NCBI GenBank assembly: GCA_963716535.1
Contig: OY970317.1
Span: 2,480,123-2,544,122 of the forward strand
Length of the DNA stretch: 64,000 nt
Reading direction: 5' to 3'
Origin: an uncultured Solirubrobacteraceae bacterium
GTDB taxonomy: Bacteria > Actinomycetota > Thermoleophilia > Solirubrobacterales > Solirubrobacteraceae
Shown: positions 1 to 64,000 of the stretch, in pieces
Layout: each line of letters starts with the position of its first letter
Numbering within the stretch: position 1 is the stretch's first letter
The notes under the pieces: generated by a model
The model's input: only the letters and a program-made list of their open reading frames with translations
Databases searched by the model: none
Told to the model about the DNA's origin: nothing
Translations under genes and position numbers: made by a program

Positions 1-670
1 GCAGCGACAGTCGCAGGTCCAGCGCCCAGCGCCGCTGCTTGGAGCGGCCGCGCAGGCTGTGCACCCACTCATGGTCGGCGAGCAGCCGCGCAAGACCGAA
101 CAGCGCGACCGCGGCCGCCGCTACGAACACGCCACCCAAGACCACGTGAGCCACACGCGCCGGCTGCAACACGATCGGCACCGCCAGGATCGTGATCACG
201 TCGGCGACCGTCACCTGCGCCATCACGATCAGCACCTCGGTGCCGTCGAGGCCGGTCTCCTGGATCGCGGGCAGCAGCACTGCGGCGGAGCCGGACGCGA
301 GCACGACCGCGTAGATCGCCGCGTGGCCGGAGCCCGCAACGCTTGCGGCGAGCAGCCCCGCGGGCACCGCCAGCAGCGACACGATCACCGCCAGCAGCGT
401 GCCTTTGCGCGCGGCAAACGCAAGCCGCCGATCGCGTAGCGGCAGGTGCATGCCGACCGTCAGCATCAGCATCGCGAACCCGACTTCGCCGAGCAGCGCG
501 GTCGTCGCGTCGGCGGGATGCACCGTGCCCAGCACCCCCGGCCCAACGAGAATGCCCGCGAGGATCTCGCCGACGACAACCGGTACGAAGCGCCTCGACA
601 GCACCCCCAGCAGCGGTCCGCCGAGACCCGCGAGCACGATCAGCACCAGCGTCCCGAAGTTCATGAGCAT
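1..670 (-). CDS. Cation:proton antiporter (CPA family), 3' part outside window
   Basis: Manual minus-strand translation (not in ORF track): MLMNFGTLVLIVLAGLGGPLLGVLSRRFVPVVVGEILAGILVGPGVLG...LGEVGFAMLMLTVGMHL; multi-TM, typical Na+/H+ exchanger N-terminus. Start 670 or 664. Confidence 0.8.
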   Translation of the reverse strand, partial: MLMNFGTLVLIVLAGLGGPLLGVLSRRFVPVVVGEILAGILVGPGVLGTVHPADATTALLGEVGFAMLMLTVGMHLPLRDRRLAFAARKGTLLAVIVSLLAVPAGLLAASVAGSGHAAIYAVVLASGSAAVLLPAIQETGLDGTEVLIVMAQVTVADVITILAVPIVLQPARVAHVVLGGVFVAAAAVALFGLARLLADHEWVHSLRGRSKQRRWALDLRLSL

Positions 671-753
671 GGGACAGTGCCAAAACCCGCAGACGGCCGG
701 TGAGCATGCCCGATCCGGCGCGCGGCGGCCGGCCGCCGCGACAGCGCCTGGCT

Positions 754-924
754 TCAGCCGGCGCGGCGCTTGCGCGGCGGCGACGCGGCAGGCTTCGGCG
801 GGAAGCGCTTGCGCTCCTCCGCCGTCATCTTGCGGATCGTCAGCGAGCCTTCGTCCACCTGCCGCTGGACGTCCTCGAGTTTCGCGCGGCGCTTCTCGGC
901 CGCGCGGTCTGCCTGCGTAACCAT
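754..924 (-). CDS. Small basic hypothetical protein (56 aa)
   Basis: C-terminal part of ORF 754..1524: MVTQADRAAEKRRAKLEDVQRQVDEGSLTIRKMTAEERKRFPPKP; protein-like composition, ATG at 924. Confidence 0.65.
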   Translation of the reverse strand: MVTQADRAAEKRRAKLEDVQRQVDEGSLTIRKMTAEERKRFPPKPAASPPRKRRAG

Positions 925-1056
925 GTAATCCAGTCTAGTGCGCCCGCGTCCGCCTGCCGGGGATTTCGAGCTGCCGGCATGCCTGCCGGGACCATTATCG
1001 TCCCCCTGGTTTGGGAACGGCCCCACGCTGTCGCGTGGAAAGGAGTGGGAACGAGC

Positions 1057-2451
1057 ATGCTCATCGATACCGACTATCTCGTCGTTGGCGCGGGCGCGAG
1101 CGGCCTCGCCTTCGCCGACGCTCTGCTGGCCGAGGCAGCCGTTGAGGTGACGGTGATCGACCGTCGCGAGACCGCGGGCGGTCACTGGATGGATGCGTAT
1201 CCCTTTGTTCGCTTGCACACCCCCTCCGCGTATTACGGCGTGGACTCGGCGCCACTCGGCGAGGACCGCGTTGACCAGGTTGGCGAGAATGCCGGGTTCT
1301 ACGAGCGAGCGACCGGGGATCAGGTATCCAGGTACTTCGTCGAGGCCGCTTCGCGGCTCACGGATACAGGCCGGTGTCGTGTGTTGACCGGCCATGAGCA
1401 CCTGGGTGGCGGCAGCAACGGTGAGCAGATCAGAGATCTGAGCACCGGAGCGCTTCACGATGTCGCGGTACGTCGCAAGGTCGTCGACGCTCGGTATCTC
1501 GAGGCGTCGATCCCGGCTACCCACACCGTCCCGTTCGAGGTGGCATCGCGCGTACAGCTCGTTCCCGTCAACGCGTTGCCGGCGGCCGCGCGATCGGACT
1601 GCTCCTACGCCGTCCTTGGTTCGGGCAAGACGGCCGCGGACGCGTGCATCTGGCTTCTAGACAACGGCGTGCCGCCGGATCGGATTCGCTGGATCCGGCC
1701 GCGCGACGCGTGGTTTTACGACCGCCGGCACTTTCAGCCCCTGGAGCAGGTCGACGCGATCATCGAGGGAAACGCTCTCGATGCCGAGGCGGGTGCCGCT
1801 GCCACGGACATCGATGACCTCTTTGAGCGGCTCGAGGCCTCGGGGCGGCTTGTGCGTATCGACCCGGCGTATCCGGCAACGATGTACCGCGGCACGATGC
1901 TCAGCGCCCGCGAGCTCACGGCCCTACGACAGATCGGCGATGTCGTGCGGCTCGGCCGGGTACGGCGGATCGAGGTTGACCGCATCGTGCTCGAGCACGG
2001 GGAGACCAAGACCGGCACCGACGTCCTGCATGTCGACTGCACAGCGGCTGGCCTGAACAACGCCCCCGCCACACCGATCTTTCAGCCTGACCGGATCACG
2101 CTTCAACAGGTGCGCCACCTCTCACCGTGCTTCAACGCAGCCCTCATCGGCTACGTCGAGGCACACCGAGACGACGATGTCGAAAAGAACCGGCTCTGCC
2201 CACCCAACCCGTACGCCAGCAGCATCGAGGACTGGCCGCGCATGATCAGCCGTACTTGGCGAACGGAAGGCCGGTGGTTGAGCGAGCCCGACGTGTTGTC
2301 GTGGTCGGCCCAGAGCCGACTCAACCTGCTGCAGGCGCTTCCCGACCACGCGAGCGAGCCAGCCGTGCAAACGGCGGTCAAGCACTATCTCACCCACGTC
2401 GCCGCGGCGGTCGAACGGCTGCGGGAGCTGGACCGGCCGAGCGCAGGCTAG
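1057..2451 (+). CDS. FAD/NAD(P)-dependent oxidoreductase
   Basis: MLIDTDYLVVGAGASG (GxGxxG FAD motif), GGHW, second Rossmann motif VLGSGKTA; AAGGAG RBS upstream of ATG 1057. Confidence 0.85.
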   Translation: MLIDTDYLVVGAGASGLAFADALLAEAAVEVTVIDRRETAGGHWMDAYPFVRLHTPSAYYGVDSAPLGEDRVDQVGENAGFYERATGDQVSRYFVEAASRLTDTGRCRVLTGHEHLGGGSNGEQIRDLSTGALHDVAVRRKVVDARYLEASIPATHTVPFEVASRVQLVPVNALPAAARSDCSYAVLGSGKTAADACIWLLDNGVPPDRIRWIRPRDAWFYDRRHFQPLEQVDAIIEGNALDAEAGAAATDIDDLFERLEASGRLVRIDPAYPATMYRGTMLSARELTALRQIGDVVRLGRVRRIEVDRIVLEHGETKTGTDVLHVDCTAAGLNNAPATPIFQPDRITLQQVRHLSPCFNAALIGYVEAHRDDDVEKNRLCPPNPYASSIEDWPRMISRTWRTEGRWLSEPDVLSWSAQSRLNLLQALPDHASEPAVQTAVKHYLTHVAAAVERLRELDRPSAG

Positions 2452-2891
2452 AGCCGCTGCCCCATCCAGACGTGCTGGATGCCGGCTTCCTCGAACTCGT
2501 CCGATTCGATCACAAAACCCGCTTGGCGGTAGACCTCGGCGGCGGCGAGCTGCGCGGCCAGACGCACCTGCACACAGCCGCGCGAGCGCGCCGCATCGAC
2601 CGCCAGCGCGAGCATGCGCGCGGCGATCCCGCGTCGGCGCCAGTCACGTTCGACCGCCACGCGGCCGATTTTCGCTTTCTCCTCATCGAGCAGCAGTCGC
2701 AGCGTGCCGATCACGCTGTCGCGATCGGGGTCGAGCGCCACGAGATGCAGCGCCTGCTCGTCGAGCCCGTCGATCTCTTCCTCGCGCGACACGCCCTGCT
2801 CGCCGCAGAACACGCGCTCTCTGACCAGGAGCGCGCCGCGCACGTCCCCCGGGTCGCGCGCCCAGCGGATCGGGATCTCGCGCGCGTTCAT
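2448..2891 (-). CDS. GNAT N-acetyltransferase (ElaA/YjcF-like)
   Basis: RERVFCGEQGV, KIGRVAVERDWRRRGIA, YRQAGF, FEEAGIQHVWM. Confidence 0.9.
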   Translation of the reverse strand: MNAREIPIRWARDPGDVRGALLVRERVFCGEQGVSREEEIDGLDEQALHLVALDPDRDSVIGTLRLLLDEEKAKIGRVAVERDWRRRGIAARMLALAVDAARSRGCVQVRLAAQLAAAEVYRQAGFVIESDEFEEAGIQHVWMGQRL

Positions 2892-2898
2892 CTCGCTG

Positions 2899-4152
2899 CT
2901 ACCTGACGCCCGTGGCGAACATGGCGTGGACGCCCCCGGGTGTCAGGCGACGCAGGGCGAGGAGCCCGAGCAGCGCGGTCAGCAGGCAGGTGACGCCGCC
3001 GAGCCCGAGCCCGGCGCGCGCGCCGGCCTGCGCCATCACCCAGCCGACGATCGGGCCGCCGATCGGCGTCGAGCCCTGGAAGGCGACGAACCACAGCGCC
3101 ATCACGCGGCCGCGCATGCTCGGCGCAGCGTTCAGCTGCAACGTCGAGTTGGCGGTCGACATGAACGAGATGCTCGCACCACCGGCGAGCGCGAGCGCGA
3201 CCAGCTCCGTCGGGAGCGTCGGCGCGACGCAGGCGAGCAGCAGCACGACACCGAACGCGCTGGCGGCGAGCACCAGCGTCGGCAGCCCAGTCTTACCCCT
3301 GTTGGCGACGAACAGCCCGCCGATGACGGCGCCGACGCCCATCGCGGAGGTCATGAAGCCGAACCCGGTCGCGCCGACGTGCAGTCCCTGGCGCGCCATC
3401 ACCGGCAGCGTCACCTGGAACTCGTACGCGAGCGCGCCGGCGAGCGCCATCATCGCCAGCGGCACCCCCAGCTCGGGAGTGCCCTTGACGTAGCGCAGGC
3501 CCGCGCGCAGCTGCCCCGGCTCGCGCCCGCTCGGCGGGCTGGGCCGGATCGCGCCGCGGTCGAGCGTGACCAGCGAGGCGACGACCGCGGCGAAGCTCGC
3601 GGCGTTCAGCAGGAAGCAGGTGCCCTCGCCGACGGTGGCGATCAGCACGCCCGCGACCGCCGGGCCGATCACGCGCGCGACGTTGACGATCACGGAGTTG
3701 AGCGTGACCGCGTTGCGCAAGCTCTCGCCGCCGACGAGCTCGAGCATGAACGACTGGCGCGCGGGACTCTCGAACGCGTTGTTGAGGCCGAGCAGGGCCG
3801 CCAGCGCACCGATCTCCCAGAGACAGACCGAGTGCGTCACGGTCAGCAGGCCGAGGACCAGCGCCTGCACGCCCATCGCGATCTGCAGCGCCACCATCAG
3901 CCGGCGCTTGTCGACGCGGTCGGCGACGACGCCGCCGTAGGGGCCGAGCAGCAGCACCGGCAGCGTCTGCAGCGCGACGATCACGCCCAGCGTCGTGGCC
4001 GAGCCGGTGAGGCTCAACACCAGCCACGACTGCGCCGCCATCTGCATCCAGGTGCCGATCAGCGACACCGACTGCCCGGCGATGTAGCGGCGGTAGTTGG
4101 GGATCGCGAGCGCCGCGAAGGTGACACGGCCGACGCGCTTGGCGCGCATCAT
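2899..4152 (-). CDS. MFS transporter (DHA3/MFS_3-like)
   Basis: GQSVSLIGTWMQ, GGVVADRVDKRRL, about 12 TM segments; start 4152 overlaps the MarR stop. Confidence 0.9.
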   Translation of the reverse strand: MMRAKRVGRVTFAALAIPNYRRYIAGQSVSLIGTWMQMAAQSWLVLSLTGSATTLGVIVALQTLPVLLLGPYGGVVADRVDKRRLMVALQIAMGVQALVLGLLTVTHSVCLWEIGALAALLGLNNAFESPARQSFMLELVGGESLRNAVTLNSVIVNVARVIGPAVAGVLIATVGEGTCFLLNAASFAAVVASLVTLDRGAIRPSPPSGREPGQLRAGLRYVKGTPELGVPLAMMALAGALAYEFQVTLPVMARQGLHVGATGFGFMTSAMGVGAVIGGLFVANRGKTGLPTLVLAASAFGVVLLLACVAPTLPTELVALALAGGASISFMSTANSTLQLNAAPSMRGRVMALWFVAFQGSTPIGGPIVGWVMAQAGARAGLGLGGVTCLLTALLGLLALRRLTPGGVHAMFATGVR

Positions 4153-4739
4153 CGGCGCGCGCCCCGTCCGGCGCCGGGGGCGCCCTGCGCGGCGCGAGCG
4201 CTGCTGGCGACGCGCCCGGCCCGCGGGTCGGGCAGCCGCTCGACCAGCTCCTCGAGCACCGGCAGCGCATTCCACAGCGCCTCACGCTGACGCTCGTCGA
4301 GCTGCTCGACGTGCGCGCCAAGCGCGCGTGCGCGCTCGCGGTGGATGCGCTCGCGCATGCGCCTGCCGGCGGCGGTCGCGGCCACGAACGCGGAGCGCCG
4401 GTCCTCGGGGTCGGCCGCACGCGCGATCAGCCCGGCGTCGCTCAGCTGCGCGGTGATGCGCGAGAGCATCGTCGCGTTCAGGCCCTCGATCGAGGCCAGC
4501 TCGGATAGCCGCACCGGCCCCAGCCGCACGGCCGTGAACAGCACAGAGATCTGCGACGGCGTCAGGCCCGAGCCGGCCACGGTCGGGCGCAGGCGCCGCG
4601 ACAGCTTGCCGATCGCCGCGCGCAGGCGCTCGCTCGCCTCCGCCTGGGCCTCCACCTCCGAGGGTGGGGACTCGGGCTCAACCTGTGGTGCTGTCTGTGC
4701 CGCCGGCCTGGCTGCGCTGCCCACTCGTATGCCTCTCAA
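4149..4739 (-). CDS. MarR family transcriptional regulator
   Basis: LTPSQISVL, LSELA, L..AGLI.R..DPEDRRS wHTH motif. Confidence 0.9.
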   Translation of the reverse strand: MRGIRVGSAARPAAQTAPQVEPESPPSEVEAQAEASERLRAAIGKLSRRLRPTVAGSGLTPSQISVLFTAVRLGPVRLSELASIEGLNATMLSRITAQLSDAGLIARAADPEDRRSAFVAATAAGRRMRERIHRERARALGAHVEQLDERQREALWNALPVLEELVERLPDPRAGRVASSARAAQGAPGAGRGARR

Positions 4740-4745
4740 TTTATT

Positions 4746-4761
4746 TGCTTGCCGGCAAGCA
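4746..4761. promoter_or_regulatory. Perfect 16-bp palindrome TGCTTGCCGGCAAGCA, likely MarR operator
   Basis: Perfect inverted repeat 7 bp upstream of the MarR start, in a divergent promoter region. Confidence 0.65.
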
Positions 4762-4840
4762 TTGTAGCCGCCCGCGTGTCATGCGACATGCGCCGCTGTA
4801 TCGTTCACGCGAACGAACGCAGGCAATACAGGGGCGATCG

Positions 4841-5422
4841 ATGCCACAACTGACGTTCTACTTCGACCTCGGATCGCCGTACGCGTACCTGGCAGCAGAG
4901 CGCTTGGAAGACGTGTTGGCGGAGTCGGTGCGATGGCAGCCGCTGTCGCTCGGCGCGCTGTTCAAGCTCAACGGCAGAAGCTCCTGGTCACTCGGCGACG
5001 ACGAGCGCCGGCGATCCGGGATGGCCGAGGTCGAGCGCCGTGCCCGCGACTATGGGCTGCCGCCGATCCACTGGCCGGACCCGTGGCCGGGCAACTACCT
5101 GACGGCGATGCGCGCCGCGACGTTCGCCTTCGAGGCCGGACGCGGGAATGAGTTCACGCTGCAGGCGTTCCGCGACGCTTTCGCGGACGGCCACGACCTG
5201 AGCGTCCCCGCGCGTGTGCTCGACGCGGCCGCGCGCGCCGGTCTCGACCGCGCCGAGGTCGAGGCGGCCACGCAGGACCCGCACATCAAGCAGGCGCTGC
5301 GCGAGGCCACCGACGCCGCGCACGCGCTGGGCGTGATCGGCGTGCCGACGCTCGCGATCGACGGCGAGCTGTTCTGGGGCGACGATCGCCTCGAGGACGC
5401 GGCCGCACACCTCGCGGGCTAA
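4841..5422 (+). CDS. 2-hydroxychromene-2-carboxylate isomerase / DsbA-like (GST-kappa) protein
   Basis: LTFYFDLGSPYAYLA and GVIGVPT...LFWGDDRL motifs. Confidence 0.9.
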   Translation: MPQLTFYFDLGSPYAYLAAERLEDVLAESVRWQPLSLGALFKLNGRSSWSLGDDERRRSGMAEVERRARDYGLPPIHWPDPWPGNYLTAMRAATFAFEAGRGNEFTLQAFRDAFADGHDLSVPARVLDAAARAGLDRAEVEAATQDPHIKQALREATDAAHALGVIGVPTLAIDGELFWGDDRLEDAAAHLAG

Positions 5423-5467
5423 GCGATCACCTGAGCGCACCTCCTCGATTTGTTTACCGCTAGAATA

Positions 5468-5482
5468 TCTTAATAACTAAGA
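5468..5482. promoter_or_regulatory. Inverted repeat TCTTA-N5-TAAGA, candidate MarR operator
   Basis: AT-rich patch with TAGAAT at 5461-5466 immediately upstream of ATG 5490. Confidence 0.45.
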
Positions 5483-5489
5483 GATCAGA

Positions 5490-6002
5490 ATGTCAAACGA
5501 TAAGCGCAGCGTCTTCGAGAAGTTGATCGACGAGGTGCGCCGCTCGCAGAACGCCACCGACCGCTTCGACCAGGCGGTGGCCGAGGCGCTCGGCCTCAAC
5601 CGCACGGACATGCGTTGCATGGACGTGATCGAGCGCGAAGGGCCCGTGCCCGCCGGGCGGCTGGCCGACGTCACGGGCTTGACCAGCGGCGCGATCACGA
5701 CCGCGCTCGACCGCCTCGAACGGGCCGGCTATGCGCGCCGTGTGAGCGACCCGTCGGACCGTCGCCGCGTGCTCGTGGAGATCACGCCGCACGCGCGCGA
5801 GGCCGCCAACGGCTTCTACGCGTCGCACGCCGCGCTGTCGGAGCGGCTATATCGGCGCTACACCCGCGAGCAGCTCGAGCTGCTGCTCGAGTTCGTACGC
5901 GAAGGCCGCGAGTTCAACGATCGCCAGGCGGCGCTCGTGGAGGAGCGCAACCGCGAACGACCGCCGTCCACCGGCAGAGGCGGCACGCGTGCCGCTCGCT
6001 GA
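5490..6002 (+). CDS. MarR family transcriptional regulator
   Basis: LGLNRTDMRCMDVI, LTSGAITTALDRLERAGY..R..DPSDRRRV. Confidence 0.92.
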   Translation: MSNDKRSVFEKLIDEVRRSQNATDRFDQAVAEALGLNRTDMRCMDVIEREGPVPAGRLADVTGLTSGAITTALDRLERAGYARRVSDPSDRRRVLVEITPHAREAANGFYASHAALSERLYRRYTREQLELLLEFVREGREFNDRQAALVEERNRERPPSTGRGGTRAAR

Positions 6003-6783
6003 GCTGAGCGACGCCCGGCTGTTCTACGAGACCGCCGGCGCTGGACAGCCGGTGCTGCTGATCGCTGGCACCGGCGGCGACCTGCGCCGCGCGCCGGGCC
6101 CGTTCGCGTGGCCCGGCGCCGAGCGCTTCTCGCTGCTGGCGTTCGACCACCGCGACCAGGGGCGCTCGCTGTCACGCACGGCAAAGCAGCCGGTGATGGC
6201 GGACTTCGCGAATGATGCACTCGGGCTCGTCGACCAGCTCGGCTGGGAGCGCTTCGATGTCGTCGGACATTCCTTCGGGGGCATGGTCGCGCAGGAGCTT
6301 GCGCTCGCGGCCGGCGATCGCGTGCGGCGAATGGCCCTGGTCTCGACCTCGAGCGGCGGCGAGGGCTGCGTGTCCTATCCGCTGCACGAGCTGTACGAGC
6401 TGCAGCCGCAGGCGCGTATCGCGGCGCTGGTGGAGCTGCTGGACACGCGCGCGGCCACGGAGCCGCAGCTGGCCGCGGCGATCGCTGGCTACCTCTCGGT
6501 GGACGGCGGCGGCCTCGCCGCCAACGAAGCTCCCCCGCCGGGCCTCCTGCGCCAGCTCGAGGCCCGGCGCCACCACGACACGTCCGCACGCCTGCAGGCG
6601 CTGCAGATGCCGACGCTCGTCGCGGTCGGGCGCTTCGACGGGATCGCGACGCCCGCCACGAGCGAAGCGCTGGCGCGTGCCCTCCCCAACGCACAGCTGC
6701 GCGTGTTCGAGGGCGGTCACGCGGTGCTGCTGCAGGACCCGGCGGCATGGCCGGCGATCGCGCGCTTTCTCGCGGACGCGTAA
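5989..6783 (+). CDS. Alpha/beta hydrolase
   Basis: Nucleophile elbow GHSFGG, FDHRDQGRS, C-terminal GGH. Confidence 0.9.
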   Translation: MPLAELSDARLFYETAGAGQPVLLIAGTGGDLRRAPGPFAWPGAERFSLLAFDHRDQGRSLSRTAKQPVMADFANDALGLVDQLGWERFDVVGHSFGGMVAQELALAAGDRVRRMALVSTSSGGEGCVSYPLHELYELQPQARIAALVELLDTRAATEPQLAAAIAGYLSVDGGGLAANEAPPPGLLRQLEARRHHDTSARLQALQMPTLVAVGRFDGIATPATSEALARALPNAQLRVFEGGHAVLLQDPAAWPAIARFLADA

Positions 6784-6826
6784 GGTTGCTGGCCAACCCA
6801 CCCGCCCGCACGCCAAAGGAGAGCGC

Positions 6827-7219
6827 ATGTCCAGCTTCGCCGTCGTGAACCTGCTCGAGGTCGAGGACTCCATCGGCGAGCGCGCGCCCGGGATCGAAGG
6901 CCGCTTCGGCCGCAAGCACCTGGACTCGCGCGACCTCGGCGTCAGCCACTTCCGTTACGGACCGAACCTGCGCAGCCCGATGGCTCACAGCCACCGCGAG
7001 CAGGAGGAGGCCTACGTGATCGTCGCCGGCTCCGGCCGCGTGCTGCTCGACGACGAGGTGCACGAGCTGCGCCAGTGGGACGTCCTGCGCGTCGCGCCCG
7101 AGGTCGTGCGCTCATTCGAGGCCGGTCCCGACGGGCTCGACATCATCGCCGTCGGCGGCCCCAAGCCCGAGGACGGCGACGGCGTGATGGGGCCGGCGAA
7201 CTGGCCTGACGCGAGCTAG
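6827..7219 (+). CDS. Cupin domain protein
   Basis: HSHREQEEAYVIVAGSG cupin motif; AAGGAG RBS before ATG 6827. Confidence 0.85.
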   Translation: MSSFAVVNLLEVEDSIGERAPGIEGRFGRKHLDSRDLGVSHFRYGPNLRSPMAHSHREQEEAYVIVAGSGRVLLDDEVHELRQWDVLRVAPEVVRSFEAGPDGLDIIAVGGPKPEDGDGVMGPANWPDAS

Positions 7220-7275
7220 CGGGCGCTTGTGCCGCGCGTCAACCGCGGCAGGCGGCGCAAAAGCAGCGGGCGCCG

Positions 7276-7869
7276 TCAGTGGCTGCCGGCGCCCAACGGC
7301 CCGGCTGCCGCCTGGACCGCGTCGAGCAGCTCCTGCCCGCTGGGCACCGACTCGGGATCGATCAGCCACGACAGCATCAGGCCGTCGATGAGCGCGAGGA
7401 TCAGCACGGAGAGGGCGTGGATATCGGCGTCGGACAGCTGCCCTTCCAGTTCGAGGCCGCCGCGGACGCCTTCGGCGATGCGCGCGACCGCCGCGCGGCG
7501 GTTCGTGGCGACGCGTTCGCGCAGCACGTCGGAGTGGATCGCCTTGACGTGCGCCTCCATCAACGAGGCCAGCAGCGGGCCTGCCTGCGCAAAGGAGTCG
7601 ACCGTCGCGATCAGCGATTTGGCGAGCGCCTGCAGCGGCGGCGCGTCGCCGGCGAACGCCTGCTGGCGCACGTGCTCGGAGTAGCGACGGATCGCCTGCA
7701 GCAGCGCCTCGTCCATGAGCGCGTCCTTGGAGCCGAAGTGGTAGGGGATCGAGGCGAGGCTCGCGCCGGACGCGGCGGCGATGTCGCGCGTGGTCGTGGC
7801 GGCGACGCCGCGCGTCTGCACGCACTCGATCGCGCCCTCGAGAATCTGGTCGCGGTTGCTTTGGGGCAT
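7276..7869 (-). CDS. TetR/AcrR family regulator
   Basis: TTTRDIAAASGASLASIPYHFGSKDAL HTH. Confidence 0.93.
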   Translation of the reverse strand: MPQSNRDQILEGAIECVQTRGVAATTTRDIAAASGASLASIPYHFGSKDALMDEALLQAIRRYSEHVRQQAFAGDAPPLQALAKSLIATVDSFAQAGPLLASLMEAHVKAIHSDVLRERVATNRRAAVARIAEGVRGGLELEGQLSDADIHALSVLILALIDGLMLSWLIDPESVPSGQELLDAVQAAAGPLGAGSH

Positions 7870-7943
7870 CGCTTGAGTCTAAGCGGGCGTGAGCGCGGGA
7901 CCGCATCAGCCCAGGCCCGCGTCGGCCCATGGCCAACGCCAGC

Positions 7944-10900
7944 CTAAGGTCGCGTCAGCCGCTCGAGCGCGAGCACGAACGACGCGTAGGGCGCGCCGGT
8001 GACCTGCTGCAGCGCGATCTCGCAGGTGCGGTTGCTGCAGACGTGCTCGTCGACGCGCTCGCCGCCGGCCTCGCGTTGGGCCAGCTCGGCGGCGGTGTCG
8101 CGCAGCGCGGAGGCGGGCAGCTCGGGGTGCAGCAGGCCGCGATCGCCGGCCATGCCGCAGCAGCTCGTGGCGGCGGGCACGAGCACGTCGTCGGCGAGCG
8201 CGCCGGCGAGCGCCTGGAGCTTGCTGGCGAGGCCGAGCTGACCGGCGGCGCAGGTGGGGTGCACGGCGATGCGCGCTACACGCTCGCGCACGTGCAGCCG
8301 CGCGAGCAGGCGGTCGTGCGCCCACGCGATCGAGTCGAGGATCTCGATCTGCTCGAAGCGCTCGCGCTCGGCGTCGTCCAGGTGCGGTGCGACCTCCTCG
8401 CGCAGCCCGAGCGCGCACGAGCTGGCGTCGATCACGACCGGCAGCTTGCCGCCGTCGCTCCAGCGCCACAGCGCCGCTGCGGTCTTGGCGGCCATGTGCT
8501 CGTGGCCGCGGCGATAGCCCTTGGAGGACCACGGCGTCGCGCAGCAGTGACCGGCGACGTCGTCGGGGATCCACAGCGGCAGCCCCGCGCGCGCGGAGAC
8601 GCTGACGAGCGCCTGCGGCAGCGACGGCGCGGGCTCGCCGCCGACTGGCGACCCGGCGTGCAGCGACCCCGCCGGCCCAGTCCCCGGCGACCCCGCCGGC
8701 TCTGCCCCGCGCGGGTTGCCGAAGATGCGGTTGAGGCACGCGGGCAGGTACACGGCGACCGCTCCGTCGCGCTGTGTGACGGGCATCTGCGGGGGCGCGG
8801 CGCGCGGCACGTTCGCGGGCAGCGTCGGCACCAGCTCGCTCGACACACGCCGGCGCAACAGCTCGGGGACACGCGCGAGCGGCCGCTGGCCGACCACAAC
8901 GGCAAGCGTGCCCGTGGCCGCGAGACCCGCACGCACCGCGCGCTCGACCGCGCCGTAGCGCTTGGCGATCGCCAGCGCGACCGTCTCCTCCCGCTCGCTG
9001 CGCTCGCGCGCGCGCAGCTCCTTGACGAGCTTGCCGGTGTCGATCGCGACGGGACACACGCTCTGGCAGCTGCTGTCGGCGGCGCACGTTTGCAGCGCGT
9101 CGTACTCGAAGTCGCGCAGCAGCGACTCGTACACGGGCGAGCCCTCCGCCTGCCGTGCCATCTCGCGCCGAATCACGATCCGCTGGCGCGGCGTCGTGGT
9201 CGCGTGGCGGCTCGGGCAGACGGGCTCGCAGAAGCCGCACTCGACGCACTGCGAGGCAACCTCCTCGATCGCCGGCTGGCTCTTGAGGTTTTTTAGATGG
9301 ATGCCCGGATCGCGGTTCAGGACCGCGCCGGGATTCAAGACGTTGAGCGGGTCCGCAAGCTGCTTGACGCGCCACATCATCGCCGTCGCCTTGGCGCCCC
9401 ACTCGCGTTGCACGTACGGCGCCATGTTCACGCCGGTGCCGTGCTCGGCCTTCAGCGAGCCGTCGTACTCCTCGACGATCAGCTCGACCAGCTCGCCCAT
9501 GAACGCCTCGTAGCGCTCGAGGTCCTCGGGCTTGGTGAAGTCGGGGGTCAGCTGGAAGTGCAGGTTGCCGGCCGAGGCGTGCCCGGCGACGCCGACGAGG
9601 AACTGGTGCTTGCCGAGCAGCTCCTGCAGGTCGCGCGCGCACTCGGCGATGCGCTCGGGCCTGACGCAGACGTCCTCGACGATCAGCGCGGTACCGGGCA
9701 GGCGCAGCCGCCCGACGAGCCCGAACAGGCCCTCGCGCACCATCCAGGCAAGCTCGATCTCCGCGTGATCGCGCGTGAAGCGGTGCGGCTGGATCAGCTC
9801 GTGCGCAGCCAGGATCTCGTTGACCGCGGCCTCGCCCTGGTCCAGCTCGGCGTCGTCCTCGCCGCCCAGCTCGACGATCAGCGCCGCGGACGTCGGCGGC
9901 AGCTCGCGCCACTCTTGCGGCGTGCCCGGCAGGTTCCACGCGGCGGCGATCAGCGCCGGCGCGACCATCAGCTCGGTCGCGCGCGCGCCGGCAGCGACGA
10001 GCGCGGGCACCGCCGCGGCCGCCGCGTCGATGTCCTCGAAGTACAGCCACGCAAGCGACGTCAGCTTCGGCTCCGGGCGCGTGCGCATGACGGCCTCGGC
10101 GATGAACGCGAGCGTGCCCTCCGAGCCGACGACCAGGCGGCGGAAGATCTCGAGCGGCTGCTCCGCGTCGAGCAGCGCGCACAGGCGATAGCCGGTGACG
10201 TTCTTGATCTCGTACTTGCGCCGCACGCGCTGCGCCAGCTCGTCGTCCGCGAGCAGCTCCGCGCGCAGCTCCAGCAGGCCCTGCGCGAGCTCCGGCTCGG
10301 CCTCTACGAACTTCGCGTCGGCGTCGGGGGCGGCGGTGTCGATGACGGTGCCCGACGCCAGCACCAGCGTCATCGACTCGACCGTCGAGTACGGGTCCCA
10401 GGTGACGCCGCAGCGCATGCCACCGGAGTTGTTGGCGATCACGCCGCCGAGCGTGGCGATGTCTTTGCTCGCGGGGTCCGGGCCGAGCTTGTAGCCGTGG
10501 CGCGCGAGCAGGCGGTTGGCGAGGCCCAGCAGCGTGCCGGCCTTGATCCGCGCGCGGGCGCCGCCGTGTTCGATCTTGACGCCCGAGAACCAGCGCCGCA
10601 CGTCGATCAGGATGCCATCGGTGCCGCCCTGGCCGCTGAGGCTGGTGCCGCCGCCGCGGAAGTTCACCGGCGTGCCGGTGCGGCGCGCGTACGCGAGCAC
10701 CTTGCCGACGTCAGCGGCGTCGTGCGCCATCACGACCGCCGCCGGCAGGCGCCGGTAGGGGGACGCGTCGGAGGCGTAGGCGACGAGGTCGATCGCGCGC
10801 GCGAGCACGCGCTCGGCGCCCAGCAGCGCGATCAGCTCCGAGCGCAGCGGCTCCGGCGTGCCGGACGCGAGGCTGTCGGGCGCGGCGTCGGCGTGCGACG

Positions 10901-11006
10901 GCCCCGGCGGGCGGCCGATGCGGCTGGTGTCGGGCGCGAGCAGCGGGCGAGCGCCCTGCGCGCGCGGGCGCGGGGCGCCGGCGGCGTGCTTCGCGGGGGC
11001 GCTCAC
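7944..11006 (-). CDS. FAD-binding and Fe-S-binding D-2-hydroxyacid (D-lactate-type) dehydrogenase
   Basis: GGGTSLSGQ FAD motif, SLKAEHGTG, CVECGFCEPVCP and CAADSSCQSVCP [4Fe-4S] motifs, two CCG domains. Start GTG 11006 is approximate. Confidence 0.88.
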   Translation of the reverse strand: MSAPAKHAAGAPRPRAQGARPLLAPDTSRIGRPPGPSHADAAPDSLASGTPEPLRSELIALLGAERVLARAIDLVAYASDASPYRRLPAAVVMAHDAADVGKVLAYARRTGTPVNFRGGGTSLSGQGGTDGILIDVRRWFSGVKIEHGGARARIKAGTLLGLANRLLARHGYKLGPDPASKDIATLGGVIANNSGGMRCGVTWDPYSTVESMTLVLASGTVIDTAAPDADAKFVEAEPELAQGLLELRAELLADDELAQRVRRKYEIKNVTGYRLCALLDAEQPLEIFRRLVVGSEGTLAFIAEAVMRTRPEPKLTSLAWLYFEDIDAAAAAVPALVAAGARATELMVAPALIAAAWNLPGTPQEWRELPPTSAALIVELGGEDDAELDQGEAAVNEILAAHELIQPHRFTRDHAEIELAWMVREGLFGLVGRLRLPGTALIVEDVCVRPERIAECARDLQELLGKHQFLVGVAGHASAGNLHFQLTPDFTKPEDLERYEAFMGELVELIVEEYDGSLKAEHGTGVNMAPYVQREWGAKATAMMWRVKQLADPLNVLNPGAVLNRDPGIHLKNLKSQPAIEEVASQCVECGFCEPVCPSRHATTTPRQRIVIRREMARQAEGSPVYESLLRDFEYDALQTCAADSSCQSVCPVAIDTGKLVKELRARERSEREETVALAIAKRYGAVERAVRAGLAATGTLAVVVGQRPLARVPELLRRRVSSELVPTLPANVPRAAPPQMPVTQRDGAVAVYLPACLNRIFGNPRGAEPAGSPGTGPAGSLHAGSPVGGEPAPSLPQALVSVSARAGLPLWIPDDVAGHCCATPWSSKGYRRGHEHMAAKTAAALWRWSDGGKLPVVIDASSCALGLREEVAPHLDDAERERFEQIEILDSIAWAHDRLLARLHVRERVARIAVHPTCAAGQLGLASKLQALAGALADDVLVPAATSCCGMAGDRGLLHPELPASALRDTAAELAQREAGGERVDEHVCSNRTCEIALQQVTGAPYASFVLALERLTRP

Positions 11007-11031
11007 GAGCGCGCGCGGCTCGCCGTGTCGC

Positions 11032-12678
11032 TCACGCGAGCGCCATCCCGGGAGCGACGTCGACCTGCACGAGCTGCGGGCCGTCCTTGGCGAGCGCATC
11101 GACGAGGCTCGCGTGCAGCTCGTCGCGCCCGCTGACGGTGCTCGACGGCACGCCATAGCTGGCGGCGGTGGCGGCGACGTCGAGCTTCGGCAGGTCGAGG
11201 CCCGGCGCGCCCTCGACGCTCTCGAGCATCGCGAACCACTTCAGGATCGAGTAGTCGTTGTTGCGCAGCACCAGGAACTTGACGGGGATGTCGTAGGCGG
11301 CGGCGGTCCAGAAGGCGGTGATCGCGTACTGCGCGGAGCCCTCGCCGAGCACGCACACGACCTGGCGCTCGGGCTGCGCGAGCTGCACGCCAAGTGAGGC
11401 CGAAAGCCCGAAGCCGAGCCCGCCGCCGGCGCTGAAGTAGTAGGAGCCGGGGCGCGACAGGCGCAGGTTGTTGCGCAGCGCGGCGGTGCTCGACGGCGAC
11501 TCGAGCACGACGATGCCGTCGTCGGGAAACAGCTCCGCCAGCACCGTGTGCACCTCGCCGCCGCTGAGCTGGTCACCGGGCGGCGGCGTCTCCAGCTCGA
11601 AGCGCGCGGGCGGCTGCTCGCGGTCGGCGGGCTCACGCTCGGCGGGGTCGCTGTCGGGCCGTCCACCGCCGGCGCGCGCAGCCAGCTCGGCGACAAGCGC
11701 GCGCAGCGTCAGCGCGACGTCGGCGACGATCGCGTCGCCGATCGGCGCGCGCGCGGCCTCGTCGGGGTCGCTCGTGATCGCGACCAGCTCGGTGCCCTCT
11801 GGGAGGAAGTCGCCGGGGATGTTGGGGTAGTAGGGGAACACCGAGGAGCCAGCGACGAGCACCAGGTCATAGCCGGCTAGCGCCTGCGCCAGCGGCCCCA
11901 CGGCCGGCGGCAGCACGCCCTGGAAGGCCGGGTGATCCTCGGGGAAGCCGATGCGCCCGCCGCCGGTGGCGGGCGAGGCCCACACGGGCAGCCGCTGTGA
12001 CTCGGCCAGCTCGACCGCGGCGTCCCAGCCGCCGCTCGCGTCGATCTCGGGGCCGGCGACGAACACCGGGCGCGCGGCCGTGCGCAGGCGCTTGGCGAGC
12101 GCGGCCACCTGCGCGGGGTCGGCCTGCGCGCGGCCGCTGACGTCGCGGGCGATCTGCGCGGCGTAGTCGACGGGCGCGAGCTCCGCCGCCCAGTCGTCCA
12201 TCGGGATCGACACGAACGCGGGCCCGCGCGGCGACAGCGAGGCGTGGTGGATCGCCTGCGCGAGCGCGAACGGCACGTCGGCGGCGCGCGGCGGCTCGAC
12301 GCTGAACTTCACATAGGGCTTGGGCACCTCGACCGCGTCGCGGTTTGTCAAATTTGCCTGCAGCGTCATCAGCGAGCGCACCTGCTGGCCGGCGGTGACG
12401 AGCAGCGGCGCCTTGTTGGCGCGCGCGTTGAAGATCGCGCCGACGCCGTTGCCGACGCCGGGGGCGGTGTGCAGGTTGACGTGCGCGACGTTGCCGCTCG
12501 CCTGCGCGAAGCCGTCGGCCATGCCCACCGCGACCGCCTCCTGCAGGCCGAGCACGTAGCGAAAGTCCGACGGGTACTGCCCAAGCATCGGCAGCTCCGT
12601 CGAACCGGGGTTGCCGAAGATCGTCGTCATCCCGCGTGCGCGGAACAGTTCAAACGCGGCGTCGCGGACGGTGGTCAT
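11032..12678 (-). CDS. mdlC: Benzoylformate decarboxylase (ThDP-dependent)
   Basis: TTIFGNPGSTELP, LGLQEAVAVGMADG, GEGSAQY...N ThDP-binding motif. Confidence 0.88.
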   Translation of the reverse strand: MTTVRDAAFELFRARGMTTIFGNPGSTELPMLGQYPSDFRYVLGLQEAVAVGMADGFAQASGNVAHVNLHTAPGVGNGVGAIFNARANKAPLLVTAGQQVRSLMTLQANLTNRDAVEVPKPYVKFSVEPPRAADVPFALAQAIHHASLSPRGPAFVSIPMDDWAAELAPVDYAAQIARDVSGRAQADPAQVAALAKRLRTAARPVFVAGPEIDASGGWDAAVELAESQRLPVWASPATGGGRIGFPEDHPAFQGVLPPAVGPLAQALAGYDLVLVAGSSVFPYYPNIPGDFLPEGTELVAITSDPDEAARAPIGDAIVADVALTLRALVAELAARAGGGRPDSDPAEREPADREQPPARFELETPPPGDQLSGGEVHTVLAELFPDDGIVVLESPSSTAALRNNLRLSRPGSYYFSAGGGLGFGLSASLGVQLAQPERQVVCVLGEGSAQYAITAFWTAAAYDIPVKFLVLRNNDYSILKWFAMLESVEGAPGLDLPKLDVAATAASYGVPSSTVSGRDELHASLVDALAKDGPQLVQVDVAPGMALA

Positions 12679-12761
12679 CGTGCCCCTCTCTCGATCCTCA
12701 TCGGTGGGCGCGCAGTCTACCCTTGGGGGACCGTGCGAGCGAGGCAACGAAAGGTGAACTG

Positions 12762-13205
12762 ATGGCGAGCAAGATCGACAGGCCCGTGAAGCGACGCTGG
12801 GAGATCCTGATCGGGCGCTACACCGCCAATCCGATGATGCGCGCGATGTTCAAGCTCGGGATCACGCCGCCGGGGATGGCGTTGGTGGAGACCGTCGGCA
12901 GGCGCTCGGGCGCGCTGCGCCACACGCCGATCACCTGCTCACCCGAGGGCGACACGCTGTGGCTGATCGCCCAGCACGGCCGCCACGCGGGCTGGGTGCG
13001 CAACTTCGAGGCCGAACCCCACGTGCGCGTGCGGCTCGGTCGCAGCTGGCGCAGCGGCACCGCGGAGCTGCTGCCCGACGACGACGTCAAGGCACGGGTC
13101 GCGACGTTCTCGAGCAGTCGTATCGGCGGGGCGATCACGGGCGCGATGTTCCGCGCGCTGGAAAGCCAGCCCGTGACGGTCAGGATTCAGCTCGAGCATC
13201 AGTAG
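12762..13205 (+). CDS. Deazaflavin (F420)-dependent nitroreductase family protein (DUF385-like)
   Basis: LVETVGRRSGALRHTP, WVRNFEAEPHVRV; AAAGG RBS-like sequence upstream. Confidence 0.85.
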   Translation: MASKIDRPVKRRWEILIGRYTANPMMRAMFKLGITPPGMALVETVGRRSGALRHTPITCSPEGDTLWLIAQHGRHAGWVRNFEAEPHVRVRLGRSWRSGTAELLPDDDVKARVATFSSSRIGGAITGAMFRALESQPVTVRIQLEHQ

Positions 13206-13592
13206 ACAACGCCTAAGGCTTGGGGCGCCAACCGTCGATCATTGAGGTAGGTCGACGAGACCGGGGAGCCATTCCCCATCTATCGCGGTGCTGAACACCG
13301 CAGTCAGGAGACGCCCATGAACCACGGCGTCCCAAGCAAGCAAGCGTCGCCCCGCGGCGACCACCTCGCAGTAGGCCGACGTCCTGTGGCTCGACCCGAG
13401 CCCCGATCAAGCGTCGGCAGGCGCTCCGCGCATGCGCGGAAGGACCCTGCGCCGCCAGCGCTCAAGGCGCCGGGCGTGGCGGTGGCGTGTCCGAATAGCT
13501 CAAAGACAAGCGCGGTGGGACATCCCGCGAGCCGCGCAGTATGCGGAGCTAGGAAGCCTCGCCGGCACCCGGCCCCTCCCGGACCTCTGACG

Positions 13593-14577
13593 ATGGCGTT
13601 CGAAGCCGTCGACACGTTCCCGGCCCTGGCCGAGGCGCGCACACGCCTGCTATCGGTGATCGCCAAGGAGCACCATGCCACCGCGGATGTCGTCTCGGCC
13701 ATCGAGTCCGACGTGGCCCTGACGATGGCGGGTGCTACGCCTCGCCAACCAGGAACAGCCGGCGCGCGGCCGTGTCGACACCGTCGCTCGCGCGGTCGAG
13801 CTGCTTCGTCCCCAGGCAATCCAGACCATTGCCAACCGTGTGCCGGCGTTCGACTTCTTCGGGCGAGCCGACATCTGGGGAGGCGTACCGGAGCGTTTCA
13901 GACTGCACGCGCTAGCCACCCAGCGTGCCGCTGACAGGATCGCCTGCGCCACTGACTACGCAAACCGGAACCACCTCGCCGTAACGAGCCTCATGCACGA
14001 CGTCGGCAAGCTCGTGTTGATCAACGCCTATCCGGGCTACCGGTCACTGATCGATCACGGTGAACCGACACCCGAGCAACGCGCCGGTCGGGAGCTCACG
14101 GAGCTCGGCATCGACCACGCGCTTGCGGGGGGCGTGCTGATCACGCGCTGGGGGCTGCCGGCGTCGCTCGCCACGACCGTCGAACGCCACCACAGCCCCG
14201 AGGCCGAAGGCGAGGCACAGATCGTCCGCCTGGCCGACATGCTCGCCAACTACGAGCTGGGCGCACGCGTCTCGCCAAGCGCGCTGCTCCAGAGCGCCCG
14301 CGCCATCGGCATCGGCCCCAAGCAGCTGCGGCGGCTGATGCACGAACCGGCAGGCCAGGCCCAGCGACGGCGCGCCGTCGCGCCCAGCCCACTAACGCGC
14401 CAGGAGCACGCGGTGCTGCAACGGCTGGCCAAAGGGAGCGTCTACAACCAGATCGCCCACGACCTAGCACTTACTGCGAGCACCATTCGCTCCCACCTTC
14501 ACCACATCTACCGCAAGCTCGACGTGCCCGACCGTGCGCAGGCGGTGCTCGTAGCCAGCGAGCGCGGCTGGCTCTAG
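13593..14577 (+). pseudogene. HDOD-domain + LuxR-HTH regulator with one frameshift (may be a sequencing error)
   Basis: Frame 1 AFEAVDTFPALAEAR...SDVALTMA continues as VLRLANQ...HDVGKL...DHALAGG...WGLP...HH plus LuxR LTRQEHAVLQRLAKG...IA..L.LT.STIRSHLHHIYRKLDV if one G is removed from GGG at 13730-13732. True start may be upstream. Confidence 0.85.
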
Positions 14578-14902
14578 CTCACGGCCTGCCTGCCAGCAGC
14601 GACGGCTCGTCGGCGAATGTGTCGGCCAGCCCGTTGCTGTCGGACAGGAAGCTTTCGACGACATCGGGCGCAAGCACTTGGTAGGACAGCTCTCAAACCC
14701 ATCGCCGAGGCTTCAATCCATTCTGGACTTGCCCGACGATTGGTCGAGCTAGCCCGTGCAGTGGGAACGCGCGGCCTGTGGATAGGCGGTGAGGGGCGGC
14801 GCTTCTCACCTTCCCGATGACCGGTCGCTTATAGCCGGTTCGGACTCAGCGGTGTTTTGGATTAGGCGCCGGTCGCAGGGCAAGCGCTACCGTGTAGTCG
14901 AG

Positions 14903-15133
14903 ATGGGACCCTCAATCGACTTCACGATCGCCTTCGATGAGCCCGACGAGGAGGGATGGATCGTTGCTCGCGTGCTTGAGGTTCCGGGAGCCCTCAGTCA
15001 GGGTCGGACACGAGCGGAGGCACGCGGAAACGTACTCGATGCCCTTCAGACTGTGCTCACGCCAGATGACGAGTTCTCCGGACGACTCTCAAGCGATGAT
15101 CTTGAGCATCTGCGGTTCGTCGCGGCGGCGTGA
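14903..15133 (+). CDS. hicB: HicB family antitoxin
   Basis: EEGWIVARVLEVPGALSQGRTRAEARGNVLDAL. Confidence 0.85.
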   Translation: MGPSIDFTIAFDEPDEEGWIVARVLEVPGALSQGRTRAEARGNVLDALQTVLTPDDEFSGRLSSDDLEHLRFVAAA

Positions 15134-15321
15134 AGCGTCGCGACCTAGAACGCCATCTACGTGAGCATGATTGCCGCGAAGTGGGCGGTGCCAAGCATGC
15201 CAAGTGGCGCGGGCCGACCGGAAAGGTCTCGGCCCTTCCGCGCCACAAGGAGATTGGGCCGGGTCTGACGCGAGCCATATGTCAGCAGCTCGGCGTTCCG
15301 GCACCGCCGAATGCACGCTGA
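15130..15321 (+). CDS. hicA: HicA family toxin (mRNA interferase)
   Basis: MKRRDLERHL...GAKHAKW...LPRHKEI..GL.RAICQQLG; GTGA overlap with hicB. Confidence 0.9.
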   Translation: MKRRDLERHLREHDCREVGGAKHAKWRGPTGKVSALPRHKEIGPGLTRAICQQLGVPAPPNAR

Positions 15322-15426
15322 GGCAGTCCTCCTGGATCATCTCATGGAGCCGGCGGGGAGGCACGACGAACGGCGTGCTCTGGAGGCGATTCGACGCTAC
15401 TTGCCGAACACTTCGGTTCGGGTTGC

Positions 15427-16074
15427 CTAGTCGATGAGGGAGTCGTTTAGGAGCTCCAATTGGGTTGCAATGCCGTTCAGGCCTAGGACGCATTCGTTCA
15501 GCTGCAGTAGATCGCCACGGGAAATCAATCGCGTGACTTTGTCAAAGACGGCCATGTTTGCGTCAAGGACACTCGCAAGGGCTCTGCGATAGGCGCCGAT
15601 GTTTCGCTCCGTGGCTGGCCCCTTGAGCAGGTCCATGGTCTGTCGTCGTAGCCCGTCGAACGCAAAGACCGTTTCGCCGAGCAGTTCCTCGAAGGTGCGG
15701 TATTCGGTTGCGTACGGCGCGGGGGCGGTAAGCGTCAGCAGGTCACGCGCAGCGAGCACAAGCGGTTCATACGCTCGTGCGCTGAAGTCGTTCTGACTAC
15801 GAAGGATCGCGTCGGGTGACTTCATCTCGACATTGCGCGGCAGTTCGGCTCGACCGCCCGGCCCGGGCACGGCCATGCCTGGTGCCGCTGGCAGCCGCGA
15901 GCACGCACGCGACGTCGCATGAAAAAAGCGTGCCTGGGGGGATGGGGACGACGCGAGGATCTGGGGGACGGTCTGGCCGACCAGCGTCGCCCACAGCGTC
16001 GCAAACACCGAGAGCACGGCTCCAGTAGCCGACCAAAAGCGCCTGGAGCCGACTCCGTGCAACCTAGAATGCAT
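15427..16074 (-). CDS. Hypothetical secreted/membrane-anchored protein
   Basis: Long ORF with N-terminal hydrophobic segment followed by a helical region; no recognised motif. Confidence 0.55.
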   Translation of the reverse strand: MHSRLHGVGSRRFWSATGAVLSVFATLWATLVGQTVPQILASSPSPQARFFHATSRACSRLPAAPGMAVPGPGGRAELPRNVEMKSPDAILRSQNDFSARAYEPLVLAARDLLTLTAPAPYATEYRTFEELLGETVFAFDGLRRQTMDLLKGPATERNIGAYRRALASVLDANMAVFDKVTRLISRGDLLQLNECVLGLNGIATQLELLNDSLID

Positions 16075-16289
16075 TCGGATGCGCAAAGGCTTGCAGGTCG
16101 AGCGATGCCGGTCCTATGCTGCGCGGGTCGACTCGGGAGCTGGACACTAACTAACTGCCGCCTCTACGTTGGCCGGTCGAATCGGTTACCCAACAGGCTG
16201 CGTCAACAACTAGCTTGGGCACTGAAACACAAAGGGAACACAGCCCATCCCGTTCCCACCCCGCACCCTGCAACCCCGGGCCAAGCGAA

Positions 16290-16628
16290 ATGCACATCCT
16301 AGAACGCTACTCAAGCGTGCCTGCTCCCCTGCAAGCGGTGTTCGAGGCGCTGCCAGATGAGCCAATCAAGCCGACCGAGCCTCTTGGGCCGGAGCCTGTG
16401 CCCACTGGCCGGCTCGCCAATGGGGAGGTCAAGCGCAGCATCGTCAAGCTGCTGGCTGCGGCTGACGGGCCGATGCGGGCCGTAGACATCTACTTGGCGG
16501 TCAAGCAGCTACTAGGCCGGAGCGTGCCAAAGGACTCGGTGTACGCGTGCCTGTCCAAAGGCGCTCGCGGGAAAGCGGCGCGGTTTGAGCGGGTGGGAGA
16601 GGGCTGCTATCGACTCATCCAGCCATAG
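16290..16628 (+). CDS. 112-aa HTH-like ORF, probably the displaced C-terminus of the integrase
   Basis: MHILERYSSVPAPL...RSIVKLLAAADGPMRAVDIYLAVKQLLG...SVYACLS...RFERVGEGCYRL (HARE-HTH/wHTH-like pattern). Its ATG is formed at the element's left junction. Confidence 0.7.
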   Translation: MHILERYSSVPAPLQAVFEALPDEPIKPTEPLGPEPVPTGRLANGEVKRSIVKLLAAADGPMRAVDIYLAVKQLLGRSVPKDSVYACLSKGARGKAARFERVGEGCYRLIQP

Positions 16629-16696
16629 GTGCGGCCATGTCGCACAGGCGGCATCGCGTGCAACCTGCCGTGTGCCAGTAAGCGAACGTCCAGGCG

Positions 16697-19332
16697 CTAG
16701 CTCTCGTCTGGGTCTGCCGCAAAGCGGAAGCCGTATCGCTCGCCTCGCTTCTTATACGCCTGCGCGCCTCCCTCAAGCAGCGCACAAACCTCGTCCCGTG
16801 TCTCGGGTCGGTCAACCGCTCCGACCGCGTACGGTGTCCCGTGCCCATCTGTACCGTCCATCGGGATGACCAGCTCCGAATCTCCAAGAACCACGAGGTT
16901 CGCGCTATGGGTCGCAATAAGCACCTGCCGCCGCTCCTTTGCTGCCTCCAGGTGCCTCACCACGGCTGTCGCGATGTACTGACCATCGAGATGATCCTCG
17001 GGCTGATCGAGCACGAGCGGGTCGCTGCGCTCAGCGCACAGCAGGAGGCTGAGCAGCACTGAGCGTTGCTGTCCGGCTGATAGTTTGTCAAAGGGTCGGC
17101 GGTCGGGATGTCCGTCCCTCTGCACCTCAATGCGCGGGCGATCGTCTCGGCACATTACCTCTAGCTCAAACACCTTCGGCCATGTGGCCGCCTTATTGAT
17201 CGCTTCCTCAGTTAGAAAGGCTGAGCCGTCCTGGTCCTTGAGCGCAAGCAATGCTTTCCGATCCGTCAAGAGCTTTACGGCGAAGTCATGCGGCCCGATC
17301 TTGCTGGCGAGGCGAGAGACGCGCGGCTGACGAAGCGTAAAATGCGACGTTAGCCAACTCACCCATTCGCCATCGATTCCACAGCGATCGTAGAACACCC
17401 GTATCGCAAGGCCATCAGAGTAGTTCGTAGCGTCTTCTGCGATGCGTTTTAGCCCCGCTACGCGGCACTGGTACAGGTTCTCACGATTAGTATGTAGTTC
17501 GCTCAGCAGTTCTAGCCGCGCCGCTCGGGCGGCTTTATGCTTGTCCTGCTTCTTGCGCAAAGCGGTTAGCTGCTTCTTTGCTTCGTTGAGGCGATTCGCC
17601 ATCGTGACAAGTGCGCCAGCTTGGACTTTGAGTCCTTGCTGTTCGAGTTCGGCTTTCTTCGCGTTGAGGCGCTTCTCTAGTTCGGCTTGGTTGTCCTTCC
17701 AACGCGCAAGACCAGCCTCTACTTCTTTCGCGGCCTTCTCAATATCAGTAGCCGCCTGCTTTGAGATTGACGCACGCTTGGTGTCAAAGGCTGCCAGCCT
17801 TTCACGAATGCCACCCTCACCCCCAACGAACTCGTTCGCCGGTTTAGCTGCAAGGTCTACGCCAAACTCGTCGGCAAGCGCATCGAGATCAACTAGGGGT
17901 GTCGTGATGGGCTCCGGTAGCGCCGCTTCGAGTCGTGAATCGAGGTCTTCAAGGAGAGGCTTCTGCGACGCGAGCAAGACTCGGTAGCCGCTTTGATTGA
18001 TGCTTGCAAGCGGGCCTGCTCGTCCTCAAGTTTCTTGATTTGATCGCCTACTACGGCGGTGTTCTGAACTTCTGTGCTGTTCTCTGCAAGTCGCGCAGTT
18101 AGCTCCGTCTCTCGCTCGTCAAAGCTATGCAGGACCAGAAAGCCGTCGAGGAAGTCGAGCAGAACAGAGGGGTTCTCGTTGTATTCCCGCGCCAGGCGCC
18201 CCGACTCATCCTGCCCGAGGTCAGCGAGCCGCAGGCGTATCGGAGAGCCATCCGCGTCTCGCGGCTCTTTATCCCTGTGGCGAACCGCTACTCGTTCGCT
18301 TCCTGCCTTGTCGATGAAAGTGACCGTCGTGATCTCGGGCATCCGATCGGGATCGTTCGGGTCTTCGTCAGAAAATGAGTCAGCGCCAAGGGCTGCACGT
18401 ATGCTTAGAAGCGCCGTTGACTTCCCGGAACCCCGACCGCCGATCAGACAGTTGAGGTTGCCCGTGAAGTCCATCGACACACCATCGAGGAATCCGCCGA
18501 CGAAACTTGCGCTCACGATCCGGGGGTAGGTGGCAGGGAGGATCGCCTCAGCCTTGCAGCGTGCCTTGGGATTGAACTGGATGGCATTCCGAAGTGCCGC
18601 AAAATTGGGGTCGTCTAGCTTCACACGGGTAAGTGTCCGTGAAGCGCGGTCTTGGCCGATCATCTTGACGCTGTGCGCATCGGAAGACATCAGTCGAGCC
18701 AGTCCACGGTCTTTCAGCAGGGGACTTCCCTGACGCGCCTTCCAAGCAGCAAGTCGCGCGGGGTCATCGTCGGCGTCAGTAAACCACGTCTCCAGCGCGT
18801 CGCTCTTTAGAAACTCAAGGCCCGCTAGAGCTGGACTAGAAAGCAATTCAACAAGCTCATTGTGGTGCAATGTCTCGCAGATGCCATGCGACGCGTCAAC
18901 ATGCGCAGGGATTGCAAGCCCGCCGCGTGCACCGATTTCGCCGACTAGATCAAGGATAGAGCGGTCCGATCGCTTATCGGTGTCAGACAGCTTCTTGAGT
19001 TTTAGATTCTCCGACGCTGCAAACGCCTCTAGATCATCAATTTGCTCGGGCGAAAAGAGAGCGAGTAGGTGACCATCGTGGGTGGATATCTCGATTCCTG
19101 GGATGATGACGAGATTCTTGCCTTCGGCAGTAAGCATTGCTTCACGTACAAACTGGACGGAGTTATGGTCCGTAATTGCCATGATGCTGATGCCACTGTC
19201 GATCGCGGCTTTGACATAGCTGTCCAAATCCGGCTTCGGATCAGCATCTCCGTCGGCGTGAGTATGGACGTGGAGATCGGCCCTTATAAAGGTCGCGCCG
19301 GGCGAGCTGGTATCAGTATGTGCTACGGCCAT
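16697..19332 (-). pseudogene. PHP phosphoesterase + SMC/ABC-type ATPase (TrlF/Ppl-like), split by a 1-nt frameshift
   Basis: PHP motifs RADLHVHT, AITDHN, PGIEI, GHLL, IPAHVD, SSDAHS; Walker A GGRGSGKST; coiled coil; LSAGQQ, LVLDQPEDHLD, ATHSAN. One added base in the AA at 17976-17977 joins the two ORFs (~878 aa). Confidence 0.85.
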
Positions 19333-19495
19333 GATGTTCTCTCATATAGGCATTTTGCGCCCAGCAGCTTAGTGCCGTCAAGAATGCGCGGGGATGACTG
19401 CCTATAAACGAAGCCAGCGGTAGTTATCAATCTTGGCTGCCGCTACGCGTGGCGCACGTCGCATAAGTGCCATTGGGCGGCGCCGCAATGCACTT

Positions 19496-19726
19496 TCACG
19501 AGAGCTGCCAGTACACCAGCCCAGCCACGACGACCGCTGCCCACGCGAACTTCGAGTCTTCCTCGATGTCGCCGCCGGTCGCTATCGCGTAGAACGGCTG
19601 CACCAGCAAGTAGAGGAACCTGCCGACCATCCCGAGCCCAAGACCTACGATGGCAGCCCCAATCGCTAGAGCCACGATCGGACCCAAAATGTCCAGTGGC
19701 TTGATCTCTGCTACCAGACGGATCAT
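19496..19726 (-). CDS. Small hypothetical membrane protein
   Basis: 76 aa with two hydrophobic segments. Confidence 0.5.
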   Translation of the reverse strand: MIRLVAEIKPLDILGPIVALAIGAAIVGLGLGMVGRFLYLLVQPFYAIATGGDIEEDSKFAWAAVVVAGLVYWQLS

Positions 19727-19772
19727 GCGCGTGAAGGCCAGTCTACGCGAGCTGCGTATCGCTGCTGCGCGG

Positions 19773-19997
19773 CTAGCGTTCTATCTCGCGGGCGAGCTGG
19801 CGCAGCGTCGAGCCGTAGGCTTTGGTGAGGGCGACGATCGTCTTGTAGCTCAGGCCACGCTCGCCGAGCTCGGCCGCTGAGATGTGCTTGTGGCCTACGC
19901 CGACGGCTTTGCCGGCCTGCTCTTGGGTCAGGCCGGCTTTTCGGCGCAGCACCCGCAGGGCGCTGCCGAGGGCTAGGTAGTCCTGATCTACGGTCAT
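19773..19997 (-). CDS. XRE family HTH regulator
   Basis: LRVLRRKAGLTQEQAG..VGV..KHIS..ELGER. Confidence 0.9.
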   Translation of the reverse strand: MTVDQDYLALGSALRVLRRKAGLTQEQAGKAVGVGHKHISAAELGERGLSYKTIVALTKAYGSTLRQLAREIER

Positions 19998-20033
19998 CGG
20001 GCCGGCTGCGGAGCTTACCGGCGCTCGGATGCC

Positions 20034-20270
20034 CTAGCTCTGGCCGCGTTCCATGACTTCGGCAAGGTCGCGCAGGGTGGCGCGGTAGGCGCGTAGCAGG
20101 GCCACGATGCTCGGCCAACTGATGCCGCGATTGCCGGTCTCGACGGCCGACAGATGCTTGCTGCTGACTTCGATGCTGGCTCCAGCCTGGGCCTGCGTGA
20201 CGCCGGCTTTACGGCGCAGAGCGGCAAGGGCGCGGCCCAGCTCGGCGTAGTCATCGGCGGGATCGGTCAC
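20034..20270 (-). CDS. XRE family HTH regulator (paralogue of 19773-19997)
   Basis: LAALRRKAGVTQAQAG..IEVSSKHLSAVETGNR; clearly similar to its neighbour. Confidence 0.9.
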   Translation of the reverse strand: MTDPADDYAELGRALAALRRKAGVTQAQAGASIEVSSKHLSAVETGNRGISWPSIVALLRAYRATLRDLAEVMERGQS

Positions 20271-20329
20271 GGTCTTTCGGACTCCATCTGAGAAGTGGAA
20301 AACAAAACTCCGCCTGAGAGGTGGAATAT

Positions 20330-20343
20330 GGTAGTCTGCTACC
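20330..20343. promoter_or_regulatory. Palindrome GGTAG-N4-CTACC in the divergent XRE / wHTH promoter region
   Basis: Inverted repeat between divergently transcribed regulators. Confidence 0.4.
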
Positions 20344-20420
20344 GCATCAATACACGGGTCGGGCTGACGTGGATTAGACGCCAGTCCGACCCTACATCGA
20401 CAGAGAGGTTACCTCTGCCC

Positions 20421-20672
20421 ATGCCCGCCAACACTACCGGCGAGTCGGACGATGCTGCCGAACGTGCCGTGGTTCTGCGTCTGCTGGAGGATCACGACCG
20501 TCCCGTCAGTCGAGACGAGTTGTGCGCCGAACGCGGCGATATCGGAGCTGAGCGGTTTGCGGCGGCGATCAGCGCGCTCGATGCGGCCGAGGTGCTTCGA
20601 GTGGAGGGCGAGACGATTCGCTCGGCACCAGCGCTCATGCGCCTGGACAAGTTGCGATTTATCGGCATCTGA
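20421..20672 (+). CDS. Small winged-helix-like protein
   Basis: ERAVVLRLLEDHDRPVSRDEL...AISALDAAEVLRVEG; wHTH-like pattern. Confidence 0.6.
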   Translation: MPANTTGESDDAAERAVVLRLLEDHDRPVSRDELCAERGDIGAERFAAAISALDAAEVLRVEGETIRSAPALMRLDKLRFIGI

Positions 20673-20968
20673 TGCGACCGCGCGGCTACCGCTCCATAGT
20701 TGGCGAGCCGACGCGCCGGCGTGGTGCTGAGAGCGACCTCATGCACAGGCCGCGCGACGATCGAAAGACACCGACAGCTCAAGCAAGGCAGGTGGTGGGC
20801 GTTGAAGTGCTGTTGCGCGTAAACGGCCGTTTGGTGCCCCTGCCTGACACGGTTGCCTCATCCGACCCTGTGCTGTGGCACTACTGGCAGGCCATCTACG
20901 AGCTGGTGGTGGAGGCTGTGGACAGCGGCAGCCCCTGCATCGTTGACGTGGTGCCGGTGCGGACGTAG
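20672..20968 (+). CDS. Hypothetical protein
   Basis: Translationally coupled (TGATG) to the upstream ORF; start uncertain. Confidence 0.4.
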   Translation: MRPRGYRSIVGEPTRRRGAESDLMHRPRDDRKTPTAQARQVVGVEVLLRVNGRLVPLPDTVASSDPVLWHYWQAIYELVVEAVDSGSPCIVDVVPVRT

Positions 20969-21697
20969 ATGGCGTCTCAGCTCGCACGGTGCCGATGGCT
21001 TGTTCGGTGCGCTCCGCTGGTCGTCTTGGTGGCTGTGGCTCTGTGCCTGATGGTCGAGCAACGCGGGGCCAGCGCACGGACTGACACGCTGGCAGAGACG
21101 CCGTTGTCGCGTGAAGCAACGAAGGACGCCGAAGCTCTTAGCGGCGAAATACTGCGCAGCTATGAGAGCGTGCCGTCACGAGACCGAGAACGTCGAACCG
21201 TTGGCAGCTTCGGGGACAGCTTCTACGGGACTCCGTTGGCGACGGAACTTACGGTGGTCTACTACAGCGGCAAGCACTCCGGGTACATCTTGCAGGCAGA
21301 CTACGCGGAGAACGAGCGACACACGATCAGCCTGGCGCGTGTGACCAATGTGCGTCTCTCAGAGCGGCTACACATCCCTACGGAACCACTTTGGCACGAC
21401 CTCCGGGCGCACTTCTATTCAGTGCTGCTTGAAGCTGCGCATCATGCGCCCCTTGAACGGCACGAGTGGCCGCTCTACTGGAACGTGACCACTGAATACA
21501 TGGATGGGGAGAGTGTCGGGATCGGCACTACCAACTACGGCATAGACCCTGCTACGTGTGACAATCCCCTGCCGGCGAGTGCCTTGGCACCAGTCAATGC
21601 GCAGGCCAAAGAAGTTGTTGAGCTGGCGGTAGCGCATGCACCGATCAGGTTGCCGAAAAGTCTCGTCTCACTGTTTGCGCCGTGTTATCTGCGCTGA
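20969..21697 (+). CDS. Hypothetical secreted protein
   Basis: 242 aa with N-terminal hydrophobic signal-like segment; no recognised motif. Confidence 0.6.
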   Translation: MASQLARCRWLVRCAPLVVLVAVALCLMVEQRGASARTDTLAETPLSREATKDAEALSGEILRSYESVPSRDRERRTVGSFGDSFYGTPLATELTVVYYSGKHSGYILQADYAENERHTISLARVTNVRLSERLHIPTEPLWHDLRAHFYSVLLEAAHHAPLERHEWPLYWNVTTEYMDGESVGIGTTNYGIDPATCDNPLPASALAPVNAQAKEVVELAVAHAPIRLPKSLVSLFAPCYLR

Positions 21698-21741
21698 TGC
21701 TCGGGACAGCTGGGATAGCGTCTGTGTCCGCTAGCATGACT

Positions 21742-22431
21742 CTAGGTGCGAGGTTCGGCACGGTGTCTTGGATGTGTCGGCGTGCTTGTCCCGAGCGGGT
21801 CGAGACTTCCGCGCAGTGGGCTATCCCAGTATTCTAAGTCTGGCCCATCAGGAGTCATCGTATGTTGAATATCCATGAGGGCGGCCATTGCGTTTTGGAA
21901 TGGCCTGATATCGGTGAACTCGTCTCTGTGACGCCGCCATGCTGCCCATCGTCGCACGAAGTCACGCTTATCGTCGCCCTGCGCTCTCCAATAGTAATAA
22001 CCTGATGGTCGATCGCTATCAAGGATTTACCGTCCCATATTCGCGCTGACTCCATAGCATCGTCGTCGCCTGGCTGTCTGTACGAGTCATGTGACCAGGC
22101 GCGATAAATCCACCCGCGCTCGACATCGGTGAACGGTAGAAGTTTGTAGAGCTGCCCGACTCGCCGATAGCGCTTGTCGATAGGTCTTTCCATCCGCTCA
22201 TCAAGGGCATGGGCACCGCAGGAAATCAACCAGCGCACCAAACGCCCGGATATCGCTGTCTCCCCAGAATGGGTCCTCTTTCCAGGATGGGTCCCCGTCT
22301 GGCTCAAAAGGCATTGTTTCTTCACGCCTTTTTATGATGCCCGAATGCAACATACCGGCATAATTGCCTAAGTCGTTCAACAGCAGCGGCAGTCCTCGTC
22401 TTGATATCTCGCCTCCGTGCTCAGCACCCAT
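21742..22431 (-). pseudogene. Trp-rich hypothetical protein (~229 aa) with two compensating indels
   Basis: Three consecutive frames join as ...DFLRC/HALDERMER...IWDGK/ILDSDRPSGYYYWRAQ... if one C is removed (~22210) and one A is added (~22025). Confidence 0.55.
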
Positions 22432-22445
22432 AACAGTGACTACTC

Positions 22446-22463
22446 CTTACCTAATAAGGTAAG
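22446..22463. promoter_or_regulatory. Palindrome CTTACCT-N4-AGGTAAG, candidate operator
   Basis: 7-bp perfect arms in an AT-rich intergenic patch just upstream of the 22431 start. Confidence 0.5.
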
Positions 22464-22512
22464 TATAACATCATTTACTACATAATGCAACCATGAGCTG
22501 TCAACTTGGCTC

Positions 22513-23431
22513 TTACTGGATTATTCCATGCCGCATAGCCATTGCCGCAAGGGGCTGTGCTAAGGTCTTACAGATACGCTCCTCTTTTTCCTCTTGACGA
22601 TGAGGCTTGGAGCGTGGGTCGTGAAGTTCGTTCTCTCTGGAAAATAGATTCCGGCGACTTCGTTGGCGACGCTCATTCAGCGAAAAATAAGCTGCTCCAC
22701 TAAGTTCAAGCAATTCCACCAGACCGGCTTGGATTACAGTGTCCTGCTCGACTTCGCCAATAACCTGTACGAGGAGTCGCGGGTCTGTTGAGCGGGTATA
22801 TCAGCATCAGACATGACAGCTTCTGCCAATTTTGTCAGTAGCGGCACTCTGTTTGTGCTGATGGCTCGTGCAAGACTCTCATTGCGCACTTCCCGCAGCT
22901 CGTCGGCGATCATCTTTACGGCCGCCGTGGTGGCAATAGCGGTCATCGCCAGCTTTGGAGTAGCACTGTCGTCCTGCTCGTCTCGCGGCGGTACGCTGGG
23001 CTGTGTAGACGCGACCGGGCGACTGGCGGATGGTGGTTGTTCTTCTTCGGCCAACCGAACGAGATGGCCAGCAAGTTTTTGAGTAGCTCTTCTCGATCTT
23101 TTCCTCGAAATATTTCACACTGCATTGAAGCCGTTCTGCGGCGTGTGGGCGTGCAGCTTGAGAAATCGCACGGGCTTGACTGGGCCGAGGTCCAGGACCG
23201 CGGTGACAGCTTCGCGATCATTCTCTGGCATGTGTTTGGCGGCTGTCTCAAGCGCCGACACGATCTGATCGATCAGTGCCTCGTCGGGGTTCTCATTGAG
23301 AATGCGTGCGGCGGCCTCCAATGTCGGCGTGGGCTCCTTCCCCCGGCGGCGCACACGTAGCGTCGGACCTTCGCCAGCTCGGCGGCGAGGACGCTTGGAT
23401 CGAGGTTAGTGGTCTGTTGGCTCGTCTCCAT
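22513..23431 (-). pseudogene. Hypothetical ~305-aa protein interrupted by about five indels
   Basis: Frames join as METSQQTTNLDPSVLAAELAKVRRYV/RRRGKE...NAV/KYFEEKIE/ELLKNLLAISF/LAEEEQ...MSDA/YTRSTDPRLL...GIIQ. Two breaks are GTG-to-GTGTG duplications. Net correction of -1 nt gives 918 nt. Confidence 0.5.
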
Positions 23432-23562
23432 AGGCCGGTCGCCTTGGGATGTTATCGGGGGAAACCTGGGGTGTATTCCGACGTTTTTGGCTGCATTTAG
23501 GGGGGTTTGCGCGCTTAGGCTGCTCTGGCTGATGAAGCAATCTCAAAAGGAAGGAGCAACGC

Positions 23563-23880
23563 ATGTCTAAGCTAGCCCGTCGCCCCCCTGAATCGCTCCA
23601 GCCCGTGCTACAGGGACGATCAATACAGGCTGACCCCGTCCTGAATGCGCAGGTGTCCGCAGCGAGGCGAGCTGGCGTCGTCGCTGCTGTCCGCATCCAG
23701 AGCGGAGCTTTTGCAGCCTCAAGCGCCGTCCACCACGCCGCGATGGTCTCTCAGGCGGCAGACACGGCCTTTCGTATTAGTCCCCTCGGCGAGGACACCT
23801 ATCGGATGGTCGTCATGGCGTTCGGCAACTTCGCTAGAGCCGAGATAGAAGGACTCCGCTTCCACGACGGAGAGCGCTGA
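23563..23880 (+). CDS. Hypothetical protein, first gene of putative transfer operon
   Basis: AAGGAG RBS; 105 aa; coupled (TGATG) to the next gene. Confidence 0.75.
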   Translation: MSKLARRPPESLQPVLQGRSIQADPVLNAQVSAARRAGVVAAVRIQSGAFAASSAVHHAAMVSQAADTAFRISPLGEDTYRMVVMAFGNFARAEIEGLRFHDGER

Positions 23881-24119
23881 TGGTCGCCGCTCTGCTGGCT
23901 CTGCTGGCGCTCGCTGGTGTGATCCTGCTGATTCTGTGGTTTCTCTCGCTCGGCGCTGAACCACGACCGTCAGAGCTGGATGCCTACGAAGACGCGGCTA
24001 CACCCTACGTAGAAGCGCTGGACGTGGCCTTTCGCATTCAGCACGCCGCGTGGGAGGCAGAACAGCACATCTACGCCGCAGCGATACGGCACGCCGAAGA
24101 CGATCAGAGGCAGCAATGA
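23880..24119 (+). CDS. Small single-TM protein
   Basis: N-terminal hydrophobic helix; coupled on both sides. Confidence 0.75.
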   Translation: MVAALLALLALAGVILLILWFLSLGAEPRPSELDAYEDAATPYVEALDVAFRIQHAAWEAEQHIYAAAIRHAEDDQRQQ

Positions 24120-24310
24120 CCACGCCGCCGTCTCACTGGTTGGACGGGCTATTGCACAAGGCTCTGACTATTTTTGCCATTGCGCTGCTGTTGTATCTTG
24201 CGGCTCGTCTCATCATCGCAGTGCTGCCGGTTCTGATCGTGGCCGGCGCAGTGGTGCTCGTGGGCTGTGCGGGCTGGTCGATTTATCAGTTTCGGAAGTC
24301 CCGGTGGTGA
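24116..24310 (+). CDS. Small two-TM membrane protein
   Basis: MTTPPSHWLDGLLHKALTIFAIALLLYLAARLI...; ATGA overlap. Confidence 0.7.
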   Translation: MTTPPSHWLDGLLHKALTIFAIALLLYLAARLIIAVLPVLIVAGAVVLVGCAGWSIYQFRKSRW

Positions 24311-24544
24311 GGTATCGACTGACGTTCGCGCCCGTCGTATCGGTGTAGTGAAATGCACACAGCAGTATTGACATAACACGGCTATGTGTTGTTAGCTAGA
24401 AGGTTCCCGTTACTGCCGTAAGTAGTACACGGCCCGCCTGGGAGACGAACGCACCTGAATCACAGTAAGTAGCCCTATCAAAAGGGGGTGGTGCTCTTTG
24501 TGTCCTTTTTTCGGCCCGGTGTGGAACGGAAAGGAGGTACAGCG

Positions 24545-24748
24545 ATGAGTAGGACATATCATCACGGAGAACGCAAAATTAGAGTGAGAGGGGTGAGGCG
24601 GCCGACGGACGTCAAGCGCCTTGCCCGTGCCTTGATCGAGCTGGAGTATCAGGAGGCGCAGGCCGAAGCGGCAGCCGAAGCCGAACACCAAGCCAAGAAA
24701 GGCAAGCAAAGCAAACGTCGGGGCAACGGTCGAGAGGGGCGCTCGTGA
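24545..24748 (+). CDS. Small basic hypothetical protein
   Basis: AAGGAGG RBS; MSRTYHHGERKIRVRGVRRPTDVKRLARALIEL. Confidence 0.75.
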   Translation: MSRTYHHGERKIRVRGVRRPTDVKRLARALIELEYQEAQAEAAAEAEHQAKKGKQSKRRGNGREGRS

Positions 24749-24761
24749 AAACTCCGAGCTG

Positions 24762-26906
24762 GTGTGGTATCGGTTGCGCTGGCCGCGCGAGGTTGAGGCT
24801 GAGCAGGTCACGCAGGTATGCCGGCTGCTGGCGACGGCGGCGGGTGAGCCGGTAATCCTTGAGGTTGGTGGTCGGCCGGGCCAAGTGGAGCATCGGCTGG
24901 CATTGCCCATAGTACGAGCGGGTAGCACTGTCGATCAGCTCCGCGCGGCAATCCCCGGCCTAGCGATCGAGACCCTGAAAGAGCGAACGGTGGTGGCGAC
25001 TCATGCCGTCGAGTTGCGCCTAACCACGCGGCGGCGATCACTGCGGATTGAGGACGTAGTGAGTAGCAGCCGGGCGCTGTTGACGGCGCTCGCGCACCTG
25101 GGCCGGGGCGAGTACCTAACGCTGCAATGGGTACTCGGTCGGACGTTGCCGGCGATGGTCGTGCCGAACCGACTGGTAGGCATCGACCGAGAGACCTGGC
25201 TCGGTGCTCTGCTGGCGGCACCGTTCAGTCCGCCGCAGCCGGTGGACGCGGAAGTCCGAAACGCGCTGCGCGCCAAGCAAGGCGAGCCGGGCTGGCGAGC
25301 GGTCGGCCGTATCGGCGTGATGGCGAAGACAGTCGGTCGTGAACGCCAGCTCGTGCGCCAAGTCGTCGGGGCGCTCGGTAGTACCGGCGCGCCGGGTGTC
25401 AGCTTTTGGGTGCGCCCGACAAGAGCGAGCCGCGTGGCGTCAGCGACGGTCGGCTGGCGGTTTCCCTTGCGTCTGAACGTGCACGAGTTCGCCAGTGTGG
25501 CTGCCCTGCCCGTTGGTCCGACTCGTGATCTGCCGGTGTCGAAGATCGGTAGCCGTCTGTTGCCGCCGCCCCGGTCGATCGGGCGCACCGGGCGGGTGCT
25601 GGCTCAGGCGACGTATCCGAACCGAGAGCGACCGCTGGCGCTGGCCGCTACCGATTCACTACGGCACTTGCACGCCTTGGGGCCAACCGGCGTCGGTAAG
25701 TCCACGCTGCTGTTGAACCTCATCGCCCAGGACATGAGGGCTGGTCGTGCGGTTGTCGTGATTGAGCCGAGGGGAGACCTCATTGCTGATGTGTTGGCGC
25801 GCGTTCCAGCGGAGCGCGTGGCCGACGTGGTGCTGCTCGATCCGACTGACCTCGGACAGCCGGTGGGCCTGAATCCGCTGGCGGCGCAGGGGCGCTCCCC
25901 GGAGCTGGTGGCCGATCAGTTGCTCGGCATGTTCCACGTGCTCTATGCCGCATATTGGGGACCGCGCACGCATGACATTCTCGGGTCGTCGCTGCTGACA
26001 CTGGCGCGGATACCGGGCATGACCTTGGCGGCGCTTGTGCCGCTGCTCACCGATGCCGCATTTCGGCGGCAGGTGGTCGGGCAAGTTGTCGATCCCATCG
26101 GGCTCGGGCCGTTCTGGAGTGCTTTCGAGGCGTGGAGCGATCAGGAACGGGTCACGGCCATCGCGCCGGTTATGAACAAGCTACGGCCGTTGCTGCTCAG
26201 GCCGGAAATGCGGGCCATCATCGGGCAAGCTCGCCCGCGCTTCGGGCTCCAGCAGGTTTTCACAGAGCGCAAGATTCTGCTCGTCAATCTCAGCCGAGGA
26301 CAGCTCGGGCCAGAGACGGCGGCGCTACTCGGCAGTCTCATCGTCTCGCAGCTCTGGCAGGCGGTACTCGGTCGGTCAGCCGTGCCCCGCGAGCGTCGGC
26401 ATCCGGTGTTTGTGGTGCTCGATGAGTTTCAGGACTACCTACATCTGCCGGTAGACCTTGCGGACGCACTGGCGCAGGCGCGTGGTCTTGGCGTTGGCTT
26501 CGCGCTGGCACACCAATACCTGCACCAGCTCGACGCGGGGATGCGCTCAGCGGTGCTCGCTAACGCACAGTCGCGGATCGCCTTCCGGCTGCCAGCCGAG
26601 GATGCTCGCGTGCTCGCCAGCGGCAGCACCCTGGCACCCGAGGACTTCCAGAGTCTCGGTGCCTTTGAGTGCTACGCCCAGCTTGTCGCTAAGAAGGCTG
26701 TGCAGCCGTGGTGCAGCGCGCGTACCTTGCCGGCCGGCGAGTCACTGAGCGATCCGGGCGTTGTTCGGGCAGCGTCCCGTGCGGCCTACGGTGTCGATCG
26801 CGCGAGCGTCGAGGCAGAGCTACGCGAGCTGTTCGTCGGCCGGGCTGAGGGTGACTACAGCGACCTGACACCCCGCCGACTTGGCGACGGAGGCAGCAAT
26901 GACTAG
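24762..26906 (+). CDS. VirD4/TraD-like type IV coupling ATPase
   Basis: Walker A GPTGVGKST, VVIEPRGDL, GLNPL, Walker B LDEFQ, ARGLGVGFALAHQYLHQL. The true start is probably GTG 24745 if one A is missing from the AAAA run at 24748-24751. Confidence 0.88.
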   Translation: MWYRLRWPREVEAEQVTQVCRLLATAAGEPVILEVGGRPGQVEHRLALPIVRAGSTVDQLRAAIPGLAIETLKERTVVATHAVELRLTTRRRSLRIEDVVSSSRALLTALAHLGRGEYLTLQWVLGRTLPAMVVPNRLVGIDRETWLGALLAAPFSPPQPVDAEVRNALRAKQGEPGWRAVGRIGVMAKTVGRERQLVRQVVGALGSTGAPGVSFWVRPTRASRVASATVGWRFPLRLNVHEFASVAALPVGPTRDLPVSKIGSRLLPPPRSIGRTGRVLAQATYPNRERPLALAATDSLRHLHALGPTGVGKSTLLLNLIAQDMRAGRAVVVIEPRGDLIADVLARVPAERVADVVLLDPTDLGQPVGLNPLAAQGRSPELVADQLLGMFHVLYAAYWGPRTHDILGSSLLTLARIPGMTLAALVPLLTDAAFRRQVVGQVVDPIGLGPFWSAFEAWSDQERVTAIAPVMNKLRPLLLRPEMRAIIGQARPRFGLQQVFTERKILLVNLSRGQLGPETAALLGSLIVSQLWQAVLGRSAVPRERRHPVFVVLDEFQDYLHLPVDLADALAQARGLGVGFALAHQYLHQLDAGMRSAVLANAQSRIAFRLPAEDARVLASGSTLAPEDFQSLGAFECYAQLVAKKAVQPWCSARTLPAGESLSDPGVVRAASRAAYGVDRASVEAELRELFVGRAEGDYSDLTPRRLGDGGSND

Positions 26907-26980
26907 CCGTCGCATCGCCCGTCGTATCGCGTTGAGCAGGTGTCACCAAAACACCTGCGTTGATGCAGAAAGCGGTGAAA

Positions 26981-27212
26981 CTTTGGCAACGAAAGATATG
27001 CACTACCGAGTGCAGTTCTTTCCCGTTCGTCGGGTGGCGGCCCGGGCGTGGCTTGTGCCGGGCAAGCTAGAGCCAACGGTCGGCGATCGTCGGCACGGGG
27101 CCAGTGCAGCGGGGGTGCGGCCTTCTCCGTCGCGCGGGGGTGCTCGTCGTGTCGTGTCGGGTTTCCCGGCGGTCCTACCCCTGTCTATTCCTTCCTCTTT
27201 GGCAACGAAAGA
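26981..27212. repeat. Direct repeat CTTTGGCAACGAAAGA x2 (26981-26996 and 27197-27212)
   Basis: Identical 16-mers in the gap between the coupling ATPase and the replication-relaxation gene; each has CTTT...AAAG ends. Confidence 0.8.
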
Positions 27213-27233
27213 AAAGACGCTCAAGGAGCCGGC

Positions 27234-28043
27234 ATGACGGGCAACACTGCGCGGTCATACACGTCGGCGAGGGGGGTGGCACAACTGCGTGAACGCTTGA
27301 GCGAGCGCGACTTGGACGTAATCCGGCAGGTGGCCGAACTGCGGCTGATGAGTGCCCGCCAGATTCAAGCCATGCACTTCCCGCTCGCCCGCCACGAGAA
27401 CGAGCTGGCCGCCACCCGCGCTCGCCAACGAGTGCTGACGAGACTGTGCCGCGACCAACTGCTGGCGGCACTCCAACGGCGGGTCGGTGGAGTCCGGGCC
27501 GGCTCGACGGGCCTGGTGCTCATGCTCGGGCCGCTCGGCCAGCGAGTCCTTGGACTCAGCGGTCGTCGCCGATTGCACGAGCCGGGCCTGCACTTCTTCG
27601 AGCACACGTTGGCCGCGAGCCAGCTCGCCGTAGACGTGAGCGTGGCAGCACAAGCCGGGACGCTGGAGCTACTGAGCCTGCAAGCCGAACCGGCCTGTTG
27701 GCGACGGGCGGCCGACCTGCACGGGCGGCGTTGGCTGCGACCCGATGCCTTCCTAGTGCTCGGCGTCGGTGGCTATGAGCTGCGCTGGTTCTGCGAGGTC
27801 GATCAGGCAACGGAGAGCATCGTGACCGTGCTCGGCAAGTGCCGGCTCTATGTGGCCTATCGGCAAACAGGTCGTGAGCAGGCCGAGGGCGGCGTCTTTC
27901 CCCGCGTCTGCTGGATAACACCAGATGAAACGCGGGCTGAGCGGCTACGCGAGGCTATCGAGCACGACCGCCAGTTGCCGGCCCAGCTATTCGTCGTGAC
28001 GACAAGCGAACGGGCCGTAATCACGCTCTGTTCGATCAAGTGA
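27234..28043 (+). CDS. Replication-relaxation family protein (Replic_Relax-like)
   Basis: N-terminal wHTH (LSERDLDVI..V...RLMSARQI..MHF), HTLA, LRPDA and FCEVDQATE PD-(D/E)xK-like motifs; AAGGAG RBS. Confidence 0.85.
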   Translation: MTGNTARSYTSARGVAQLRERLSERDLDVIRQVAELRLMSARQIQAMHFPLARHENELAATRARQRVLTRLCRDQLLAALQRRVGGVRAGSTGLVLMLGPLGQRVLGLSGRRRLHEPGLHFFEHTLAASQLAVDVSVAAQAGTLELLSLQAEPACWRRAADLHGRRWLRPDAFLVLGVGGYELRWFCEVDQATESIVTVLGKCRLYVAYRQTGREQAEGGVFPRVCWITPDETRAERLREAIEHDRQLPAQLFVVTTSERAVITLCSIK

Positions 28044-28142
28044 CAGACTAACTATGAACACGAAAGGGGGTAGCAATATGAGAGAAATAGTATTGACTAA
28101 ATGTAGTATACTTAACAACATTAGGAGTGAATATAGACCGCG

Positions 28143-29921
28143 ATGGAGCAGGAGGCAATATTGGTGAAACAAGGTGAGGTCGTCGAGCTAGACGGCGCTC
28201 CCGCCGTGGCCTACATCCGTGTGTCGAGCAAGGAGCAGGCCGAGAAGGGCGGCGAAGCGGAGGGCTTCTCGATTCCGGCTCAGCGTGAGGCGTGCAAACG
28301 GAAGGCCGCTAGCCTCCAAGCTGCGCTGATTGAGCAGTTCGTGGAGCGGGGCGAGTCGGCCAAGACTGCCGATCGGCCGGAACTACAGCGGATGCTCCAG
28401 TTCATTGCCGAGCATCCAGTCCGCTACGTGATCGTGCACAAGGTTGATCGCCTGGCGCGCAACCGCGCCGATGACGTGGCGATCAACTTGGCGATCCGAC
28501 AGGCCGGTGCCGAACTGGTGTCGGTGTCCGAGAACATCGACCAGACACCATCGGGCCTACTGCTGCACGGCATTATGGCGTCGATCAGCGAGTTCTACAG
28601 TCGCAACCTGGCGACGGAGGTCATCAAGGGCAGCGTGCAGAAGGCCAAGAACGGCGGCACGCCCGGCAAGGCCCAAATCGGCTACCTCAACGTGCGGCAG
28701 GTCATCAACGGACGGGAGGGACGCACGGTCGAGATTGATCGGGAGCGTGGGCAGCTAGTGACCTGGGCGTTCGACGCGTATGCGACGGGCGACTGGACGA
28801 TCCGTCGTCTGCTGGCTGAGCTGACCGCCAAAGGACTGACGACGGTTCCCGGTCCCAATACGCCAAGTCGGCCGCTGACCGTCTCGCACCTGCACCGGCT
28901 GCTGCGCCACCCGTACTACGTCGGAGTGGTTCGCTACCGGGGCGTGGTCTACGAGGGCAAGCATGAGCCGCTGACAACCCCGGAGACGTGGCAGCGGGTC
29001 CAAGAGTTGCTGACGGCCAAGTACCTCACGGGCGAGCGCCACCGCGAGCACCCGCACTACCTCAAGGGCTCGATCTTCTGCGGCCAGTGTGGCTCGCGCC
29101 TGATCGTCTGCCACGCCAACGGTCGGAACGGACGCTATCCGTACTTCATCTGCATTGGCCGGCAGCGAGACAAACACAGTTGCTCGCAGCGAGCGCTACG
29201 AATTGAGCGAGTCGAAGCCGCTGTTACGCGGTACTACGCGACCATCCAACTCGCAGAGCAGGAGCTAACCGACCTTCGGGCCTTCCTCCATGAAGAACTG
29301 ACCAATCTTCGGCTCGATGCCGAGCGCGAACGCCGCGTGCAGGATCGCCGGCTCATTGGATTGCAGGCCGAGCGCAAGAAGCTCCTAGATGCCCACTACG
29401 CCGACGCCATCCCGCTCGATCTGCTCAAGAGCGAGCAAGAGCGTCTGACACGCGAGATTGAGACGGCCGAGGGCCGCCTAGCAGCCGTCGAGGGCGATTT
29501 CCGAAAGGCCGAGACGAACCTCCGAAAGGCGCTGACGCGGGCCGGCGACTGCGAGACGGCGTATCGGGAGGCATCCGGGCCGCTTCGCCGACAGTTCAAC
29601 CTCGCGTTCTTCCGGCATCTGCACATTGATGATGACTACAACGTCTCGGGCGAGCTGACCGAGCCGTTCGACAGCCTGCTTGGGCCTGAGCTGCGGCGAG
29701 CCGTGGCAGTCCGAGCTAGCGAGGCGCTGAATGATGCCGTAGCACGCGAGCTGCGCCACCGAACGGACGACGGCACCAGCCTCGAAAACGAGGAACACCC
29801 ACGGGAGCCAGCGGAGCCGCTTTCCGTGGGTGCCTCAACCACCGCCTTTTCTTATGGGGGTGGTTCTAGTACGGAAGATATGGTGCCCCGTGCGGGACTC
29901 GAACCCGCCCCACCGGATTAA
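28143..29921 (+). CDS. Large serine recombinase (integrase)
   Basis: AYIRVSS catalytic motif, SIPAQ, DRLAR, recombinase domain, Zn ribbon CGQCG...YFIC...C, coiled coil. The last 11 codons are antisense tRNA-Lys sequence. Confidence 0.95.
   Translation: MEQEAILVKQGEVVELDGAPAVAYIRVSSKEQAEKGGEAEGFSIPAQREACKRKAASLQAALIEQFVERGESAKTADRPELQRMLQFIAEHPVRYVIVHKVDRLARNRADDVAINLAIRQAGAELVSVSENIDQTPSGLLLHGIMASISEFYSRNLATEVIKGSVQKAKNGGTPGKAQIGYLNVRQVINGREGRTVEIDRERGQLVTWAFDAYATGDWTIRRLLAELTAKGLTTVPGPNTPSRPLTVSHLHRLLRHPYYVGVVRYRGVVYEGKHEPLTTPETWQRVQELLTAKYLTGERHREHPHYLKGSIFCGQCGSRLIVCHANGRNGRYPYFICIGRQRDKHSCSQRALRIERVEAAVTRYYATIQLAEQELTDLRAFLHEELTNLRLDAERERRVQDRRLIGLQAERKKLLDAHYADAIPLDLLKSEQERLTREIETAEGRLAAVEGDFRKAETNLRKALTRAGDCETAYREASGPLRRQFNLAFFRHLHIDDDYNVSGELTEPFDSLLGPELRRAVAVRASEALNDAVARELRHRTDDGTSLENEEHPREPAEPLSVGASTTAFSYGGGSSTEDMVPRAGLEPAPPD
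29837..29865 (-). terminator. Hairpin 15 nt downstream of tRNA-Lys, inside the integrase CDS
   Basis: On the minus strand AACCACCCCC / GGCGGTGGTT, a 10-bp stem with one mismatch and a 9-nt loop; no U-tract. Confidence 0.45.
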
Positions 29922-29955
29922 AAGTCCGGCGCTCTACCAGATGAGCTAACGGGGC
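29881..29955 (-). tRNA. tRNA-Lys(TTT)
   Basis: GCCCCGT acceptor, D-arm, CCGGA-CTTTTAA-TCCGG anticodon arm, GGTTCGAGTCC T-arm, ends ACCA. Confidence 0.95.
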
Positions 29956-29970
29956 CTGCGGCCGAACAGT

Positions 29971-31416
29971 CTACGGCCCTTCGGCCGCGGCCACACGCAG
30001 AAGCTCCTCGATGCGCGTGAGCTTGACGCGGGGGCGCCCGGCGGGCTCGCCGAGCGCCCGCTCGTGCCGGTCGATCGCCTCCCAGCCGGAGTACGTGACC
30101 AGCTCGGGCTGGCGCGCCCGCAAGAGCTGCTCGACGGTCGCGGGATCGGGACTGGTCGGGGTGTGCGTCGGCCCGGGTCGCGGCGCGGTTTCGTCGCCCG
30201 GCGGTGTGAGGTCGGCGAGCATCGCGTCGACGGTCTCCTGTGCATCCTTCTTGTTGGTGCCGATCACGCCCGACGGGCCGCGCTTTATCCAGCCGACGAC
30301 GTACTCGCCGGGCAACGGTGCGCCGCTGGTGGGGTCGAGCACGCGGCCGCCGTCGTTGGGGATGACCGCCGCGCGATCATCGAACGGAACGCCCGGCAGG
30401 GGAACGCCGCGGTATCCGATCGCGCGGAACGCGAGCCCGGCGGGGATCGTCTCGCGCTCGCCGGTGGGCGTCGCGCGCAGGGCGCCGTCGGGAGCGGGCA
30501 CCAGCTCGTTGCGGATCAGCTCGACCGATCCCATGCGGCCGTGCTCGTCGGGGAGGAACGCGGCCGGCGAGAGCAGGAAACGCAGCACGATGCGCTTGTC
30601 GTGACCCTTGGGCGGCTGTGCGGCGTAGCCGCGCAGGATCTCGATGTTGCGACGGCAGGTGATGTCCTCCTCGGCGGCGCTGTCGGTGACGGCTAGCGCG
30701 CGCTCCAGCTCGTCGGCGTCGACGATCACGTCGGCGTCCGCAAGCTCGCCCAGCTCCAGCAGCTCGGGGTTCGTGAAGGCCGCCTGCGCGGGGCCGCGGC
30801 GACCGAGGATCACGACCTCGCGCACGCGGCTATCGGCGAGCACCTCGAGCGCATGGTCGGCTGTGTCGGTCGGCGCCAGCTCCTGCGGCGCGAGCACGAG
30901 CATGCGCGCGACGTCCAGCGCGACGTTGCCGTTGCCTACGACTACCGCGCGCTCGGCCGCGGCACCGCCGCCGGAGGCGGTGGTGAGGTCGAACTCGAGG
31001 TGCGTATGGTCGGGGTGGCCGTTGTACCAGCCGACGAACTCGGTCGCCGCGTGCGAGCCGGGCAGGTCTTCGCCGGGAATGCCGAGCGGCCGGTCAGACG
31101 GTGAGCCGGTGGCGTACACGACCGCGTGGTAGTGCGCCAGCAGGTCCTCCCTGGAGACATGCTCGCCGAGCGTGACGTTTCCGAAGTAGCGAAAGCGCGG
31201 GTGCGCCGCGGTCTTCTCGTAGATGCGCGTCACCGACTTGATCTTCGGATGGTCCGGGGCGACGCCCGAGCGGACCAGCCCCCACGGCGTCGGCAGGCGC
31301 TCGAGCATGTCGACCTCGAAGCGTTCGCTCGCGTGCTTCAGCAGGTGCCCCGCAGCGTAGAAGCCGGCTGGGCCCGAGCCGACGACCGCGACACGGATGG
31401 GCTGCTCGTCGGTCAT
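29971..31416 (-). CDS. fprA: Ferredoxin-NADP+ reductase (adrenodoxin reductase-like)
   Basis: VAVVGSGPAGFY, PWGLVRSGVAPDHP, GNGNVALDVAR, GWIKRGPSGVIGTN. Confidence 0.9.
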   Translation of the reverse strand: MTDEQPIRVAVVGSGPAGFYAAGHLLKHASERFEVDMLERLPTPWGLVRSGVAPDHPKIKSVTRIYEKTAAHPRFRYFGNVTLGEHVSREDLLAHYHAVVYATGSPSDRPLGIPGEDLPGSHAATEFVGWYNGHPDHTHLEFDLTTASGGGAAAERAVVVGNGNVALDVARMLVLAPQELAPTDTADHALEVLADSRVREVVILGRRGPAQAAFTNPELLELGELADADVIVDADELERALAVTDSAAEEDITCRRNIEILRGYAAQPPKGHDKRIVLRFLLSPAAFLPDEHGRMGSVELIRNELVPAPDGALRATPTGERETIPAGLAFRAIGYRGVPLPGVPFDDRAAVIPNDGGRVLDPTSGAPLPGEYVVGWIKRGPSGVIGTNKKDAQETVDAMLADLTPPGDETAPRPGPTHTPTSPDPATVEQLLRARQPELVTYSGWEAIDRHERALGEPAGRPRVKLTRIEELLRVAAAEGP

Positions 31417-31460
31417 CGGCCGGTCTGTGGTCGGAGTTCGGATGCTGGCACGGGAGAGGA

Positions 31461-31534
31461 TGGGCGCGGCCCGACTCGAACGGGCGACCCCCTCGGTGTA
31501 AGCGAGGTGCTCTAGCCAACTGAGCTACGCGCCC
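31461..31534 (-). tRNA. tRNA-Val(TAC), CCA not encoded
   Basis: GGGCGCG acceptor, CCTCG-CTTACAC-CGAGG anticodon arm, GTTCGAGT T-loop. Confidence 0.95.
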
Positions 31535-31591
31535 TCGTTGGGCTCATAAGGCTAGCGTGAGTTGACGAGCGCGCCCTGCAAAGCTGTTGCG

Positions 31592-32263
31592 GTGGGCAGA
31601 GGAGCGCGGATCGGGCTGGGGCTGGCGGGCGCGGTGCTGCTGGTGCTCGTGCTCGCCCAGCTGCTGCTGCCGTGGTTGGCAGCCAAGCGGGTCAGCTCGC
31701 GGGTCGGCCGCTACGGCAAGGTGCTGAGCGTCAGCGTCAGCGCGTGGCCGGCGATCGAGCTGCTGTGGGGTCACGCGGGCTCTGTGCGCGTGCGCGCCAA
31801 GAGCCTCGCGCTCAGCCCGTCACAGGTGGGGGGCCTGCTGTGGGAATCGCACGGCGTGTCAGACATGGACGTGAGCGCCGAAAGCGTGCAGCTGGGACAG
31901 CTGCGGGTCAGCGACGCCAGCCTGCGCAAGCGCGGCGACGCGCTGAGCGCGCAGGCGCTGGCAAGCGAAGCGGACGTCGCGGCCGCGCTGCCGTCGGGAT
32001 TCAGCGTGCGCCTGCTGCGCAGCGAAGGCGGGCAGGTGGAAGTGCAGGCAACCGGCGGGCTGTTCGGCATCGGCGCGTCCGTCAACGCGGTCGCGGGCGC
32101 CAGCGACGGCAAGCTGGTCGCGCATCCCGTCGGCTTCCTGATCGGGGGACTGCGGCTGACGCTGTACTCCGATCCGCACGTGTACGTCGAGGGCGTCGGC
32201 GCGAGCGTGCAGAGCGAGCAGCCGCTGAGCTATCGCCTGACGATGAGCGCTGCGCTGCGCTGA
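31592..32263 (+). CDS. LmeA/DUF2993-like membrane-anchored protein
   Basis: N-terminal TM then VSVSAWPAIELLWGHAGSVRV beta-rich pattern; start approximate. Confidence 0.6.
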   Translation: MGRGARIGLGLAGAVLLVLVLAQLLLPWLAAKRVSSRVGRYGKVLSVSVSAWPAIELLWGHAGSVRVRAKSLALSPSQVGGLLWESHGVSDMDVSAESVQLGQLRVSDASLRKRGDALSAQALASEADVAAALPSGFSVRLLRSEGGQVEVQATGGLFGIGASVNAVAGASDGKLVAHPVGFLIGGLRLTLYSDPHVYVEGVGASVQSEQPLSYRLTMSAALR

Positions 32264-32287
32264 TCGCTCACGTCGTCCGCCGCGCGC

Positions 32288-33742
32288 TCACGCCGCCGCG
32301 CGCAGATCCGCGGTGGCGATCGCGTCCCGCGGCCGCACCAGCATCGGCAGCCCGTCCTTCGGGCTGATCGTCGGCATCTGACGGATGCCCAGCTGGAAGT
32401 CCGCGGGCAGCGACAGCGTGCAACGGGAGAGGATCAGCGTCGCGATCGTGCGCACCTCGAGCTGCCCGAAGCGCATGCCGATGCACGTGCGCGAGCCGCC
32501 GCCGAACGGCACGTAGGCGCCCTTGGGCAGCGTCGCCCGGGCCGCTTCGCTGAAGCGCTCGGGGCGGAACTCCTCGGGCTCCGGGAACACGTCCGGCAGG
32601 TGGTGCGAAGCCCACGAGCAGTAGTTGACGAACGCGCGTGCTGGCACCGTGTGGCCTTCGAACTCGAACGACTCGACCGCGCGTCGCGGTCCCACCCACG
32701 CTGGCGGATACTTGCGCAGCGTCTCGTCGAGGACCATCTCCAGCTCGGTCAGCTCGCCGGACATCAGCTGGGAGGCCGTCGGCCGCCCGTCCGACAGCTC
32801 GGCGTCCTGCTCGGCCAGCAGACGCGCGACGATGCGCGGCTGGCGCGCCAGCTCATAGAACATGAACGACACGGTCGAGGTCGTCGTGTCGTGGCCCGCG
32901 AACAGCAGCGTCATCGCCTCGTCGCGGATCTGCGTGTCGGTGAGCGTGTTGCCGTCCTCGTCGTGCGCGTCGAGCAGCAGGCTGAGGATGTCCTCGCCGC
33001 GCTCGCCGGTGGCGCGCCGGCGCGAGATCTCCGAGTAGATCAGCGTGTCGAGCTTGCGCGCGGCGCGCTGCATGCGTGCCCACGGCGAGCGACGCCCGCG
33101 CAGCACGCGCAGGAAGTAGTCGGCCGTGTAGAACGACAGCGCGTCCTCGAACAGGCCCGCGGCGTCGATCGCGCGCGCCCGCGGGCCGTCGGGGTCGATG
33201 CCGAACAGCGCGCGCATCGCCACACGCACCGCCAGGTGCCTCGTCCACGTGTAGAGGTCGACGCGTGTGCCCGGCGTCAGCTCGTCGAGCGCGTGCGTAG
33301 TCTCGTCGATCACCGCCTCGGCCGACGCCGCGATGTGCTCGCGGTGGAACGTCGGCAGCATGATCAGCCGCGAGCGGCGATGGAACTCGCCGTCGATCGT
33401 CAGCAGACCGTCGCCCATCAGGCCGATCAGGTCGCGGAAGTGCGAGTCGCGCCACGTGAAGTTCGACGCGTGCGAGACCGTGATGTAGTGGTTGGCCGCC
33501 GGCCCCAGCATGAACACCACGTTGCTGTGGAAGATCCGCAGCGTGAAGATCGGGCCGAAGCGCTCGTACGCGTCGAGCAGCATCGGCAGCGGGTCCGCCG
33601 CGAAACTGCGCGTGCGCGCCAGCGACAGGCGCGTCTCGCCCGGCGGGAACGGCACCGCCGCCGCGCGCTCGTCGCGGATGTCTTCCAGCATCACCGCCAG
33701 CGGTCTCGAGTTCAGCAGTGGAGGAGGACCGACGAGCGCCAC
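32288..33742 (-). CDS. Cytochrome P450
   Basis: I-helix AGHDTT, ETLR (ExxR), heme motif FGGGSRTCIG. Confidence 0.97.
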   Translation of the reverse strand: MALVGPPPLLNSRPLAVMLEDIRDERAAAVPFPPGETRLSLARTRSFAADPLPMLLDAYERFGPIFTLRIFHSNVVFMLGPAANHYITVSHASNFTWRDSHFRDLIGLMGDGLLTIDGEFHRRSRLIMLPTFHREHIAASAEAVIDETTHALDELTPGTRVDLYTWTRHLAVRVAMRALFGIDPDGPRARAIDAAGLFEDALSFYTADYFLRVLRGRRSPWARMQRAARKLDTLIYSEISRRRATGERGEDILSLLLDAHDEDGNTLTDTQIRDEAMTLLFAGHDTTTSTVSFMFYELARQPRIVARLLAEQDAELSDGRPTASQLMSGELTELEMVLDETLRKYPPAWVGPRRAVESFEFEGHTVPARAFVNYCSWASHHLPDVFPEPEEFRPERFSEAARATLPKGAYVPFGGGSRTCIGMRFGQLEVRTIATLILSRCTLSLPADFQLGIRQMPTISPKDGLPMLVRPRDAIATADLRAAA

Positions 33743-33859
33743 AGCGCAAGACTAGCGAAGCTGGCCGGCTGGCCAACTTTCGGCGAGCATGGGGCCGACG
33801 GCCCGGCCTTGGCATACTGATGAGGCGAGGTGTGCCGCGTCCGGCGCCCCGAGCATCGC

Positions 33860-33933
33860 GGGGGCGTAGCTCAGCAGGTTAGAGCGCTGCCCTGTCACGG
33901 CAGAGGTCGCGGGTTCGAGTCCCGTCGCTCCCG
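33860..33933 (+). tRNA. tRNA-Asp(GTC), CCA not encoded
   Basis: GGGGGCG acceptor, CTGCC-CTGTCAC-GGCAG anticodon arm, GGTTCGAGTCC T-arm. Confidence 0.95.
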
Positions 33934-33992
33934 TAATTACCCCCGCGTTTTGCAGGGATTTCGTTTGATGCTGCTCGCTAGACTCCTGGGCA

Positions 33993-34307
33993 GTGTTTGA
34001 CAATGCCGTAATAGAGGAGGCAGGTCGCCGCATACGTGAGGCCGCCCCGCCGAACAGCCGAGTGATTCTGTTCGGGTCTCACGCCCGAGGCGAAGCCGGG
34101 GAGCACAGCGACCTTGACTTTCTGGTGATCGAGCCGTCGGTCGAAGGCTGGGGACGCGAGTCTGTGCGGTTGCGCAGAACGTTGAGAGGCCTCAACGTGT
34201 TCGCTGACATCATCGTTGTCAGCGAGGAGAGCGTCCGCGAGTGGTGCGACGTATATGGCCACGTGATCCACTCGGCGATGTCCGAGGGACGCGAGCTGGC
34301 GGCCTGA
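33993..34307 (+). CDS. Minimal nucleotidyltransferase (MNT) antitoxin
   Basis: VILFGSHARG...SDLDFLVI Pol-beta NTase motif. Confidence 0.9.
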   Translation: MFDNAVIEEAGRRIREAAPPNSRVILFGSHARGEAGEHSDLDFLVIEPSVEGWGRESVRLRRTLRGLNVFADIIVVSEESVREWCDVYGHVIHSAMSEGRELAA

Positions 34308-34732
34308 TGGCCACCCGAATCGACCTCGCCAAGCGACTGCTGCAGCGTGCCCGTGACGATGAGGCCGCGGCCAAAGCGATGCTGCCGATCGAGTCCGTCA
34401 CAGACGTAATCGTCGGGATGCTCGCTCAGCAGGCAGTCGAGAAGTCGCTAAAGGCGATTCTCTCCTTCAGTGCTGTGAGCTTTCCGTTTGTTCACGACAT
34501 CGACGAATTGACCGTTCTTTGTATAAACGCCGGGCATTCGCTGCCCGACAGCTTGCGTGAAGCCGACCAACTCACCCCCTACGCGGGCACCCTGCGATAC
34601 GACGCTGAGGATCCGGAGCTGGTCGAGCGCGAGACGGCGTTGCGCTGGGCCACATCCGCCGTCGCGTGGGCTCGCGGAATCGTTGAAGTTGCGGAGGAGC
34701 CGGTCGCACCCGAGGACGCAGCCGTGGACTGA
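34307..34732 (+). CDS. HEPN domain protein (toxin of MNT-HEPN pair)
   Basis: AQQAVEKSLKAIL, FPFVHDIDEL, LTPYAGTLRY; TGATG coupling. Confidence 0.88.
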   Translation: MATRIDLAKRLLQRARDDEAAAKAMLPIESVTDVIVGMLAQQAVEKSLKAILSFSAVSFPFVHDIDELTVLCINAGHSLPDSLREADQLTPYAGTLRYDAEDPELVERETALRWATSAVAWARGIVEVAEEPVAPEDAAVD

Positions 34733-34746
34733 GCCCATGGCATCCC

Positions 34747-36054
34747 ATGCCAGATGAGCCCCGGACCGATCCTCAACATCTACGCTTCAATTACGGCATG
34801 GTCGTAACAAGAGGCGTCGGGAGGCATCCAAACCTCGAGCAGCTCGAGGAGGTCCGCTGGATGCTGTCTGTGGAACTGGATGAGGAATGGGCGTTGGATG
34901 CGACGCGCCTTGTCGCGACGGGCTTCGGTGGCTGGGTCACGATCTTTCAGCCACCGCTGCCGCTTGACGATGACCTTGAGGAGATTTCGGGGTTTGCATC
35001 CGGGTGGATCGCGACCGACTGGCAGGTGCTGCAGTGGCGCGAGGTGCCAGATGGTGGTCAGACAGACCGTGCGCGGGCCGCGATCGCGCTAAAGGACATC
35101 CTCGACGTGGTGCCAGGCCGATTCCATGACTGGGTGATGGGGACCACAGAGGAGGCGCTTAGAACACTAGAGGAGCTCGTGCCGCAGCTTGGGTCGCCTG
35201 ATGGTGACCTGCTCATCGACGATGGTGCTGCGATGCTTGCTGGGATCTCCACCTTGCGCTCTCAGCTCGCGGAGGGCCGAGAGCGCAGCAATGAACTACG
35301 CAGGCGAAGGGAACGCTTCTATGGTCAGCTCCACCTCTATGACTTCGCTCCCGACGCCGAACTCTATTGGCGCTTGGATCTAGCCGCCGATGGAGTTGAG
35401 GCATTGATCGTTCGTCCGGCGGAAGAGTCTGACGACAGGTCCGCTCGGGCGTTCCTGCCCCCTGACGAAGTGACCGAGTGGCGGTGGACAAAGCCGGAGT
35501 CTCCTGACGATGGGGGCAAGTACCTGACTCCGTCGGAGGTGCTGGCCAGGATCCCACCTCAGTTCCACGGCTGGGTCGCCGCGAGGACACACGAGGCGCT
35601 GCAGCGCACACGCCACACGCTGCACGAGATGGCTGGTCACACACTGATGGACCATGAGGATCTAGCGCGAATGTCCAAGCTGGCGCAACACGCACGCGGC
35701 CTGATCGGCGGCTCGCAAGCATGGGGAGGCCCGAACGCCGCAAGTGAGATCGATGAGTCGCCGATCGCCGAGGCACGCAGCCCAGAGGGCCGTCTCGTGC
35801 TTCTCTTTGCCAGTGCCTGGCAGCACATAGTGGATGGCCATCCTGAGGTCGAGCATCACTTGGACACCGTGGTCGAGACCTTGCGACAGCCAGAGCATCG
35901 TGAGCCGGACTCACGCGTTGGGCGCGAACGTTTCTTCAGGCGTGGAGGGCCGGAGGGCTGGATGCGCGTGGTTGTGCAGACCGACGGGCTGATCGACCGT
36001 GTCGTGACCGCCTTCCCTCAGGTGAATCCGCCTGAACGCTGGAGGTCTAGATGA
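34747..36054 (+). CDS. Hypothetical protein: duplicated N-terminal domain + C-terminal RelE/DUF4258-like putative RNase
   Basis: Two similar ~100-aa units, then AWQHIVDGHPEV...WMRVVV...VVTAF at the C-terminus; followed by a DUF2283-like gene. Confidence 0.65.
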   Translation: MPDEPRTDPQHLRFNYGMVVTRGVGRHPNLEQLEEVRWMLSVELDEEWALDATRLVATGFGGWVTIFQPPLPLDDDLEEISGFASGWIATDWQVLQWREVPDGGQTDRARAAIALKDILDVVPGRFHDWVMGTTEEALRTLEELVPQLGSPDGDLLIDDGAAMLAGISTLRSQLAEGRERSNELRRRRERFYGQLHLYDFAPDAELYWRLDLAADGVEALIVRPAEESDDRSARAFLPPDEVTEWRWTKPESPDDGGKYLTPSEVLARIPPQFHGWVAARTHEALQRTRHTLHEMAGHTLMDHEDLARMSKLAQHARGLIGGSQAWGGPNAASEIDESPIAEARSPEGRLVLLFASAWQHIVDGHPEVEHHLDTVVETLRQPEHREPDSRVGRERFFRRGGPEGWMRVVVQTDGLIDRVVTAFPQVNPPERWRSR

Positions 36055-36344
36055 GCGTGCGGATCGCTGGGCACGAGTTCGAGCAGGCGAGTTACGACGA
36101 CATCGGCGACGTGCTCTACCTGCGGAACACAGAGCAGCCGGGGGCCTCGTTGACCACCTACGCGACCCCAGAGGGGCATGCGGTGCGAATGGATGAGGCT
36201 GGGGACATTGTTGGAATGACGATCGTCAACGCCCGCTGGCTCGCCGATCGGGACGGCGCGCTCGTTGTATCGACGCCATATCGGCGGATCGAGGTCGATG
36301 CCATTGACGTTGGTGCCCTGCTCGAACGAGCTATAAGCACGTGA
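36051..36344 (+). CDS. DUF2283-like protein (putative antitoxin)
   Basis: YDDIGDVLYL and DEAGDIVGMTIVNA motifs; ATGA overlap. Confidence 0.8.
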   Translation: MSVRIAGHEFEQASYDDIGDVLYLRNTEQPGASLTTYATPEGHAVRMDEAGDIVGMTIVNARWLADRDGALVVSTPYRRIEVDAIDVGALLERAIST

Positions 36345-36778
36345 GCAACTGGGAGCCCGGGGACGTTGCCGCGCTTCTCACCAATCCGTTCTACGCGATT
36401 GAAATCCATAAGTCTTTCAGTAGGTCACACGGACACGTGTTGACCGAGGCGCGCTGGATTGCCTCGAACGAGAGAGCAGCCAGGGAAGTGGGAGCCGCGC
36501 AATGGCTCGAAAAGCTGATGTCGGCTCTCCAGGCGGATCACTCTCGTGGACGCTTCGAGCGTAGTTCACTAGCCATGGCAGACCCGTATCAGGCGGTCAC
36601 TGTCGATCCGACGCTCTGTCTCGAGCACCCGCCGATCGTCAACGTGGACCTTTGGGTCAGGGCGAACGCCACCGGTCTCGAGGAACATAGTGTGACGTGG
36701 CTTCGTAATCTCTTGTTCGTTCTCAAGGGCGTGTATCCCGGTTCAGATTCGCCGAGCGGTGAGGGCCAGGGCAGTTGA
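36341..36778 (+). CDS. Hypothetical protein with internal tandem repeat
   Basis: NPFYAIEI...H..L.E..WI..N...WL..L..LQ and DPYQAVTV...H..I....WV..N...WLRNL..LK. Confidence 0.7.
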   Translation: MSNWEPGDVAALLTNPFYAIEIHKSFSRSHGHVLTEARWIASNERAAREVGAAQWLEKLMSALQADHSRGRFERSSLAMADPYQAVTVDPTLCLEHPPIVNVDLWVRANATGLEEHSVTWLRNLLFVLKGVYPGSDSPSGEGQGS

Positions 36779-36817
36779 CGTTCGCTCCGAGCAGCGAATT
36801 CTCCGAGCCCGGCTCTC

Positions 36818-37480
36818 TCACTGTGCGACATCGAAGAACCGCCCGAGGACCGCGATCCCGGTGCGTTCGATGGCTGCGACATCGTCGTCCTCGAGCGTGA
36901 TGTCAGCTGGCAGATGAGGTCGCAGGCTCGCCGCCAGCTCGGCGTCCAGCTCGATATGGAACTGCAGGCCGAGCGCGCGGCCCGCGCGGAACGCTTGGTT
37001 GACGCAGTGGTCGCTGCTTGCAAGCAGCTCCGCCCCTGGCGGGATCGTAAACGTGTCTTCGTGCCAATGGAGCACCGGAACCGATCGGCCGGCCGGTCCC
37101 AGCACGTCGTCGCGCTCGCCCGCGGGCGTCAACGCGACGCTGCCGATGCCGACCTCGGCCGTTCCCGCGGGACCGACCTCGCCGCCAAGCGCGCACGCGA
37201 GCAGTTGCGCGCCAAGACACACCCCCAGGACCGGCATGCCCGCCGCTGCAGCCGCGGCCATCAACTCGATCTCGTCAACCAGATGCGGGTGCTGCTCGGT
37301 GTCGCCGACGCCCATCGGCCCACCCATCACGACGAGGCCGGCAAGCTCATCGAGACGCGGCACGGCGTCCCCGCGATAGAGGTGGCGGCGATCGAGTTGC
37401 ACGCCATGCGCCTGCGCCTGCGTCTCGATCAGGCCCGGGCCCTCGAACGGGACGTGCTGCAGAACTGCCCACCTCGACAT
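36818..37480 (-). CDS. Type 1 glutamine amidotransferase
   Basis: LQHVPFEGPG, LVVMGGPMG, GVCLGAQL, QFHIE (Cys-His-Glu triad). Confidence 0.93.
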   Translation of the reverse strand: MSRWAVLQHVPFEGPGLIETQAQAHGVQLDRRHLYRGDAVPRLDELAGLVVMGGPMGVGDTEQHPHLVDEIELMAAAAAAGMPVLGVCLGAQLLACALGGEVGPAGTAEVGIGSVALTPAGERDDVLGPAGRSVPVLHWHEDTFTIPPGAELLASSDHCVNQAFRAGRALGLQFHIELDAELAASLRPHLPADITLEDDDVAAIERTGIAVLGRFFDVAQ

Positions 37481-37780
37481 CAGTAGCTCACCGTTCCAGA
37501 AGGTGGGCGCTCACGTACGTCGATCATGCTCGGCAAGCTACAGATCGCGCCAGCGCACTGGCCGACCCGTTGAGCAAGCCGTCGCTGACGCAACGCTTCC
37601 ACAGGCCGACCACGCGCTGTGCGATCGGGTGCCGAGCCGGCTGACCAAATCGATCAGGAATCGAGAAGCCCGGCCGCTGAGCCGCGGCTAGAGTGACCGC
37701 AACGACATCGAGCTTCCAGTTGCACAAATTGGGCTCGACCAGACACAGGGTCAACGTGGCCCACGACCTCAGGAGCGACC

Positions 37781-38137
37781 ATGGCCGGCTCTGCCACCCA
37801 GGGAATCAAAACCGTGCTGCACCCCGTGTCCGACCTGGAGAGCGCCAAGGCGGTGTACACGGCCCTGCTCGGCGTCGCGCCGACGGCCGACTCTCCCTAC
37901 TACGTCGGCTACGAGGCCGAGGGCCAGCACATCGGGCTGGTGCCCGGCGGCGGCCCGCAGGGCATGACCTCGCCGGTGGCGTACTGGCACGTGGCGGACA
38001 TCGAGGCCAAGCTTGCTGAGGTGACGGCCGCAGGCGCCACCGTGAAGGAGTCGCCGCGCGATGTCGGCGGCGGCCGCCTGGTGGCCGCCGTCACCGACCC
38101 CGACGGCAACGTCCTCGGGCTGATGCAGGACCGGTGA
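37781..38137 (+). CDS. VOC (glyoxalase/bleomycin resistance) family protein
   Basis: PVSDLESAKAVY, YWHVADI, DPDGNVLGL; CAGGAG RBS. Confidence 0.92.
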   Translation: MAGSATQGIKTVLHPVSDLESAKAVYTALLGVAPTADSPYYVGYEAEGQHIGLVPGGGPQGMTSPVAYWHVADIEAKLAEVTAAGATVKESPRDVGGGRLVAAVTDPDGNVLGLMQDR

Positions 38138-38171
38138 ACGGCTCGTCTGAGGGATTGGGTACTAGCTGAGC

Positions 38172-40646
<2,475 letters not shown>

Positions 40647-40775
40647 TCGCGACCCCGAGGAGCCAGTCGTTCGGTCCGGTCGCGGTCTCGATCGAGCTCT
40701 TCGTGATCTGCATGTCTTCCTCCGTGGGGCTGCGTCGTGGGGGGCTTGGGGTTCGCACTATCCTCCTGCGCTGTC

Positions 40776-41528
40776 ATGTCTGAACCGCATCTCGATCGTG
40801 CGCGGGCCGAGTCGTTTGGCGCGGTGGCGGCGCAGTACGACAGCTACCGCCCGACCTACCCGGACGCCCTGATCGACGACCTGGCGGCGTTGCGCCCGGC
40901 GCAGGCGCTCGACGTCGGCTGCGGCACCGGCATCGTCGCGGCGGCGCTCGCAAGTCGCGGCCTGACGGTGCTCGGCGTGGAGCCGGACCCGCAGATGGCC
41001 ACCGTCGCTCGTGGCCACGGCGTCCCAGTCGAGGTATCCGGTTTTGAGACCTGGGAGGACGCGGGACGCCAGTTCGATCTGCTCACCTGCGGCGCTGCCT
41101 GGCACTGGATCGACCCGACGCGGGGGACCGCCAAGGCCGCGCGCGTGCTGCGGCCGGGCGCCACGATCGCCCGTTTCTGGAACTACGAGGTGCCCGACGA
41201 GCCGGCGATCTCCGCGCTGGAGGCCGTCTACGCCAGGTTGGCGCCGCAGGCGACCCGCTACGTCCCCGCCCCGATCGCCGGCGGCTGGGAGGACCCGCTG
41301 GCGGCGAGCGACGACTTCACCGCGGCCGCGACGCGAACCTACGAGTGGGGCCGCACGCTCAGTGCAGAGGAATGGGCGGGGATGGTCAGCACCTTCAGCG
41401 ACCACCAGCGCATGCAGCCGGAGCGCCTCGTTGAGCTGCAGCAGGAGCTCGCCGCTGCGATCGAGGCGGTCGGCGGCAGCGTCCACACGCGCGGCGGTGC
41501 GTTCGTGCTGCTCGCGCGGCGCGCCTGA
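40776..41528 (+). CDS. Class I SAM-dependent methyltransferase
   Basis: YDSYRPTYP, LDVGCGTG, VEPD, AWHWID. Confidence 0.92.
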   Translation: MSEPHLDRARAESFGAVAAQYDSYRPTYPDALIDDLAALRPAQALDVGCGTGIVAAALASRGLTVLGVEPDPQMATVARGHGVPVEVSGFETWEDAGRQFDLLTCGAAWHWIDPTRGTAKAARVLRPGATIARFWNYEVPDEPAISALEAVYARLAPQATRYVPAPIAGGWEDPLAASDDFTAAATRTYEWGRTLSAEEWAGMVSTFSDHQRMQPERLVELQQELAAAIEAVGGSVHTRGGAFVLLARRA

Positions 41529-41595
41529 CGGTCGCGCCTGTCGTCTGCGGCCGGGCGCCCGTTGGGGCTGAACCGTCGCGCTGTCTCCCGGCGCG

Positions 41596-42387
41596 CTAGA
41601 CCGTCACCCCGTCCGCCAGCCGCGCCGCCGACTCGGGATCGTGCGACGGCAGGTAGACCGTCGGGTGCCGCGCGCAGTGCGCCAGGATCGTCCGCATCGT
41701 CGCCAGGTGCACGCCGGGGTCCGGCGCGATCGCATCGACCCGCAGCGCCTGCAGCTGCTCCAGCGAGTCGGTCGCGTCGCCCGCGAGCATCACGTGGCGG
41801 CCGTCGTCATCGACGCAGATCACCGACACGTGCCCGGGCGTGTGCCCTGGCGTGTCGACCGCGACGATGCGCCAGTCGTCGCTGAGCGGGCGGCTGCGCG
41901 CGAACGCGCCGAACGCGCCGCCGTCCAGCGCGAACGGAGCGGGCGCGAATCCGGGGGGCAGGGGCTGGCGCAGGACGCGGCGCATGACACGCGCGAACGG
42001 CGCCGCCGAGTAGCGCAGCTCGACCTCGTTGGCGCTGACCGGCGCGCGCACGTGCACCAGCCCGTCGATGTGATCGCCGTGAGCGTGCGTGAGGAACACC
42101 TCGGCGATGTCGTCGAGACGCAGGCCCGCGGCGCTCATCGCTCCTGGCAGCTCCTGCTCGGGCGCGACCTCGAAACGCGCGAACGGCGCGTTGTGAGCGG
42201 TCGCGCTCTCGCCGGTGTCCACGAGTCGCAGCACGCCTTCGTGCTCGATCGCCCAGCAATGGATCGGCAGCGGCTCCGACCACGTGCCCGGCAGGAACAG
42301 GTCGAGCTGCCGGCGGGCGCCCGCGCGGGGATACAGGAAGCTGTGCTTGACGCGCACGGCACCGGTTTGGAGCGCGTGGATCTTCAT
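41596..42387 (-). CDS. Metallo-beta-lactamase-fold hydrolase (AHL-lactonase-like)
   Basis: THAHGDHIDG (HxHxDH), TPGHTPGH, LAGDA, PSHD. Confidence 0.88.
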   Translation of the reverse strand: MKIHALQTGAVRVKHSFLYPRAGARRQLDLFLPGTWSEPLPIHCWAIEHEGVLRLVDTGESATAHNAPFARFEVAPEQELPGAMSAAGLRLDDIAEVFLTHAHGDHIDGLVHVRAPVSANEVELRYSAAPFARVMRRVLRQPLPPGFAPAPFALDGGAFGAFARSRPLSDDWRIVAVDTPGHTPGHVSVICVDDDGRHVMLAGDATDSLEQLQALRVDAIAPDPGVHLATMRTILAHCARHPTVYLPSHDPESAARLADGVTV

Positions 42388-42429
42388 CTTGCTCGGTCCT
42401 CTTTCTCTGGTCCCGCGCGCCGACCGCGC

Positions 42430-44064
42430 TCAGGTTTCGATCGTGACAAGCGTGCCGATCGTTGTGTAGGGCCACTCCTCGGCGGCGGCTTCCAGCGGCA
42501 GCTCGACGCAGCCGAGGCTCTGCGGCGTGCCAAACGACGAGCGGTCGAAGTTGTGCAGTGCGTCGCCGCCGTTGAAGTAGCTGACCCATTTGATGCCGTG
42601 GTCTTCGTAGTGAGAGCCGTCGGGGTTGGTGCCGCTCATCGTCGTTTCGGGCAGGTGCTCGAACACGGCAAACGAGCCGAGTTCGGTTTCCGCGCCGGAG
42701 ATGCCGGTGTTGGCGGGCGAGGTCTCGACCGTGCGCCCGGCGCTCCACAGCGTCATCGTCTCCGGGACTTCACGGTGCACGTACACGTAGCTGTACGGTT
42801 CGTGCAGGCGCTTGTCCGCGAGCACGTAGCCGAGCAGCGCGTGCCACACCGAGGGGCCGGCTTCACCATCGACGGTGAGGTCGTTTTCGTTCTCGAACTT
42901 CATCACCGCGCCCTTCATCACGATGCTCCACTGCCCCGGGCTCCACAGCGCCTGCAGCTGTTGCGGGGTGTTTGCATAGCGCCAGGTGAAGCTGCCGCCC
43001 GGCGGTTCCACCGCCGCCTGTGCCTGCGCACTCGGCGTGTGCGCCACGCGCGCGCCCGACGGGTGCCACGAGACCGGCAGGTAGCCGGTCTCGGCGAGCA
43101 GCTGCTGCAGGCGCAGCGTCGAGCCGGGCGGCACCGTCCATTCGATCTGGTTGCTGCTGTGCAGGACGTTGCCCGCCCCCGCCGTCATCGCAACCGCATG
43201 CGGGAGTACGAGATGAAGCTGTGAGCCGAGCGCCGCGCCGAAGCCCGACGGCGTGAACACCAGCGTGTGGCTGTCCGCTTCGCTCCAGCTGCCGGACACG
43301 CTCGGTGAAAGCCGCGGCCGGCTCGAGCCGAGCACTTCGCTGACCGGCTTGGAGAACGTCAGCTGGATCGGCGTCGAGGGACCGATGTGCGAGCCAGCGG
43401 CCGGGAGGCTGACCATCACCGGCGAGTCCGACGGCGGGAACCAGCTCACCAGCGTGGGCGCGCCGGTGGTCTCCCATGGGCGCGCCGCCGCGGCGATCTC
43501 GACGGCCCCGGTCGCCGGCTGCCTGCCGAGCGAAACCGAGCTGCGCGCGGCGCCGAAGCCGCGGTAGGTGGTCTTGCCGGCGATCCGGTAGTTGACCGCG
43601 CTGACGGGCTGCGCGAAGCTGACCTGCACCGTCCCGCCGGGCGTCACCGTCATCCAGCGCTCTGACACCTGTGCGACCGGCGCCCGCAGCGTTAGCTGCT
43701 CGCTGCGCTTGGCGCCCAGCGCCCAACCGAGCCATCCCGGCCGGCGCACCTGCACGTCGACCGTCACCTGCTCGCCGGGCGTCAGTCGCTGTAGCGGCGT
43801 CAGGCGCCCGCCGACGACCGTGAGCGCCAGTCGCTTGCCGTCCGGGCCGTACGCCTGTACGTGCTCGATCGTGCCGCCCAGCGGCCCCACCGAGACGCGC
43901 GCGAGCGCCGTCGACGTGCTCGCCAAGCTCACGCCCGTCAGCGTCAGCGCGGCCACCACCACGAGCACGATCACTGAGACAACACCAGCCAACAGGCCCA
44001 GCAGGACGCGCTTGCGAGAGGACCAGTCCGCCACGGCGCCGCTAGGGGCCGACACGCTCGACAT
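42430..44064 (-). CDS. L,D-transpeptidase with N-terminal TM and Ig-like domains
   Basis: C-terminal YkuD motif GDALH...SLGCVELP; Ig-like/PG-binding segments upstream. Confidence 0.88.
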   Translation of the reverse strand: MSSVSAPSGAVADWSSRKRVLLGLLAGVVSVIVLVVVAALTLTGVSLASTSTALARVSVGPLGGTIEHVQAYGPDGKRLALTVVGGRLTPLQRLTPGEQVTVDVQVRRPGWLGWALGAKRSEQLTLRAPVAQVSERWMTVTPGGTVQVSFAQPVSAVNYRIAGKTTYRGFGAARSSVSLGRQPATGAVEIAAAARPWETTGAPTLVSWFPPSDSPVMVSLPAAGSHIGPSTPIQLTFSKPVSEVLGSSRPRLSPSVSGSWSEADSHTLVFTPSGFGAALGSQLHLVLPHAVAMTAGAGNVLHSSNQIEWTVPPGSTLRLQQLLAETGYLPVSWHPSGARVAHTPSAQAQAAVEPPGGSFTWRYANTPQQLQALWSPGQWSIVMKGAVMKFENENDLTVDGEAGPSVWHALLGYVLADKRLHEPYSYVYVHREVPETMTLWSAGRTVETSPANTGISGAETELGSFAVFEHLPETTMSGTNPDGSHYEDHGIKWVSYFNGGDALHNFDRSSFGTPQSLGCVELPLEAAAEEWPYTTIGTLVTIET

Positions 44065-44106
44065 TCCTAGATCCTAGGACGCCGTGCGGGCGTTCGTCTC
44101 ATTCGA

Positions 44107-44856
44107 CTACGAGTCGATCGTCACCGGGGTCCCTGAGCCGATGCGCGAGGCCAGCCAGTCGATGCTCGCGGTCGCCAGCCGGATGCAGCCGTGCGAGGCG
44201 GCGGTGCCCAAGGTTCCTCCGAGGTTCTCGCGTCCGTGGATCGCGATCTGGCCCGGGCCACCTTCGAATTCCTGCAGGACGTTCGAACGAGCGCTCAGCG
44301 CTAGCGCGAACGGACCGCCGGGCTCGCCGGCTTGCATCTGCAGGGTCTCTTCGACGAAGAAGTCGCCGGTCGGCGTCGGCGTGGACGGCTTGCCGACGAC
44401 CGCCTGAATGCTCTTCACGAGGTGGCCGTTGCTGTACACGCGCACACGGCGAGCCGCCAGATCGACGACGATGCTCCAAGCGGTCAGCGACGGGCGTGTG
44501 CCCTGTTCTGAGATCCAGCCGCTGGCTCCATTGGGACGACCAGGGAGCAGCACCAGCAGCCAGCGTTGGCCGTCGGGTGCGATCGAGCGTGCGATCACAG
44601 GCAGCGTGGTCGGCTCGCCCGTTATCGGCCGGCTGGCAGCCACGAGCGCGACCCGCGGTGAGCTGGCTTCGGGCGCTCGGTGCGCGCCGTGAGCACTTAT
44701 CAACACCACCAGTTCCTGTGTCGCCTGCACCCGTGGTGCTGCGGCGGCATCGATCGTGGCGACCGCGATCGACGAGGCGGCCAAGCCGGTAATGGTCGCC
44801 GCGACGATGCCGAGCGCGAGGTGGCGTATACGACGCGTGAAGCGCGGCGCGGTCAT
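44107..44856 (-). CDS. Secreted L,D-transpeptidase (YkuD)
   Basis: IVVDLAARRV, VVGKPSTPTPTG, IAIHG...ASHGCIRL; signal peptide; ATGA overlap with the ice-binding gene. Confidence 0.92.
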   Translation of the reverse strand: MTAPRFTRRIRHLALGIVAATITGLAASSIAVATIDAAAAPRVQATQELVVLISAHGAHRAPEASSPRVALVAASRPITGEPTTLPVIARSIAPDGQRWLLVLLPGRPNGASGWISEQGTRPSLTAWSIVVDLAARRVRVYSNGHLVKSIQAVVGKPSTPTPTGDFFVEETLQMQAGEPGGPFALALSARSNVLQEFEGGPGQIAIHGRENLGGTLGTAASHGCIRLATASIDWLASRIGSGTPVTIDS

Positions 44857-45812
44857 CCGGTGAAGCCGGCGTGGTGGTGAGGCAGCGCCGGCCGTGCGTG
44901 CGTGCTGGGCGCGGCTTTCCTGTGCGAGTGGCGCCGGCGACCGTGTTTGCCCGACTTGTCCGCGCCGGTCGATGTCCGGGGCGTGCCGGAGGCCGTAGAC
45001 GTGCCCGGTGTGTTGGTGCCGGTCGCTCCGCTGCCCGCACCCGCGCCGACCCCTGAGCCGCCGGCGCCGGGCGTCGCGGTGCTCGCCGTTTCGGTCCCGC
45101 CGCCCGAGCCGCTTTCGCTGGAGGGACAGTTCGAGGTGGTGAGCGTGTTCGTGTCCAGGTTCACGGCGCCGGTGCTCGCCAGCAGCCTGCCGTGGATCGT
45201 CGCCGCGGTGTTAGCGGTGATCGTCGCCGAAGCCATGATCGTGCCGACGAAGCTTGTGCCCGTCCCCAGCGTCGCCGAGGAGCCGACCTGCCAGAAGACG
45301 TTGCACGCCTGGGCGCCGTTGATGAGCAGGACGCTCGTGTTTGAGCCTGTGATCAGCGTCGTCGCGATCTGGAAGATGAACACCGCGTTGGGGTTGCCCT
45401 GTGCGTCGAGTGTCACGGAGCCGGATGACAGCAGCAGCGAGCTGCTGGCCGTGCGAACTCCAGGCAGGAACACCTGGCCGCTGAGGTCCGTCCCGGCGGA
45501 GCCGTTGCTGGGCCGAGAGGCGGCGTCGTTATAGGCCGTCGTGAGCGCGTTCTTGGCTGCGATCGAGACGGCATCGTCGACGTGGGTCTTGCCGAGTACC
45601 TGCGGAGCGCCCGTCACCGACGAGCCGGGGCTCAGCCCGAGGTCGCCGAACATCGTCGTGGGGCCTGTGTTGGTGACCGTGGAGCCGCCGAGCACCGAGA
45701 AGCTGGCAGCTGTGCCCAAGCCGACCGGTGCGCTCGCCGCGAGGGCGCTGCTCGCGAAGATCAGGCTGGACAGCGAGACGAGGAGCGCCAGCGCTACGCG
45801 GAAGAGATTCAT
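44853..45812 (-). CDS. Ice-binding family protein (DUF3494) with Gly/Ser/Thr linker and basic tail
   Basis: Signal peptide; LGTAASFSVLGGSTVTNTG, LDAQGNPNAVFIFQ, NGAQACNVFWQVGSSATLGT, GRLLA; AGGAG RBS before ATG 45812. Confidence 0.92.
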   Translation of the reverse strand: MNLFRVALALLVSLSSLIFASSALAASAPVGLGTAASFSVLGGSTVTNTGPTTMFGDLGLSPGSSVTGAPQVLGKTHVDDAVSIAAKNALTTAYNDAASRPSNGSAGTDLSGQVFLPGVRTASSSLLLSSGSVTLDAQGNPNAVFIFQIATTLITGSNTSVLLINGAQACNVFWQVGSSATLGTGTSFVGTIMASATITANTAATIHGRLLASTGAVNLDTNTLTTSNCPSSESGSGGGTETASTATPGAGGSGVGAGAGSGATGTNTPGTSTASGTPRTSTGADKSGKHGRRRHSHRKAAPSTHARPALPHHHAGFTG

Positions 45813-46239
45813 GCTCCTCTGATGCAGAGGGGGCCAGCTTGCCGCGAGGGGCCTGCCGCTGAGGAGGGGGCCGCCGTCGCAGGACCCGCACGGTTGTGGG
45901 ACGCCACCGTTCATGGGCGTCTCCTGACTGCGGTGTCGAGCACCGCGATAGAAAGGGAATGGCTCCCCGGCCTTCGTCGACCTGCCTACTACCCGACGCT
46001 TTTCTGGCTTCGCCTTAGTCGCTTGCCAGTAGCTCGAACATTCGTCTAGTGGGGTTGACGCCCGAAGGCCTGCGGTTTAGCGCTCGAAGCCCCGCAGCGC
46101 GACGTCCGAACGTCCGCACAAGTCCGACCTGTATGAAGCTCTGGGACGACGCGCTGAGCTGGTAGTGGACTATGCTCCCCGCTACTCAAGATATTCGATC
46201 GATTGTTCGATACGAAATCTTCATGATGTTGGCAAGCTG

Positions 46240-48939
46240 ATGAGCGCACGGCGGTCCGAGCCGCCTATCGCCGCGCGAGACGCGGACAGTACGTCGGCGT
46301 ACAGCACCTCGGACAGCTCGCCGGTATCGGCGGATGAAGCAGGCGGGGGACTGTCGGGTCGCGCGCGCACGACCATGGCTGGGGCGCTGATCCTCGTCCT
46401 TGGCCTTGCCGTCTCGACGTACGTGGCCGCTGACCGGCGCTCCAATGTGCGGGAAGCGAACAGGAGATCATTCGACTCGACGGCCGCCGATCTCAGCAGC
46501 GCGCTGGCGGCGAAGCTGAGCACGAACCTCGCGCTGACACGCACGATGCGTGCGCGCGCGGCGATGGAAACTCAGGAGAGCGAGACGCAGTTCCTGCAGT
46601 GGTACGGGGAACTGCAGCGCGGCGCGAGCGCTTCCCCAGGCGTCGTCGCGACGTTCATCCAGGTTGTCCCCGCCTCGAAGCTGTCGGCATTTCAACGACA
46701 GGTCGGGCTCGACCCCGCCTTTCGCAGGCTGCTCGGCGCCAAGCTGCAGGTCTTCCCAGGCGGTGGGCGTCGGACGTACTGCCTGACCAGGGCGATCGTC
46801 GGCAGCGATCTGCCGGCCAGTGCGTATCCAGGGCTGCTGGACTACTGCGCGCCGGTGGTTCCCGGCATCGGCCGCTCGCCATACCCGGCCCTGGTCAGCA
46901 CCGCGACGAACACGGGCACGTTCATCGTGTTGCCGCTGCCAGCCACCGGCAAGCGCTCGCTGGTCGCGATCGGCGCGGCCGTGTACAGGCGTGGCATCTC
47001 GACCGCCACGCTGTCCGCGCGTCGCGCGGCGTTGACGGGAATGATCGGGACGACGTTTGACAGCGTAAGCACGATTCGCTCCGTGCTCAGCGACCATCGA
47101 TCGGTGACGCTGGCGCTCTACCACAGGAACGTCGGCGGCCCGCTGCAGCTGATCGGCCGGGCGGGCGCCAATCCGGCGGGGCGCTCGCCGGGCTACCTCT
47201 CCGCTCGAAACCTGGGTGAAGGCTGGCTGCTCGAGACGAGCGGGACGGCGGAGCCGTTCGCCTCACCCGACGCCAAGGGGGTGATCGCGTTGGGCCTCGG
47301 CCTGCTTGTCACGATTCTCCTGTTCCTGCTTCATCGCGTGATGTCGGGCTCGCGCCAGCGCGCTTGGAGCCTGGTCGGGCTGAGGACCGGCGAGCTCGAG
47401 CACCGCGCGCTACACGATTCGCTGACGGAGCTCCCGAACCGCGTCCTGGTGCTCGATCGCGCCGAACAGATCCTGCAGCGAGCGCGACGTCTGGACGTCC
47501 CGGTGACGGCGCTGTTCGTCGACATCGACGGCTTGAAGCAGATCAACGACCGTCACGGCCACGACGCCGGTGACGAGGTCCTGCGTCAGGTCGCGGCACG
47601 ACTCAGGGCCAGCATGCGCGAGAACGACACGGTCGGTCATCTCGGCGGTGACGAGTTCGTGATCCTGATTGACGCCACGGGGCTCTACACGGCGCCGGAG
47701 CTGGTGGCCGAGCGCGTCCTGGACGTGCTGCGCCAGCCGATCGGCCTCTCTGAGCGAGAGCCCGCGTCGGTCTCCATAACAGCGAGCATCGGCATCGCCA
47801 CCGGCCGTCCCATGTCGGCCGAATACCTGATGCAGGACGCCGACCTCGCGCTGCACAAGGCCAAAGCGATCGGCAAGAACGGCTACGTCAAGTTCGAGTC
47901 CGCGATGCAGGTCGCCGCGCAGGATCGCATCCACCTGGAGATGGATCTCGCGGGGGCGCTGGACTCGAGCCAGTTCTTCCTCGTCTATCAGCCGATGCTG
48001 GATCTCGAGAGCGAGCGGGTCGTCGGCGTCGAGGCGCTGTTGCGCTGGCGGCATCCCGTCAGCGGCGTGATCCCGCCTGACGTGTTCATCCCGATCGCCG
48101 AGGACAACGGGCTGATCGTGCAGATCGGCCGCTGGGTGCTCGACCGTGCCTGCACTCAGGGCGCCGCCTGGCATCGCAACGGGTATCCGCTGAACATCTC
48201 CGTCAACGCCTCTGCTCGCCAGCTCGAGCGCCCGGAGTTCGTCGACGAGGTCCGCGCGGCGCTGCAGCGCAGCGCCCTGGCGCCGACGAGCCTGACGATC
48301 GAGATCACCGAGACGGTGCTGATGCGCAAGCCCGATGCGACCGCGCGGCTGCTCAGTGAGCTCAAGGCTCTCGGCGTGCGGATCGCGGTCGATGACTTCG
48401 GCACCGGGTACAGCTCGCTGGCGTACCTGCGCCAGTTCCCGGTCGACTCGCTGAAGATAGACCGCACGTTCATCACCGGCCTGTCGCTCTCCAGAGAGGC
48501 GCATGCGCTCACGCACACGCTGATCCAGCTCGGCAAGGCCCTCGGTCTGCAAACGCTCGCCGAGGGCGTCGAGCACCACAATCAAGTTCGCGAGCTGCAG
48601 CGCGAGGGCTGTGACCTGGCGCAGGGGTTCCTGTTCGCCCGCCCGCATTCGCGGCCAGAAGATGGTGTACCAGTACTCCGGTACACTGTGGATGTGCCAC
48701 CGACCACGCTGCGGGTCCAGGTCACGCTCGACCCCGAGCTTGCTGCTGCTGTAGCTGAGTTCGGCGGCATGGAGCCACGCTCGCGCGCCGTGCGTGACCT
48801 TGCGCTGCGTGGTGCAGAGGCGATCCGTGCGGAGCGCGCAGACAGAGGCAAGGCTCGCGATCATCTGCTGCGGATCGCAGTAGGTGATGATGACGGTTAC
48901 GATTTCGCCGTCTCAGAGCAGCTGCATGCCGATCGCTGA
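46240..48939 (+). CDS. Membrane sensor (CHASE-like) GGDEF-EAL protein reading through into an antitoxin-like tail
   Basis: Two TMs; HDSLTELPNR, RxxD I-site (REND), GGDEF; EAL, DDFGTGYSS, EGVE, QGFLFARP. Start approximate. Confidence 0.9.
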   Translation: MSARRSEPPIAARDADSTSAYSTSDSSPVSADEAGGGLSGRARTTMAGALILVLGLAVSTYVAADRRSNVREANRRSFDSTAADLSSALAAKLSTNLALTRTMRARAAMETQESETQFLQWYGELQRGASASPGVVATFIQVVPASKLSAFQRQVGLDPAFRRLLGAKLQVFPGGGRRTYCLTRAIVGSDLPASAYPGLLDYCAPVVPGIGRSPYPALVSTATNTGTFIVLPLPATGKRSLVAIGAAVYRRGISTATLSARRAALTGMIGTTFDSVSTIRSVLSDHRSVTLALYHRNVGGPLQLIGRAGANPAGRSPGYLSARNLGEGWLLETSGTAEPFASPDAKGVIALGLGLLVTILLFLLHRVMSGSRQRAWSLVGLRTGELEHRALHDSLTELPNRVLVLDRAEQILQRARRLDVPVTALFVDIDGLKQINDRHGHDAGDEVLRQVAARLRASMRENDTVGHLGGDEFVILIDATGLYTAPELVAERVLDVLRQPIGLSEREPASVSITASIGIATGRPMSAEYLMQDADLALHKAKAIGKNGYVKFESAMQVAAQDRIHLEMDLAGALDSSQFFLVYQPMLDLESERVVGVEALLRWRHPVSGVIPPDVFIPIAEDNGLIVQIGRWVLDRACTQGAAWHRNGYPLNISVNASARQLERPEFVDEVRAALQRSALAPTSLTIEITETVLMRKPDATARLLSELKALGVRIAVDDFGTGYSSLAYLRQFPVDSLKIDRTFITGLSLSREAHALTHTLIQLGKALGLQTLAEGVEHHNQVRELQREGCDLAQGFLFARPHSRPEDGVPVLRYTVDVPPTTLRVQVTLDPELAAAVAEFGGMEPRSRAVRDLALRGAEAIRAERADRGKARDHLLRIAVGDDDGYDFAVSEQLHADR
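48665..48687 (+). promoter_or_regulatory. Operator palindrome GTGTACC-N8-GGTACAC overlapping a TACACT -10 box
   Basis: 7-bp perfect arms; TACACT at 48682-48687 sits 6 nt before GTG 48694, the geometry of a leaderless promoter. Confidence 0.65.
48694..48939 (+). CDS. VapB-like (ribbon-helix-helix) antitoxin, in frame with the upstream EAL gene
   Basis: LRVQVTLDPELAAAV...SRAVRDLALRG RHH-like pattern; overlaps the vapC start. Confidence 0.65.
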   Translation: MPPTTLRVQVTLDPELAAAVAEFGGMEPRSRAVRDLALRGAEAIRAERADRGKARDHLLRIAVGDDDGYDFAVSEQLHADR

Positions 48940-49357
48940 GCCCTACGGCTCCGCCGGATTGCTTGTATTCGATACCTCGGCGTGGAACCGCCAGCGCGAC
49001 CCGGTCGTGCTCCCACGCTGGTTGGCGACTGCAGAAGCCGATTGCCTGGCTGTCTGTCCTGTGGTCGCGCTCGAGCTACTCGCGAGTGCTCGCGACGAGC
49101 GAAGGTTCGCCGATCTTGACCAAACCCTGGCCGCTCTGCCTGCGGCTCACGTCACACGCAGCGCGAGCGCCGCGGCCCTCAGCGCCTCGCGCGAGCTGCG
49201 AGGCGAGCGACGCATCCCCGCGGCTGACTACCTGATCGCCGCGGCCGCCGCCGGCCGCGGCGCGGGGGTGCTGCACTATGACCATCACTTCGAGCCTCTC
49301 TGTCGAGTGCTCGGGATCGAGAGCGTGTGGATCGCTGAGCCTAGGTCGATCGGCTGA
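48926..49357 (+). CDS. vapC: PIN domain toxin
   Basis: LVFDTSAW, VALELL, ADYLIAA, LHYDHHF acidic PIN tetrad. Confidence 0.9.
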   Translation: MPIAEPYGSAGLLVFDTSAWNRQRDPVVLPRWLATAEADCLAVCPVVALELLASARDERRFADLDQTLAALPAAHVTRSASAAALSASRELRGERRIPAADYLIAAAAAGRGAGVLHYDHHFEPLCRVLGIESVWIAEPRSIG

Positions 49358-49764
49358 TCCGCAGCGATCGGGCGTCAACGATCAACAGCGTCGAAAAGTC
49401 GCCGCCGTAGCTCCCGTCCCAACGGCTCGAGCAGCAGTTGCACCAGAGTCTCGACATCGTATTGCGGGCTTGGTCGCGTCCCGCCTCTCGCACCAAATGT
49501 TCGGTGGTCGAAGTCATGCGGAAGGCCCCGGTCCTCGAAGGGTCGAGGCCTTCCGTCCTGACTGGACGGCGTTTGCCGCAAGCGCCAGCGTGCCGCCTGA
49601 CCTTCAGCGCCGGCACTAGCGAACTGACGCACAATGGTCTTGCGATGCTCCGCTATCGACGCGATCCGCTCGCCTGTCCGTCGAGAGCCCATTATTCCGT
49701 ATTATTCTGGTTTCTTGATTTCTTCTTGCGCATACGGCCGCCTACCAGATAGTCTGCGCCCGCC

Positions 49765-50577
49765 ATGCTTTCACTCGCTACCTCCCTTTGGGACCTCCTC
49801 ACGCTCGCCGGCTTTCTGCTCGGTGTCGTCGCCGTATGGCTCGGCAGCAGGCATCTCAAACATCTCAAAACGTTGCCGCGCGAGACGAAGACCGTCGTAC
49901 ACAGCGCACGTCGGTGGCGACGTCGTGCGTTTGAGCAAGGCTTGCACTATCTCGGCGAGTACACCTCCGCTCACGCACACGTGTCATCCGAACCATCGAC
50001 TAGGTCGATTACAGATGAAGACATACGCGCCTGGGGCCGAAGTGTGATGCTTACCTCGGCGTCCGACATCTCTCGATATAGCCAAGGAAAGGCGAACCTT
50101 TTCGTTGTCAACGATGTCACCAATGTTAACGGTAGCCGGGTCGTGACCCTTCGCGCCAAGCAGTTTGTCGGAGGGTTCCCTATCGCGCAGCTCACAACAC
50201 TCCGCACCGAGAATCCAGTGTATAATTATCGTGACATGCCTGTAAGTGAACAATCCACTGCCACGATCGCTGGCCTAGCCGCATTTCGCGACCGAATAGA
50301 ATTTGCCGCTATCGGTAATGCGGTGAGCGACGAAGAGCGCCGGCTTGGTACCACTCACATTCTCGCGATTCCCGTTTGTAAAACCGTGGCGGATGTAGAA
50401 CCTGGAGATGCCGCTGTGGTCACAATTGACTTCCGACTACCTCTACGTGTTCGTGTTCTGTGGGTGTGTGAATCCTGGGCCGCGAAGGGGAAAATCCTCC
50501 GCCGAGCCGAAGTGCTCCAGAAAGCAATGCGAGAGTTCGCTCAAGCACTTGCCAGCAGCGCGAGTCAAAATGCCTGA
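49765..50577 (+). CDS. Single-TM protein with GAF-like C-terminal domain
   Basis: N-terminal TM; TIAGLAAF...ERRLGTTHILAIPVC...AVVTIDF resembles the GAF consensus; AT-richer than the core genes. Confidence 0.6.
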   Translation: MLSLATSLWDLLTLAGFLLGVVAVWLGSRHLKHLKTLPRETKTVVHSARRWRRRAFEQGLHYLGEYTSAHAHVSSEPSTRSITDEDIRAWGRSVMLTSASDISRYSQGKANLFVVNDVTNVNGSRVVTLRAKQFVGGFPIAQLTTLRTENPVYNYRDMPVSEQSTATIAGLAAFRDRIEFAAIGNAVSDEERRLGTTHILAIPVCKTVADVEPGDAAVVTIDFRLPLRVRVLWVCESWAAKGKILRRAEVLQKAMREFAQALASSASQNA

Positions 50578-50595
50578 CCTGGTTGGAGCCCTCTA

Positions 50596-52356
50596 GTGCC
50601 GACGACTCGCTCGTCCAGCTCGGGGGTCGCGCTGCGCGACCTCTTGAGACGACTAGCGGCCCTAGCGCCCGGCGAGGCCACCAAGGTAGTCCGTACCTGC
50701 GCGCGAGATAGCCCACGGGATGTACAGAAATGTTTAAGCGAATATGGCGCAATGCCAGGCTTGTTGCGGCTGACCCAACTCTTCCCGGACGGCTATCTCG
50801 ACGATTCCCCTGACCACGCGAACACAAAAACCTGGAGCCATGGCGAACTCGCAAGGCTACGACTCGTTCAGTGCATGGATCGGATGCTTCCGCAACTTTC
50901 CCGGCCGCAACAGACCTCCATTAGCTCTGCACGCCTTGACGATTTCGTGTTCCGCGACGTCCTCGACCGGAGCGGGTCAAACGGTGATCGCATCGACAAG
51001 TTTCCGCTCCGCGAGCTATCAAAATTGTACGAGGTAGCGCCTCGAATGAACCGACTCCAAGAGCTTGTCGACAGCCTGCGAGACGAAGTCGATCTTAGTG
51101 ACGCGGTGCTGGTAGCGCATCAGCATCTATTGGGCAGCGTGGCCAGTCAGTTCAGCGCTTTGCGACAGCTCGGCCTGGCACCTCGACGCACCTATATAGT
51201 CGGTAAGCCCTACTCGACGAACCGACTCGTAGCTGCACATCTCTCCGCTCAAGGATACTCGGTTAGATCTGGCTTTGAGGCTTTTGATCGAGAGGCCAGA
51301 GACGCGCCAGACTGGTACCAGGCGGATCGCTACGACGCTCTTGGCTATTTCTTCGCACGTGTCGTCCGGTCCCTGCCGCAGGAGAATGTCAGGCGACTTA
51401 TCGTTCTGGACGACGGTGGCCTGATCCTGTCTTGGCTGAACCGTGCGTTCGACAGCGACCTTTTTACTCAAGCGGAAATGAGTGATCTAGGTCGACTAGA
51501 AGTGGTCGGGGTCGAGCAGACTACCTTCGGCCGCCGACTGGTCGGTTCGCTCGACTCGTCGAAACAGACGCAGCCAAGGCATATGACGCGCGTGCCGGTT
51601 GCTAACGTCGCCCAGACGAGACTCAAGCTCGAAAAGGAGTGCGAGCTTATTGCGCAGTCTGTCGTGAATGAGCTTCGCGAATGGATCCGCAGCAGCCACG
51701 CTCGCGGCGAACATGCCGACAACCTGAGCGACGCACGAATTGGCGTGGTTGGCTTCGGCGTCGTTGGCGCATGGATCTGTCGAGCACTCCAGCGCGAGGA
51801 GCTAAAGCACCAGATTCTCGTGTTTGATGAGTCCGTGAGTCACAGTAGCATTGCGAGATCCTTTGGCTATAGGGTCGCGTCATCGGCCTCAGCGCTTGCG
51901 GCAGAATGCTCTGTCATCATCGGGTGCACAGGGGCACGCGACGGAATCGCGATTGACGCAGACGCGCTTCGACCTGGGACCATCCTGGCTTCGGCATCAT
52001 CCGGCAACTACGAGTTTGCGAGAGCCTTTATCACGGCACGGAAGCCGCGGGTCAGCCGAATCAACCCTGAGGTGAACAGAGCCAGGCGAGCAAGTAGCTT
52101 CGACTGGCTCCACTCAATTGTGGCCGTACCTGTAAAGGGAGGCAATGCTTATGTTCTGAATAGCGGCTTCCCGATCAACTTCACCGGCGGGGTCGATCCG
52201 ATTCGCCCAGAGCAGATCGAACTCACCCGCTGTTTGATGGTTCTCGGGGTCGCAGCAGCTCTGAGAGAGTTGCCTCGTCGACCCAACTTTGGCGGCACCG
52301 TGCAGCTCGCGGCTATCGACGAAACGCCCCTCAAGGATCTACTCGGTCATAGCTGA
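50596..52356 (+). CDS. Divergent S-adenosylhomocysteine hydrolase-like NAD-dependent enzyme with N-terminal extension
   Basis: AHQHLL, KPYST, LDDGG, GVEQTTFG, VANVAQTRLK, Rossmann VVGFGVVG, IIGCTG, VLNSGFPINF follow the SAHH motif order. Confidence 0.8.
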   Translation: MPTTRSSSSGVALRDLLRRLAALAPGEATKVVRTCARDSPRDVQKCLSEYGAMPGLLRLTQLFPDGYLDDSPDHANTKTWSHGELARLRLVQCMDRMLPQLSRPQQTSISSARLDDFVFRDVLDRSGSNGDRIDKFPLRELSKLYEVAPRMNRLQELVDSLRDEVDLSDAVLVAHQHLLGSVASQFSALRQLGLAPRRTYIVGKPYSTNRLVAAHLSAQGYSVRSGFEAFDREARDAPDWYQADRYDALGYFFARVVRSLPQENVRRLIVLDDGGLILSWLNRAFDSDLFTQAEMSDLGRLEVVGVEQTTFGRRLVGSLDSSKQTQPRHMTRVPVANVAQTRLKLEKECELIAQSVVNELREWIRSSHARGEHADNLSDARIGVVGFGVVGAWICRALQREELKHQILVFDESVSHSSIARSFGYRVASSASALAAECSVIIGCTGARDGIAIDADALRPGTILASASSGNYEFARAFITARKPRVSRINPEVNRARRASSFDWLHSIVAVPVKGGNAYVLNSGFPINFTGGVDPIRPEQIELTRCLMVLGVAAALRELPRRPNFGGTVQLAAIDETPLKDLLGHS

Positions 52357-52464
52357 CAGGTGCTTGTCGAGCGGAGAGCCGGCAGAGCGCCTTCACCGCG
52401 CGTGGCAGCAGTTGCGTCCTCGCCCTCAGCACGCAAGATCTTGACGAGGTTGCTGATCGACCAT

Positions 52465-53316
52465 ATGCTCCCGCGCGTGCGTACTACGCGAGGGCTTCTC
52501 ACCACTGTGGCCTGCGTGCTCTGCTTGGTGGGATCAGTCCAGCTGGGATCAGCCCAGGCAGCGACCGGCACGCTGACCGGAAGCGTGGGAGGCATTCCCA
52601 GCGGCGCCTCCGCCGAGGTCGTGCAGGCGGTGAATCCACAGGGAGTGATCGGGGCTGTCGGCACGGTCAACGCTGCCGGTACATACACGTTGGCGCTCGC
52701 GCCCGGCGCATGGCTCGTCACGGGCAGCGCACTGTCTGGTGATAGCGCCCTGACCGCTCTCAGCCCCCCGGTGCAAGTGCGAGCGCATCACAGAACGCGC
52801 GGCCCGCAAGCGCACTTGAAAGCGATCGCCGCGGCGGTCAAGCGTGGGCTGCCAGCGGGTTCGGTGGTCGCGGTGGCCCCAATCTTCTTGACCGACGAAC
52901 GCGGCCCTGTCTTCAACCTCAAGCCTGAATACACCGGCCTGGTGACGAACGATCTCTTCGCCCACTGCGCGTCGCGAGGAATCAGGTTCATCGACACGTC
53001 CGAAGCGTTTCGCAAGTTCGCCCAGCAGGAGCTCGCGCTCTCGCGCGCGGGCCGCCTGGCGACGCCGTTCGACTATCGGCCGATCGCTCCCCAGTACCGG
53101 ATCGAAGTCACCAGCAACGAGCTGGACCGCGGAGGGATCATGTTTGGGCTGTCCGTGCACAAGCCGGGCGACACCGAGACCGACTTCTCCGATTTGGAAG
53201 CCAGCGGGGAAGTCAACATCAACGGGCCCCAGCTCGAAACGGGACCCACCGACGAAGAAGTCGTGAACCTGGTCAACCAGGAGGCGGGCGCACTCGCCGA
53301 AAAGATCTGCGGCTAG
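52465..53316 (+). CDS. Hypothetical secreted protein with N-terminal beta-sandwich (carboxypeptidase regulatory-like) domain
   Basis: Signal peptide ending AQA; GTLTGSV...AAGTYTLALAPGAW pattern. Confidence 0.65.
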   Translation: MLPRVRTTRGLLTTVACVLCLVGSVQLGSAQAATGTLTGSVGGIPSGASAEVVQAVNPQGVIGAVGTVNAAGTYTLALAPGAWLVTGSALSGDSALTALSPPVQVRAHHRTRGPQAHLKAIAAAVKRGLPAGSVVAVAPIFLTDERGPVFNLKPEYTGLVTNDLFAHCASRGIRFIDTSEAFRKFAQQELALSRAGRLATPFDYRPIAPQYRIEVTSNELDRGGIMFGLSVHKPGDTETDFSDLEASGEVNINGPQLETGPTDEEVVNLVNQEAGALAEKICG

Positions 53317-53318
53317 CG

Positions 53319-54725
53319 GTGGGCAGCACAGCGCTGGTATGGCTGCGGCGCGACCTGCGCGTGCACGACCACCCGGCGCTGGCGTCCGCGCTCGCGAGCG
53401 CTGACGAGGTCGTTCCGGTGTTCTGTCTGGAGCGCCGGCTGCTGTGCGGCCGGCACGGCTCCGGACCGCGCACGCAGTTCATGCTCGACTGCCTGCGCGA
53501 TCTCGAGCGCTCGCTGCACCGGCGCGGCAGCGGCCTGGTGATCCTCGACGGGCCGCCCGAGCGAGAGCTCGCGAGCCTCGCGCGCCGGCTCGGCGCCCGC
53601 GAGGTCCACGCGAGCGCCGACGTAGGGCCGTTCGCGCGCCGTCGGGACACGCGCGTGCGGCGGGCGCTGCGCGCGACGAAGGTCGAGCTGTGTCTGCACC
53701 CGGGGCTGTTTGCAGTCGACGACCCGACGACGATCCGCACGCGCGCGGGTCGCCCGCAGACCGTCTTCACCCCGTACTACCGCGCCTGGCTGCGCGAGCC
53801 GCGGCGGCAGCCGGCGTCCACGCCCCGCGCGATGCCGCGCCTGCCCTTGGACGTCGATCCGGGACAGATACCGAGCCTCGCCGAGCTTGGCCTCGCGCAA
53901 TCGTTGGCCACCCCGCCACGGGGCGGCGAGCGGGCTGGGCGAAGGCTGCTCCGCGCCTTCCTCGCGTCCGGCGTCGAGGGCTACGCCGAGCGCCGCGATG
54001 TCCTCTCCGGCGGAAGCTCGTCCTCGCTCTCGCCGTACCTGCACTTCGGCTGCCTCTCCCCGCGCGAGGTCGAGGAGCTGCTTCCGCCGGGAGACGGCGC
54101 GGCGGAGTTTCGCCGTCAGCTGTGCTGGCGCGAGTTCTTCGCACAGGTGCTGCGCTCGTTCCCGCGCAACGCGCGCAGCGAGCACCAGCCGCGCCTGCGC
54201 GGGACGCTGCGCTGGAGTCACGCCCACAGGCCCTTCGAGGCGTGGTGCGAGGGCCGTACCGGCTATCCGATCGTCGACGCCTCGATGCGCCAGCTGCTGC
54301 GCGAGGGCTGGATACCCAACCGGGGACGGCTGATCGCGGCCTCGTTCCTGACGAAACACCTCGGCATCGACTGGCGCTGGGGAGAGCGCTGGTTCATGCG
54401 CCTGCTGCTCGACGGCGACGAGGCGAGCAACAACGGCAACTGGCAGTGGATCGCCTCGGTTGGCGTCGATCCACAGCCGCCGGCGCGGCGCCTGTACAAC
54501 CCGATCCTGCAACAGCGTCGCTTCGACCCCGACGGTGTGTACGTGCGTCGCCACGTTCCCGAGCTGGCGAGCGTGCCCGACGAGTACCTCGCTGAGCCGT
54601 GGCGCATGCCGCTCGAGCTCCAACACGAGGTCGGCTGCGAGATCGGCCTGGACTACCCGGCTCCGATCGTCGAGCACAGCCAGGCGCGACGCGAAGCGCT
54701 CGCGCGCTTCGCCGCCGCTCGCTAG
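53319..54725 (+). CDS. phrB: Deoxyribodipyrimidine photolyase (class I CPD photolyase/cryptochrome family)
   Basis: WLRRDLRVHDHPAL, SSLSPYLHFGCLS, WREFF, GRTGYPIVDA.MRQL, NNGNWQW, FDPDG.YVRR..PEL. Confidence 0.95.
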   Translation: MGSTALVWLRRDLRVHDHPALASALASADEVVPVFCLERRLLCGRHGSGPRTQFMLDCLRDLERSLHRRGSGLVILDGPPERELASLARRLGAREVHASADVGPFARRRDTRVRRALRATKVELCLHPGLFAVDDPTTIRTRAGRPQTVFTPYYRAWLREPRRQPASTPRAMPRLPLDVDPGQIPSLAELGLAQSLATPPRGGERAGRRLLRAFLASGVEGYAERRDVLSGGSSSSLSPYLHFGCLSPREVEELLPPGDGAAEFRRQLCWREFFAQVLRSFPRNARSEHQPRLRGTLRWSHAHRPFEAWCEGRTGYPIVDASMRQLLREGWIPNRGRLIAASFLTKHLGIDWRWGERWFMRLLLDGDEASNNGNWQWIASVGVDPQPPARRLYNPILQQRRFDPDGVYVRRHVPELASVPDEYLAEPWRMPLELQHEVGCEIGLDYPAPIVEHSQARREALARFAAAR

Positions 54726-54898
54726 CGGGACGCCGCGGCCCGCGGGCGCCGCGACACCCCTGGGCTCAGCCCGCCCGCGAGCGCAGGCCGCGTTACCGCA
54801 GCGCCAGCGGCGTCGCCATGAGGATTGTCGCGGGCAAACATCTGCCGGCCGGTATATCCAAGATTCAAGCTCGCGGGCCTTACGACGAAACAGTGAGC

Positions 54899-57034
54899 AT
54901 GCGGCAGCTCGCCATCTTTGGACTGGTCGCGTCGTTGCTGCTTGGCAGCGTGGCCGTGTTCGAGGCCAGCGACAGCGTCAACGCGCACCAGCGCGTGCAG
55001 GACAACTCGCTGCAGGCGGCGGTGGGCAACGAGGTGATGATGCTCGCGGGCAGCCAGCGCCAGACGCTCGCGGCGCTGTCGATGATGCTCGTCGATCCAG
55101 CCGTGCGCCAGCTGCTGAGCGCGCGCTCGCTGTCAGCCGGTGCGCGCCGCGGCGACCTCGAAAACGCGGCGCAGAGCCTCGCGACCGTGCAACGCACCTC
55201 CAGCGTGCCGCTGATCGCTGCGTGCCTCGACGACGCCGCCGGGCGCCAGCTCGTGTGTGTGCCGCGCGCGCGTTCCGCCGTGTTCCCGCTCGCGCTCACG
55301 CGTAGCTTCGCCGCGCTCGCCGCCCGTTCCACGGCGGGCGGCGGCATGGGCAGCGCGCCGTTTCGCTCGCCGGTCGACGGACGCCCGTCGATCGCTTTCA
55401 TCGCGCCGTTGCGCCTCGACGGGCGCTCGCTCGGCCTCGTGCACCTCGACATGAGCCCGCTCACGACGCGCGGACCGGCGATGGTCGTGAGCGACGTTCC
55501 GACGGTGACGGTCCAGCTCGGCAGCTACGCGGGCGGACGTCTGCGGATCACCTCGGCGTCGCCGCGCGGCGCCGTGTCTGCCGCCTCGGCGCGCGCTCGC
55601 GTTCGCACGGTGCTGGTCAGCGACCGGCACCTCGGCGGGCACCCGCAGCCCGCGATCAACGCCGGCCACCGCGCGATGGTCGCGGCGCTGCCGATTCCGG
55701 TCGGCGGGTCGCGGCGGCAGCTCGCCGTGGTGGCCACCGACACACATCCCAACCCTGACCTGCTGAACTCGTGGAGCCCCGGGCTGCTGACCGTGTTGAT
55801 CACCGCGATCCTCGGCCTGCTCGGCTCGATCGCCGGCCTGATGGTCTCCAACCGCAGGGTCGAGCGCGAGCTGTCCACCGATGCGCTCACCGGCCTGCGC
55901 AACCGCCGTGCGCTGCTGGAGGAGCTGCCGCGCGTGTGCCAGCGCGCGAGCGAGGAGCGGCCGGCGTACCTGTGGTTCTTCGACCTCAACGGCTTCAAGC
56001 ACTACAACGACTCCTTCGGCCATCTCGCGGGCGACAGCCTGCTTGCGCGGCTCGGCCGCCGGCTGCGCCGTGTGGTCGAGCCGTATGGCGACGTGTACAG
56101 GCTCGGCGGCGACGAGTTCTGCGCGCTCGTCACCGCCCCGACCGAGGACCCGCACGCGCTGTTCGTGCGGGCGCGCGAGGCGCTGGGCGAAGAGGGCGGC
56201 GCGTTCGCCGTCTCCGCCGCTGCCGGCGCGGTCGAGATCCCCCGTGAAACCAGCGAGCCGATGCACGCGCTGCGGCTCGCCGACCAGCACATGTATCGGG
56301 AGAAGGCGACCGGCCGTGGCGGCGCCGCGGAACTGATCACGTCGGTGCTGCACGCTGCGCTCGCGCAGCGCCACCCCGACCTCGGCGAGCACTCAGACGA
56401 TGTCGCCGGCGATGTCGAGCTGCTCGCGCGCACGATCGGCCTCGACGAGGAGCTGATCGGGCTGATCATCAAGGCCGGCGACCTGCACGACGTCGGCAAG
56501 CTCGGCATCCCCGATGAGATCCTCACAAAGCCGGGCGCGCTCAGCAACGAGGAGTGGACGTTCATGAAGCAGCACACGGTGATGGGCGAGCAGATCATCG
56601 CCGCCGCCGGGCCGTCGCTGGACCGCATCGGCCCGCTCGTGCGCGCCAGCCACGAGCGCTGGGACGGCAACGGCTACCCCGACGGCCTCGCCGGCGAGGA
56701 GATCCCGCTCGGCGCGCGCATCATCACGATCTGCGACTCGTTCCGCGCGATGCTCGACGAGCGCTCCTACAAGCCGGCGATGTCGATCCACGACGCGCTG
56801 TGGGAGCTGCGCCGCTGCGCCGGCACGCAGTTCGACCCGCAGCTCGTGGAGGTGTTCTGCAGGATCGTCAGCGAACGGGCGGGCGGCGCTCTGCCCACGG
56901 ATGCGCCTGCTCCAGCTGCGCCGCCAGCGCCAGCAGCGGCCCGTCCTGCCACGGCCCCGCGACCAGCTGAACTCCAACTGGCAGGCCGTCCTCGCTCCAG
57001 TGCAGCGGCAGGCTCACGGCCGGCAGACCGCTGA
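54899..57034 (+). CDS. Membrane sensor diguanylate cyclase / HD-GYP phosphodiesterase
   Basis: Two TMs; DALTGLRNRR, DLNGFK.YND.FGH, GGDEF (no RxxD); HDVGK, HERWDGNGYP. Start 54899 or 54818. Confidence 0.92.
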   Translation: MRQLAIFGLVASLLLGSVAVFEASDSVNAHQRVQDNSLQAAVGNEVMMLAGSQRQTLAALSMMLVDPAVRQLLSARSLSAGARRGDLENAAQSLATVQRTSSVPLIAACLDDAAGRQLVCVPRARSAVFPLALTRSFAALAARSTAGGGMGSAPFRSPVDGRPSIAFIAPLRLDGRSLGLVHLDMSPLTTRGPAMVVSDVPTVTVQLGSYAGGRLRITSASPRGAVSAASARARVRTVLVSDRHLGGHPQPAINAGHRAMVAALPIPVGGSRRQLAVVATDTHPNPDLLNSWSPGLLTVLITAILGLLGSIAGLMVSNRRVERELSTDALTGLRNRRALLEELPRVCQRASEERPAYLWFFDLNGFKHYNDSFGHLAGDSLLARLGRRLRRVVEPYGDVYRLGGDEFCALVTAPTEDPHALFVRAREALGEEGGAFAVSAAAGAVEIPRETSEPMHALRLADQHMYREKATGRGGAAELITSVLHAALAQRHPDLGEHSDDVAGDVELLARTIGLDEELIGLIIKAGDLHDVGKLGIPDEILTKPGALSNEEWTFMKQHTVMGEQIIAAAGPSLDRIGPLVRASHERWDGNGYPDGLAGEEIPLGARIITICDSFRAMLDERSYKPAMSIHDALWELRRCAGTQFDPQLVEVFCRIVSERAGGALPTDAPAPAAPPAPAAARPATAPRPAELQLAGRPRSSAAAGSRPADR

Positions 57035-58289
57035 CGTTGCCGAACGCCGTGAACGACACGCTCGCGACGACGTCGAGCACCGGCTGGTCGGGTGCGGCGT
57101 GCTGGGCCTCGAGGATCGCTCCCGCGACCGGCGGCAGGATCGCCGAGGTCGGCGTCAGCAGCACGTCGAAGTCGCGGCCCCAGCGCGCGACCTCGCGCCT
57201 GCTCAGCAGCTCGAGCTGGCGCGCCGCCAGCACGTAGTCATACGCGCCCAGCTCGCCGCTGGCTTTGCGCTGGTGCGCGATGTGCGGCTCCACGGCAGAC
57301 CAGTCGACGCCCTCGTAGTCGGCCAGGCCGCCCTGCGTCAACGCGATGAACGGCGCCACCATCTCCTCGGAGATCGTCGGCACCTCGACCTCCGCGACGG
57401 AGTGGCCGAGACCCTCCAGCAGCGCGGCCGCCGCGCGCGCGCCCGCGACGCACGCCGGGTCGGTGGGAATGCCGAGCGGCGCCTGCGCCATCAGACCCAC
57501 CCGCAGCGTGCCGGGCGCCGTGCCCGGCTCCTGCGCGAACGGGCGCGCGGGGACCGGCGCGTTGTACCAGGCGAGCGGGTCCGGACCGGCGATCGCGTCG
57601 AGCACCGTCGCGGAGTCCGCGACCGTGCGCGCGACCACGCCCTCGACGACCGCGCCGAGCCAGCTCTGCGCCAGGCGCGGCACGCGCCCGCGGCTCGGCT
57701 TGAAGCCGACCAGCCCGCAGTAGGAGGCGGGGATGCGAATCGAGCCGCCGCCGTCGTTGGCGTGCGCGATCGGGAACATGCCCGCGGCGACCGCAGCCGC
57801 CGCGCCGCCGCTGGAGCCACCGGGCGAGCGCTCGGGGTTCCACGGGTTGCGGCTGATGCCGTAGCGGCTGTTCTCCGCCGCCGTGATCACGCCGAACGCC
57901 GGCGTGTTCGTGCGCCCGCACAGCACGAAGCCGGCGCGCTCGAGCGCTTCGACGACCAGCTCGCTCTCCTCGCTCGCACCCTCCGGCGCGCCGTTGGACC
58001 CGTACGTCACCGGCCAGCCGGCCACCGGCGTCAGGTCCTTGATCGGCAGCGGCACGCCCAGGAACGGCGACTGCGCCGACTCCTCCGAGCCCGCCGCCAG
58101 GCGACGATCGGCCTCTGCCGCGGCAGCGCGCGCGGCCTCGTCGTTGCGCCAGATCACGGCGTTCAGCTCTGGGTTGCGCGCGTCGACCGCGGCGGTGCAC
58201 GCGTCGAGCAGCTCCGTGGCGGACAGCTCGCGGCGGCGCAGCGCGGCGGCGAGCTCGAGCGCCGGTGAGAACGGGTCAAGTGAGGACAT
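56868..58289 (-). CDS. Amidase (amidase-signature family)
   Basis: [24 protein letters not shown] catalytic motifs. Confidence 0.95.
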
Positions 58290-58311
58290 TGCGCGACCCT
58301 ACCACCCGCAG

Positions 58312-59226
58312 CTACTCCGCTCGCGAGAACTCCACGATCGCGATCGCCAGCATCACTACCCCGAGCAGCGCGACGACCGCCGCCTCCAGCAGGCTCGGCA
58401 CGTGCCAGCCCCACCACGTCACGCCGGGAGCGAGCGCGTGGCGCGTGGCGGCGCTGACGTGCAGGTGGGCGAAGATCGCGCGGCGCATCGGGTCGACGGC
58501 GTAGGTGAGCGGGTCGATGCGGTTGAGGATCGCCAACCAGCGTTCGAGGTGCGCGACGGAGAACATCGCCCCGGAGATGAAGAACAGGGGCATGATCGCC
58601 ATCTGCATCAGCGCCATGAACGACTGCATCTGCTTGATGCGGGCGGCGGCCATCATGCCGAAGGCGGTGATCGAGAAGGCGAGCAGCACCTGCAGCGCGA
58701 ACAGCTCGGCGAACAGCCCGAGCGAGTATGGAACGTGGACGAGGCCGGCGATCGCGAGCACGATCACGCCCTGGAAGGCCGCGACGGTCGCCCCGCCGCA
58801 GCACTTGCCGAGCACGATCGACGAGCGCCTGACGGGCGCGACCATCATCTCGCGCAGGAAGCCGAACTCGCGGTCCCAGACGATCGACGCCGCCGAGAAC
58901 ATCGCGGTGAACATCACCGCCATGCACAGCACCCCGGGATAGATGAAGGTTTTGAAGTTGACGCCGTGCGTGCCCGCCGAGACCAGCGAGGAGAGCCCGG
59001 TGCCGAGCACGAACAGGAACAGGAACGGCTGGATCAGCGACGTGAGGATGCGCAGCCGGTCGCGGCTGAAGCGGATCAGCTCACGCTTCCACACGACCTT
59101 GATCGCGCGCAGCTCGGATCGCGCGCTGCGCGTCGGCACGCGCACGCGCGCGATCTCGTGTGGCTGGCGCGCCTGCCCGGGCGCGACCGGCGCGCCGCCG
59201 CGCGGGGCTGTCGTCTCGGTCGCCAT
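58312..59226 (-). CDS. ABC-2 type exporter permease (DrrB-like)
   Basis: DREFGFLREMMVAP, NRIDPLTYAVD, six TMs. Confidence 0.92.
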   Translation of the reverse strand: MATETTAPRGGAPVAPGQARQPHEIARVRVPTRSARSELRAIKVVWKRELIRFSRDRLRILTSLIQPFLFLFVLGTGLSSLVSAGTHGVNFKTFIYPGVLCMAVMFTAMFSAASIVWDREFGFLREMMVAPVRRSSIVLGKCCGGATVAAFQGVIVLAIAGLVHVPYSLGLFAELFALQVLLAFSITAFGMMAAARIKQMQSFMALMQMAIMPLFFISGAMFSVAHLERWLAILNRIDPLTYAVDPMRRAIFAHLHVSAATRHALAPGVTWWGWHVPSLLEAAVVALLGVVMLAIAIVEFSRAE

Positions 59227-59248
59227 CAGCTGCTCGCCTCCGTGCTCA

Positions 59249-60280
59249 TCAGCGCGCCATCATCCGCGCGACGTTGCGCATCTTGTCGGTGCTCGTGGAC
59301 TCGGCGTCGCGAATCGTCGTGCCGGTGTGCGCCATGAACACGTCGTCGAGCGACGGGCGCGAGACGCTCACGGTGCGGATCGCGGGGTGCGCGGGATCCC
59401 AAGCCTCGAACAGGCGCGGCAGGAACTGCTCGCCCTCCGGCACGCCGAACGTGACCGCGCCCTCGACGACCGTCGCCTCGATCTCGAAGCGCTCCCGCAG
59501 CGCCGCGATCGCCGCGTCGTCGTCGTCGGTGTGGATCTGCACGCGGTCCCTGCCGACCTGCGCCTTCAGCGCCGCGGGCGTGTCGAGCACGATGATGCGG
59601 CCGTGGTCCATGATCGCGATGCGATCGCAGTACTCGGCCTCGTCCATGTAGTGCGTCGTCAGGAAGATCGTGATGTCCTCGCGCGTCTTCAGCTCGCGGA
59701 TGTAGCGCCAGATCGAGCTGCGCGTCTGCGGGTCGAGGCCGACGGTCGGCTCGTCCAGAAACAGCACGCGCGGCGAGTGCAGGAGGCCACGCGCGATCTC
59801 CAGGCGCCGCTTCATGCCGCCGGAGAAGGTGTTGACGAGGCTGTCGCGGCGCTCCCATAGTGCGACCATCTCCATCACCTGGCGCATGCGCTCGGCCACC
59901 AGCTCGCGCGGAACGCCGTACAGCTCGGCGTGCAGGCGCAGGTTCTGCTCGGCGGTCAGGTAGCCGTCGAGCGTCGTGTCCTGAAATACCAGCCCGATGT
60001 TGCGCCTGACGTCGTCGCGCTCGTCGACGACGTCATAGCCGGCGACCCGCGCCGCGCCGTCGCTCGGCCGCACGAGCGTGCACAGCATGTTGATCGTCGT
60101 CGACTTGCCCGCGCCGTTCGGGCCCAGGAAGCCGAAGATCTCGCCGCCCCGGACCTCGAAGTCGATGCCGCGCACCGCTTCGAGGTCGTCGTAGCGCTTG
60201 ACCAAGCCTTCGACCGAGACGGCGGGGCCGGGCGCCGTCTCGGTTGCGTGGCTGGCTGTTGTCGTCGCCGTCTCGGTCAC
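59249..60280 (-). CDS. ABC exporter ATP-binding protein (DrrA-like)
   Basis: GPNGAGKST, FSGGMKRRLEIA, LFLDEPT. Confidence 0.95.
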   Translation of the reverse strand: MTETATTTASHATETAPGPAVSVEGLVKRYDDLEAVRGIDFEVRGGEIFGFLGPNGAGKSTTINMLCTLVRPSDGAARVAGYDVVDERDDVRRNIGLVFQDTTLDGYLTAEQNLRLHAELYGVPRELVAERMRQVMEMVALWERRDSLVNTFSGGMKRRLEIARGLLHSPRVLFLDEPTVGLDPQTRSSIWRYIRELKTREDITIFLTTHYMDEAEYCDRIAIMDHGRIIVLDTPAALKAQVGRDRVQIHTDDDDAAIAALRERFEIEATVVEGAVTFGVPEGEQFLPRLFEAWDPAHPAIRTVSVSRPSLDDVFMAHTGTTIRDAESTSTDKMRNVARMMAR

Positions 60281-61056
60281 CTGTTCTCGTCCACCGTACC
60301 GCCATCGGCGGCCTCGTCCGAGATGTGGCCGCCGTCGCTGGCCGCGCCGCCCTCGGCGCGCTCGGCGCTCTCGCCAGCGGGCTCGCCGGCGCTGTCTCCG
60401 TCAGCCAGGATCCGGTACAGGTCGCGGCGCGTCGCCGTGAGCACGCCGGCGGCCTTCGCGATCTGCCCCTCGCTGCCCGTGTGCATCACCTGCATGAACG
60501 CCGAGGCGACCTCGCGCATCAGCCGGCCGAGTTCGTGCCTGCCGCCGGCGCCGTCGCCCGTCTGCTCCCACGGCGCCGGGCGCTCGTCACCGCGCTCGGC
60601 CACCAGCGCGCGGCCCGCGTCGGTGATCGCGAACAGCTTGCGCCCGTCGCTCTCCTCGGTGCGGATCAGGCCCTCGTCCTCGAGCTGCGCCAGCGCCGGG
60701 TAGACCGAGCCGGGGCTCGGGCTCCAGATGCCGCCGCTGCGCTCCTGAACCTCCTGCATGATCTGGTAGCCGTTGCGTGGCTCCTCCGCCAGCAGCAGCA
60801 GCGCCGCCGTGCGAATGTCGCCGCGCCTGGCCCTGCGCCCGCGTCCGCGCGGTCCCCCGCCCGCACCGCCGCCGCCGCCGCGGCCGAAGCCAAACGGGCC
60901 TCCGAACTGACCGCCGAAGTCGCCGCGAGCCTCGGGGCCGCGGCCACCGCGGTGTCCGTGACGGCCGTGACCGTGAGGACCGTGGCCCTCGTCGCCGTCG
61001 TGGCGGGTCCTGCAACCAGGCTTCGCGCCCGTTGAGTAATAAGCATCTCCAAACAT
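60277..61056 (-). CDS. PadR family regulator with Gly/His-rich N-terminus
   Basis: RGDIRTAALLLLAEEPRNGYQIM...PSPGSVYPAL.QLEDEGLI; start uncertain. Confidence 0.92.
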   Translation of the reverse strand: MFGDAYYSTGAKPGCRTRHDGDEGHGPHGHGRHGHRGGRGPEARGDFGGQFGGPFGFGRGGGGGAGGGPRGRGRRARRGDIRTAALLLLAEEPRNGYQIMQEVQERSGGIWSPSPGSVYPALAQLEDEGLIRTEESDGRKLFAITDAGRALVAERGDERPAPWEQTGDGAGGRHELGRLMREVASAFMQVMHTGSEGQIAKAAGVLTATRRDLYRILADGDSAGEPAGESAERAEGGAASDGGHISDEAADGGTVDENR

Positions 61057-61091
61057 ATCTACTTCCTATCGTGAGCTATCAAAGTACTTAC

Positions 61092-61103
61092 ACGATATAT
61101 CGT
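61092..61103. promoter_or_regulatory. Perfect palindrome ACGATATATCGT, candidate PadR operator
   Basis: 12-bp palindrome in an AT-rich patch upstream of the padR-ABC operon. Confidence 0.65.
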
Positions 61104-61228
61104 AACAGCACTCGCGTCAAGTCCCCCACATGTCAGCACCGACGCACATGGTCATTACGGGTCCGCGCGGCTCACAGCACCGGCCGCATGTCAGTGCGGC
61201 CGCGAGGGCTCGGTGCGCGCGCGCAGAG

Positions 61229-62014
61229 TCAGCGCCGCGGAGGGTGCTTCGGGCGGCGCGGGAAGCTGGCCGTGAAGGTGCCGGTCACGTCGATGGTGTC
61301 GCGTGTGCCCACCCATGCGGGGCCAAGCAGGCTGCTCGGATCCGCGAAGTGGAAGTCGACCGGTCTGGTGATGGTCCCGTCTGCGGGCAGGTGCTTGGCG
61401 GAGATGTCGACGCTCGGGTTGACTTCGCGCCAATGGCTGTCGGCTTCAGCGGGCAGTTTGTCATAGGGAACGAGCTGGCCTTCGATCATCGAGGTAGGAG
61501 GATCGACGGTCGGACAGTCGCGGCCTTCGGTGACGAGGCCCCCGGCGCTCGCCTCGGTCGGCAACACCCCCTGAGCGCGCAGGCGAACTTCGCCGTCTAG
61601 CAGGGTCTGCGCCCAGATCGAGAGATCCTGGCGAACGTCGAACGTCGGCGAGGCGAGGAGCTTGCAGCCCTCCGACTGGCTCGCCGCGCCGACGATGTCA
61701 TAGCTGCCGTGGGTGATCGTCAGCGTCTGCGCGTGGGCGGCCGGCTGATAGTCACGGGCATAGGCGGGATCGTAGATCGCGAGGCTGCCCTCCTCGTGGA
61801 AGTCGAATTCGATGATGACGCTGAAAAAGCCTTTCGTCCTCGGTTCTTCTTCGATCGCCGACTCGGAGTAGTGCCCTTCGTATTGCACGTGCGCGAGCGG
61901 CTCCGCACGAGCGACCTCGCTGCAAGCGAGGCAGCCGACAGCGAACGCGATCAGCAACGCGCCCACGCCATAGCGGGTGGGCACGAGCCGGTGGAGCCCC
62001 CAGATGCCGAGCAT
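61229..62014 (-). CDS. Hypothetical secreted protein
   Basis: Signal-like segment ending ARA; beta-rich mature region. Confidence 0.6.
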   Translation of the reverse strand: MLGIWGLHRLVPTRYGVGALLIAFAVGCLACSEVARAEPLAHVQYEGHYSESAIEEEPRTKGFFSVIIEFDFHEEGSLAIYDPAYARDYQPAAHAQTLTITHGSYDIVGAASQSEGCKLLASPTFDVRQDLSIWAQTLLDGEVRLRAQGVLPTEASAGGLVTEGRDCPTVDPPTSMIEGQLVPYDKLPAEADSHWREVNPSVDISAKHLPADGTITRPVDFHFADPSSLLGPAWVGTRDTIDVTGTFTASFPRRPKHPPRR

Positions 62015-62072
62015 CGGAGACGAGAATACCTCTCCGCTGCGCGACCGGCGGCCTTCTCAGCGCCGCGTGCTT

Positions 62073-62342
62073 CTACGCGGCGTAGCGCTGGGCGGCGCGA
62101 GCGCGGGCCTTGGCGGCCTCGACCTCGCGGTCCTTCGGCGGCGCGTTCGTCACCAGCTCGTCGAGCAGCCGTGCGGAGATCTCGTTGACGGCGTCGACCG
62201 CCCGCTCGAACGCCTCGGCGTTCGCCTGCGACGGCTTGGTGAAGCCGCTGATCTTGCGCACGTACTGCAGCGCCGAAGCGCGGATCTCCTCGTCGCTCGC
62301 CGGCGGCTCGAAGTTGTGGAGGTTGCGGATGTTTCTGCACAT
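62073..62342 (-). CDS. DUF2277 domain protein
   Basis: MCRNIRNLHNFEPPA.DEEI.A.ALQYVRKISG pattern. Confidence 0.88.
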   Translation of the reverse strand: MCRNIRNLHNFEPPASDEEIRASALQYVRKISGFTKPSQANAEAFERAVDAVNEISARLLDELVTNAPPKDREVEAAKARARAAQRYAA

Positions 62343-62530
62343 GCCCCGATCGTACACCCGCGACCCTCGAGTCCACCACCGTGAACACGTGCAGTTGACC
62401 TGGCCGCATGCGGCCAGGTCCTTGCCCGCACATGTGCGGGCAACCGGAGGGCGCATGCGCCCTCCGTCAGCCGGCGCATGCGCCGGCTGAACATCAGCTC
62501 AAGAAACAAGCATGCGCCCGGCAGAGCGCG

Positions 62531-64000
62531 CTAGTGCCTGAAGTGCCGCACGCCGGTGGCGACCATCGCGGCGCCTGCCGAGTCGACGGCGGCGATGACG
62601 TCCTCGTCGCGCACCGAGCCGCCGGGCTGGATGATCGCGGCGATACCTGCGTCGAGCGCGATCTGCGGGCCGTCGGCGAAGGGGAAGAAGGCATCTGAGG
62701 CGAGCGACGCGCCCGCCAGCGCGTCCGGCAGGAATTTCTGCGCCTTCTGGACCGCGATGCGCACCGCGTCCACGCGGCTCATCTGGCCCGCGCCGATGCC
62801 GATCGTGGCGCCGCCCGACGTGAGCACGATCGCGTTCGAGCGCACGTGCCGGCAGACGGTCCACGCGAACAGCATGTCCCGCCACTGCTCCTCGCTGGGC
62901 CCGCGCGCGCTGATCGTGCGCATCTGCTCGCGCGTCTCCGAAACGACGTCGTGGGTCTGCACGAGCTGGCCGCCGAGCACGGGCTTGGCTTCGATCTCGC
63001 GCAGCGGCGCCGGCCAGTCGCCCAGCTCCAGCAGGCGCACGTTCTTCTTCACCTGCAGCGCCTCGAGCGCGGCGGCGTCGTAGCCGGGCGCGAGCAGCAC
63101 CTCGATGAACTGCTTGCCCAGCGCGTCCGCGAACGCCAAGTCGACGGGGCGGTTGACGGCGATCACGCCGCCGTACGCGCTTTCGGGGTCGCACGCGAAG
63201 GCGCGTTCATATGCCTCTTGACCACTCGCGCCGATCGCGCAACCGCACGGGTTGTTGTGCTTGACGATCGCGCACGCCGGCTCGGCGAACTCCTCGACCA
63301 GCTCGCGCGCCGAGCTGAGGTCGAGCAGGTTGTTGAACGACAGCTCCTTGCCGTGCAGCTGCTCGACACCCGCGAGCAGATGCGTGGGCGAGCCCGCGCG
63401 CGCGTAGTACGCGGCCTGCTGGTGCGGGTTCTCGCCATAGCGCAAGTCCGTGACCTTCTCGTAGGCCTCGCGCCGGCTCTGCGGGAAGCCAGCCTCCGCG
63501 CCGCGCGTCGCGAACCACGTCGCGATCGCCGCGTCGTAGCGTGCGGTGCACGCGAACGCCTTGCCCGCGAGCGCTTTGCGCGTGGCCAGCGACAGGCGCC
63601 CCTCGGACTCGCGCAGCTCGTGCAGCAGGTGCTCGTAGTCGCTCGGGTCCACCACCACGGCCGCGAACGCGCTGTTCTTGGCCGCCGCCCTGATCATCGT
63701 CGGGCCGCCGATGTCGATGTTCTCGATCGCCTCCTCCTCGGAGGCGTCGCCGCGCGCGACCGTCTGCTCGAACGGGTACAGGTTCACGCACACCAGGTCC
63801 ACCTGCTCGATCTGGTGGTCGGCCGCCGCGCGCAGGTGCTCGTCCTCGTCGCGCCGCGCCAGCAGGCCGGCGTACAGACGCGAGTTCAGCGTCTTCACCC
63901 GCCCGTCCATCATCTCGGGGAAGCCCGTGAAGTCCTCGATCGCGCGCACCGGCACATCCGCCGCGGCCAGCTCGCGCGCGGTGCCGCCGGTCGACACCAG
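62531..64000 (-). CDS. purH: Bifunctional AICAR transformylase/IMP cyclohydrolase, 5' end outside window
   Basis: STGGT, GRVKTL, IDIGGPTMIRAAAKN, LRYGENPHQ, KHNNPCG, SDAFFPF, IIQPGGS.RD. Confidence 0.98.
   Translation of the reverse strand: MVSTGGTARELAAADVPVRAIEDFTGFPEMMDGRVKTLNSRLYAGLLARRDEDEHLRAAADHQIEQVDLVCVNLYPFEQTVARGDASEEEAIENIDIGGPTMIRAAAKNSAFAAVVVDPSDYEHLLHELRESEGRLSLATRKALAGKAFACTARYDAAIATWFATRGAEAGFPQSRREAYEKVTDLRYGENPHQQAAYYARAGSPTHLLAGVEQLHGKELSFNNLLDLSSARELVEEFAEPACAIVKHNNPCGCAIGASGQEAYERAFACDPESAYGGVIAVNRPVDLAFADALGKQFIEVLLAPGYDAAALEALQVKKNVRLLELGDWPAPLREIEAKPVLGGQLVQTHDVVSETREQMRTISARGPSEEQWRDMLFAWTVCRHVRSNAIVLTSGGATIGIGAGQMSRVDAVRIAVQKAQKFLPDALAGASLASDAFFPFADGPQIALDAGIAAIIQPGGSVRDEDVIAAVDSAGAAMVATGVRHFRH

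Follow-up and report, generated by a model that had tools for sequence, protein, structure and literature searches.

How might a secreted protein be held at the surface of a monoderm bacterium when its chain stops at a bare Phe-Thr-Gly, with no membrane anchor behind it? The question is raised by a locus in the 64,000-nucleotide stretch analysed here (the window), where the gene for a DUF3494 protein, the cargo, is followed by two genes for YkuD-family proteins, Ldt1 and Ldt2 (Table 1). A sequence-only reading of the locus had proposed that a dedicated L,D-transpeptidase recognises the FTG end and tethers the protein to the wall. The signal peptide, solenoid, linker, basic stretch, FTG end and ATGA overlap that it described all lie where it had placed them; of its interpretation, tail conservation and the linkage to Ldt genes stand, whereas the second YkuD gene drops out of the system. 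The co-inheritance of tail and enzyme suggests a putative, so far undescribed route by which proteins may be attached to the Gram-positive wall independently of sortase.

Table 1. Features of the cargo-Ldt locus, in window positions.
Feature	Position	Strand	Basis
Cargo gene, secreted DUF3494 (ice-binding-like) β-solenoid protein, 319 aa, FTG-stop end	44853..45812	-	PF11999 and AF2
Predicted Sec signal peptide MNLFRVALALLVSLSSLIFASSALA, cleavage after ALA	45738..45812	-	inspection of sequence
DUF3494 / Ice_binding domain, aa 40-225	45138..45695	-	Pfam PF11999
Disordered linker, aa 226-305, Gly/Ser/Thr-rich, then basic His/Arg/Lys-rich	44898..45137	-	pLDDT <50
Conserved C-terminal signal ARPALPHHHAGFTG	44856..44897	-	column entropies, 120 homologues
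Terminal Phe-Thr-Gly codons; Thr-Gly is the proposed scissile bond	44856..44864	-	120 homologues
ATGA overlap of cargo stop and Ldt1 start (translational coupling)	44853..44856	-	sequence
Ldt1, exported YkuD L,D-transpeptidase, 249 aa	44107..44856	-	PF03734
Ldt1 catalytic His207 ... Ser-His-Gly-Cys224-Ile-Arg motif	44179..44238	-	invariant in 46 aligned homologues
Ldt2, membrane-anchored YkuD protein, 544 aa, not part of the module	42430..44064	-	orthologue distribution

The 319-aa form of the cargo starts at an ATG with an AGAGGAG Shine-Dalgarno sequence immediately 5' of it; a longer ORF from 45914 is unlikely, as orthologue alignments begin only at residue 2-6 of the shorter form. By inspection, the N-terminus (MNLFRVALALLVSLSSLIFASSALA, followed by AS) has the look of a Sec signal peptide, residues 2-24 form a lone helix in the AF2 model, and the mature protein is predicted to begin with Ala-Ser-Ala. 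The Ice_binding profile PF11999 is matched along its whole length (profile positions 1-208 of 208, E 2.1e-58, 197.9 bits against a cut-off of 28.7), and the model has the right-handed β-solenoid with a long α-helix alongside (strands at residues 118-225, helix at 78-98, pLDDT >90 for residues 110-225). Thirty-one PDB ice-binding proteins match the model at E ≤1e-3, the best being 6eio (E 1.3e-9, with 44% identity over 211 aligned columns). EfcIBP (6eio), SfIBP_1 (6bg8), ColAFP (3wp9) and FfIBP (4nu2) share the fold of the cargo model, but no PhiTG tail or Ldt partner has been described for these solved DUF3494 proteins. The NCBIfam equivalog model for ice-binding proteins (IBPs) gives 93 bits on the cargo, the cut-off being 400. 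The cargo is ice-binding-like by its modelled fold, and ice binding itself, like the proposed role as ice adhesin or antifreeze coat, is putative; the lineage is one of mesophiles from soil, and a Solirubrobacter isolate belonging to it grows best at 28-30 °C (PMC10722151). Beyond the solenoid, residues 230-319 are disordered in the AF2 model, in which no TM helix is present. The linker is hypervariable among homologues and in the cargo includes Lys; K, R and H make up 29% of the homologues' tails and 3% of the solenoid.

The stop codon follows directly on the last Gly of ARPALPHHHAGFTG. Each of the 120 nearest homologues has the FTG end, preceded by a conserved ARPALP...[RH][GAS][SAG] block, and the hypervariable linker lies before the block. 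The consensus is A-R-P-A-L-P-x-x-[RH]-[GAS]-[SAG]-F-T-G-COOH, in which column entropy is almost nil from -14 to -9 and exactly zero from -3 to -1. The FTG end is also kept in all intact orthologues among relatives, and in distant FTG-ending orthologues (46-57% identity) an Ig-like domain replaces the basic linker. Across the whole 3.55-Mb genome, the cargo is the sole ORF of at least 80 aa that ends in FTG, and [FYWLIM]TG ends are found on 13 of the 24,053 ORFs of that size. At 41 PhiTG-Ldt junctions, every synonymous codon for Thr (ACA, ACC, ACG, ACT) and for Gly (GGA, GGC, GGG, GGT) is in use, and the tail is kept both where the stop overlaps the Ldt start and where 5-230 nt separate them. 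This codon usage indicates protein-level selection on the tail. No curated model matched the PhiTG tail, and no description of its pairing with a dedicated YkuD enzyme was found in the literature.

What kind of enzyme is encoded next to it? The TGA of the cargo (44853-44855) overlaps the ATG of Ldt1 (44854-44856), an ATGA overlap that is present at 11 of the 41 junctions. Ldt1 starts with a hydrophobic export segment, which is followed by a β-rich N-domain (residues 45-125) and a catalytic domain (residues 128-247); the protein matches PF03734 (E 1.7e-21, 77.8 bits against a cut-off of 23.4). Its active site follows the pattern His-x(14-17)-[S/T]-x-G-C-x-[R/N], with H207 and S221-H-G-C224-I-R226. 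Foldseek with the AF2 model (pLDDT 73.6) places B. subtilis YkuD, 1y7m, first (E 6e-9) and LdtMt2 at about 1e-7, and 1y7m is also found by a profile search of PDB sequences (E 5.5e-13); the NCBIfam Ldt equivalog models score far below their cut-offs. Ldt1 is predicted, from model and motif, to be an active transpeptidase: its YkuD fold is canonical and its His/Cys motif is intact.

Ldt2 begins exactly 42 bp past the Ldt1 stop, as the sequence-only reading had noted, but its membership of the module is not upheld. Its orthologues (60-73% identity) are present in genomes without an IBP, and where a genome has both, the two genes are separated by hundreds of kb or fall on different contigs; Ldt2 is an incidental neighbour. 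Its active-site motif, S-L-G-C-V-E-L, is atypical, and its match to PG_binding_1 is weak and below threshold.

Does the YkuD gene go with the ice-binding domain or with the tail? Of 80 Ldt1-like loci from across the class and phylum, 42 are immediately preceded on the same strand by an ORF whose end is [FLIVA]TG or, in one case, FAG, against about 0.1 expected by chance. Nine of these 42 cargos are not ice-binding-like: five match DUF11, DUF5979 or DUF7507 in Pfam, repeats that look like those of surface-adhesin stalks, three have no match and one was unscanned. The tail is the sole feature common to the unrelated cargos. Within a set of 40 relatives, Ldt1 orthologues (≥48% identity) occur in exactly those genomes that carry an FTG protein, and the others hold only paralogues of ≤43% identity. 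A more discriminating sample is made up of another 25 DUF3494 genes from the class, seven tailed and 18 not. A YkuD gene lies directly downstream of six of the seven tailed genes versus none of the 18 with sortase-type or other ends (Fisher p 4e-5, in a sample whose kin are not independent); the seventh tailed gene is accompanied by an Ldt1 orthologue in divergent orientation, and eight of the 18 carry classical LPxTG/FPFTG, TM and basic sortase signals (loci L087, L092-094, L098-100, L103). Since the YkuD gene accompanies tailed and not untailed members of one protein family, the link belongs to the tail, and on gene neighbourhood an adjacent enzyme is predicted by the tail and not by the ice-binding domain. 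Adjacency is not universal: of six informative PhiTG-tailed representatives from metagenomes, three lack a YkuD gene within 1.3-3 kb. Among 150 diverse representatives of DUF3494, the C-termini bear sortase-type, T9SS-type or PEP-CTERM-type signals or a bare PhiTG (14 of the 150), so that the PhiTG tail takes the place of sortase and other sorting signals in homologues. What was found at this locus is a secreted protein with a bare [FLIV]-T-G end and no TM helix, and beside its gene a YkuD gene from the Ldt1 group that is inherited with it. The earlier proposal had been made to depend on conservation of the tail and on its link to Ldt genes; the former is borne out by 120 homologues and under synonymous codon change, the latter by adjacency, co-inheritance and the comparison within DUF3494.

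How could such an enzyme use such a tail? We give about an even chance to a two-gene surface-display module in which Ldt1 would cleave the Thr-Gly bond as a mimic of mDAP-D-Ala and join the Thr to peptidoglycan, much as a sortase does. The module signal would be ...[AK][RK]P[AP]-hydrophobic-x(4)-small-[FLIV]-T-G-COOH, borne on a disordered C-terminal stalk with no membrane anchor after it, and its partner an exported L,D-transpeptidase of the YkuD family, reserved for the PhiTG signal and translationally coupled at the cargo locus. The bare Thr-Gly-COOH would imitate the L-centre-mDAP-D-Ala-COOH end of the peptidoglycan tetrapeptide donor, with the achiral glycine able to sit in the D-Ala site. 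Cys224 of Ldt1 would then attack the Thr carbonyl, releasing glycine and forming a thioester, which a wall stem peptide would resolve through the free amine of its meso-diaminopimelate. The end product would be a cargo amide-linked to the wall via its C-terminal Thr, a sortase outcome reached with a different enzyme fold and no membrane-retention segment. That Ldt1 acts on the tail, which bond it attacks and that the wall is the acceptor are all points that we infer. Thr is much smaller than mDAP, which counts against its placement at P1, and no YkuD enzyme is known to take a protein C-terminus as donor; in known L,D-transpeptidase attachment (Lpp, outer-membrane proteins), the protein is the amine acceptor and not the acyl donor. 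A strict need for a free Gly carboxylate fits badly, because in one genus 5-6 additional residues follow the tail (FTGRAATTR, FTGRAPAR). The Thr-Gly chemistry is plausible because YkuD-fold enzymes do handle mDAP-Gly bonds, DpaA cleaving them and LdtD installing Gly at position 4 (PMC8263019), and a wall acceptor should be available since Solirubrobacter, which is Gram-positive, contains meso-DAP (PMC10722151).

Could the tail be an accident of the DNA? The last cargo codons overlap the downstream start, the region 5' of starts is often constrained, and FTG might be held there at the nucleotide level by the following gene's start or ribosome-binding site, or occur by chance in GC-rich ORFs. 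We give this almost no credence: it is refuted by the synonymous codon use, the background count of ORFs and the 42 observed neighbours, and the tail persists across the gaps noted above and at loci without an adjacent Ldt gene. A different reader of the tail, such as the single sortase, a protease or a secretion factor, would leave the YkuD protein as an ordinary 3-3 cross-linker, co-expressed so as to remodel the wall locally round a bulky surface protein. The organism is not sortase-free: its genome encodes one sortase, about 277 kb from the cargo locus, and at least one classical LPFTG+TM substrate (G000 C1:484324-484962), while FPFTG+TM on some DUF3494 paralogues makes FTG resemble the end of a local sortase motif. 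The fold and motif of Ldt1 look ordinary for YkuD, and half of the distant PhiTG proteins examined are without an adjacent YkuD gene. However, sortase retention and processing need an LP motif, a hydrophobic segment and a charged stop-transfer tail, and the PhiTG tail has neither LP at -5/-4 nor the other two. Ldt1 orthologues that occur only alongside an FTG protein would be unexpected for a housekeeping cross-linker, and within the enzyme group to which Ldt1 belongs, the housekeeping clade next to Fpg was never found with a PhiTG neighbour. Another reader is on balance distinctly improbable.

It is also possible that the enzyme does act on the cargo with familiar chemistry, a tetrapeptide donor being attached to a cargo amine (the N-terminal Ala or a linker Lys) and FTG serving only for docking. 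This is the sole kind of protein attachment by L,D-transpeptidases known from experiment, through the C-terminal Lys of Lpp or the N-terminal Gly/Ala of α-proteobacterial OMPs (PMC8263019), and both the Ala-Ser-Ala start and the Lys in the linker would suit it. We nevertheless consider it rather improbable, given that unrelated cargos have the tail alone in common and no conserved Lys, that a docking site leaves the invariant last Gly and the Thr at -2 unexplained, and that sortase-type DUF3494 paralogues with similar N-termini lack an adjacent YkuD gene. Alternatively, the YkuD enzyme may read the PhiTG tail to make a product other than a peptidoglycan anchor. The Gly might be trimmed, in a carboxypeptidase or maturation step like that of DpaA on mDAP-Gly, or the tail might be joined to another acceptor, such as a lipid, a secondary wall polymer or a Lys on a further copy of the protein, which would build up a polymer or pilus-like fibre. 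The tail-enzyme linkage says nothing on the acceptor, the YkuD fold includes pure hydrolases, DpaA cleaving both mDAP-Gly and mDAP-Lys (PMC8263019), and the basic linker could supply Lys acceptors in some cargos. The Lys-rich linker is missing, however, in distant orthologues, the same C-terminal position in homologues holds wall- or envelope-anchoring signals such as LPxTG+TM, and Ldt1 retains the full transpeptidase motif, all of which make a non-anchoring product unlikely, if a serious alternative.

How would an anchoring module of this kind compare with known systems? Like the sortase/LPXTG systems of Gram-positive bacteria (class E/F in Actinomycetota), it pairs a Cys transpeptidase with a C-terminal signal containing Thr-Gly, with the same predicted outcome, a Thr carboxyl amide-linked to a wall amine, and the same kinds of passenger (DUF3494, DUF11 and DUF5979 stalks); the two signals interchange on homologous proteins. 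In contrast to the sortase systems, the enzyme has the YkuD fold and the motif stands at the extreme C-terminus of the cargo, with no hydrophobic segment or positive tail after it; of the LPXTG pentapeptide the A-G-F-T-G of the cargo shares only TG, with LP at -10/-9. E. coli LdtA, LdtB and LdtC (ErfK/YbiS/YcfS) likewise join the C-terminal end of a protein, Lpp, to peptidoglycan, but Lpp is a diderm lipoprotein that offers the ε-amine of its C-terminal Lys to peptidoglycan as acyl donor. The cargo has no terminal Lys (Gly is terminal in all 120 homologues) and no lipobox (its signal peptide ends in ALA followed by AS, without Cys), the host is monoderm and the proposed polarity is reversed. 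Tethering to the wall by L,D-transpeptidases extends beyond Lpp to the outer-membrane β-barrel proteins and LimB of Brucella, Agrobacterium and Coxiella, which are proteins of diderms linked at an N-terminal Gly/Ala or at an internal Lys, with no C-terminal motif (PMC8263019). The active site of the E. coli YkuD-fold amidase DpaA/LdtF accepts an L-centre-X-Gly-COOH bond, cleaving mDAP-Gly4, but the enzyme is a hydrolase of muropeptides and of the Lpp link and not the dedicated partner of a tailed protein. Finally, Haft-type signals (PEP-CTERM/exosortase, GlyGly-CTERM/rhombosortase, T9SS CTD) are also short C-terminal tags, carried by diverse secreted proteins and distributed together with a single enzyme family that processes them, and PEP-CTERM and T9SS tails are present on DUF3494 relatives; in those systems, however, a TM helix or a folded domain forms part of the tag, and the enzymes are not related. 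We suggest tentatively, with slightly less than even confidence, that bare [FLIV]-Thr-Gly-COOH may be a new class of Actinomycetota cell-wall sorting signal and the dedicated YkuD clade a convergent sortase analogue, with the C-terminus as donor and mDAP as acceptor. If this is true, the reaction would run with a polarity opposite to that of all known protein attachments by L,D-transpeptidases, and no membrane-retention segment would be needed.

A few smaller observations concern relatives of the two genes. Homologues of Ldt1 carry the JGI name 'lipoprotein-anchoring transpeptidase ErfK/SrfK'. Some Ldt1 orthologues lie instead downstream of collagen-like ORFs ending in IEKL[AG], or of ORFs ending in ...HVHY... 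In one relative (G019), there are in-frame stops in both the FTG-protein gene and Ldt1.

The ice-binding-like protein (IBP) begins with a Sec-type signal peptide, judged by inspection (MNLFRVALALLVSLSSLIFASSALA/AS), followed by a DUF3494/Ice_binding domain matched over its full length (PF11999, E 2.1e-58, aa 40-225) and a linker with a Gly/Ser/Thr part and then a basic stretch (KSGKHGRRRHSHRK...), and it ends in ARPALPHHHAGFTG-stop. The IBP stop codon overlaps the start of the L,D-transpeptidase gene Ldt1 (ATGA), and a second YkuD gene, Ldt2, starts 42 bp beyond the Ldt1 stop, the three genes standing in tandem on the minus strand. The sequence-only reading had described this layout correctly in all details, solenoid included, and the structure models are consistent with it. 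A Shine-Dalgarno sequence (AGAGGAG) lies upstream of the ATG of the 319-aa IBP; a longer ORF starting at 45914 is unlikely to be the real gene, because orthologues align from residue 2-6 only. In the IBP model, the solenoid (aa 110-225, pLDDT >90) is accompanied by the long helix typical of the family, and aa 230-319 form a disordered tail without a TM helix. The model matched 31 ice-binding proteins among solved structures, with 6eio at the top (44% identity), and an ice-binding role is plausible from the modeled fold. Ldt1 starts with a hydrophobic export segment, and its H207...SHGC224IR motif is intact; its model shows the canonical YkuD fold, closest to Bacillus subtilis YkuD (1y7m) and next to LdtMt2, together with a confident beta-rich N-domain. 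Divergent from the IBP gene, a 924-aa membrane GGDEF-EAL protein of c-di-GMP turnover (46165-48939, plus strand) may be a regulatory neighbor of the surface protein.

Features of the transpeptidase locus and of the low-GC stretch (window coordinates)
Feature	Position	Strand	Remarks
IBP gene	44853-45812	-	319 aa
Ldt1, YkuD protein	44107-44856	-	249 aa; PF03734, E 1.7e-21
Ldt2, YkuD protein	42430-44064	-	544 aa, N-terminally membrane-anchored; PG_binding_1 match weak, sub-threshold
AAA_21/AbiEii-like ATPase	16697-17977		low-GC stretch
PHP+AAA protein	17893-19332		low-GC stretch
TrwB-like coupling ATPase	24762-26906		low-GC stretch
Replic_Relax relaxase	27048-28043		low-GC stretch
Large serine recombinase	28143-29921		low-GC stretch; overlaps tRNA gene of opposite strand
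tRNA gene	29884-29955		strand opposite to serine recombinase

All 120 nearest database homologues of IBP have FTG as their C-terminus. Aligned on this end, they share the 14-residue consensus A-R-P-A-L-P-x-x-[RH]-[GAS]-[SAG]-F-T-G, in which column entropy is zero for the last three residues (-3 to -1) and near zero from -14 through -9; the linker before it is hypervariable (K/R/H 29%). Orthologues from other families of the order (46-57% identity), in which an Ig-like domain replaces the basic linker, still end GFTG, QFTG or RFTG. No other ORF of 80 aa or more in the whole genome has an FTG end, and [FYWLIM]TG ends occur in 13 of 24,053 such ORFs. None of the curated NCBIfam models for sorting signals matches the tail.

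Ldt1 follows this tail closely. When 40 relatives were compared, Ldt1 orthologues (identity of 48% or more, E 1e-30 or better) were found in exactly the genomes bearing the FTG protein (G003, G005, G006, G008, G010, G014, G015, G018, G023, G024, G028, G033 and G039), and, G019 and G038 aside, all the others hold only paralogues of at most 43% identity. Wherever a relative's locus reaches far enough, the orthologue follows IBP; in G038 the tailed gene lies at a contig end. In a further genome (G019:C7:256405-260332, loci L013/L018), in-frame stops interrupt both IBP (three TGA, one TAG) and the adjacent Ldt1 (one or two TGA), which could mean that the two genes have decayed together or that the assembly, 61% complete, contains errors. 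In a class- and phylum-wide survey, 42 of the 80 Ldt1-like loci fetched had a same-strand ORF ending in [FLIVA]TG (FAG once) immediately upstream, against a chance expectation of about 0.1. Most of these upstream proteins, or cargos, are DUF3494 proteins (33 of 42) with FTG, LTG or FAG tails, including one LTG-tailed IBP paired with an Ldt1 orthologue from outside the class (L066). The other nine are not DUF3494 proteins; five have Pfam matches, namely four large DUF11 or DUF5979 repeat proteins ending G[IV]TG and a DUF7507 protein ending FTG. Three FTG-ended cargos from other actinobacterial families have no Pfam match, and the ninth, outside the Pfam scan, is a small LTG-ended ORF. At L021 (3270-3551), a 93-aa AMKHEE-repeat ORF ending ...SSADLTG abuts the start of a YkuD gene 43% identical to Ldt1, and could be a minimal cargo.

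Does the enzyme accompany the tail or the ice-binding domain? The discriminating sample was 25 further DUF3494 genes of the class, found independently of Ldt1. A YkuD gene lies directly downstream of six of the seven tailed genes, the seventh having a divergently oriented Ldt1 orthologue, whereas none of the 18 untailed genes is followed by one (Fisher p 4e-5, with kin that are not independent); the YkuD gene therefore tracks the tail and not the domain. Eight of the 18 untailed proteins carry textbook sortase signals instead (LPNTG, LPTTG, FPNTG or FPFTG, a TM segment and a basic tail). A set of 150 DUF3494 representatives, diverse among themselves, includes 14 with a bare hydrophobic-Thr-Gly (PhiTG) end, and many of the rest finish in signals of sortase, T9SS or PEP-CTERM type. 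Among the six PhiTG representatives with enough flank, a YkuD gene is adjacent in three (one of them convergent, 62% identical to Ldt1) and absent in three, so that adjacency is common and not obligatory, as it likewise is for sortases and their substrates. The sequence-only reading had staked its proposal on a conserved tail linked to Ldt genes, and both hold. Functional coupling of the IBP and Ldt1 genes is very likely, and the YkuD enzyme probably reads the tail in some way.

Several other accounts of these patterns were considered. Conservation of FTG could have a cause at the nucleotide level; however, all four codons of Thr and of Gly are used among 41 tails, and the tail is kept both with the ATGA overlap (11 of 41) and with the next gene 5-230 nt downstream, so that selection acts on the peptide and not on the DNA. 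Nor is IBP a sortase substrate, as its tail lacks LPXTG, a TM segment and a charged tail. The second YkuD gene, which the sequence-only reading had coupled to IBP, proved an incidental neighbor: Ldt2 orthologues (60-73% identity) occur in many IBP-less genomes of the genus, lie on different contigs from IBP or about 550 kb away where both genes are present, and are adjacent to it nowhere else. The Ldt2 active-site motif is also atypical (S-L-G-C-V-E-L, with both His and Arg replaced by Leu).

In a tree of the enzymes, those linked to IBP fall into one clade (support 100/99), and cargos ending in VTG or ITG go with a sister clade. Another clade, always found behind an Fpg-like DNA glycosylase gene and taken to be housekeeping, never has a PhiTG neighbor. 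The insertion SNVLQEFEGGPGQ of the Ldt1 subfamily was rejected as a cargo-binding loop, since it is also present in this Fpg-adjacent clade and is thus not diagnostic. The residue at -3 (F, L or V) tracks the Ldt clade, but this pattern follows species lineage and is not independent evidence of co-evolution. Other partners also recur upstream. In three genomes (L020 898-2328, L032 and L041), the ORF immediately upstream of the Ldt1 orthologue is collagen-like (Gly-X-Y repeat) and ends ...[ST]-x-x-IEKL[AG], which may represent another conserved tail for the same clade of enzymes. A further recurrent partner of an Ldt1 sub-clade (L026, L029 and L030) ends ...TRFVVTELDxAGHVHY[DE]xx, without a TG tail. 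In one genus, the DUF3494 cargo ends ...FTGRAATTR (L088, G142) or ...FTGRAPAR (L095, G304) and an intact YkuD gene follows. These 5-6 extra residues are probably a stop-to-Arg read-through; the genus reads GGC-CGx-GCx and its relatives GGC-TGA-GCx.

How might the enzyme use the tail? The comparisons pair what appears to be a short signal at the C-terminus with a dedicated, predicted Cys/His enzyme working on the cell wall, and the tail occupies the position held by wall-sorting signals in homologues. There is about an even chance that Ldt1 anchors its cargo to peptidoglycan through the Thr. The bare Thr-Gly-COOH would imitate the L-center-mDAP-D-Ala-COOH end of the tetrapeptide donor stem, with Gly as the only proteinogenic residue able to occupy the D-Ala pocket. 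Cys224 of Ldt1 would attack the Thr carbonyl, Gly would leave, and an mDAP amine of the wall would resolve the thioester. Such a mechanism would account for the invariant terminal Gly and Thr, the extreme C-terminal position, the intact catalytic motif and the lack of a membrane-retention segment. Its chemistry is plausible, since mDAP-Gly bonds are both formed and cleaved by enzymes of the YkuD fold: LdtD places Gly at position 4, and DpaA cuts mDAP-Gly (PMC8263019). Against it, Thr imitates mDAP poorly in steric terms, and the tails extended beyond FTG in one genus, like the Ldt1 orthologues behind IEKL[AG]- or HVHY-type ORFs, count in the same direction. We also know of no L,D-transpeptidase with a protein as acyl donor. 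Of the earlier interpretation, in which a dedicated transpeptidase recognizes the tail and tethers IBP to the wall, the conserved tail and its link to Ldt stand and the membership of Ldt2 does not.

The module works much as sortase and LPXTG do, yet TG is the only defining feature of a sortase substrate that it shows. With the Lpp and outer-membrane-protein systems it shares the YkuD family, and differs in signal, host envelope and probably polarity. Lpp is the sole entry for protein attachment by L,D-transpeptidases in a 2026 review of bacterial surfaces, and no paper was found in the literature searched on an FTG or PhiTG tail with these enzymes; the tail and Ldt1 make a real, conserved signal-enzyme pair that is apparently undescribed. 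If anchoring is correct, it would be a second, sortase-independent route of covalent surface display in Gram-positive soil actinobacteria, and L,D-transpeptidase chemistry would come to include a protein acyl donor. The bare xTG end of many secreted actinobacterial proteins would also be explained, and annotation would gain a simple rule predicting wall-bound proteins. A three-residue tag with a small soluble enzyme (about 23 kDa mature) could then serve for protein ligation or surface display, in the way sortase A does.

The window's genome is a single contig of 3.55 Mb (GC about 70%), and the sources of its nearest homologues point to Solirubrobacteraceae (Thermoleophilia, Actinomycetota). 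Meso-DAP is present in a described Solirubrobacter isolate, a Gram-positive organism with optimal growth at 28-30 C (PMC10722151). The proposed sortase-free character does not extend to the genome, which encodes one sortase and at least one classical substrate (LPFTG, TM segment and RRQRR; C1:484324-484962, plus strand, outside the window), the one clear match usable from a genome-wide regex that is noisy at such GC content. A DUF3494 paralogue in another family (L099) carries FPFTG and a TM segment. Given these two signals, the bare FTG resembles a sortase signal that stops just behind TG, a hint that the two kinds of signal are linked in evolution. Elsewhere in the window, the stretch 14000-30000 has a GC content of 0.57-0.65 against about 0.70, and looks like an integrated mobile element beside a tRNA gene.

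What the first reader, a model, noticed from the sequence alone, without database searches (positions are those of the whole stretch)
49765..52356. AT-richer two-gene module: TM-GAF-like protein + divergent SAH-hydrolase-fold enzyme
Seen: the 586-aa protein keeps SAHH motif order with equivalents of human AHCY H55 (AHQH), D131 (LDDGG) and K186 (TRLK) and the Rossmann fold. By manual alignment it changes E156 to Q, D190/N191 to E/C, loses the H301 gate (SSGNYE for GHFD), and adds about 165 N-terminal residues. It lies 18 bp after a single-TM GAF-like gene. Both are visibly AT-richer than the host genes and sit next to a vapBC module. Established: GAF domains bind small ligands, often nucleotides; SAHH uses bound NAD to cleave nucleoside thioethers. 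Inference: this is not housekeeping ahcY but a horizontally acquired nucleoside-processing enzyme paired with a membrane sensor/effector. It could be an undescribed nucleotide-signalling or anti-phage system.
Basis: partly seen in the sequence, partly recalled or inferred. Interest (0 to 1): 0.75.

Follow-up and report, generated by a model that had tools for sequence, protein, structure and literature searches.

The report
Mobile membrane-GAF plus SAHH-like enzyme cassette
A 2.7-kb piece of foreign DNA carries two always-linked genes: a membrane-anchored small-molecule-sensor-like protein and an uncharacterised NAD-binding relative of S-adenosylhomocysteine hydrolase. In other bacteria the same pair travels on conjugative elements beside known anti-phage systems, so it is a good candidate for an undescribed defence or nucleoside-modifying module.

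Summary
Two adjacent + strand genes (49765-50577 and 50596-52356) have GC3 of 57% and 64%, against 76-93% for their neighbours. They are absent from 60 related genomes, including 36 species of the same genus. The first protein is a single-pass N-out/C-in membrane protein with a GAF-like fold. The second has the full S-adenosylhomocysteine hydrolase (SAHH) fold plus an N-terminal helical extension.

It is not AhcY. A canonical ahcY lies elsewhere in the genome. The enzyme belongs to a large unannotated SAHH-like superfamily with its own invariant signature. That signature keeps the equivalents of human H55, D131 and K186 and the NAD site, but fixes Q for E156, E for D190 and S for H301.

The membrane-GAF partner sits directly upstream in every locus of the enzyme's clade and is fused to the enzyme once. 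Three unrelated ICEs carry the pair as cargo next to type II RM+AbiU, PARIS or SIR2-HerA. Other clades of the enzyme pair with Nudix, HIT plus NLR-like STAND proteins, a trypsin-like protease, or transporters.

Best reading (confidence 0.4): a mobile conflict module in which a membrane-tethered GAF subunit regulates an NAD-dependent nucleoside-modifying enzyme. Function is not demonstrated, and no published description was found.

The parts
49727..52403 (+). Extent of the transferable two-gene cassette. This is the only stretch of the window that is homologous to the closest relative's locus, L008.
   Evidence: tblastx of L008 against the window: similarity runs from q 9129-11808 to w 49727-52403 and nowhere else, apart from distant ICE-backbone genes at 25.4-26.6 kb. 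GC and GC3 dip over the same stretch.
49765..50577 (+). Gene 1: a 270-aa membrane-anchored GAF-like protein (P0001).
   Evidence: ORF. No Pfam, NCBIfam, PADLOC or PHROG hit. AF2 plus Foldseek gives a GAF fold. Conserved motifs are SQGKAN (aa 106-111), TTH (196-198), R156, E191, D222 and R247.
49786..49842 (+). Single N-terminal transmembrane helix (aa 8-26). The predicted topology is N-out/C-in, which puts the GAF domain in the cytoplasm.
   Evidence: Kyte-Doolittle mean 2.04 and no second hydrophobic segment. There are 0 K/R residues before the helix and 5 K/R in the 20 residues after it. All 18 homologues show the same pattern.
50014..50469 (+). GAF-like alpha/beta domain (about aa 84-235), followed by a long C-terminal helix (aa 239-269).
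   Evidence: Secondary structure of the model. Foldseek hits to PDE6C, PDE2A and phytochrome GAF domains.
50584..50587 (+). GGAG Shine-Dalgarno-like motif, 8 nt before the GTG start of gene 2.
   Evidence: Read directly from the sequence.
50596..52356 (+). Gene 2: a 586-aa divergent SAHH-fold NAD-binding enzyme (P0002).
   Evidence: ORF. Foldseek top 50 hits are all SAHH. hhalign against the genome's own AhcY gives 97.2%. Relatives hit PF00670 above its cut-off.
50596..51042 (+). Clade-specific N-terminal helical extension (aa 1 to about 149). Inferred to be a docking or regulatory domain.
   Evidence: All-helical and confidently modelled. It aligns across most full-length clade members, although L005's shorter extension is not detectably similar. 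It is absent from the 370-440-aa members of other clades.
51676..52065 (+). Rossmann NAD-binding domain (about aa 361-490). It contains G386-x-G388-x-x-G391 and D411, the equivalent of human E243.
   Evidence: Pfam Rossmann hits at aa 360-478. hhalign mapping. These positions are invariant over 80 loci.
48884..49357 (+). Neighbouring PIN-domain (VapC-like) gene. It has host-like composition and is not part of the cassette.
   Evidence: Pfam PIN E 2.2e-8. GC3 76%. Not shared with L008.

Best explanation
The two genes form one horizontally mobile functional unit, most likely a conflict (anti-phage) module.

Shown:
- Gene 1 encodes a protein with one N-terminal membrane anchor and a cytoplasmic GAF-like domain.
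- Gene 2 encodes an SAHH-fold enzyme with an intact NAD site. It keeps equivalents of the SAHH residues that oxidise the ribose 3'-OH (K186, here K344), abstract the C4' proton (D131, here D273) and act as acid/base (H55, here H177).
- It also carries fixed family-wide changes: E156 to Q, D190 to E, H301 to S, and the GHP adenine loop changed to GFP.
- The pair is invariably linked and is fused once.

Inferred:
- The enzyme's clade-specific N-terminal helical domain docks it onto the GAF subunit, giving a membrane-tethered complex.
- The GAF domain binds a small, nucleotide-like ligand and gates the enzyme.
- The enzyme uses tightly bound NAD+ to oxidise the 3'-OH of an adenine-type nucleoside or nucleotide. 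It then eliminates, epimerises or otherwise remodels the sugar.
- The result either makes an inhibitory nucleoside analogue or destroys a needed nucleotide, and so blocks replication of an invader.
For: Foreign origin: low GC3, absence from 60 relatives, and homology to the nearest relative confined to the two genes.

Obligate linkage: the partner is present in every clade locus read. Start and stop overlap or lie close together, and L010 carries an 846-aa fusion in the same order. The enzymes linked to TM-GAF form a single clade.

Folds.

Catalytic core: H177, D272-D273, E307-Q308-T309, K344, E348, S469, E473, GxGxxG and D411 are invariant or nearly so over 80 loci from many phyla. This argues for a live enzyme with conserved chemistry.

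Conflict context of the pair:
- L005: ICE cargo with type II RM plus AbiU.
- L008: PARIS AriAB, 532 bits.
- L093: SIR2 (317 bits) plus HerA (751 bits) plus PDC-M36A.
- L009: adjacent TIR gene.
- L003: integrase.
- L090: Mu-like transposase.

Conflict context of the superfamily:
- HIT + enzyme + DUF4062- or CHAT-STAND-WD40.
- Trypsin-like protease partner in the sister clade.
- Nudix partners.

The lack of partner swapping within the clade, together with the fusion, favours a holoenzyme-type complex over a diffusible-signal relay.
Against: There are no functional data of any kind.

Several loci have no defence neighbours: L001/L004 sit between FHA and gltB genes, L010 next to pyrD/pyrF, and the P0017 and P0027 loci lie among metabolic genes.

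The window copy itself sits only beside vapC and c-di-GMP genes.

Neither protein hits any PADLOC model except for weak Rossmann similarity.

The defence association is a count over about 13 contexts, not a statistical test.

The docking role of the N-terminal extension, ligand binding by the GAF domain and the identity of the substrate are all untested.

Other clades sit in operons with transporters, an SDR or a methyltransferase. Those operons look biosynthetic rather than immune.

The single fusion (L010) has lost both the GAF QGK motif and D273, so it may be degenerate.
Confidence: 0.4

Rival explanations
1. Signal relay with a membrane effector, by analogy with Pycsar, CBASS or type III CRISPR Cam1. 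On sensing infection through its N-terminal domain, the SAHH-like enzyme converts a nucleoside or nucleotide into a rare signalling molecule. The TM-GAF protein binds the signal, oligomerises through its single TM helix, and depolarises the membrane (abortive infection).
For: The architecture is an N-terminal TM helix plus a cytoplasmic ligand-binding fold. This resembles known TM-sensor effectors; that comparison is from my own knowledge and was not tested. The pair sits in defence-island and ICE-cargo contexts. There is a weak fold resemblance to a phage class III holin (E 2e-3, but TM-score about 0.3).
Against: No effector swapping is seen across a clade spanning about 30-100% identity, whereas signalling systems usually swap effectors. 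A fusion to the enzyme exists. One TM helix and no amphipathic or second TM segment. SAHH-type enzymes are not known to make signals. No PADLOC effector model hits.
Confidence: 0.2
2. The pair is an accessory metabolic or biosynthetic module, not an immune one. A membrane-tethered, GAF-regulated enzyme would make or salvage a modified nucleoside, for example a nucleoside-antibiotic-like metabolite or a cofactor derivative. It would travel on mobile elements as ordinary cargo.
For: Other clades of the enzyme are operonic with ABC/CbiQ-like transporters, an FkbM methyltransferase, and SDR plus EamA exporter genes on Simkania plasmid pSn. SAHH homologues PenD and PenG occur in the vidarabine cluster (PMC12648386); their relatedness to this family was not tested. 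Several pair loci have metabolic neighbours.
Against: The pair recurs inside the defence-cargo regions of three different ICEs. No further biosynthetic genes are conserved beside the pair. The distribution is very patchy, with 0 of 60 relatives carrying it.
Confidence: 0.25
3. The enzyme is simply a second, divergent S-adenosylhomocysteine hydrolase (AhcY paralogue) that recycles SAH.
For: SAHH fold, with H55, D131 and K186 equivalents and the NAD site retained. JGI labels some homologues 'S-adenosylhomocysteine hydrolase'.
Against: PF05221 does not hit, and only 13-19% identity to solved SAHHs. The substitutions E156Q, D190E, N191S/C, H301S and H353F are family-invariant. A canonical ahcY is present at 508 bits. 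The enzyme has an obligate membrane-GAF partner and a mobile, patchy distribution.
Confidence: 0.03

Closest known systems
S-adenosyl-L-homocysteine hydrolase (AhcY/SAHH, EC 3.13.2.1; e.g. PDB 3x2f, 6gbn, 1li4)
   Same: Two-domain fold (TM-score 0.72-0.77 over about 450 columns). Rossmann NAD site with GxGxxG and an acidic residue at the end of beta-2. Equivalents of H55, D130/D131, E155 and K186. A GxP base-binding loop.
   Different: 13-19% identity and below the PF05221 threshold. E156Q, D190E, N191C/S, H301S and H353F. An extra N-terminal helical domain of about 110-150 aa. An obligate membrane-GAF partner. Mobile and patchy distribution. A separate canonical ahcY exists in the same genome.
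Uncharacterised SAHH-like superfamily (about 1,586 cluster representatives at E<=1e-3), whose members pair with Nudix, HIT+STAND-WD40, trypsin-like protease or transporter genes
   Same: Shares the full invariant signature: QH, Y[ST], DDG, EQT, K...E, C-T-G, SS...E and GFPxNFxG.
   Different: This clade alone has the TM-GAF partner and the N-terminal extension. It also has clade-specific residues at likely substrate positions: F311 and Q/E340 where other clades have Arg, N471 for Asp, and T530 for Asp.
GAF-regulated enzymes (PDE2/5/6, cyanobacterial CyaB cyclases)
   Same: GAF-like fold placed N-terminal to, or encoded upstream of, a catalytic module. One natural fusion has the same domain order.
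   Different: No sequence match to the Pfam GAF families. A single GAF-like domain anchored by a TM helix. Usually encoded as a separate polypeptide. The catalytic partner is an SAHH-fold enzyme, not a cyclase or phosphodiesterase. The ligand is unknown.
TM-sensor effectors of signalling defence systems (type III CRISPR Cam1, Pycsar PycTM, CBASS Cap14/Cap15)
   Same: A small protein with one or more N-terminal TM helices and a cytoplasmic ligand-binding domain, encoded next to an enzyme and located in defence islands.
   Different: No cyclase or CD-NTase. The sensor fold is GAF rather than CARF, SAVED or cNMP-binding. No effector swapping. No PADLOC hit. The comparison is by architecture only.
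PenD/PenG, SAHH homologues of the pentostatin/vidarabine (Ara-A) cluster of Streptomyces antibioticus
   Same: SAHH homologues recruited for nucleoside-analogue chemistry in actinomycetes (PMC12648386).
   Different: The relationship to this family was not tested here because no sequences were at hand. The pen cluster has no TM-GAF partner.

Membership tests
Canonical SAHH/AhcY (PF05221 + PF00670) | Two-domain SAHH fold | tested here: met
   The Foldseek top 50 PDB hits are all SAHH, E down to 8e-16, TM-score 0.72-0.77. hhalign against the genome's own AhcY gives probability 97.2%.
Canonical SAHH/AhcY (PF05221 + PF00670) | Sequence match to the Pfam or NCBIfam AdoHcyase models above their curated cut-offs | tested here: not met
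   No PF05221 or PF00670 hit for P0002. NCBIfam adenosylhomocysteinase scores 14.4 bits against a cut-off of 512.
Canonical SAHH/AhcY (PF05221 + PF00670) | Full catalytic set: H55, D131, E156, K186, D190, N191, H301, H353 (human numbering) | tested here: not met
   H177, D273 and K344 are kept. E156 is Q308, D190 is E348, N191 is C349, H301 is S469 and H353 is F525. The changes are fixed across 80 loci. The H353 equivalence is my own motif alignment of GHPSF with GFPIN; hhalign did not align that region.
Canonical SAHH/AhcY (PF05221 + PF00670) | NAD-binding Rossmann motif with an acidic residue for the adenosine ribose | tested here: met
   G386-x-G388-x-x-G391 and D411 (equivalent to E243) are invariant or nearly so.
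Canonical SAHH/AhcY (PF05221 + PF00670) | Serves as the genome's SAH-recycling enzyme | tested here: not met
   A canonical ahcY lies at G000:C1:1610501-1611934 (508 bits). The divergent gene is absent from 60 relatives. Enzyme activity cannot be tested with these tools.
Uncharacterised SAHH-like superfamily (Nudix-, HIT-, protease- or GAF-associated) | Invariant signature: QH / DDG / EQT / K-x3-E / SS-x3-E / GFPxNFxG | tested here: met
   All signature positions are present in P0002 and in 80 of 80 aligned loci at 90% or more. phmmer finds 728 cluster representatives at E<=1e-10.
GAF domain (PF01590, PF13185, PF13492) | GAF alpha/beta fold | tested here: met
   Foldseek hits PDE6C, PDE2A and phytochrome GAF domains at E 7e-6 to 4e-3 with probability 0.9-1.0. 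TM-scores are modest (0.3-0.4) because of the long flanking helices.
GAF domain (PF01590, PF13185, PF13492) | Sequence match to Pfam GAF models | tested here: not met
   The only Pfam hit is a sub-threshold HemY_N match over the TM region.
GAF domain (PF01590, PF13185, PF13492) | Binds a small-molecule ligand in the GAF pocket | not testable with these tools
   A conserved polar cluster (SQGKAN, TTH, R156, E191, D222) suggests a binding site, but no model coordinates or ligand data were available.
Known anti-phage systems (PADLOC-DB 2.0) | Match to a model of a known or candidate defence protein | tested here: not met
   P0001 has no hit. P0002 has only weak Rossmann similarity to E1-like models (E 4e-4 or weaker).
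Nucleotide-signalling defence systems with TM effectors (Pycsar, CBASS, type III CRISPR-Cam1) | A dedicated nucleotide cyclase or oligonucleotide synthase as signal generator | tested here: not met
   There is no cyclase, CD-NTase or Cas10 in the cassette. The only enzyme is SAHH-like.
Nucleotide-signalling defence systems with TM effectors (Pycsar, CBASS, type III CRISPR-Cam1) | Modular exchange of effectors among related signal generators | tested here: not met
   All 13 clade loci read keep the same TM-GAF partner. Different partners occur only in different deep clades.
Defence-island residents (operational criterion) | Recurrent location next to known defence genes on mobile elements | tested here: inconclusive
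   Four of about 13 contexts have PADLOC-confirmed defence genes within about 6 kb (L005, L008, L093, and weakly L009). Six contexts are on ICEs or next to transposon or integrase genes. No background-corrected statistic was computed.

The most novel reading that the evidence does not exclude
The SAHH-like superfamily would be a new class of immune enzyme. It would use tightly bound NAD+ to oxidise the ribose 3'-OH of a nucleoside or nucleotide and so generate an antiviral nucleoside analogue or an alarm molecule. The TM-GAF/enzyme cassette would be a self-contained, membrane-tethered two-gene anti-phage system with a chemistry not seen in any described defence system.
Probability: 0.25. Interest if true: 0.85.

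Novelty: new variant of a known kind. Interest (0 to 1): 0.66.

Why it matters
If the cassette protects against phage, it would add an enzyme chemistry not yet seen in bacterial immunity: SAHH-type, NAD-dependent remodelling of the ribose. It would also give a first functional handle on a superfamily of more than a thousand unannotated protein clusters spread over many bacterial and archaeal phyla. Those proteins repeatedly sit beside Nudix, HIT, NLR-like STAND, protease and now membrane-GAF partners.

If the product turns out to be a modified nucleoside, the family could also be a source of new nucleoside-analogue biosynthetic enzymes.

The two-gene unit is small (2.7 kb), self-contained and easy to test in laboratory actinomycetes.

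Tried and rejected
- Sequence searches of both proteins against PDB, NCBIfam, PHROGs and PADLOC gave nothing beyond generic Rossmann hits.
- Empty-site comparison failed. The nearest same-genus genomes share only a photolyase at 61-63% identity and no synteny.
- No flanking direct or inverted repeats, att sites or terminators delimit the insert.
- The 105-aa minus-strand ORF at 49375-49692 is R/P/G-rich with no family hit, so I treated it as non-coding.
- P0003 (52360-53316) has no homologue in any related locus and host-like GC3. It is not part of the module.
- tblastn of the enzyme against phage genomes found nothing. Against plasmids it found only Simkania pSn, which belongs to a different clade.
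- A profile search for distant TM-GAF relatives with other partners returned only the known family.
- Literature searches for an SAHH-like defence component found no description. They included the Kaur et al. 2020 conflict-systems paper and the 2025 language-model paper that named six new Streptomyces systems.
- No RNA-seq run holds the locus, only a soil metagenome.
- The BFVD hit to a class III holin was rejected as evidence (TM-score about 0.3, rmsd 17 Å).
Full report
**What is there.**
The window is about 67% GC. Composition drops to 54-60% GC between about 49.5 and 52.5 kb. Two + strand ORFs fill the dip:
- P0001, 49765-50577, 270 aa.
- P0002, 50596-52356, 586 aa, with a GTG start preceded by GGAG at -8. 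The two are 18 bp apart.

GC3 is 57% for P0001 and 64% for P0002, against 76-93% for the six neighbouring genes. Upstream lie a CHASE-GGDEF-EAL gene and a PIN (VapC-like) gene. Downstream lie an orphan secreted-looking protein, a photolyase, a GGDEF-HD-GYP gene and an amidase. All have host-like composition.

**Gene 1.**
P0001 hits no Pfam, NCBIfam, PADLOC, PHROG or PDB sequence model. It has one hydrophobic helix at aa 8-26, no K/R before it, five K/R in the next 20 residues, and no second hydrophobic segment. All 18 homologues show the same pattern. By the positive-inside rule the protein is an N-out/C-in anchor and the rest is cytoplasmic.

An AlphaFold2 model built from a 13-sequence alignment (pLDDT 85.6) has long helices and then an alpha/beta domain. 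Its best PDB matches are the GAF domains of PDE6C, PDE2A and plant phytochromes (E 7e-6 to 4e-3). Family-invariant polar residues cluster in SQGKAN (106-111), R156, E191, TTH (196-198), D222 and R247. 'TM-GAF-like' is therefore confirmed at the fold level only.

**Gene 2.**
By sequence P0002 gives only sub-threshold Rossmann hits. Its AlphaFold2 model (37 sequences, pLDDT 89.9, pTM 0.92) has SAH hydrolases as all 50 top PDB hits (3x2f E 8e-16, TM 0.76, about 450 aligned columns, 13-19% identity). Profile comparison with this genome's own AhcY gives probability 97.2% and E 2.8e-11. More typical members of the family hit PF00670 above its gathering score, at 40-57 bits.

| P0002 | Human SAHH |
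|---|---|
| H177 | H55 |
| D272/D273 | D130/D131 |
| E307 | E155 |
| Q308 | E156 |
| K344 | K186 |
| E348 | D190 |
| C349 | N191 |
| D411 | E243 |
| S469 | H301 |
| E473 | E305 |

By my own motif alignment (not by hhalign), the base-binding loop GHPSF corresponds to G524-F525-P526-I-N528. The core begins at about residue 150, which aligns with AhcY residue 41. The N-terminal extension is therefore about 110-150 aa, all-helical and confidently modelled.

**Not a housekeeping AhcY.**
A canonical ahcY is present 0.9 Mb away (PF05221, 508 bits). P0002 has no homologue at E<=1e-10 in 60 related genomes, 36 of them species of the same genus.

**A large, unannotated superfamily.**
An exhaustive phmmer search finds 1,586 cluster representatives at E<=1e-3 and 728 at E<=1e-10. 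These are stand-alone proteins of 370-450 aa, forms with N-terminal extensions, and fusions of 700-1,900 aa.

Seventy-seven loci from named genomes span Actinomycetota, Acidobacteriota, Chlamydiota, Verrucomicrobiota, Patescibacteria, Bacteroidota, Cyanobacteriota, Planctomycetota, Pseudomonadota and archaea.

Over 80 aligned loci the following positions are invariant or at least 90% conserved: Q176-H177, Y206-S/T207, D272-D273-G274, E307-Q308-T309, A339, K344, E348, GxGxxG, D411, C444-T-G446, S468-S469, E473 and G524-F525-P526-x-N-F529-x-G531. They are not decay.

From established SAHH enzymology (my own knowledge), K186 assists hydride transfer from C3' to NAD+, D131 abstracts the C4' proton, and H55 and H301 handle the leaving group and water. 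This family keeps the redox and C4' machinery but alters the water/gate residues and the residues that contact the 2'/3'-OH groups. Ribose 3'-oxidation with a different follow-up step or substrate is the natural inference.

**Linkage of the two genes.**
An HMM of the TM-GAF family finds a partner immediately upstream of the enzyme in the window and in L001/L002, L003, L004, L005, L008, L009, L011 (split), L014, L090, L091 and L093. It finds none in the other 67 or so superfamily loci.

Spacing is a 4-11 bp overlap or a 0-21 bp gap in most loci, and 129-200 bp in L090 and L091. In L010 (an Acidimicrobiales MAG) the two are one 846-aa ORF in the same order. That copy has lost the QGK motif and D273.

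Two further loci without retrievable DNA show an upstream gene of 263-286 aa. For the P0027 locus, the partner homologue P0055 was recorded from a contig of the same length as one that carries P0027.

In a FastTree phylogeny of the core domain, the enzymes linked to TM-GAF form one clade (support 0.74, or 0.90 together with a three-member sister group). Other clades coincide with other partners:
- HIT (support 0.92).
- An ABC/CbiQ-like operon (1.0).
- Nudix plus a 170-aa protein (1.0).

The sister group's L013 has a gene for a trypsin-like protease upstream.

Within the GAF clade, likely substrate-facing positions differ from other clades: F311 and Q/E340 where others have Arg, N471 for Asp, and T530 for Asp. 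This suggests a less anionic substrate, but that is inference only.

**Context.**
Homology between the window and its closest relative L008 (81% and 84% aa identity) is confined to window 49727-52403, so the two genes move as a unit.

L005, L008 and L093 are three different ICEs. Their coupling ATPase, replication-relaxation protein and serine recombinase are 33-52% identical to those of the ICE resident at about 25-29 kb of this window. Each carries the pair in its cargo region. PADLOC confirms the neighbouring cargo as:
- L005: type II MTase (384 bits), REase and AbiU (127 bits).
- L008: a fused PARIS AriAB (532 bits).
- L093: PDC-M36A (143 bits) and SIR2 (317 bits) plus HerA (751 bits).

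L009 has a TIR-domain gene directly upstream. L003 has an integrase, a LexA-like gene and a patatin gene. L090 has a Mu-like transposase with IstB. L011 has an IS66 transposase.

Against this, L001/L004, L010 and the P0017 and P0027 loci have ordinary chromosomal neighbours.

At superfamily level, L019 and L038 encode HIT + enzyme + a 1,300-aa STAND NTPase-WD40 protein whose N-terminal domain is swapped (DUF4062 in one, CHAT in the other). That is a hallmark of NLR-like conflict systems. The Simkania plasmid pSn copy sits with SDR and EamA exporter genes.

**Interpretation.**
Invariable pairing, translational coupling, one fusion, and a clade-specific extra domain on the enzyme together point to a physical complex tethered to the inner face of the membrane. 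The complex has a GAF-fold subunit placed where GAF domains sit in GAF-regulated enzymes.

I therefore favour 'GAF subunit senses a ligand and gates an NAD-dependent nucleoside-remodelling enzyme' (confidence 0.4) over two alternatives:
- 'The enzyme makes a signal and TM-GAF is a pore-forming effector' (0.2).
- A purely metabolic or biosynthetic role (0.25).

A plain AhcY paralogue is essentially excluded (0.03).

The steps that are shown are the folds, the signature, the linkage, the mobility and the neighbours. The steps that are inferred are the complex, the ligand, the substrate, the product and the phenotype.

**Known or new.**
No PADLOC model and no paper in the searchable library describes this pair or an SAHH-like defence component. 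Earlier notes of this scan had flagged the same superfamily with Nudix, protease, radical-SAM/NLR and ThyX partners. My data independently reproduce the Nudix, protease and STAND associations and add the TM-GAF clade.

I rate it a new variant of a known kind: an SAHH-fold NAD enzyme with a GAF regulatory partner, carried as mobile accessory cargo. There is a 0.25 chance that it represents a genuinely new immune chemistry.

Noticed in passing
L019:9218-15048 and L038:9081-15310: Three-gene operons: a HIT-family hydrolase, the SAHH-like enzyme, and a 1,300-aa STAND NTPase (NB-ARC/NACHT) with 14 WD40 repeats. The N-terminal effector domain of the STAND protein is swapped, DUF4062 in L019 and CHAT protease in L038. 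This looks like an undescribed NLR-like conflict system built around the same enzyme.
   Followed up: partly
L010:8924-11464: A single 846-aa ORF in an Acidimicrobiales MAG fuses TM-GAF to the SAHH-like enzyme. The fused copy has lost both the GAF QGK motif and the D273 (human D131) equivalent. It sits next to pyrD and pyrF.
   Followed up: partly
L013:8074-11269: In the sister clade (Longimicrobium MAGs) a 604-aa protein with a C-terminal trypsin-like peptidase lies directly upstream of a short-form SAHH-like enzyme, in place of TM-GAF.
   Followed up: partly
L020:9003-12204 (also L024, L028, L033, L044, L082): Chlamydiota and Verrucomicrobiota operon: Nudix hydrolase, a conserved 155-181-aa unknown protein and the SAHH-like enzyme, followed in L020 by an FkbM-type methyltransferase.
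   Followed up: partly
L036:5231-10665 (also L030, L032, L056, L065, L068, L080): Five-gene operon: two membrane proteins of about 260 aa (one weakly CbiQ-like), a double ABC ATPase, a 431-aa unknown protein and the SAHH-like enzyme. It looks like a transporter-coupled version.
   Followed up: partly
L092 (Simkania negevensis plasmid pSn, NC_015710.1 122429-125382): On a conjugative plasmid, an SAHH-like 'hypothetical protein' is followed by an SDR oxidoreductase and an EamA transporter. A MazG-like pyrophosphohydrolase and an ASCH protein lie nearby.
   Followed up: no
window 46165-48939: The CHASE-GGDEF-EAL ORF runs on in frame, past the end of its EAL domain, into a stretch of about 80 aa that looks like a VapB or RHH antitoxin. 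This lies just before the PIN gene at 48884-49357. It is the subject of another first-stage note.
   Followed up: no
window 52465-53316: An orphan protein of about 284 aa with a signal-peptide-like N-terminus (MLPRVRTTRGLLTTVACVLCLVGSVQLGSAQA). It has no Pfam, NCBIfam, PADLOC or PHROG hit, no homologue in any related locus, and host-like GC3 (79%).
   Followed up: partly
window 25400-29300 compared with L005, L008 and L093: The ICE resident in this window belongs to the same family (coupling ATPase, Replic_Relax, serine recombinase; 33-52% aa identity) as three ICEs that carry the TM-GAF/SAHH-like pair as cargo. Here the pair lies about 20 kb outside that ICE.
   Followed up: partly
L093:13219-14643: A DUF8370 protein matching the PADLOC candidate PDC-M36A (143 bits) lies between the pair and a SIR2-HerA system in the ICE cargo region.
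   Followed up: no
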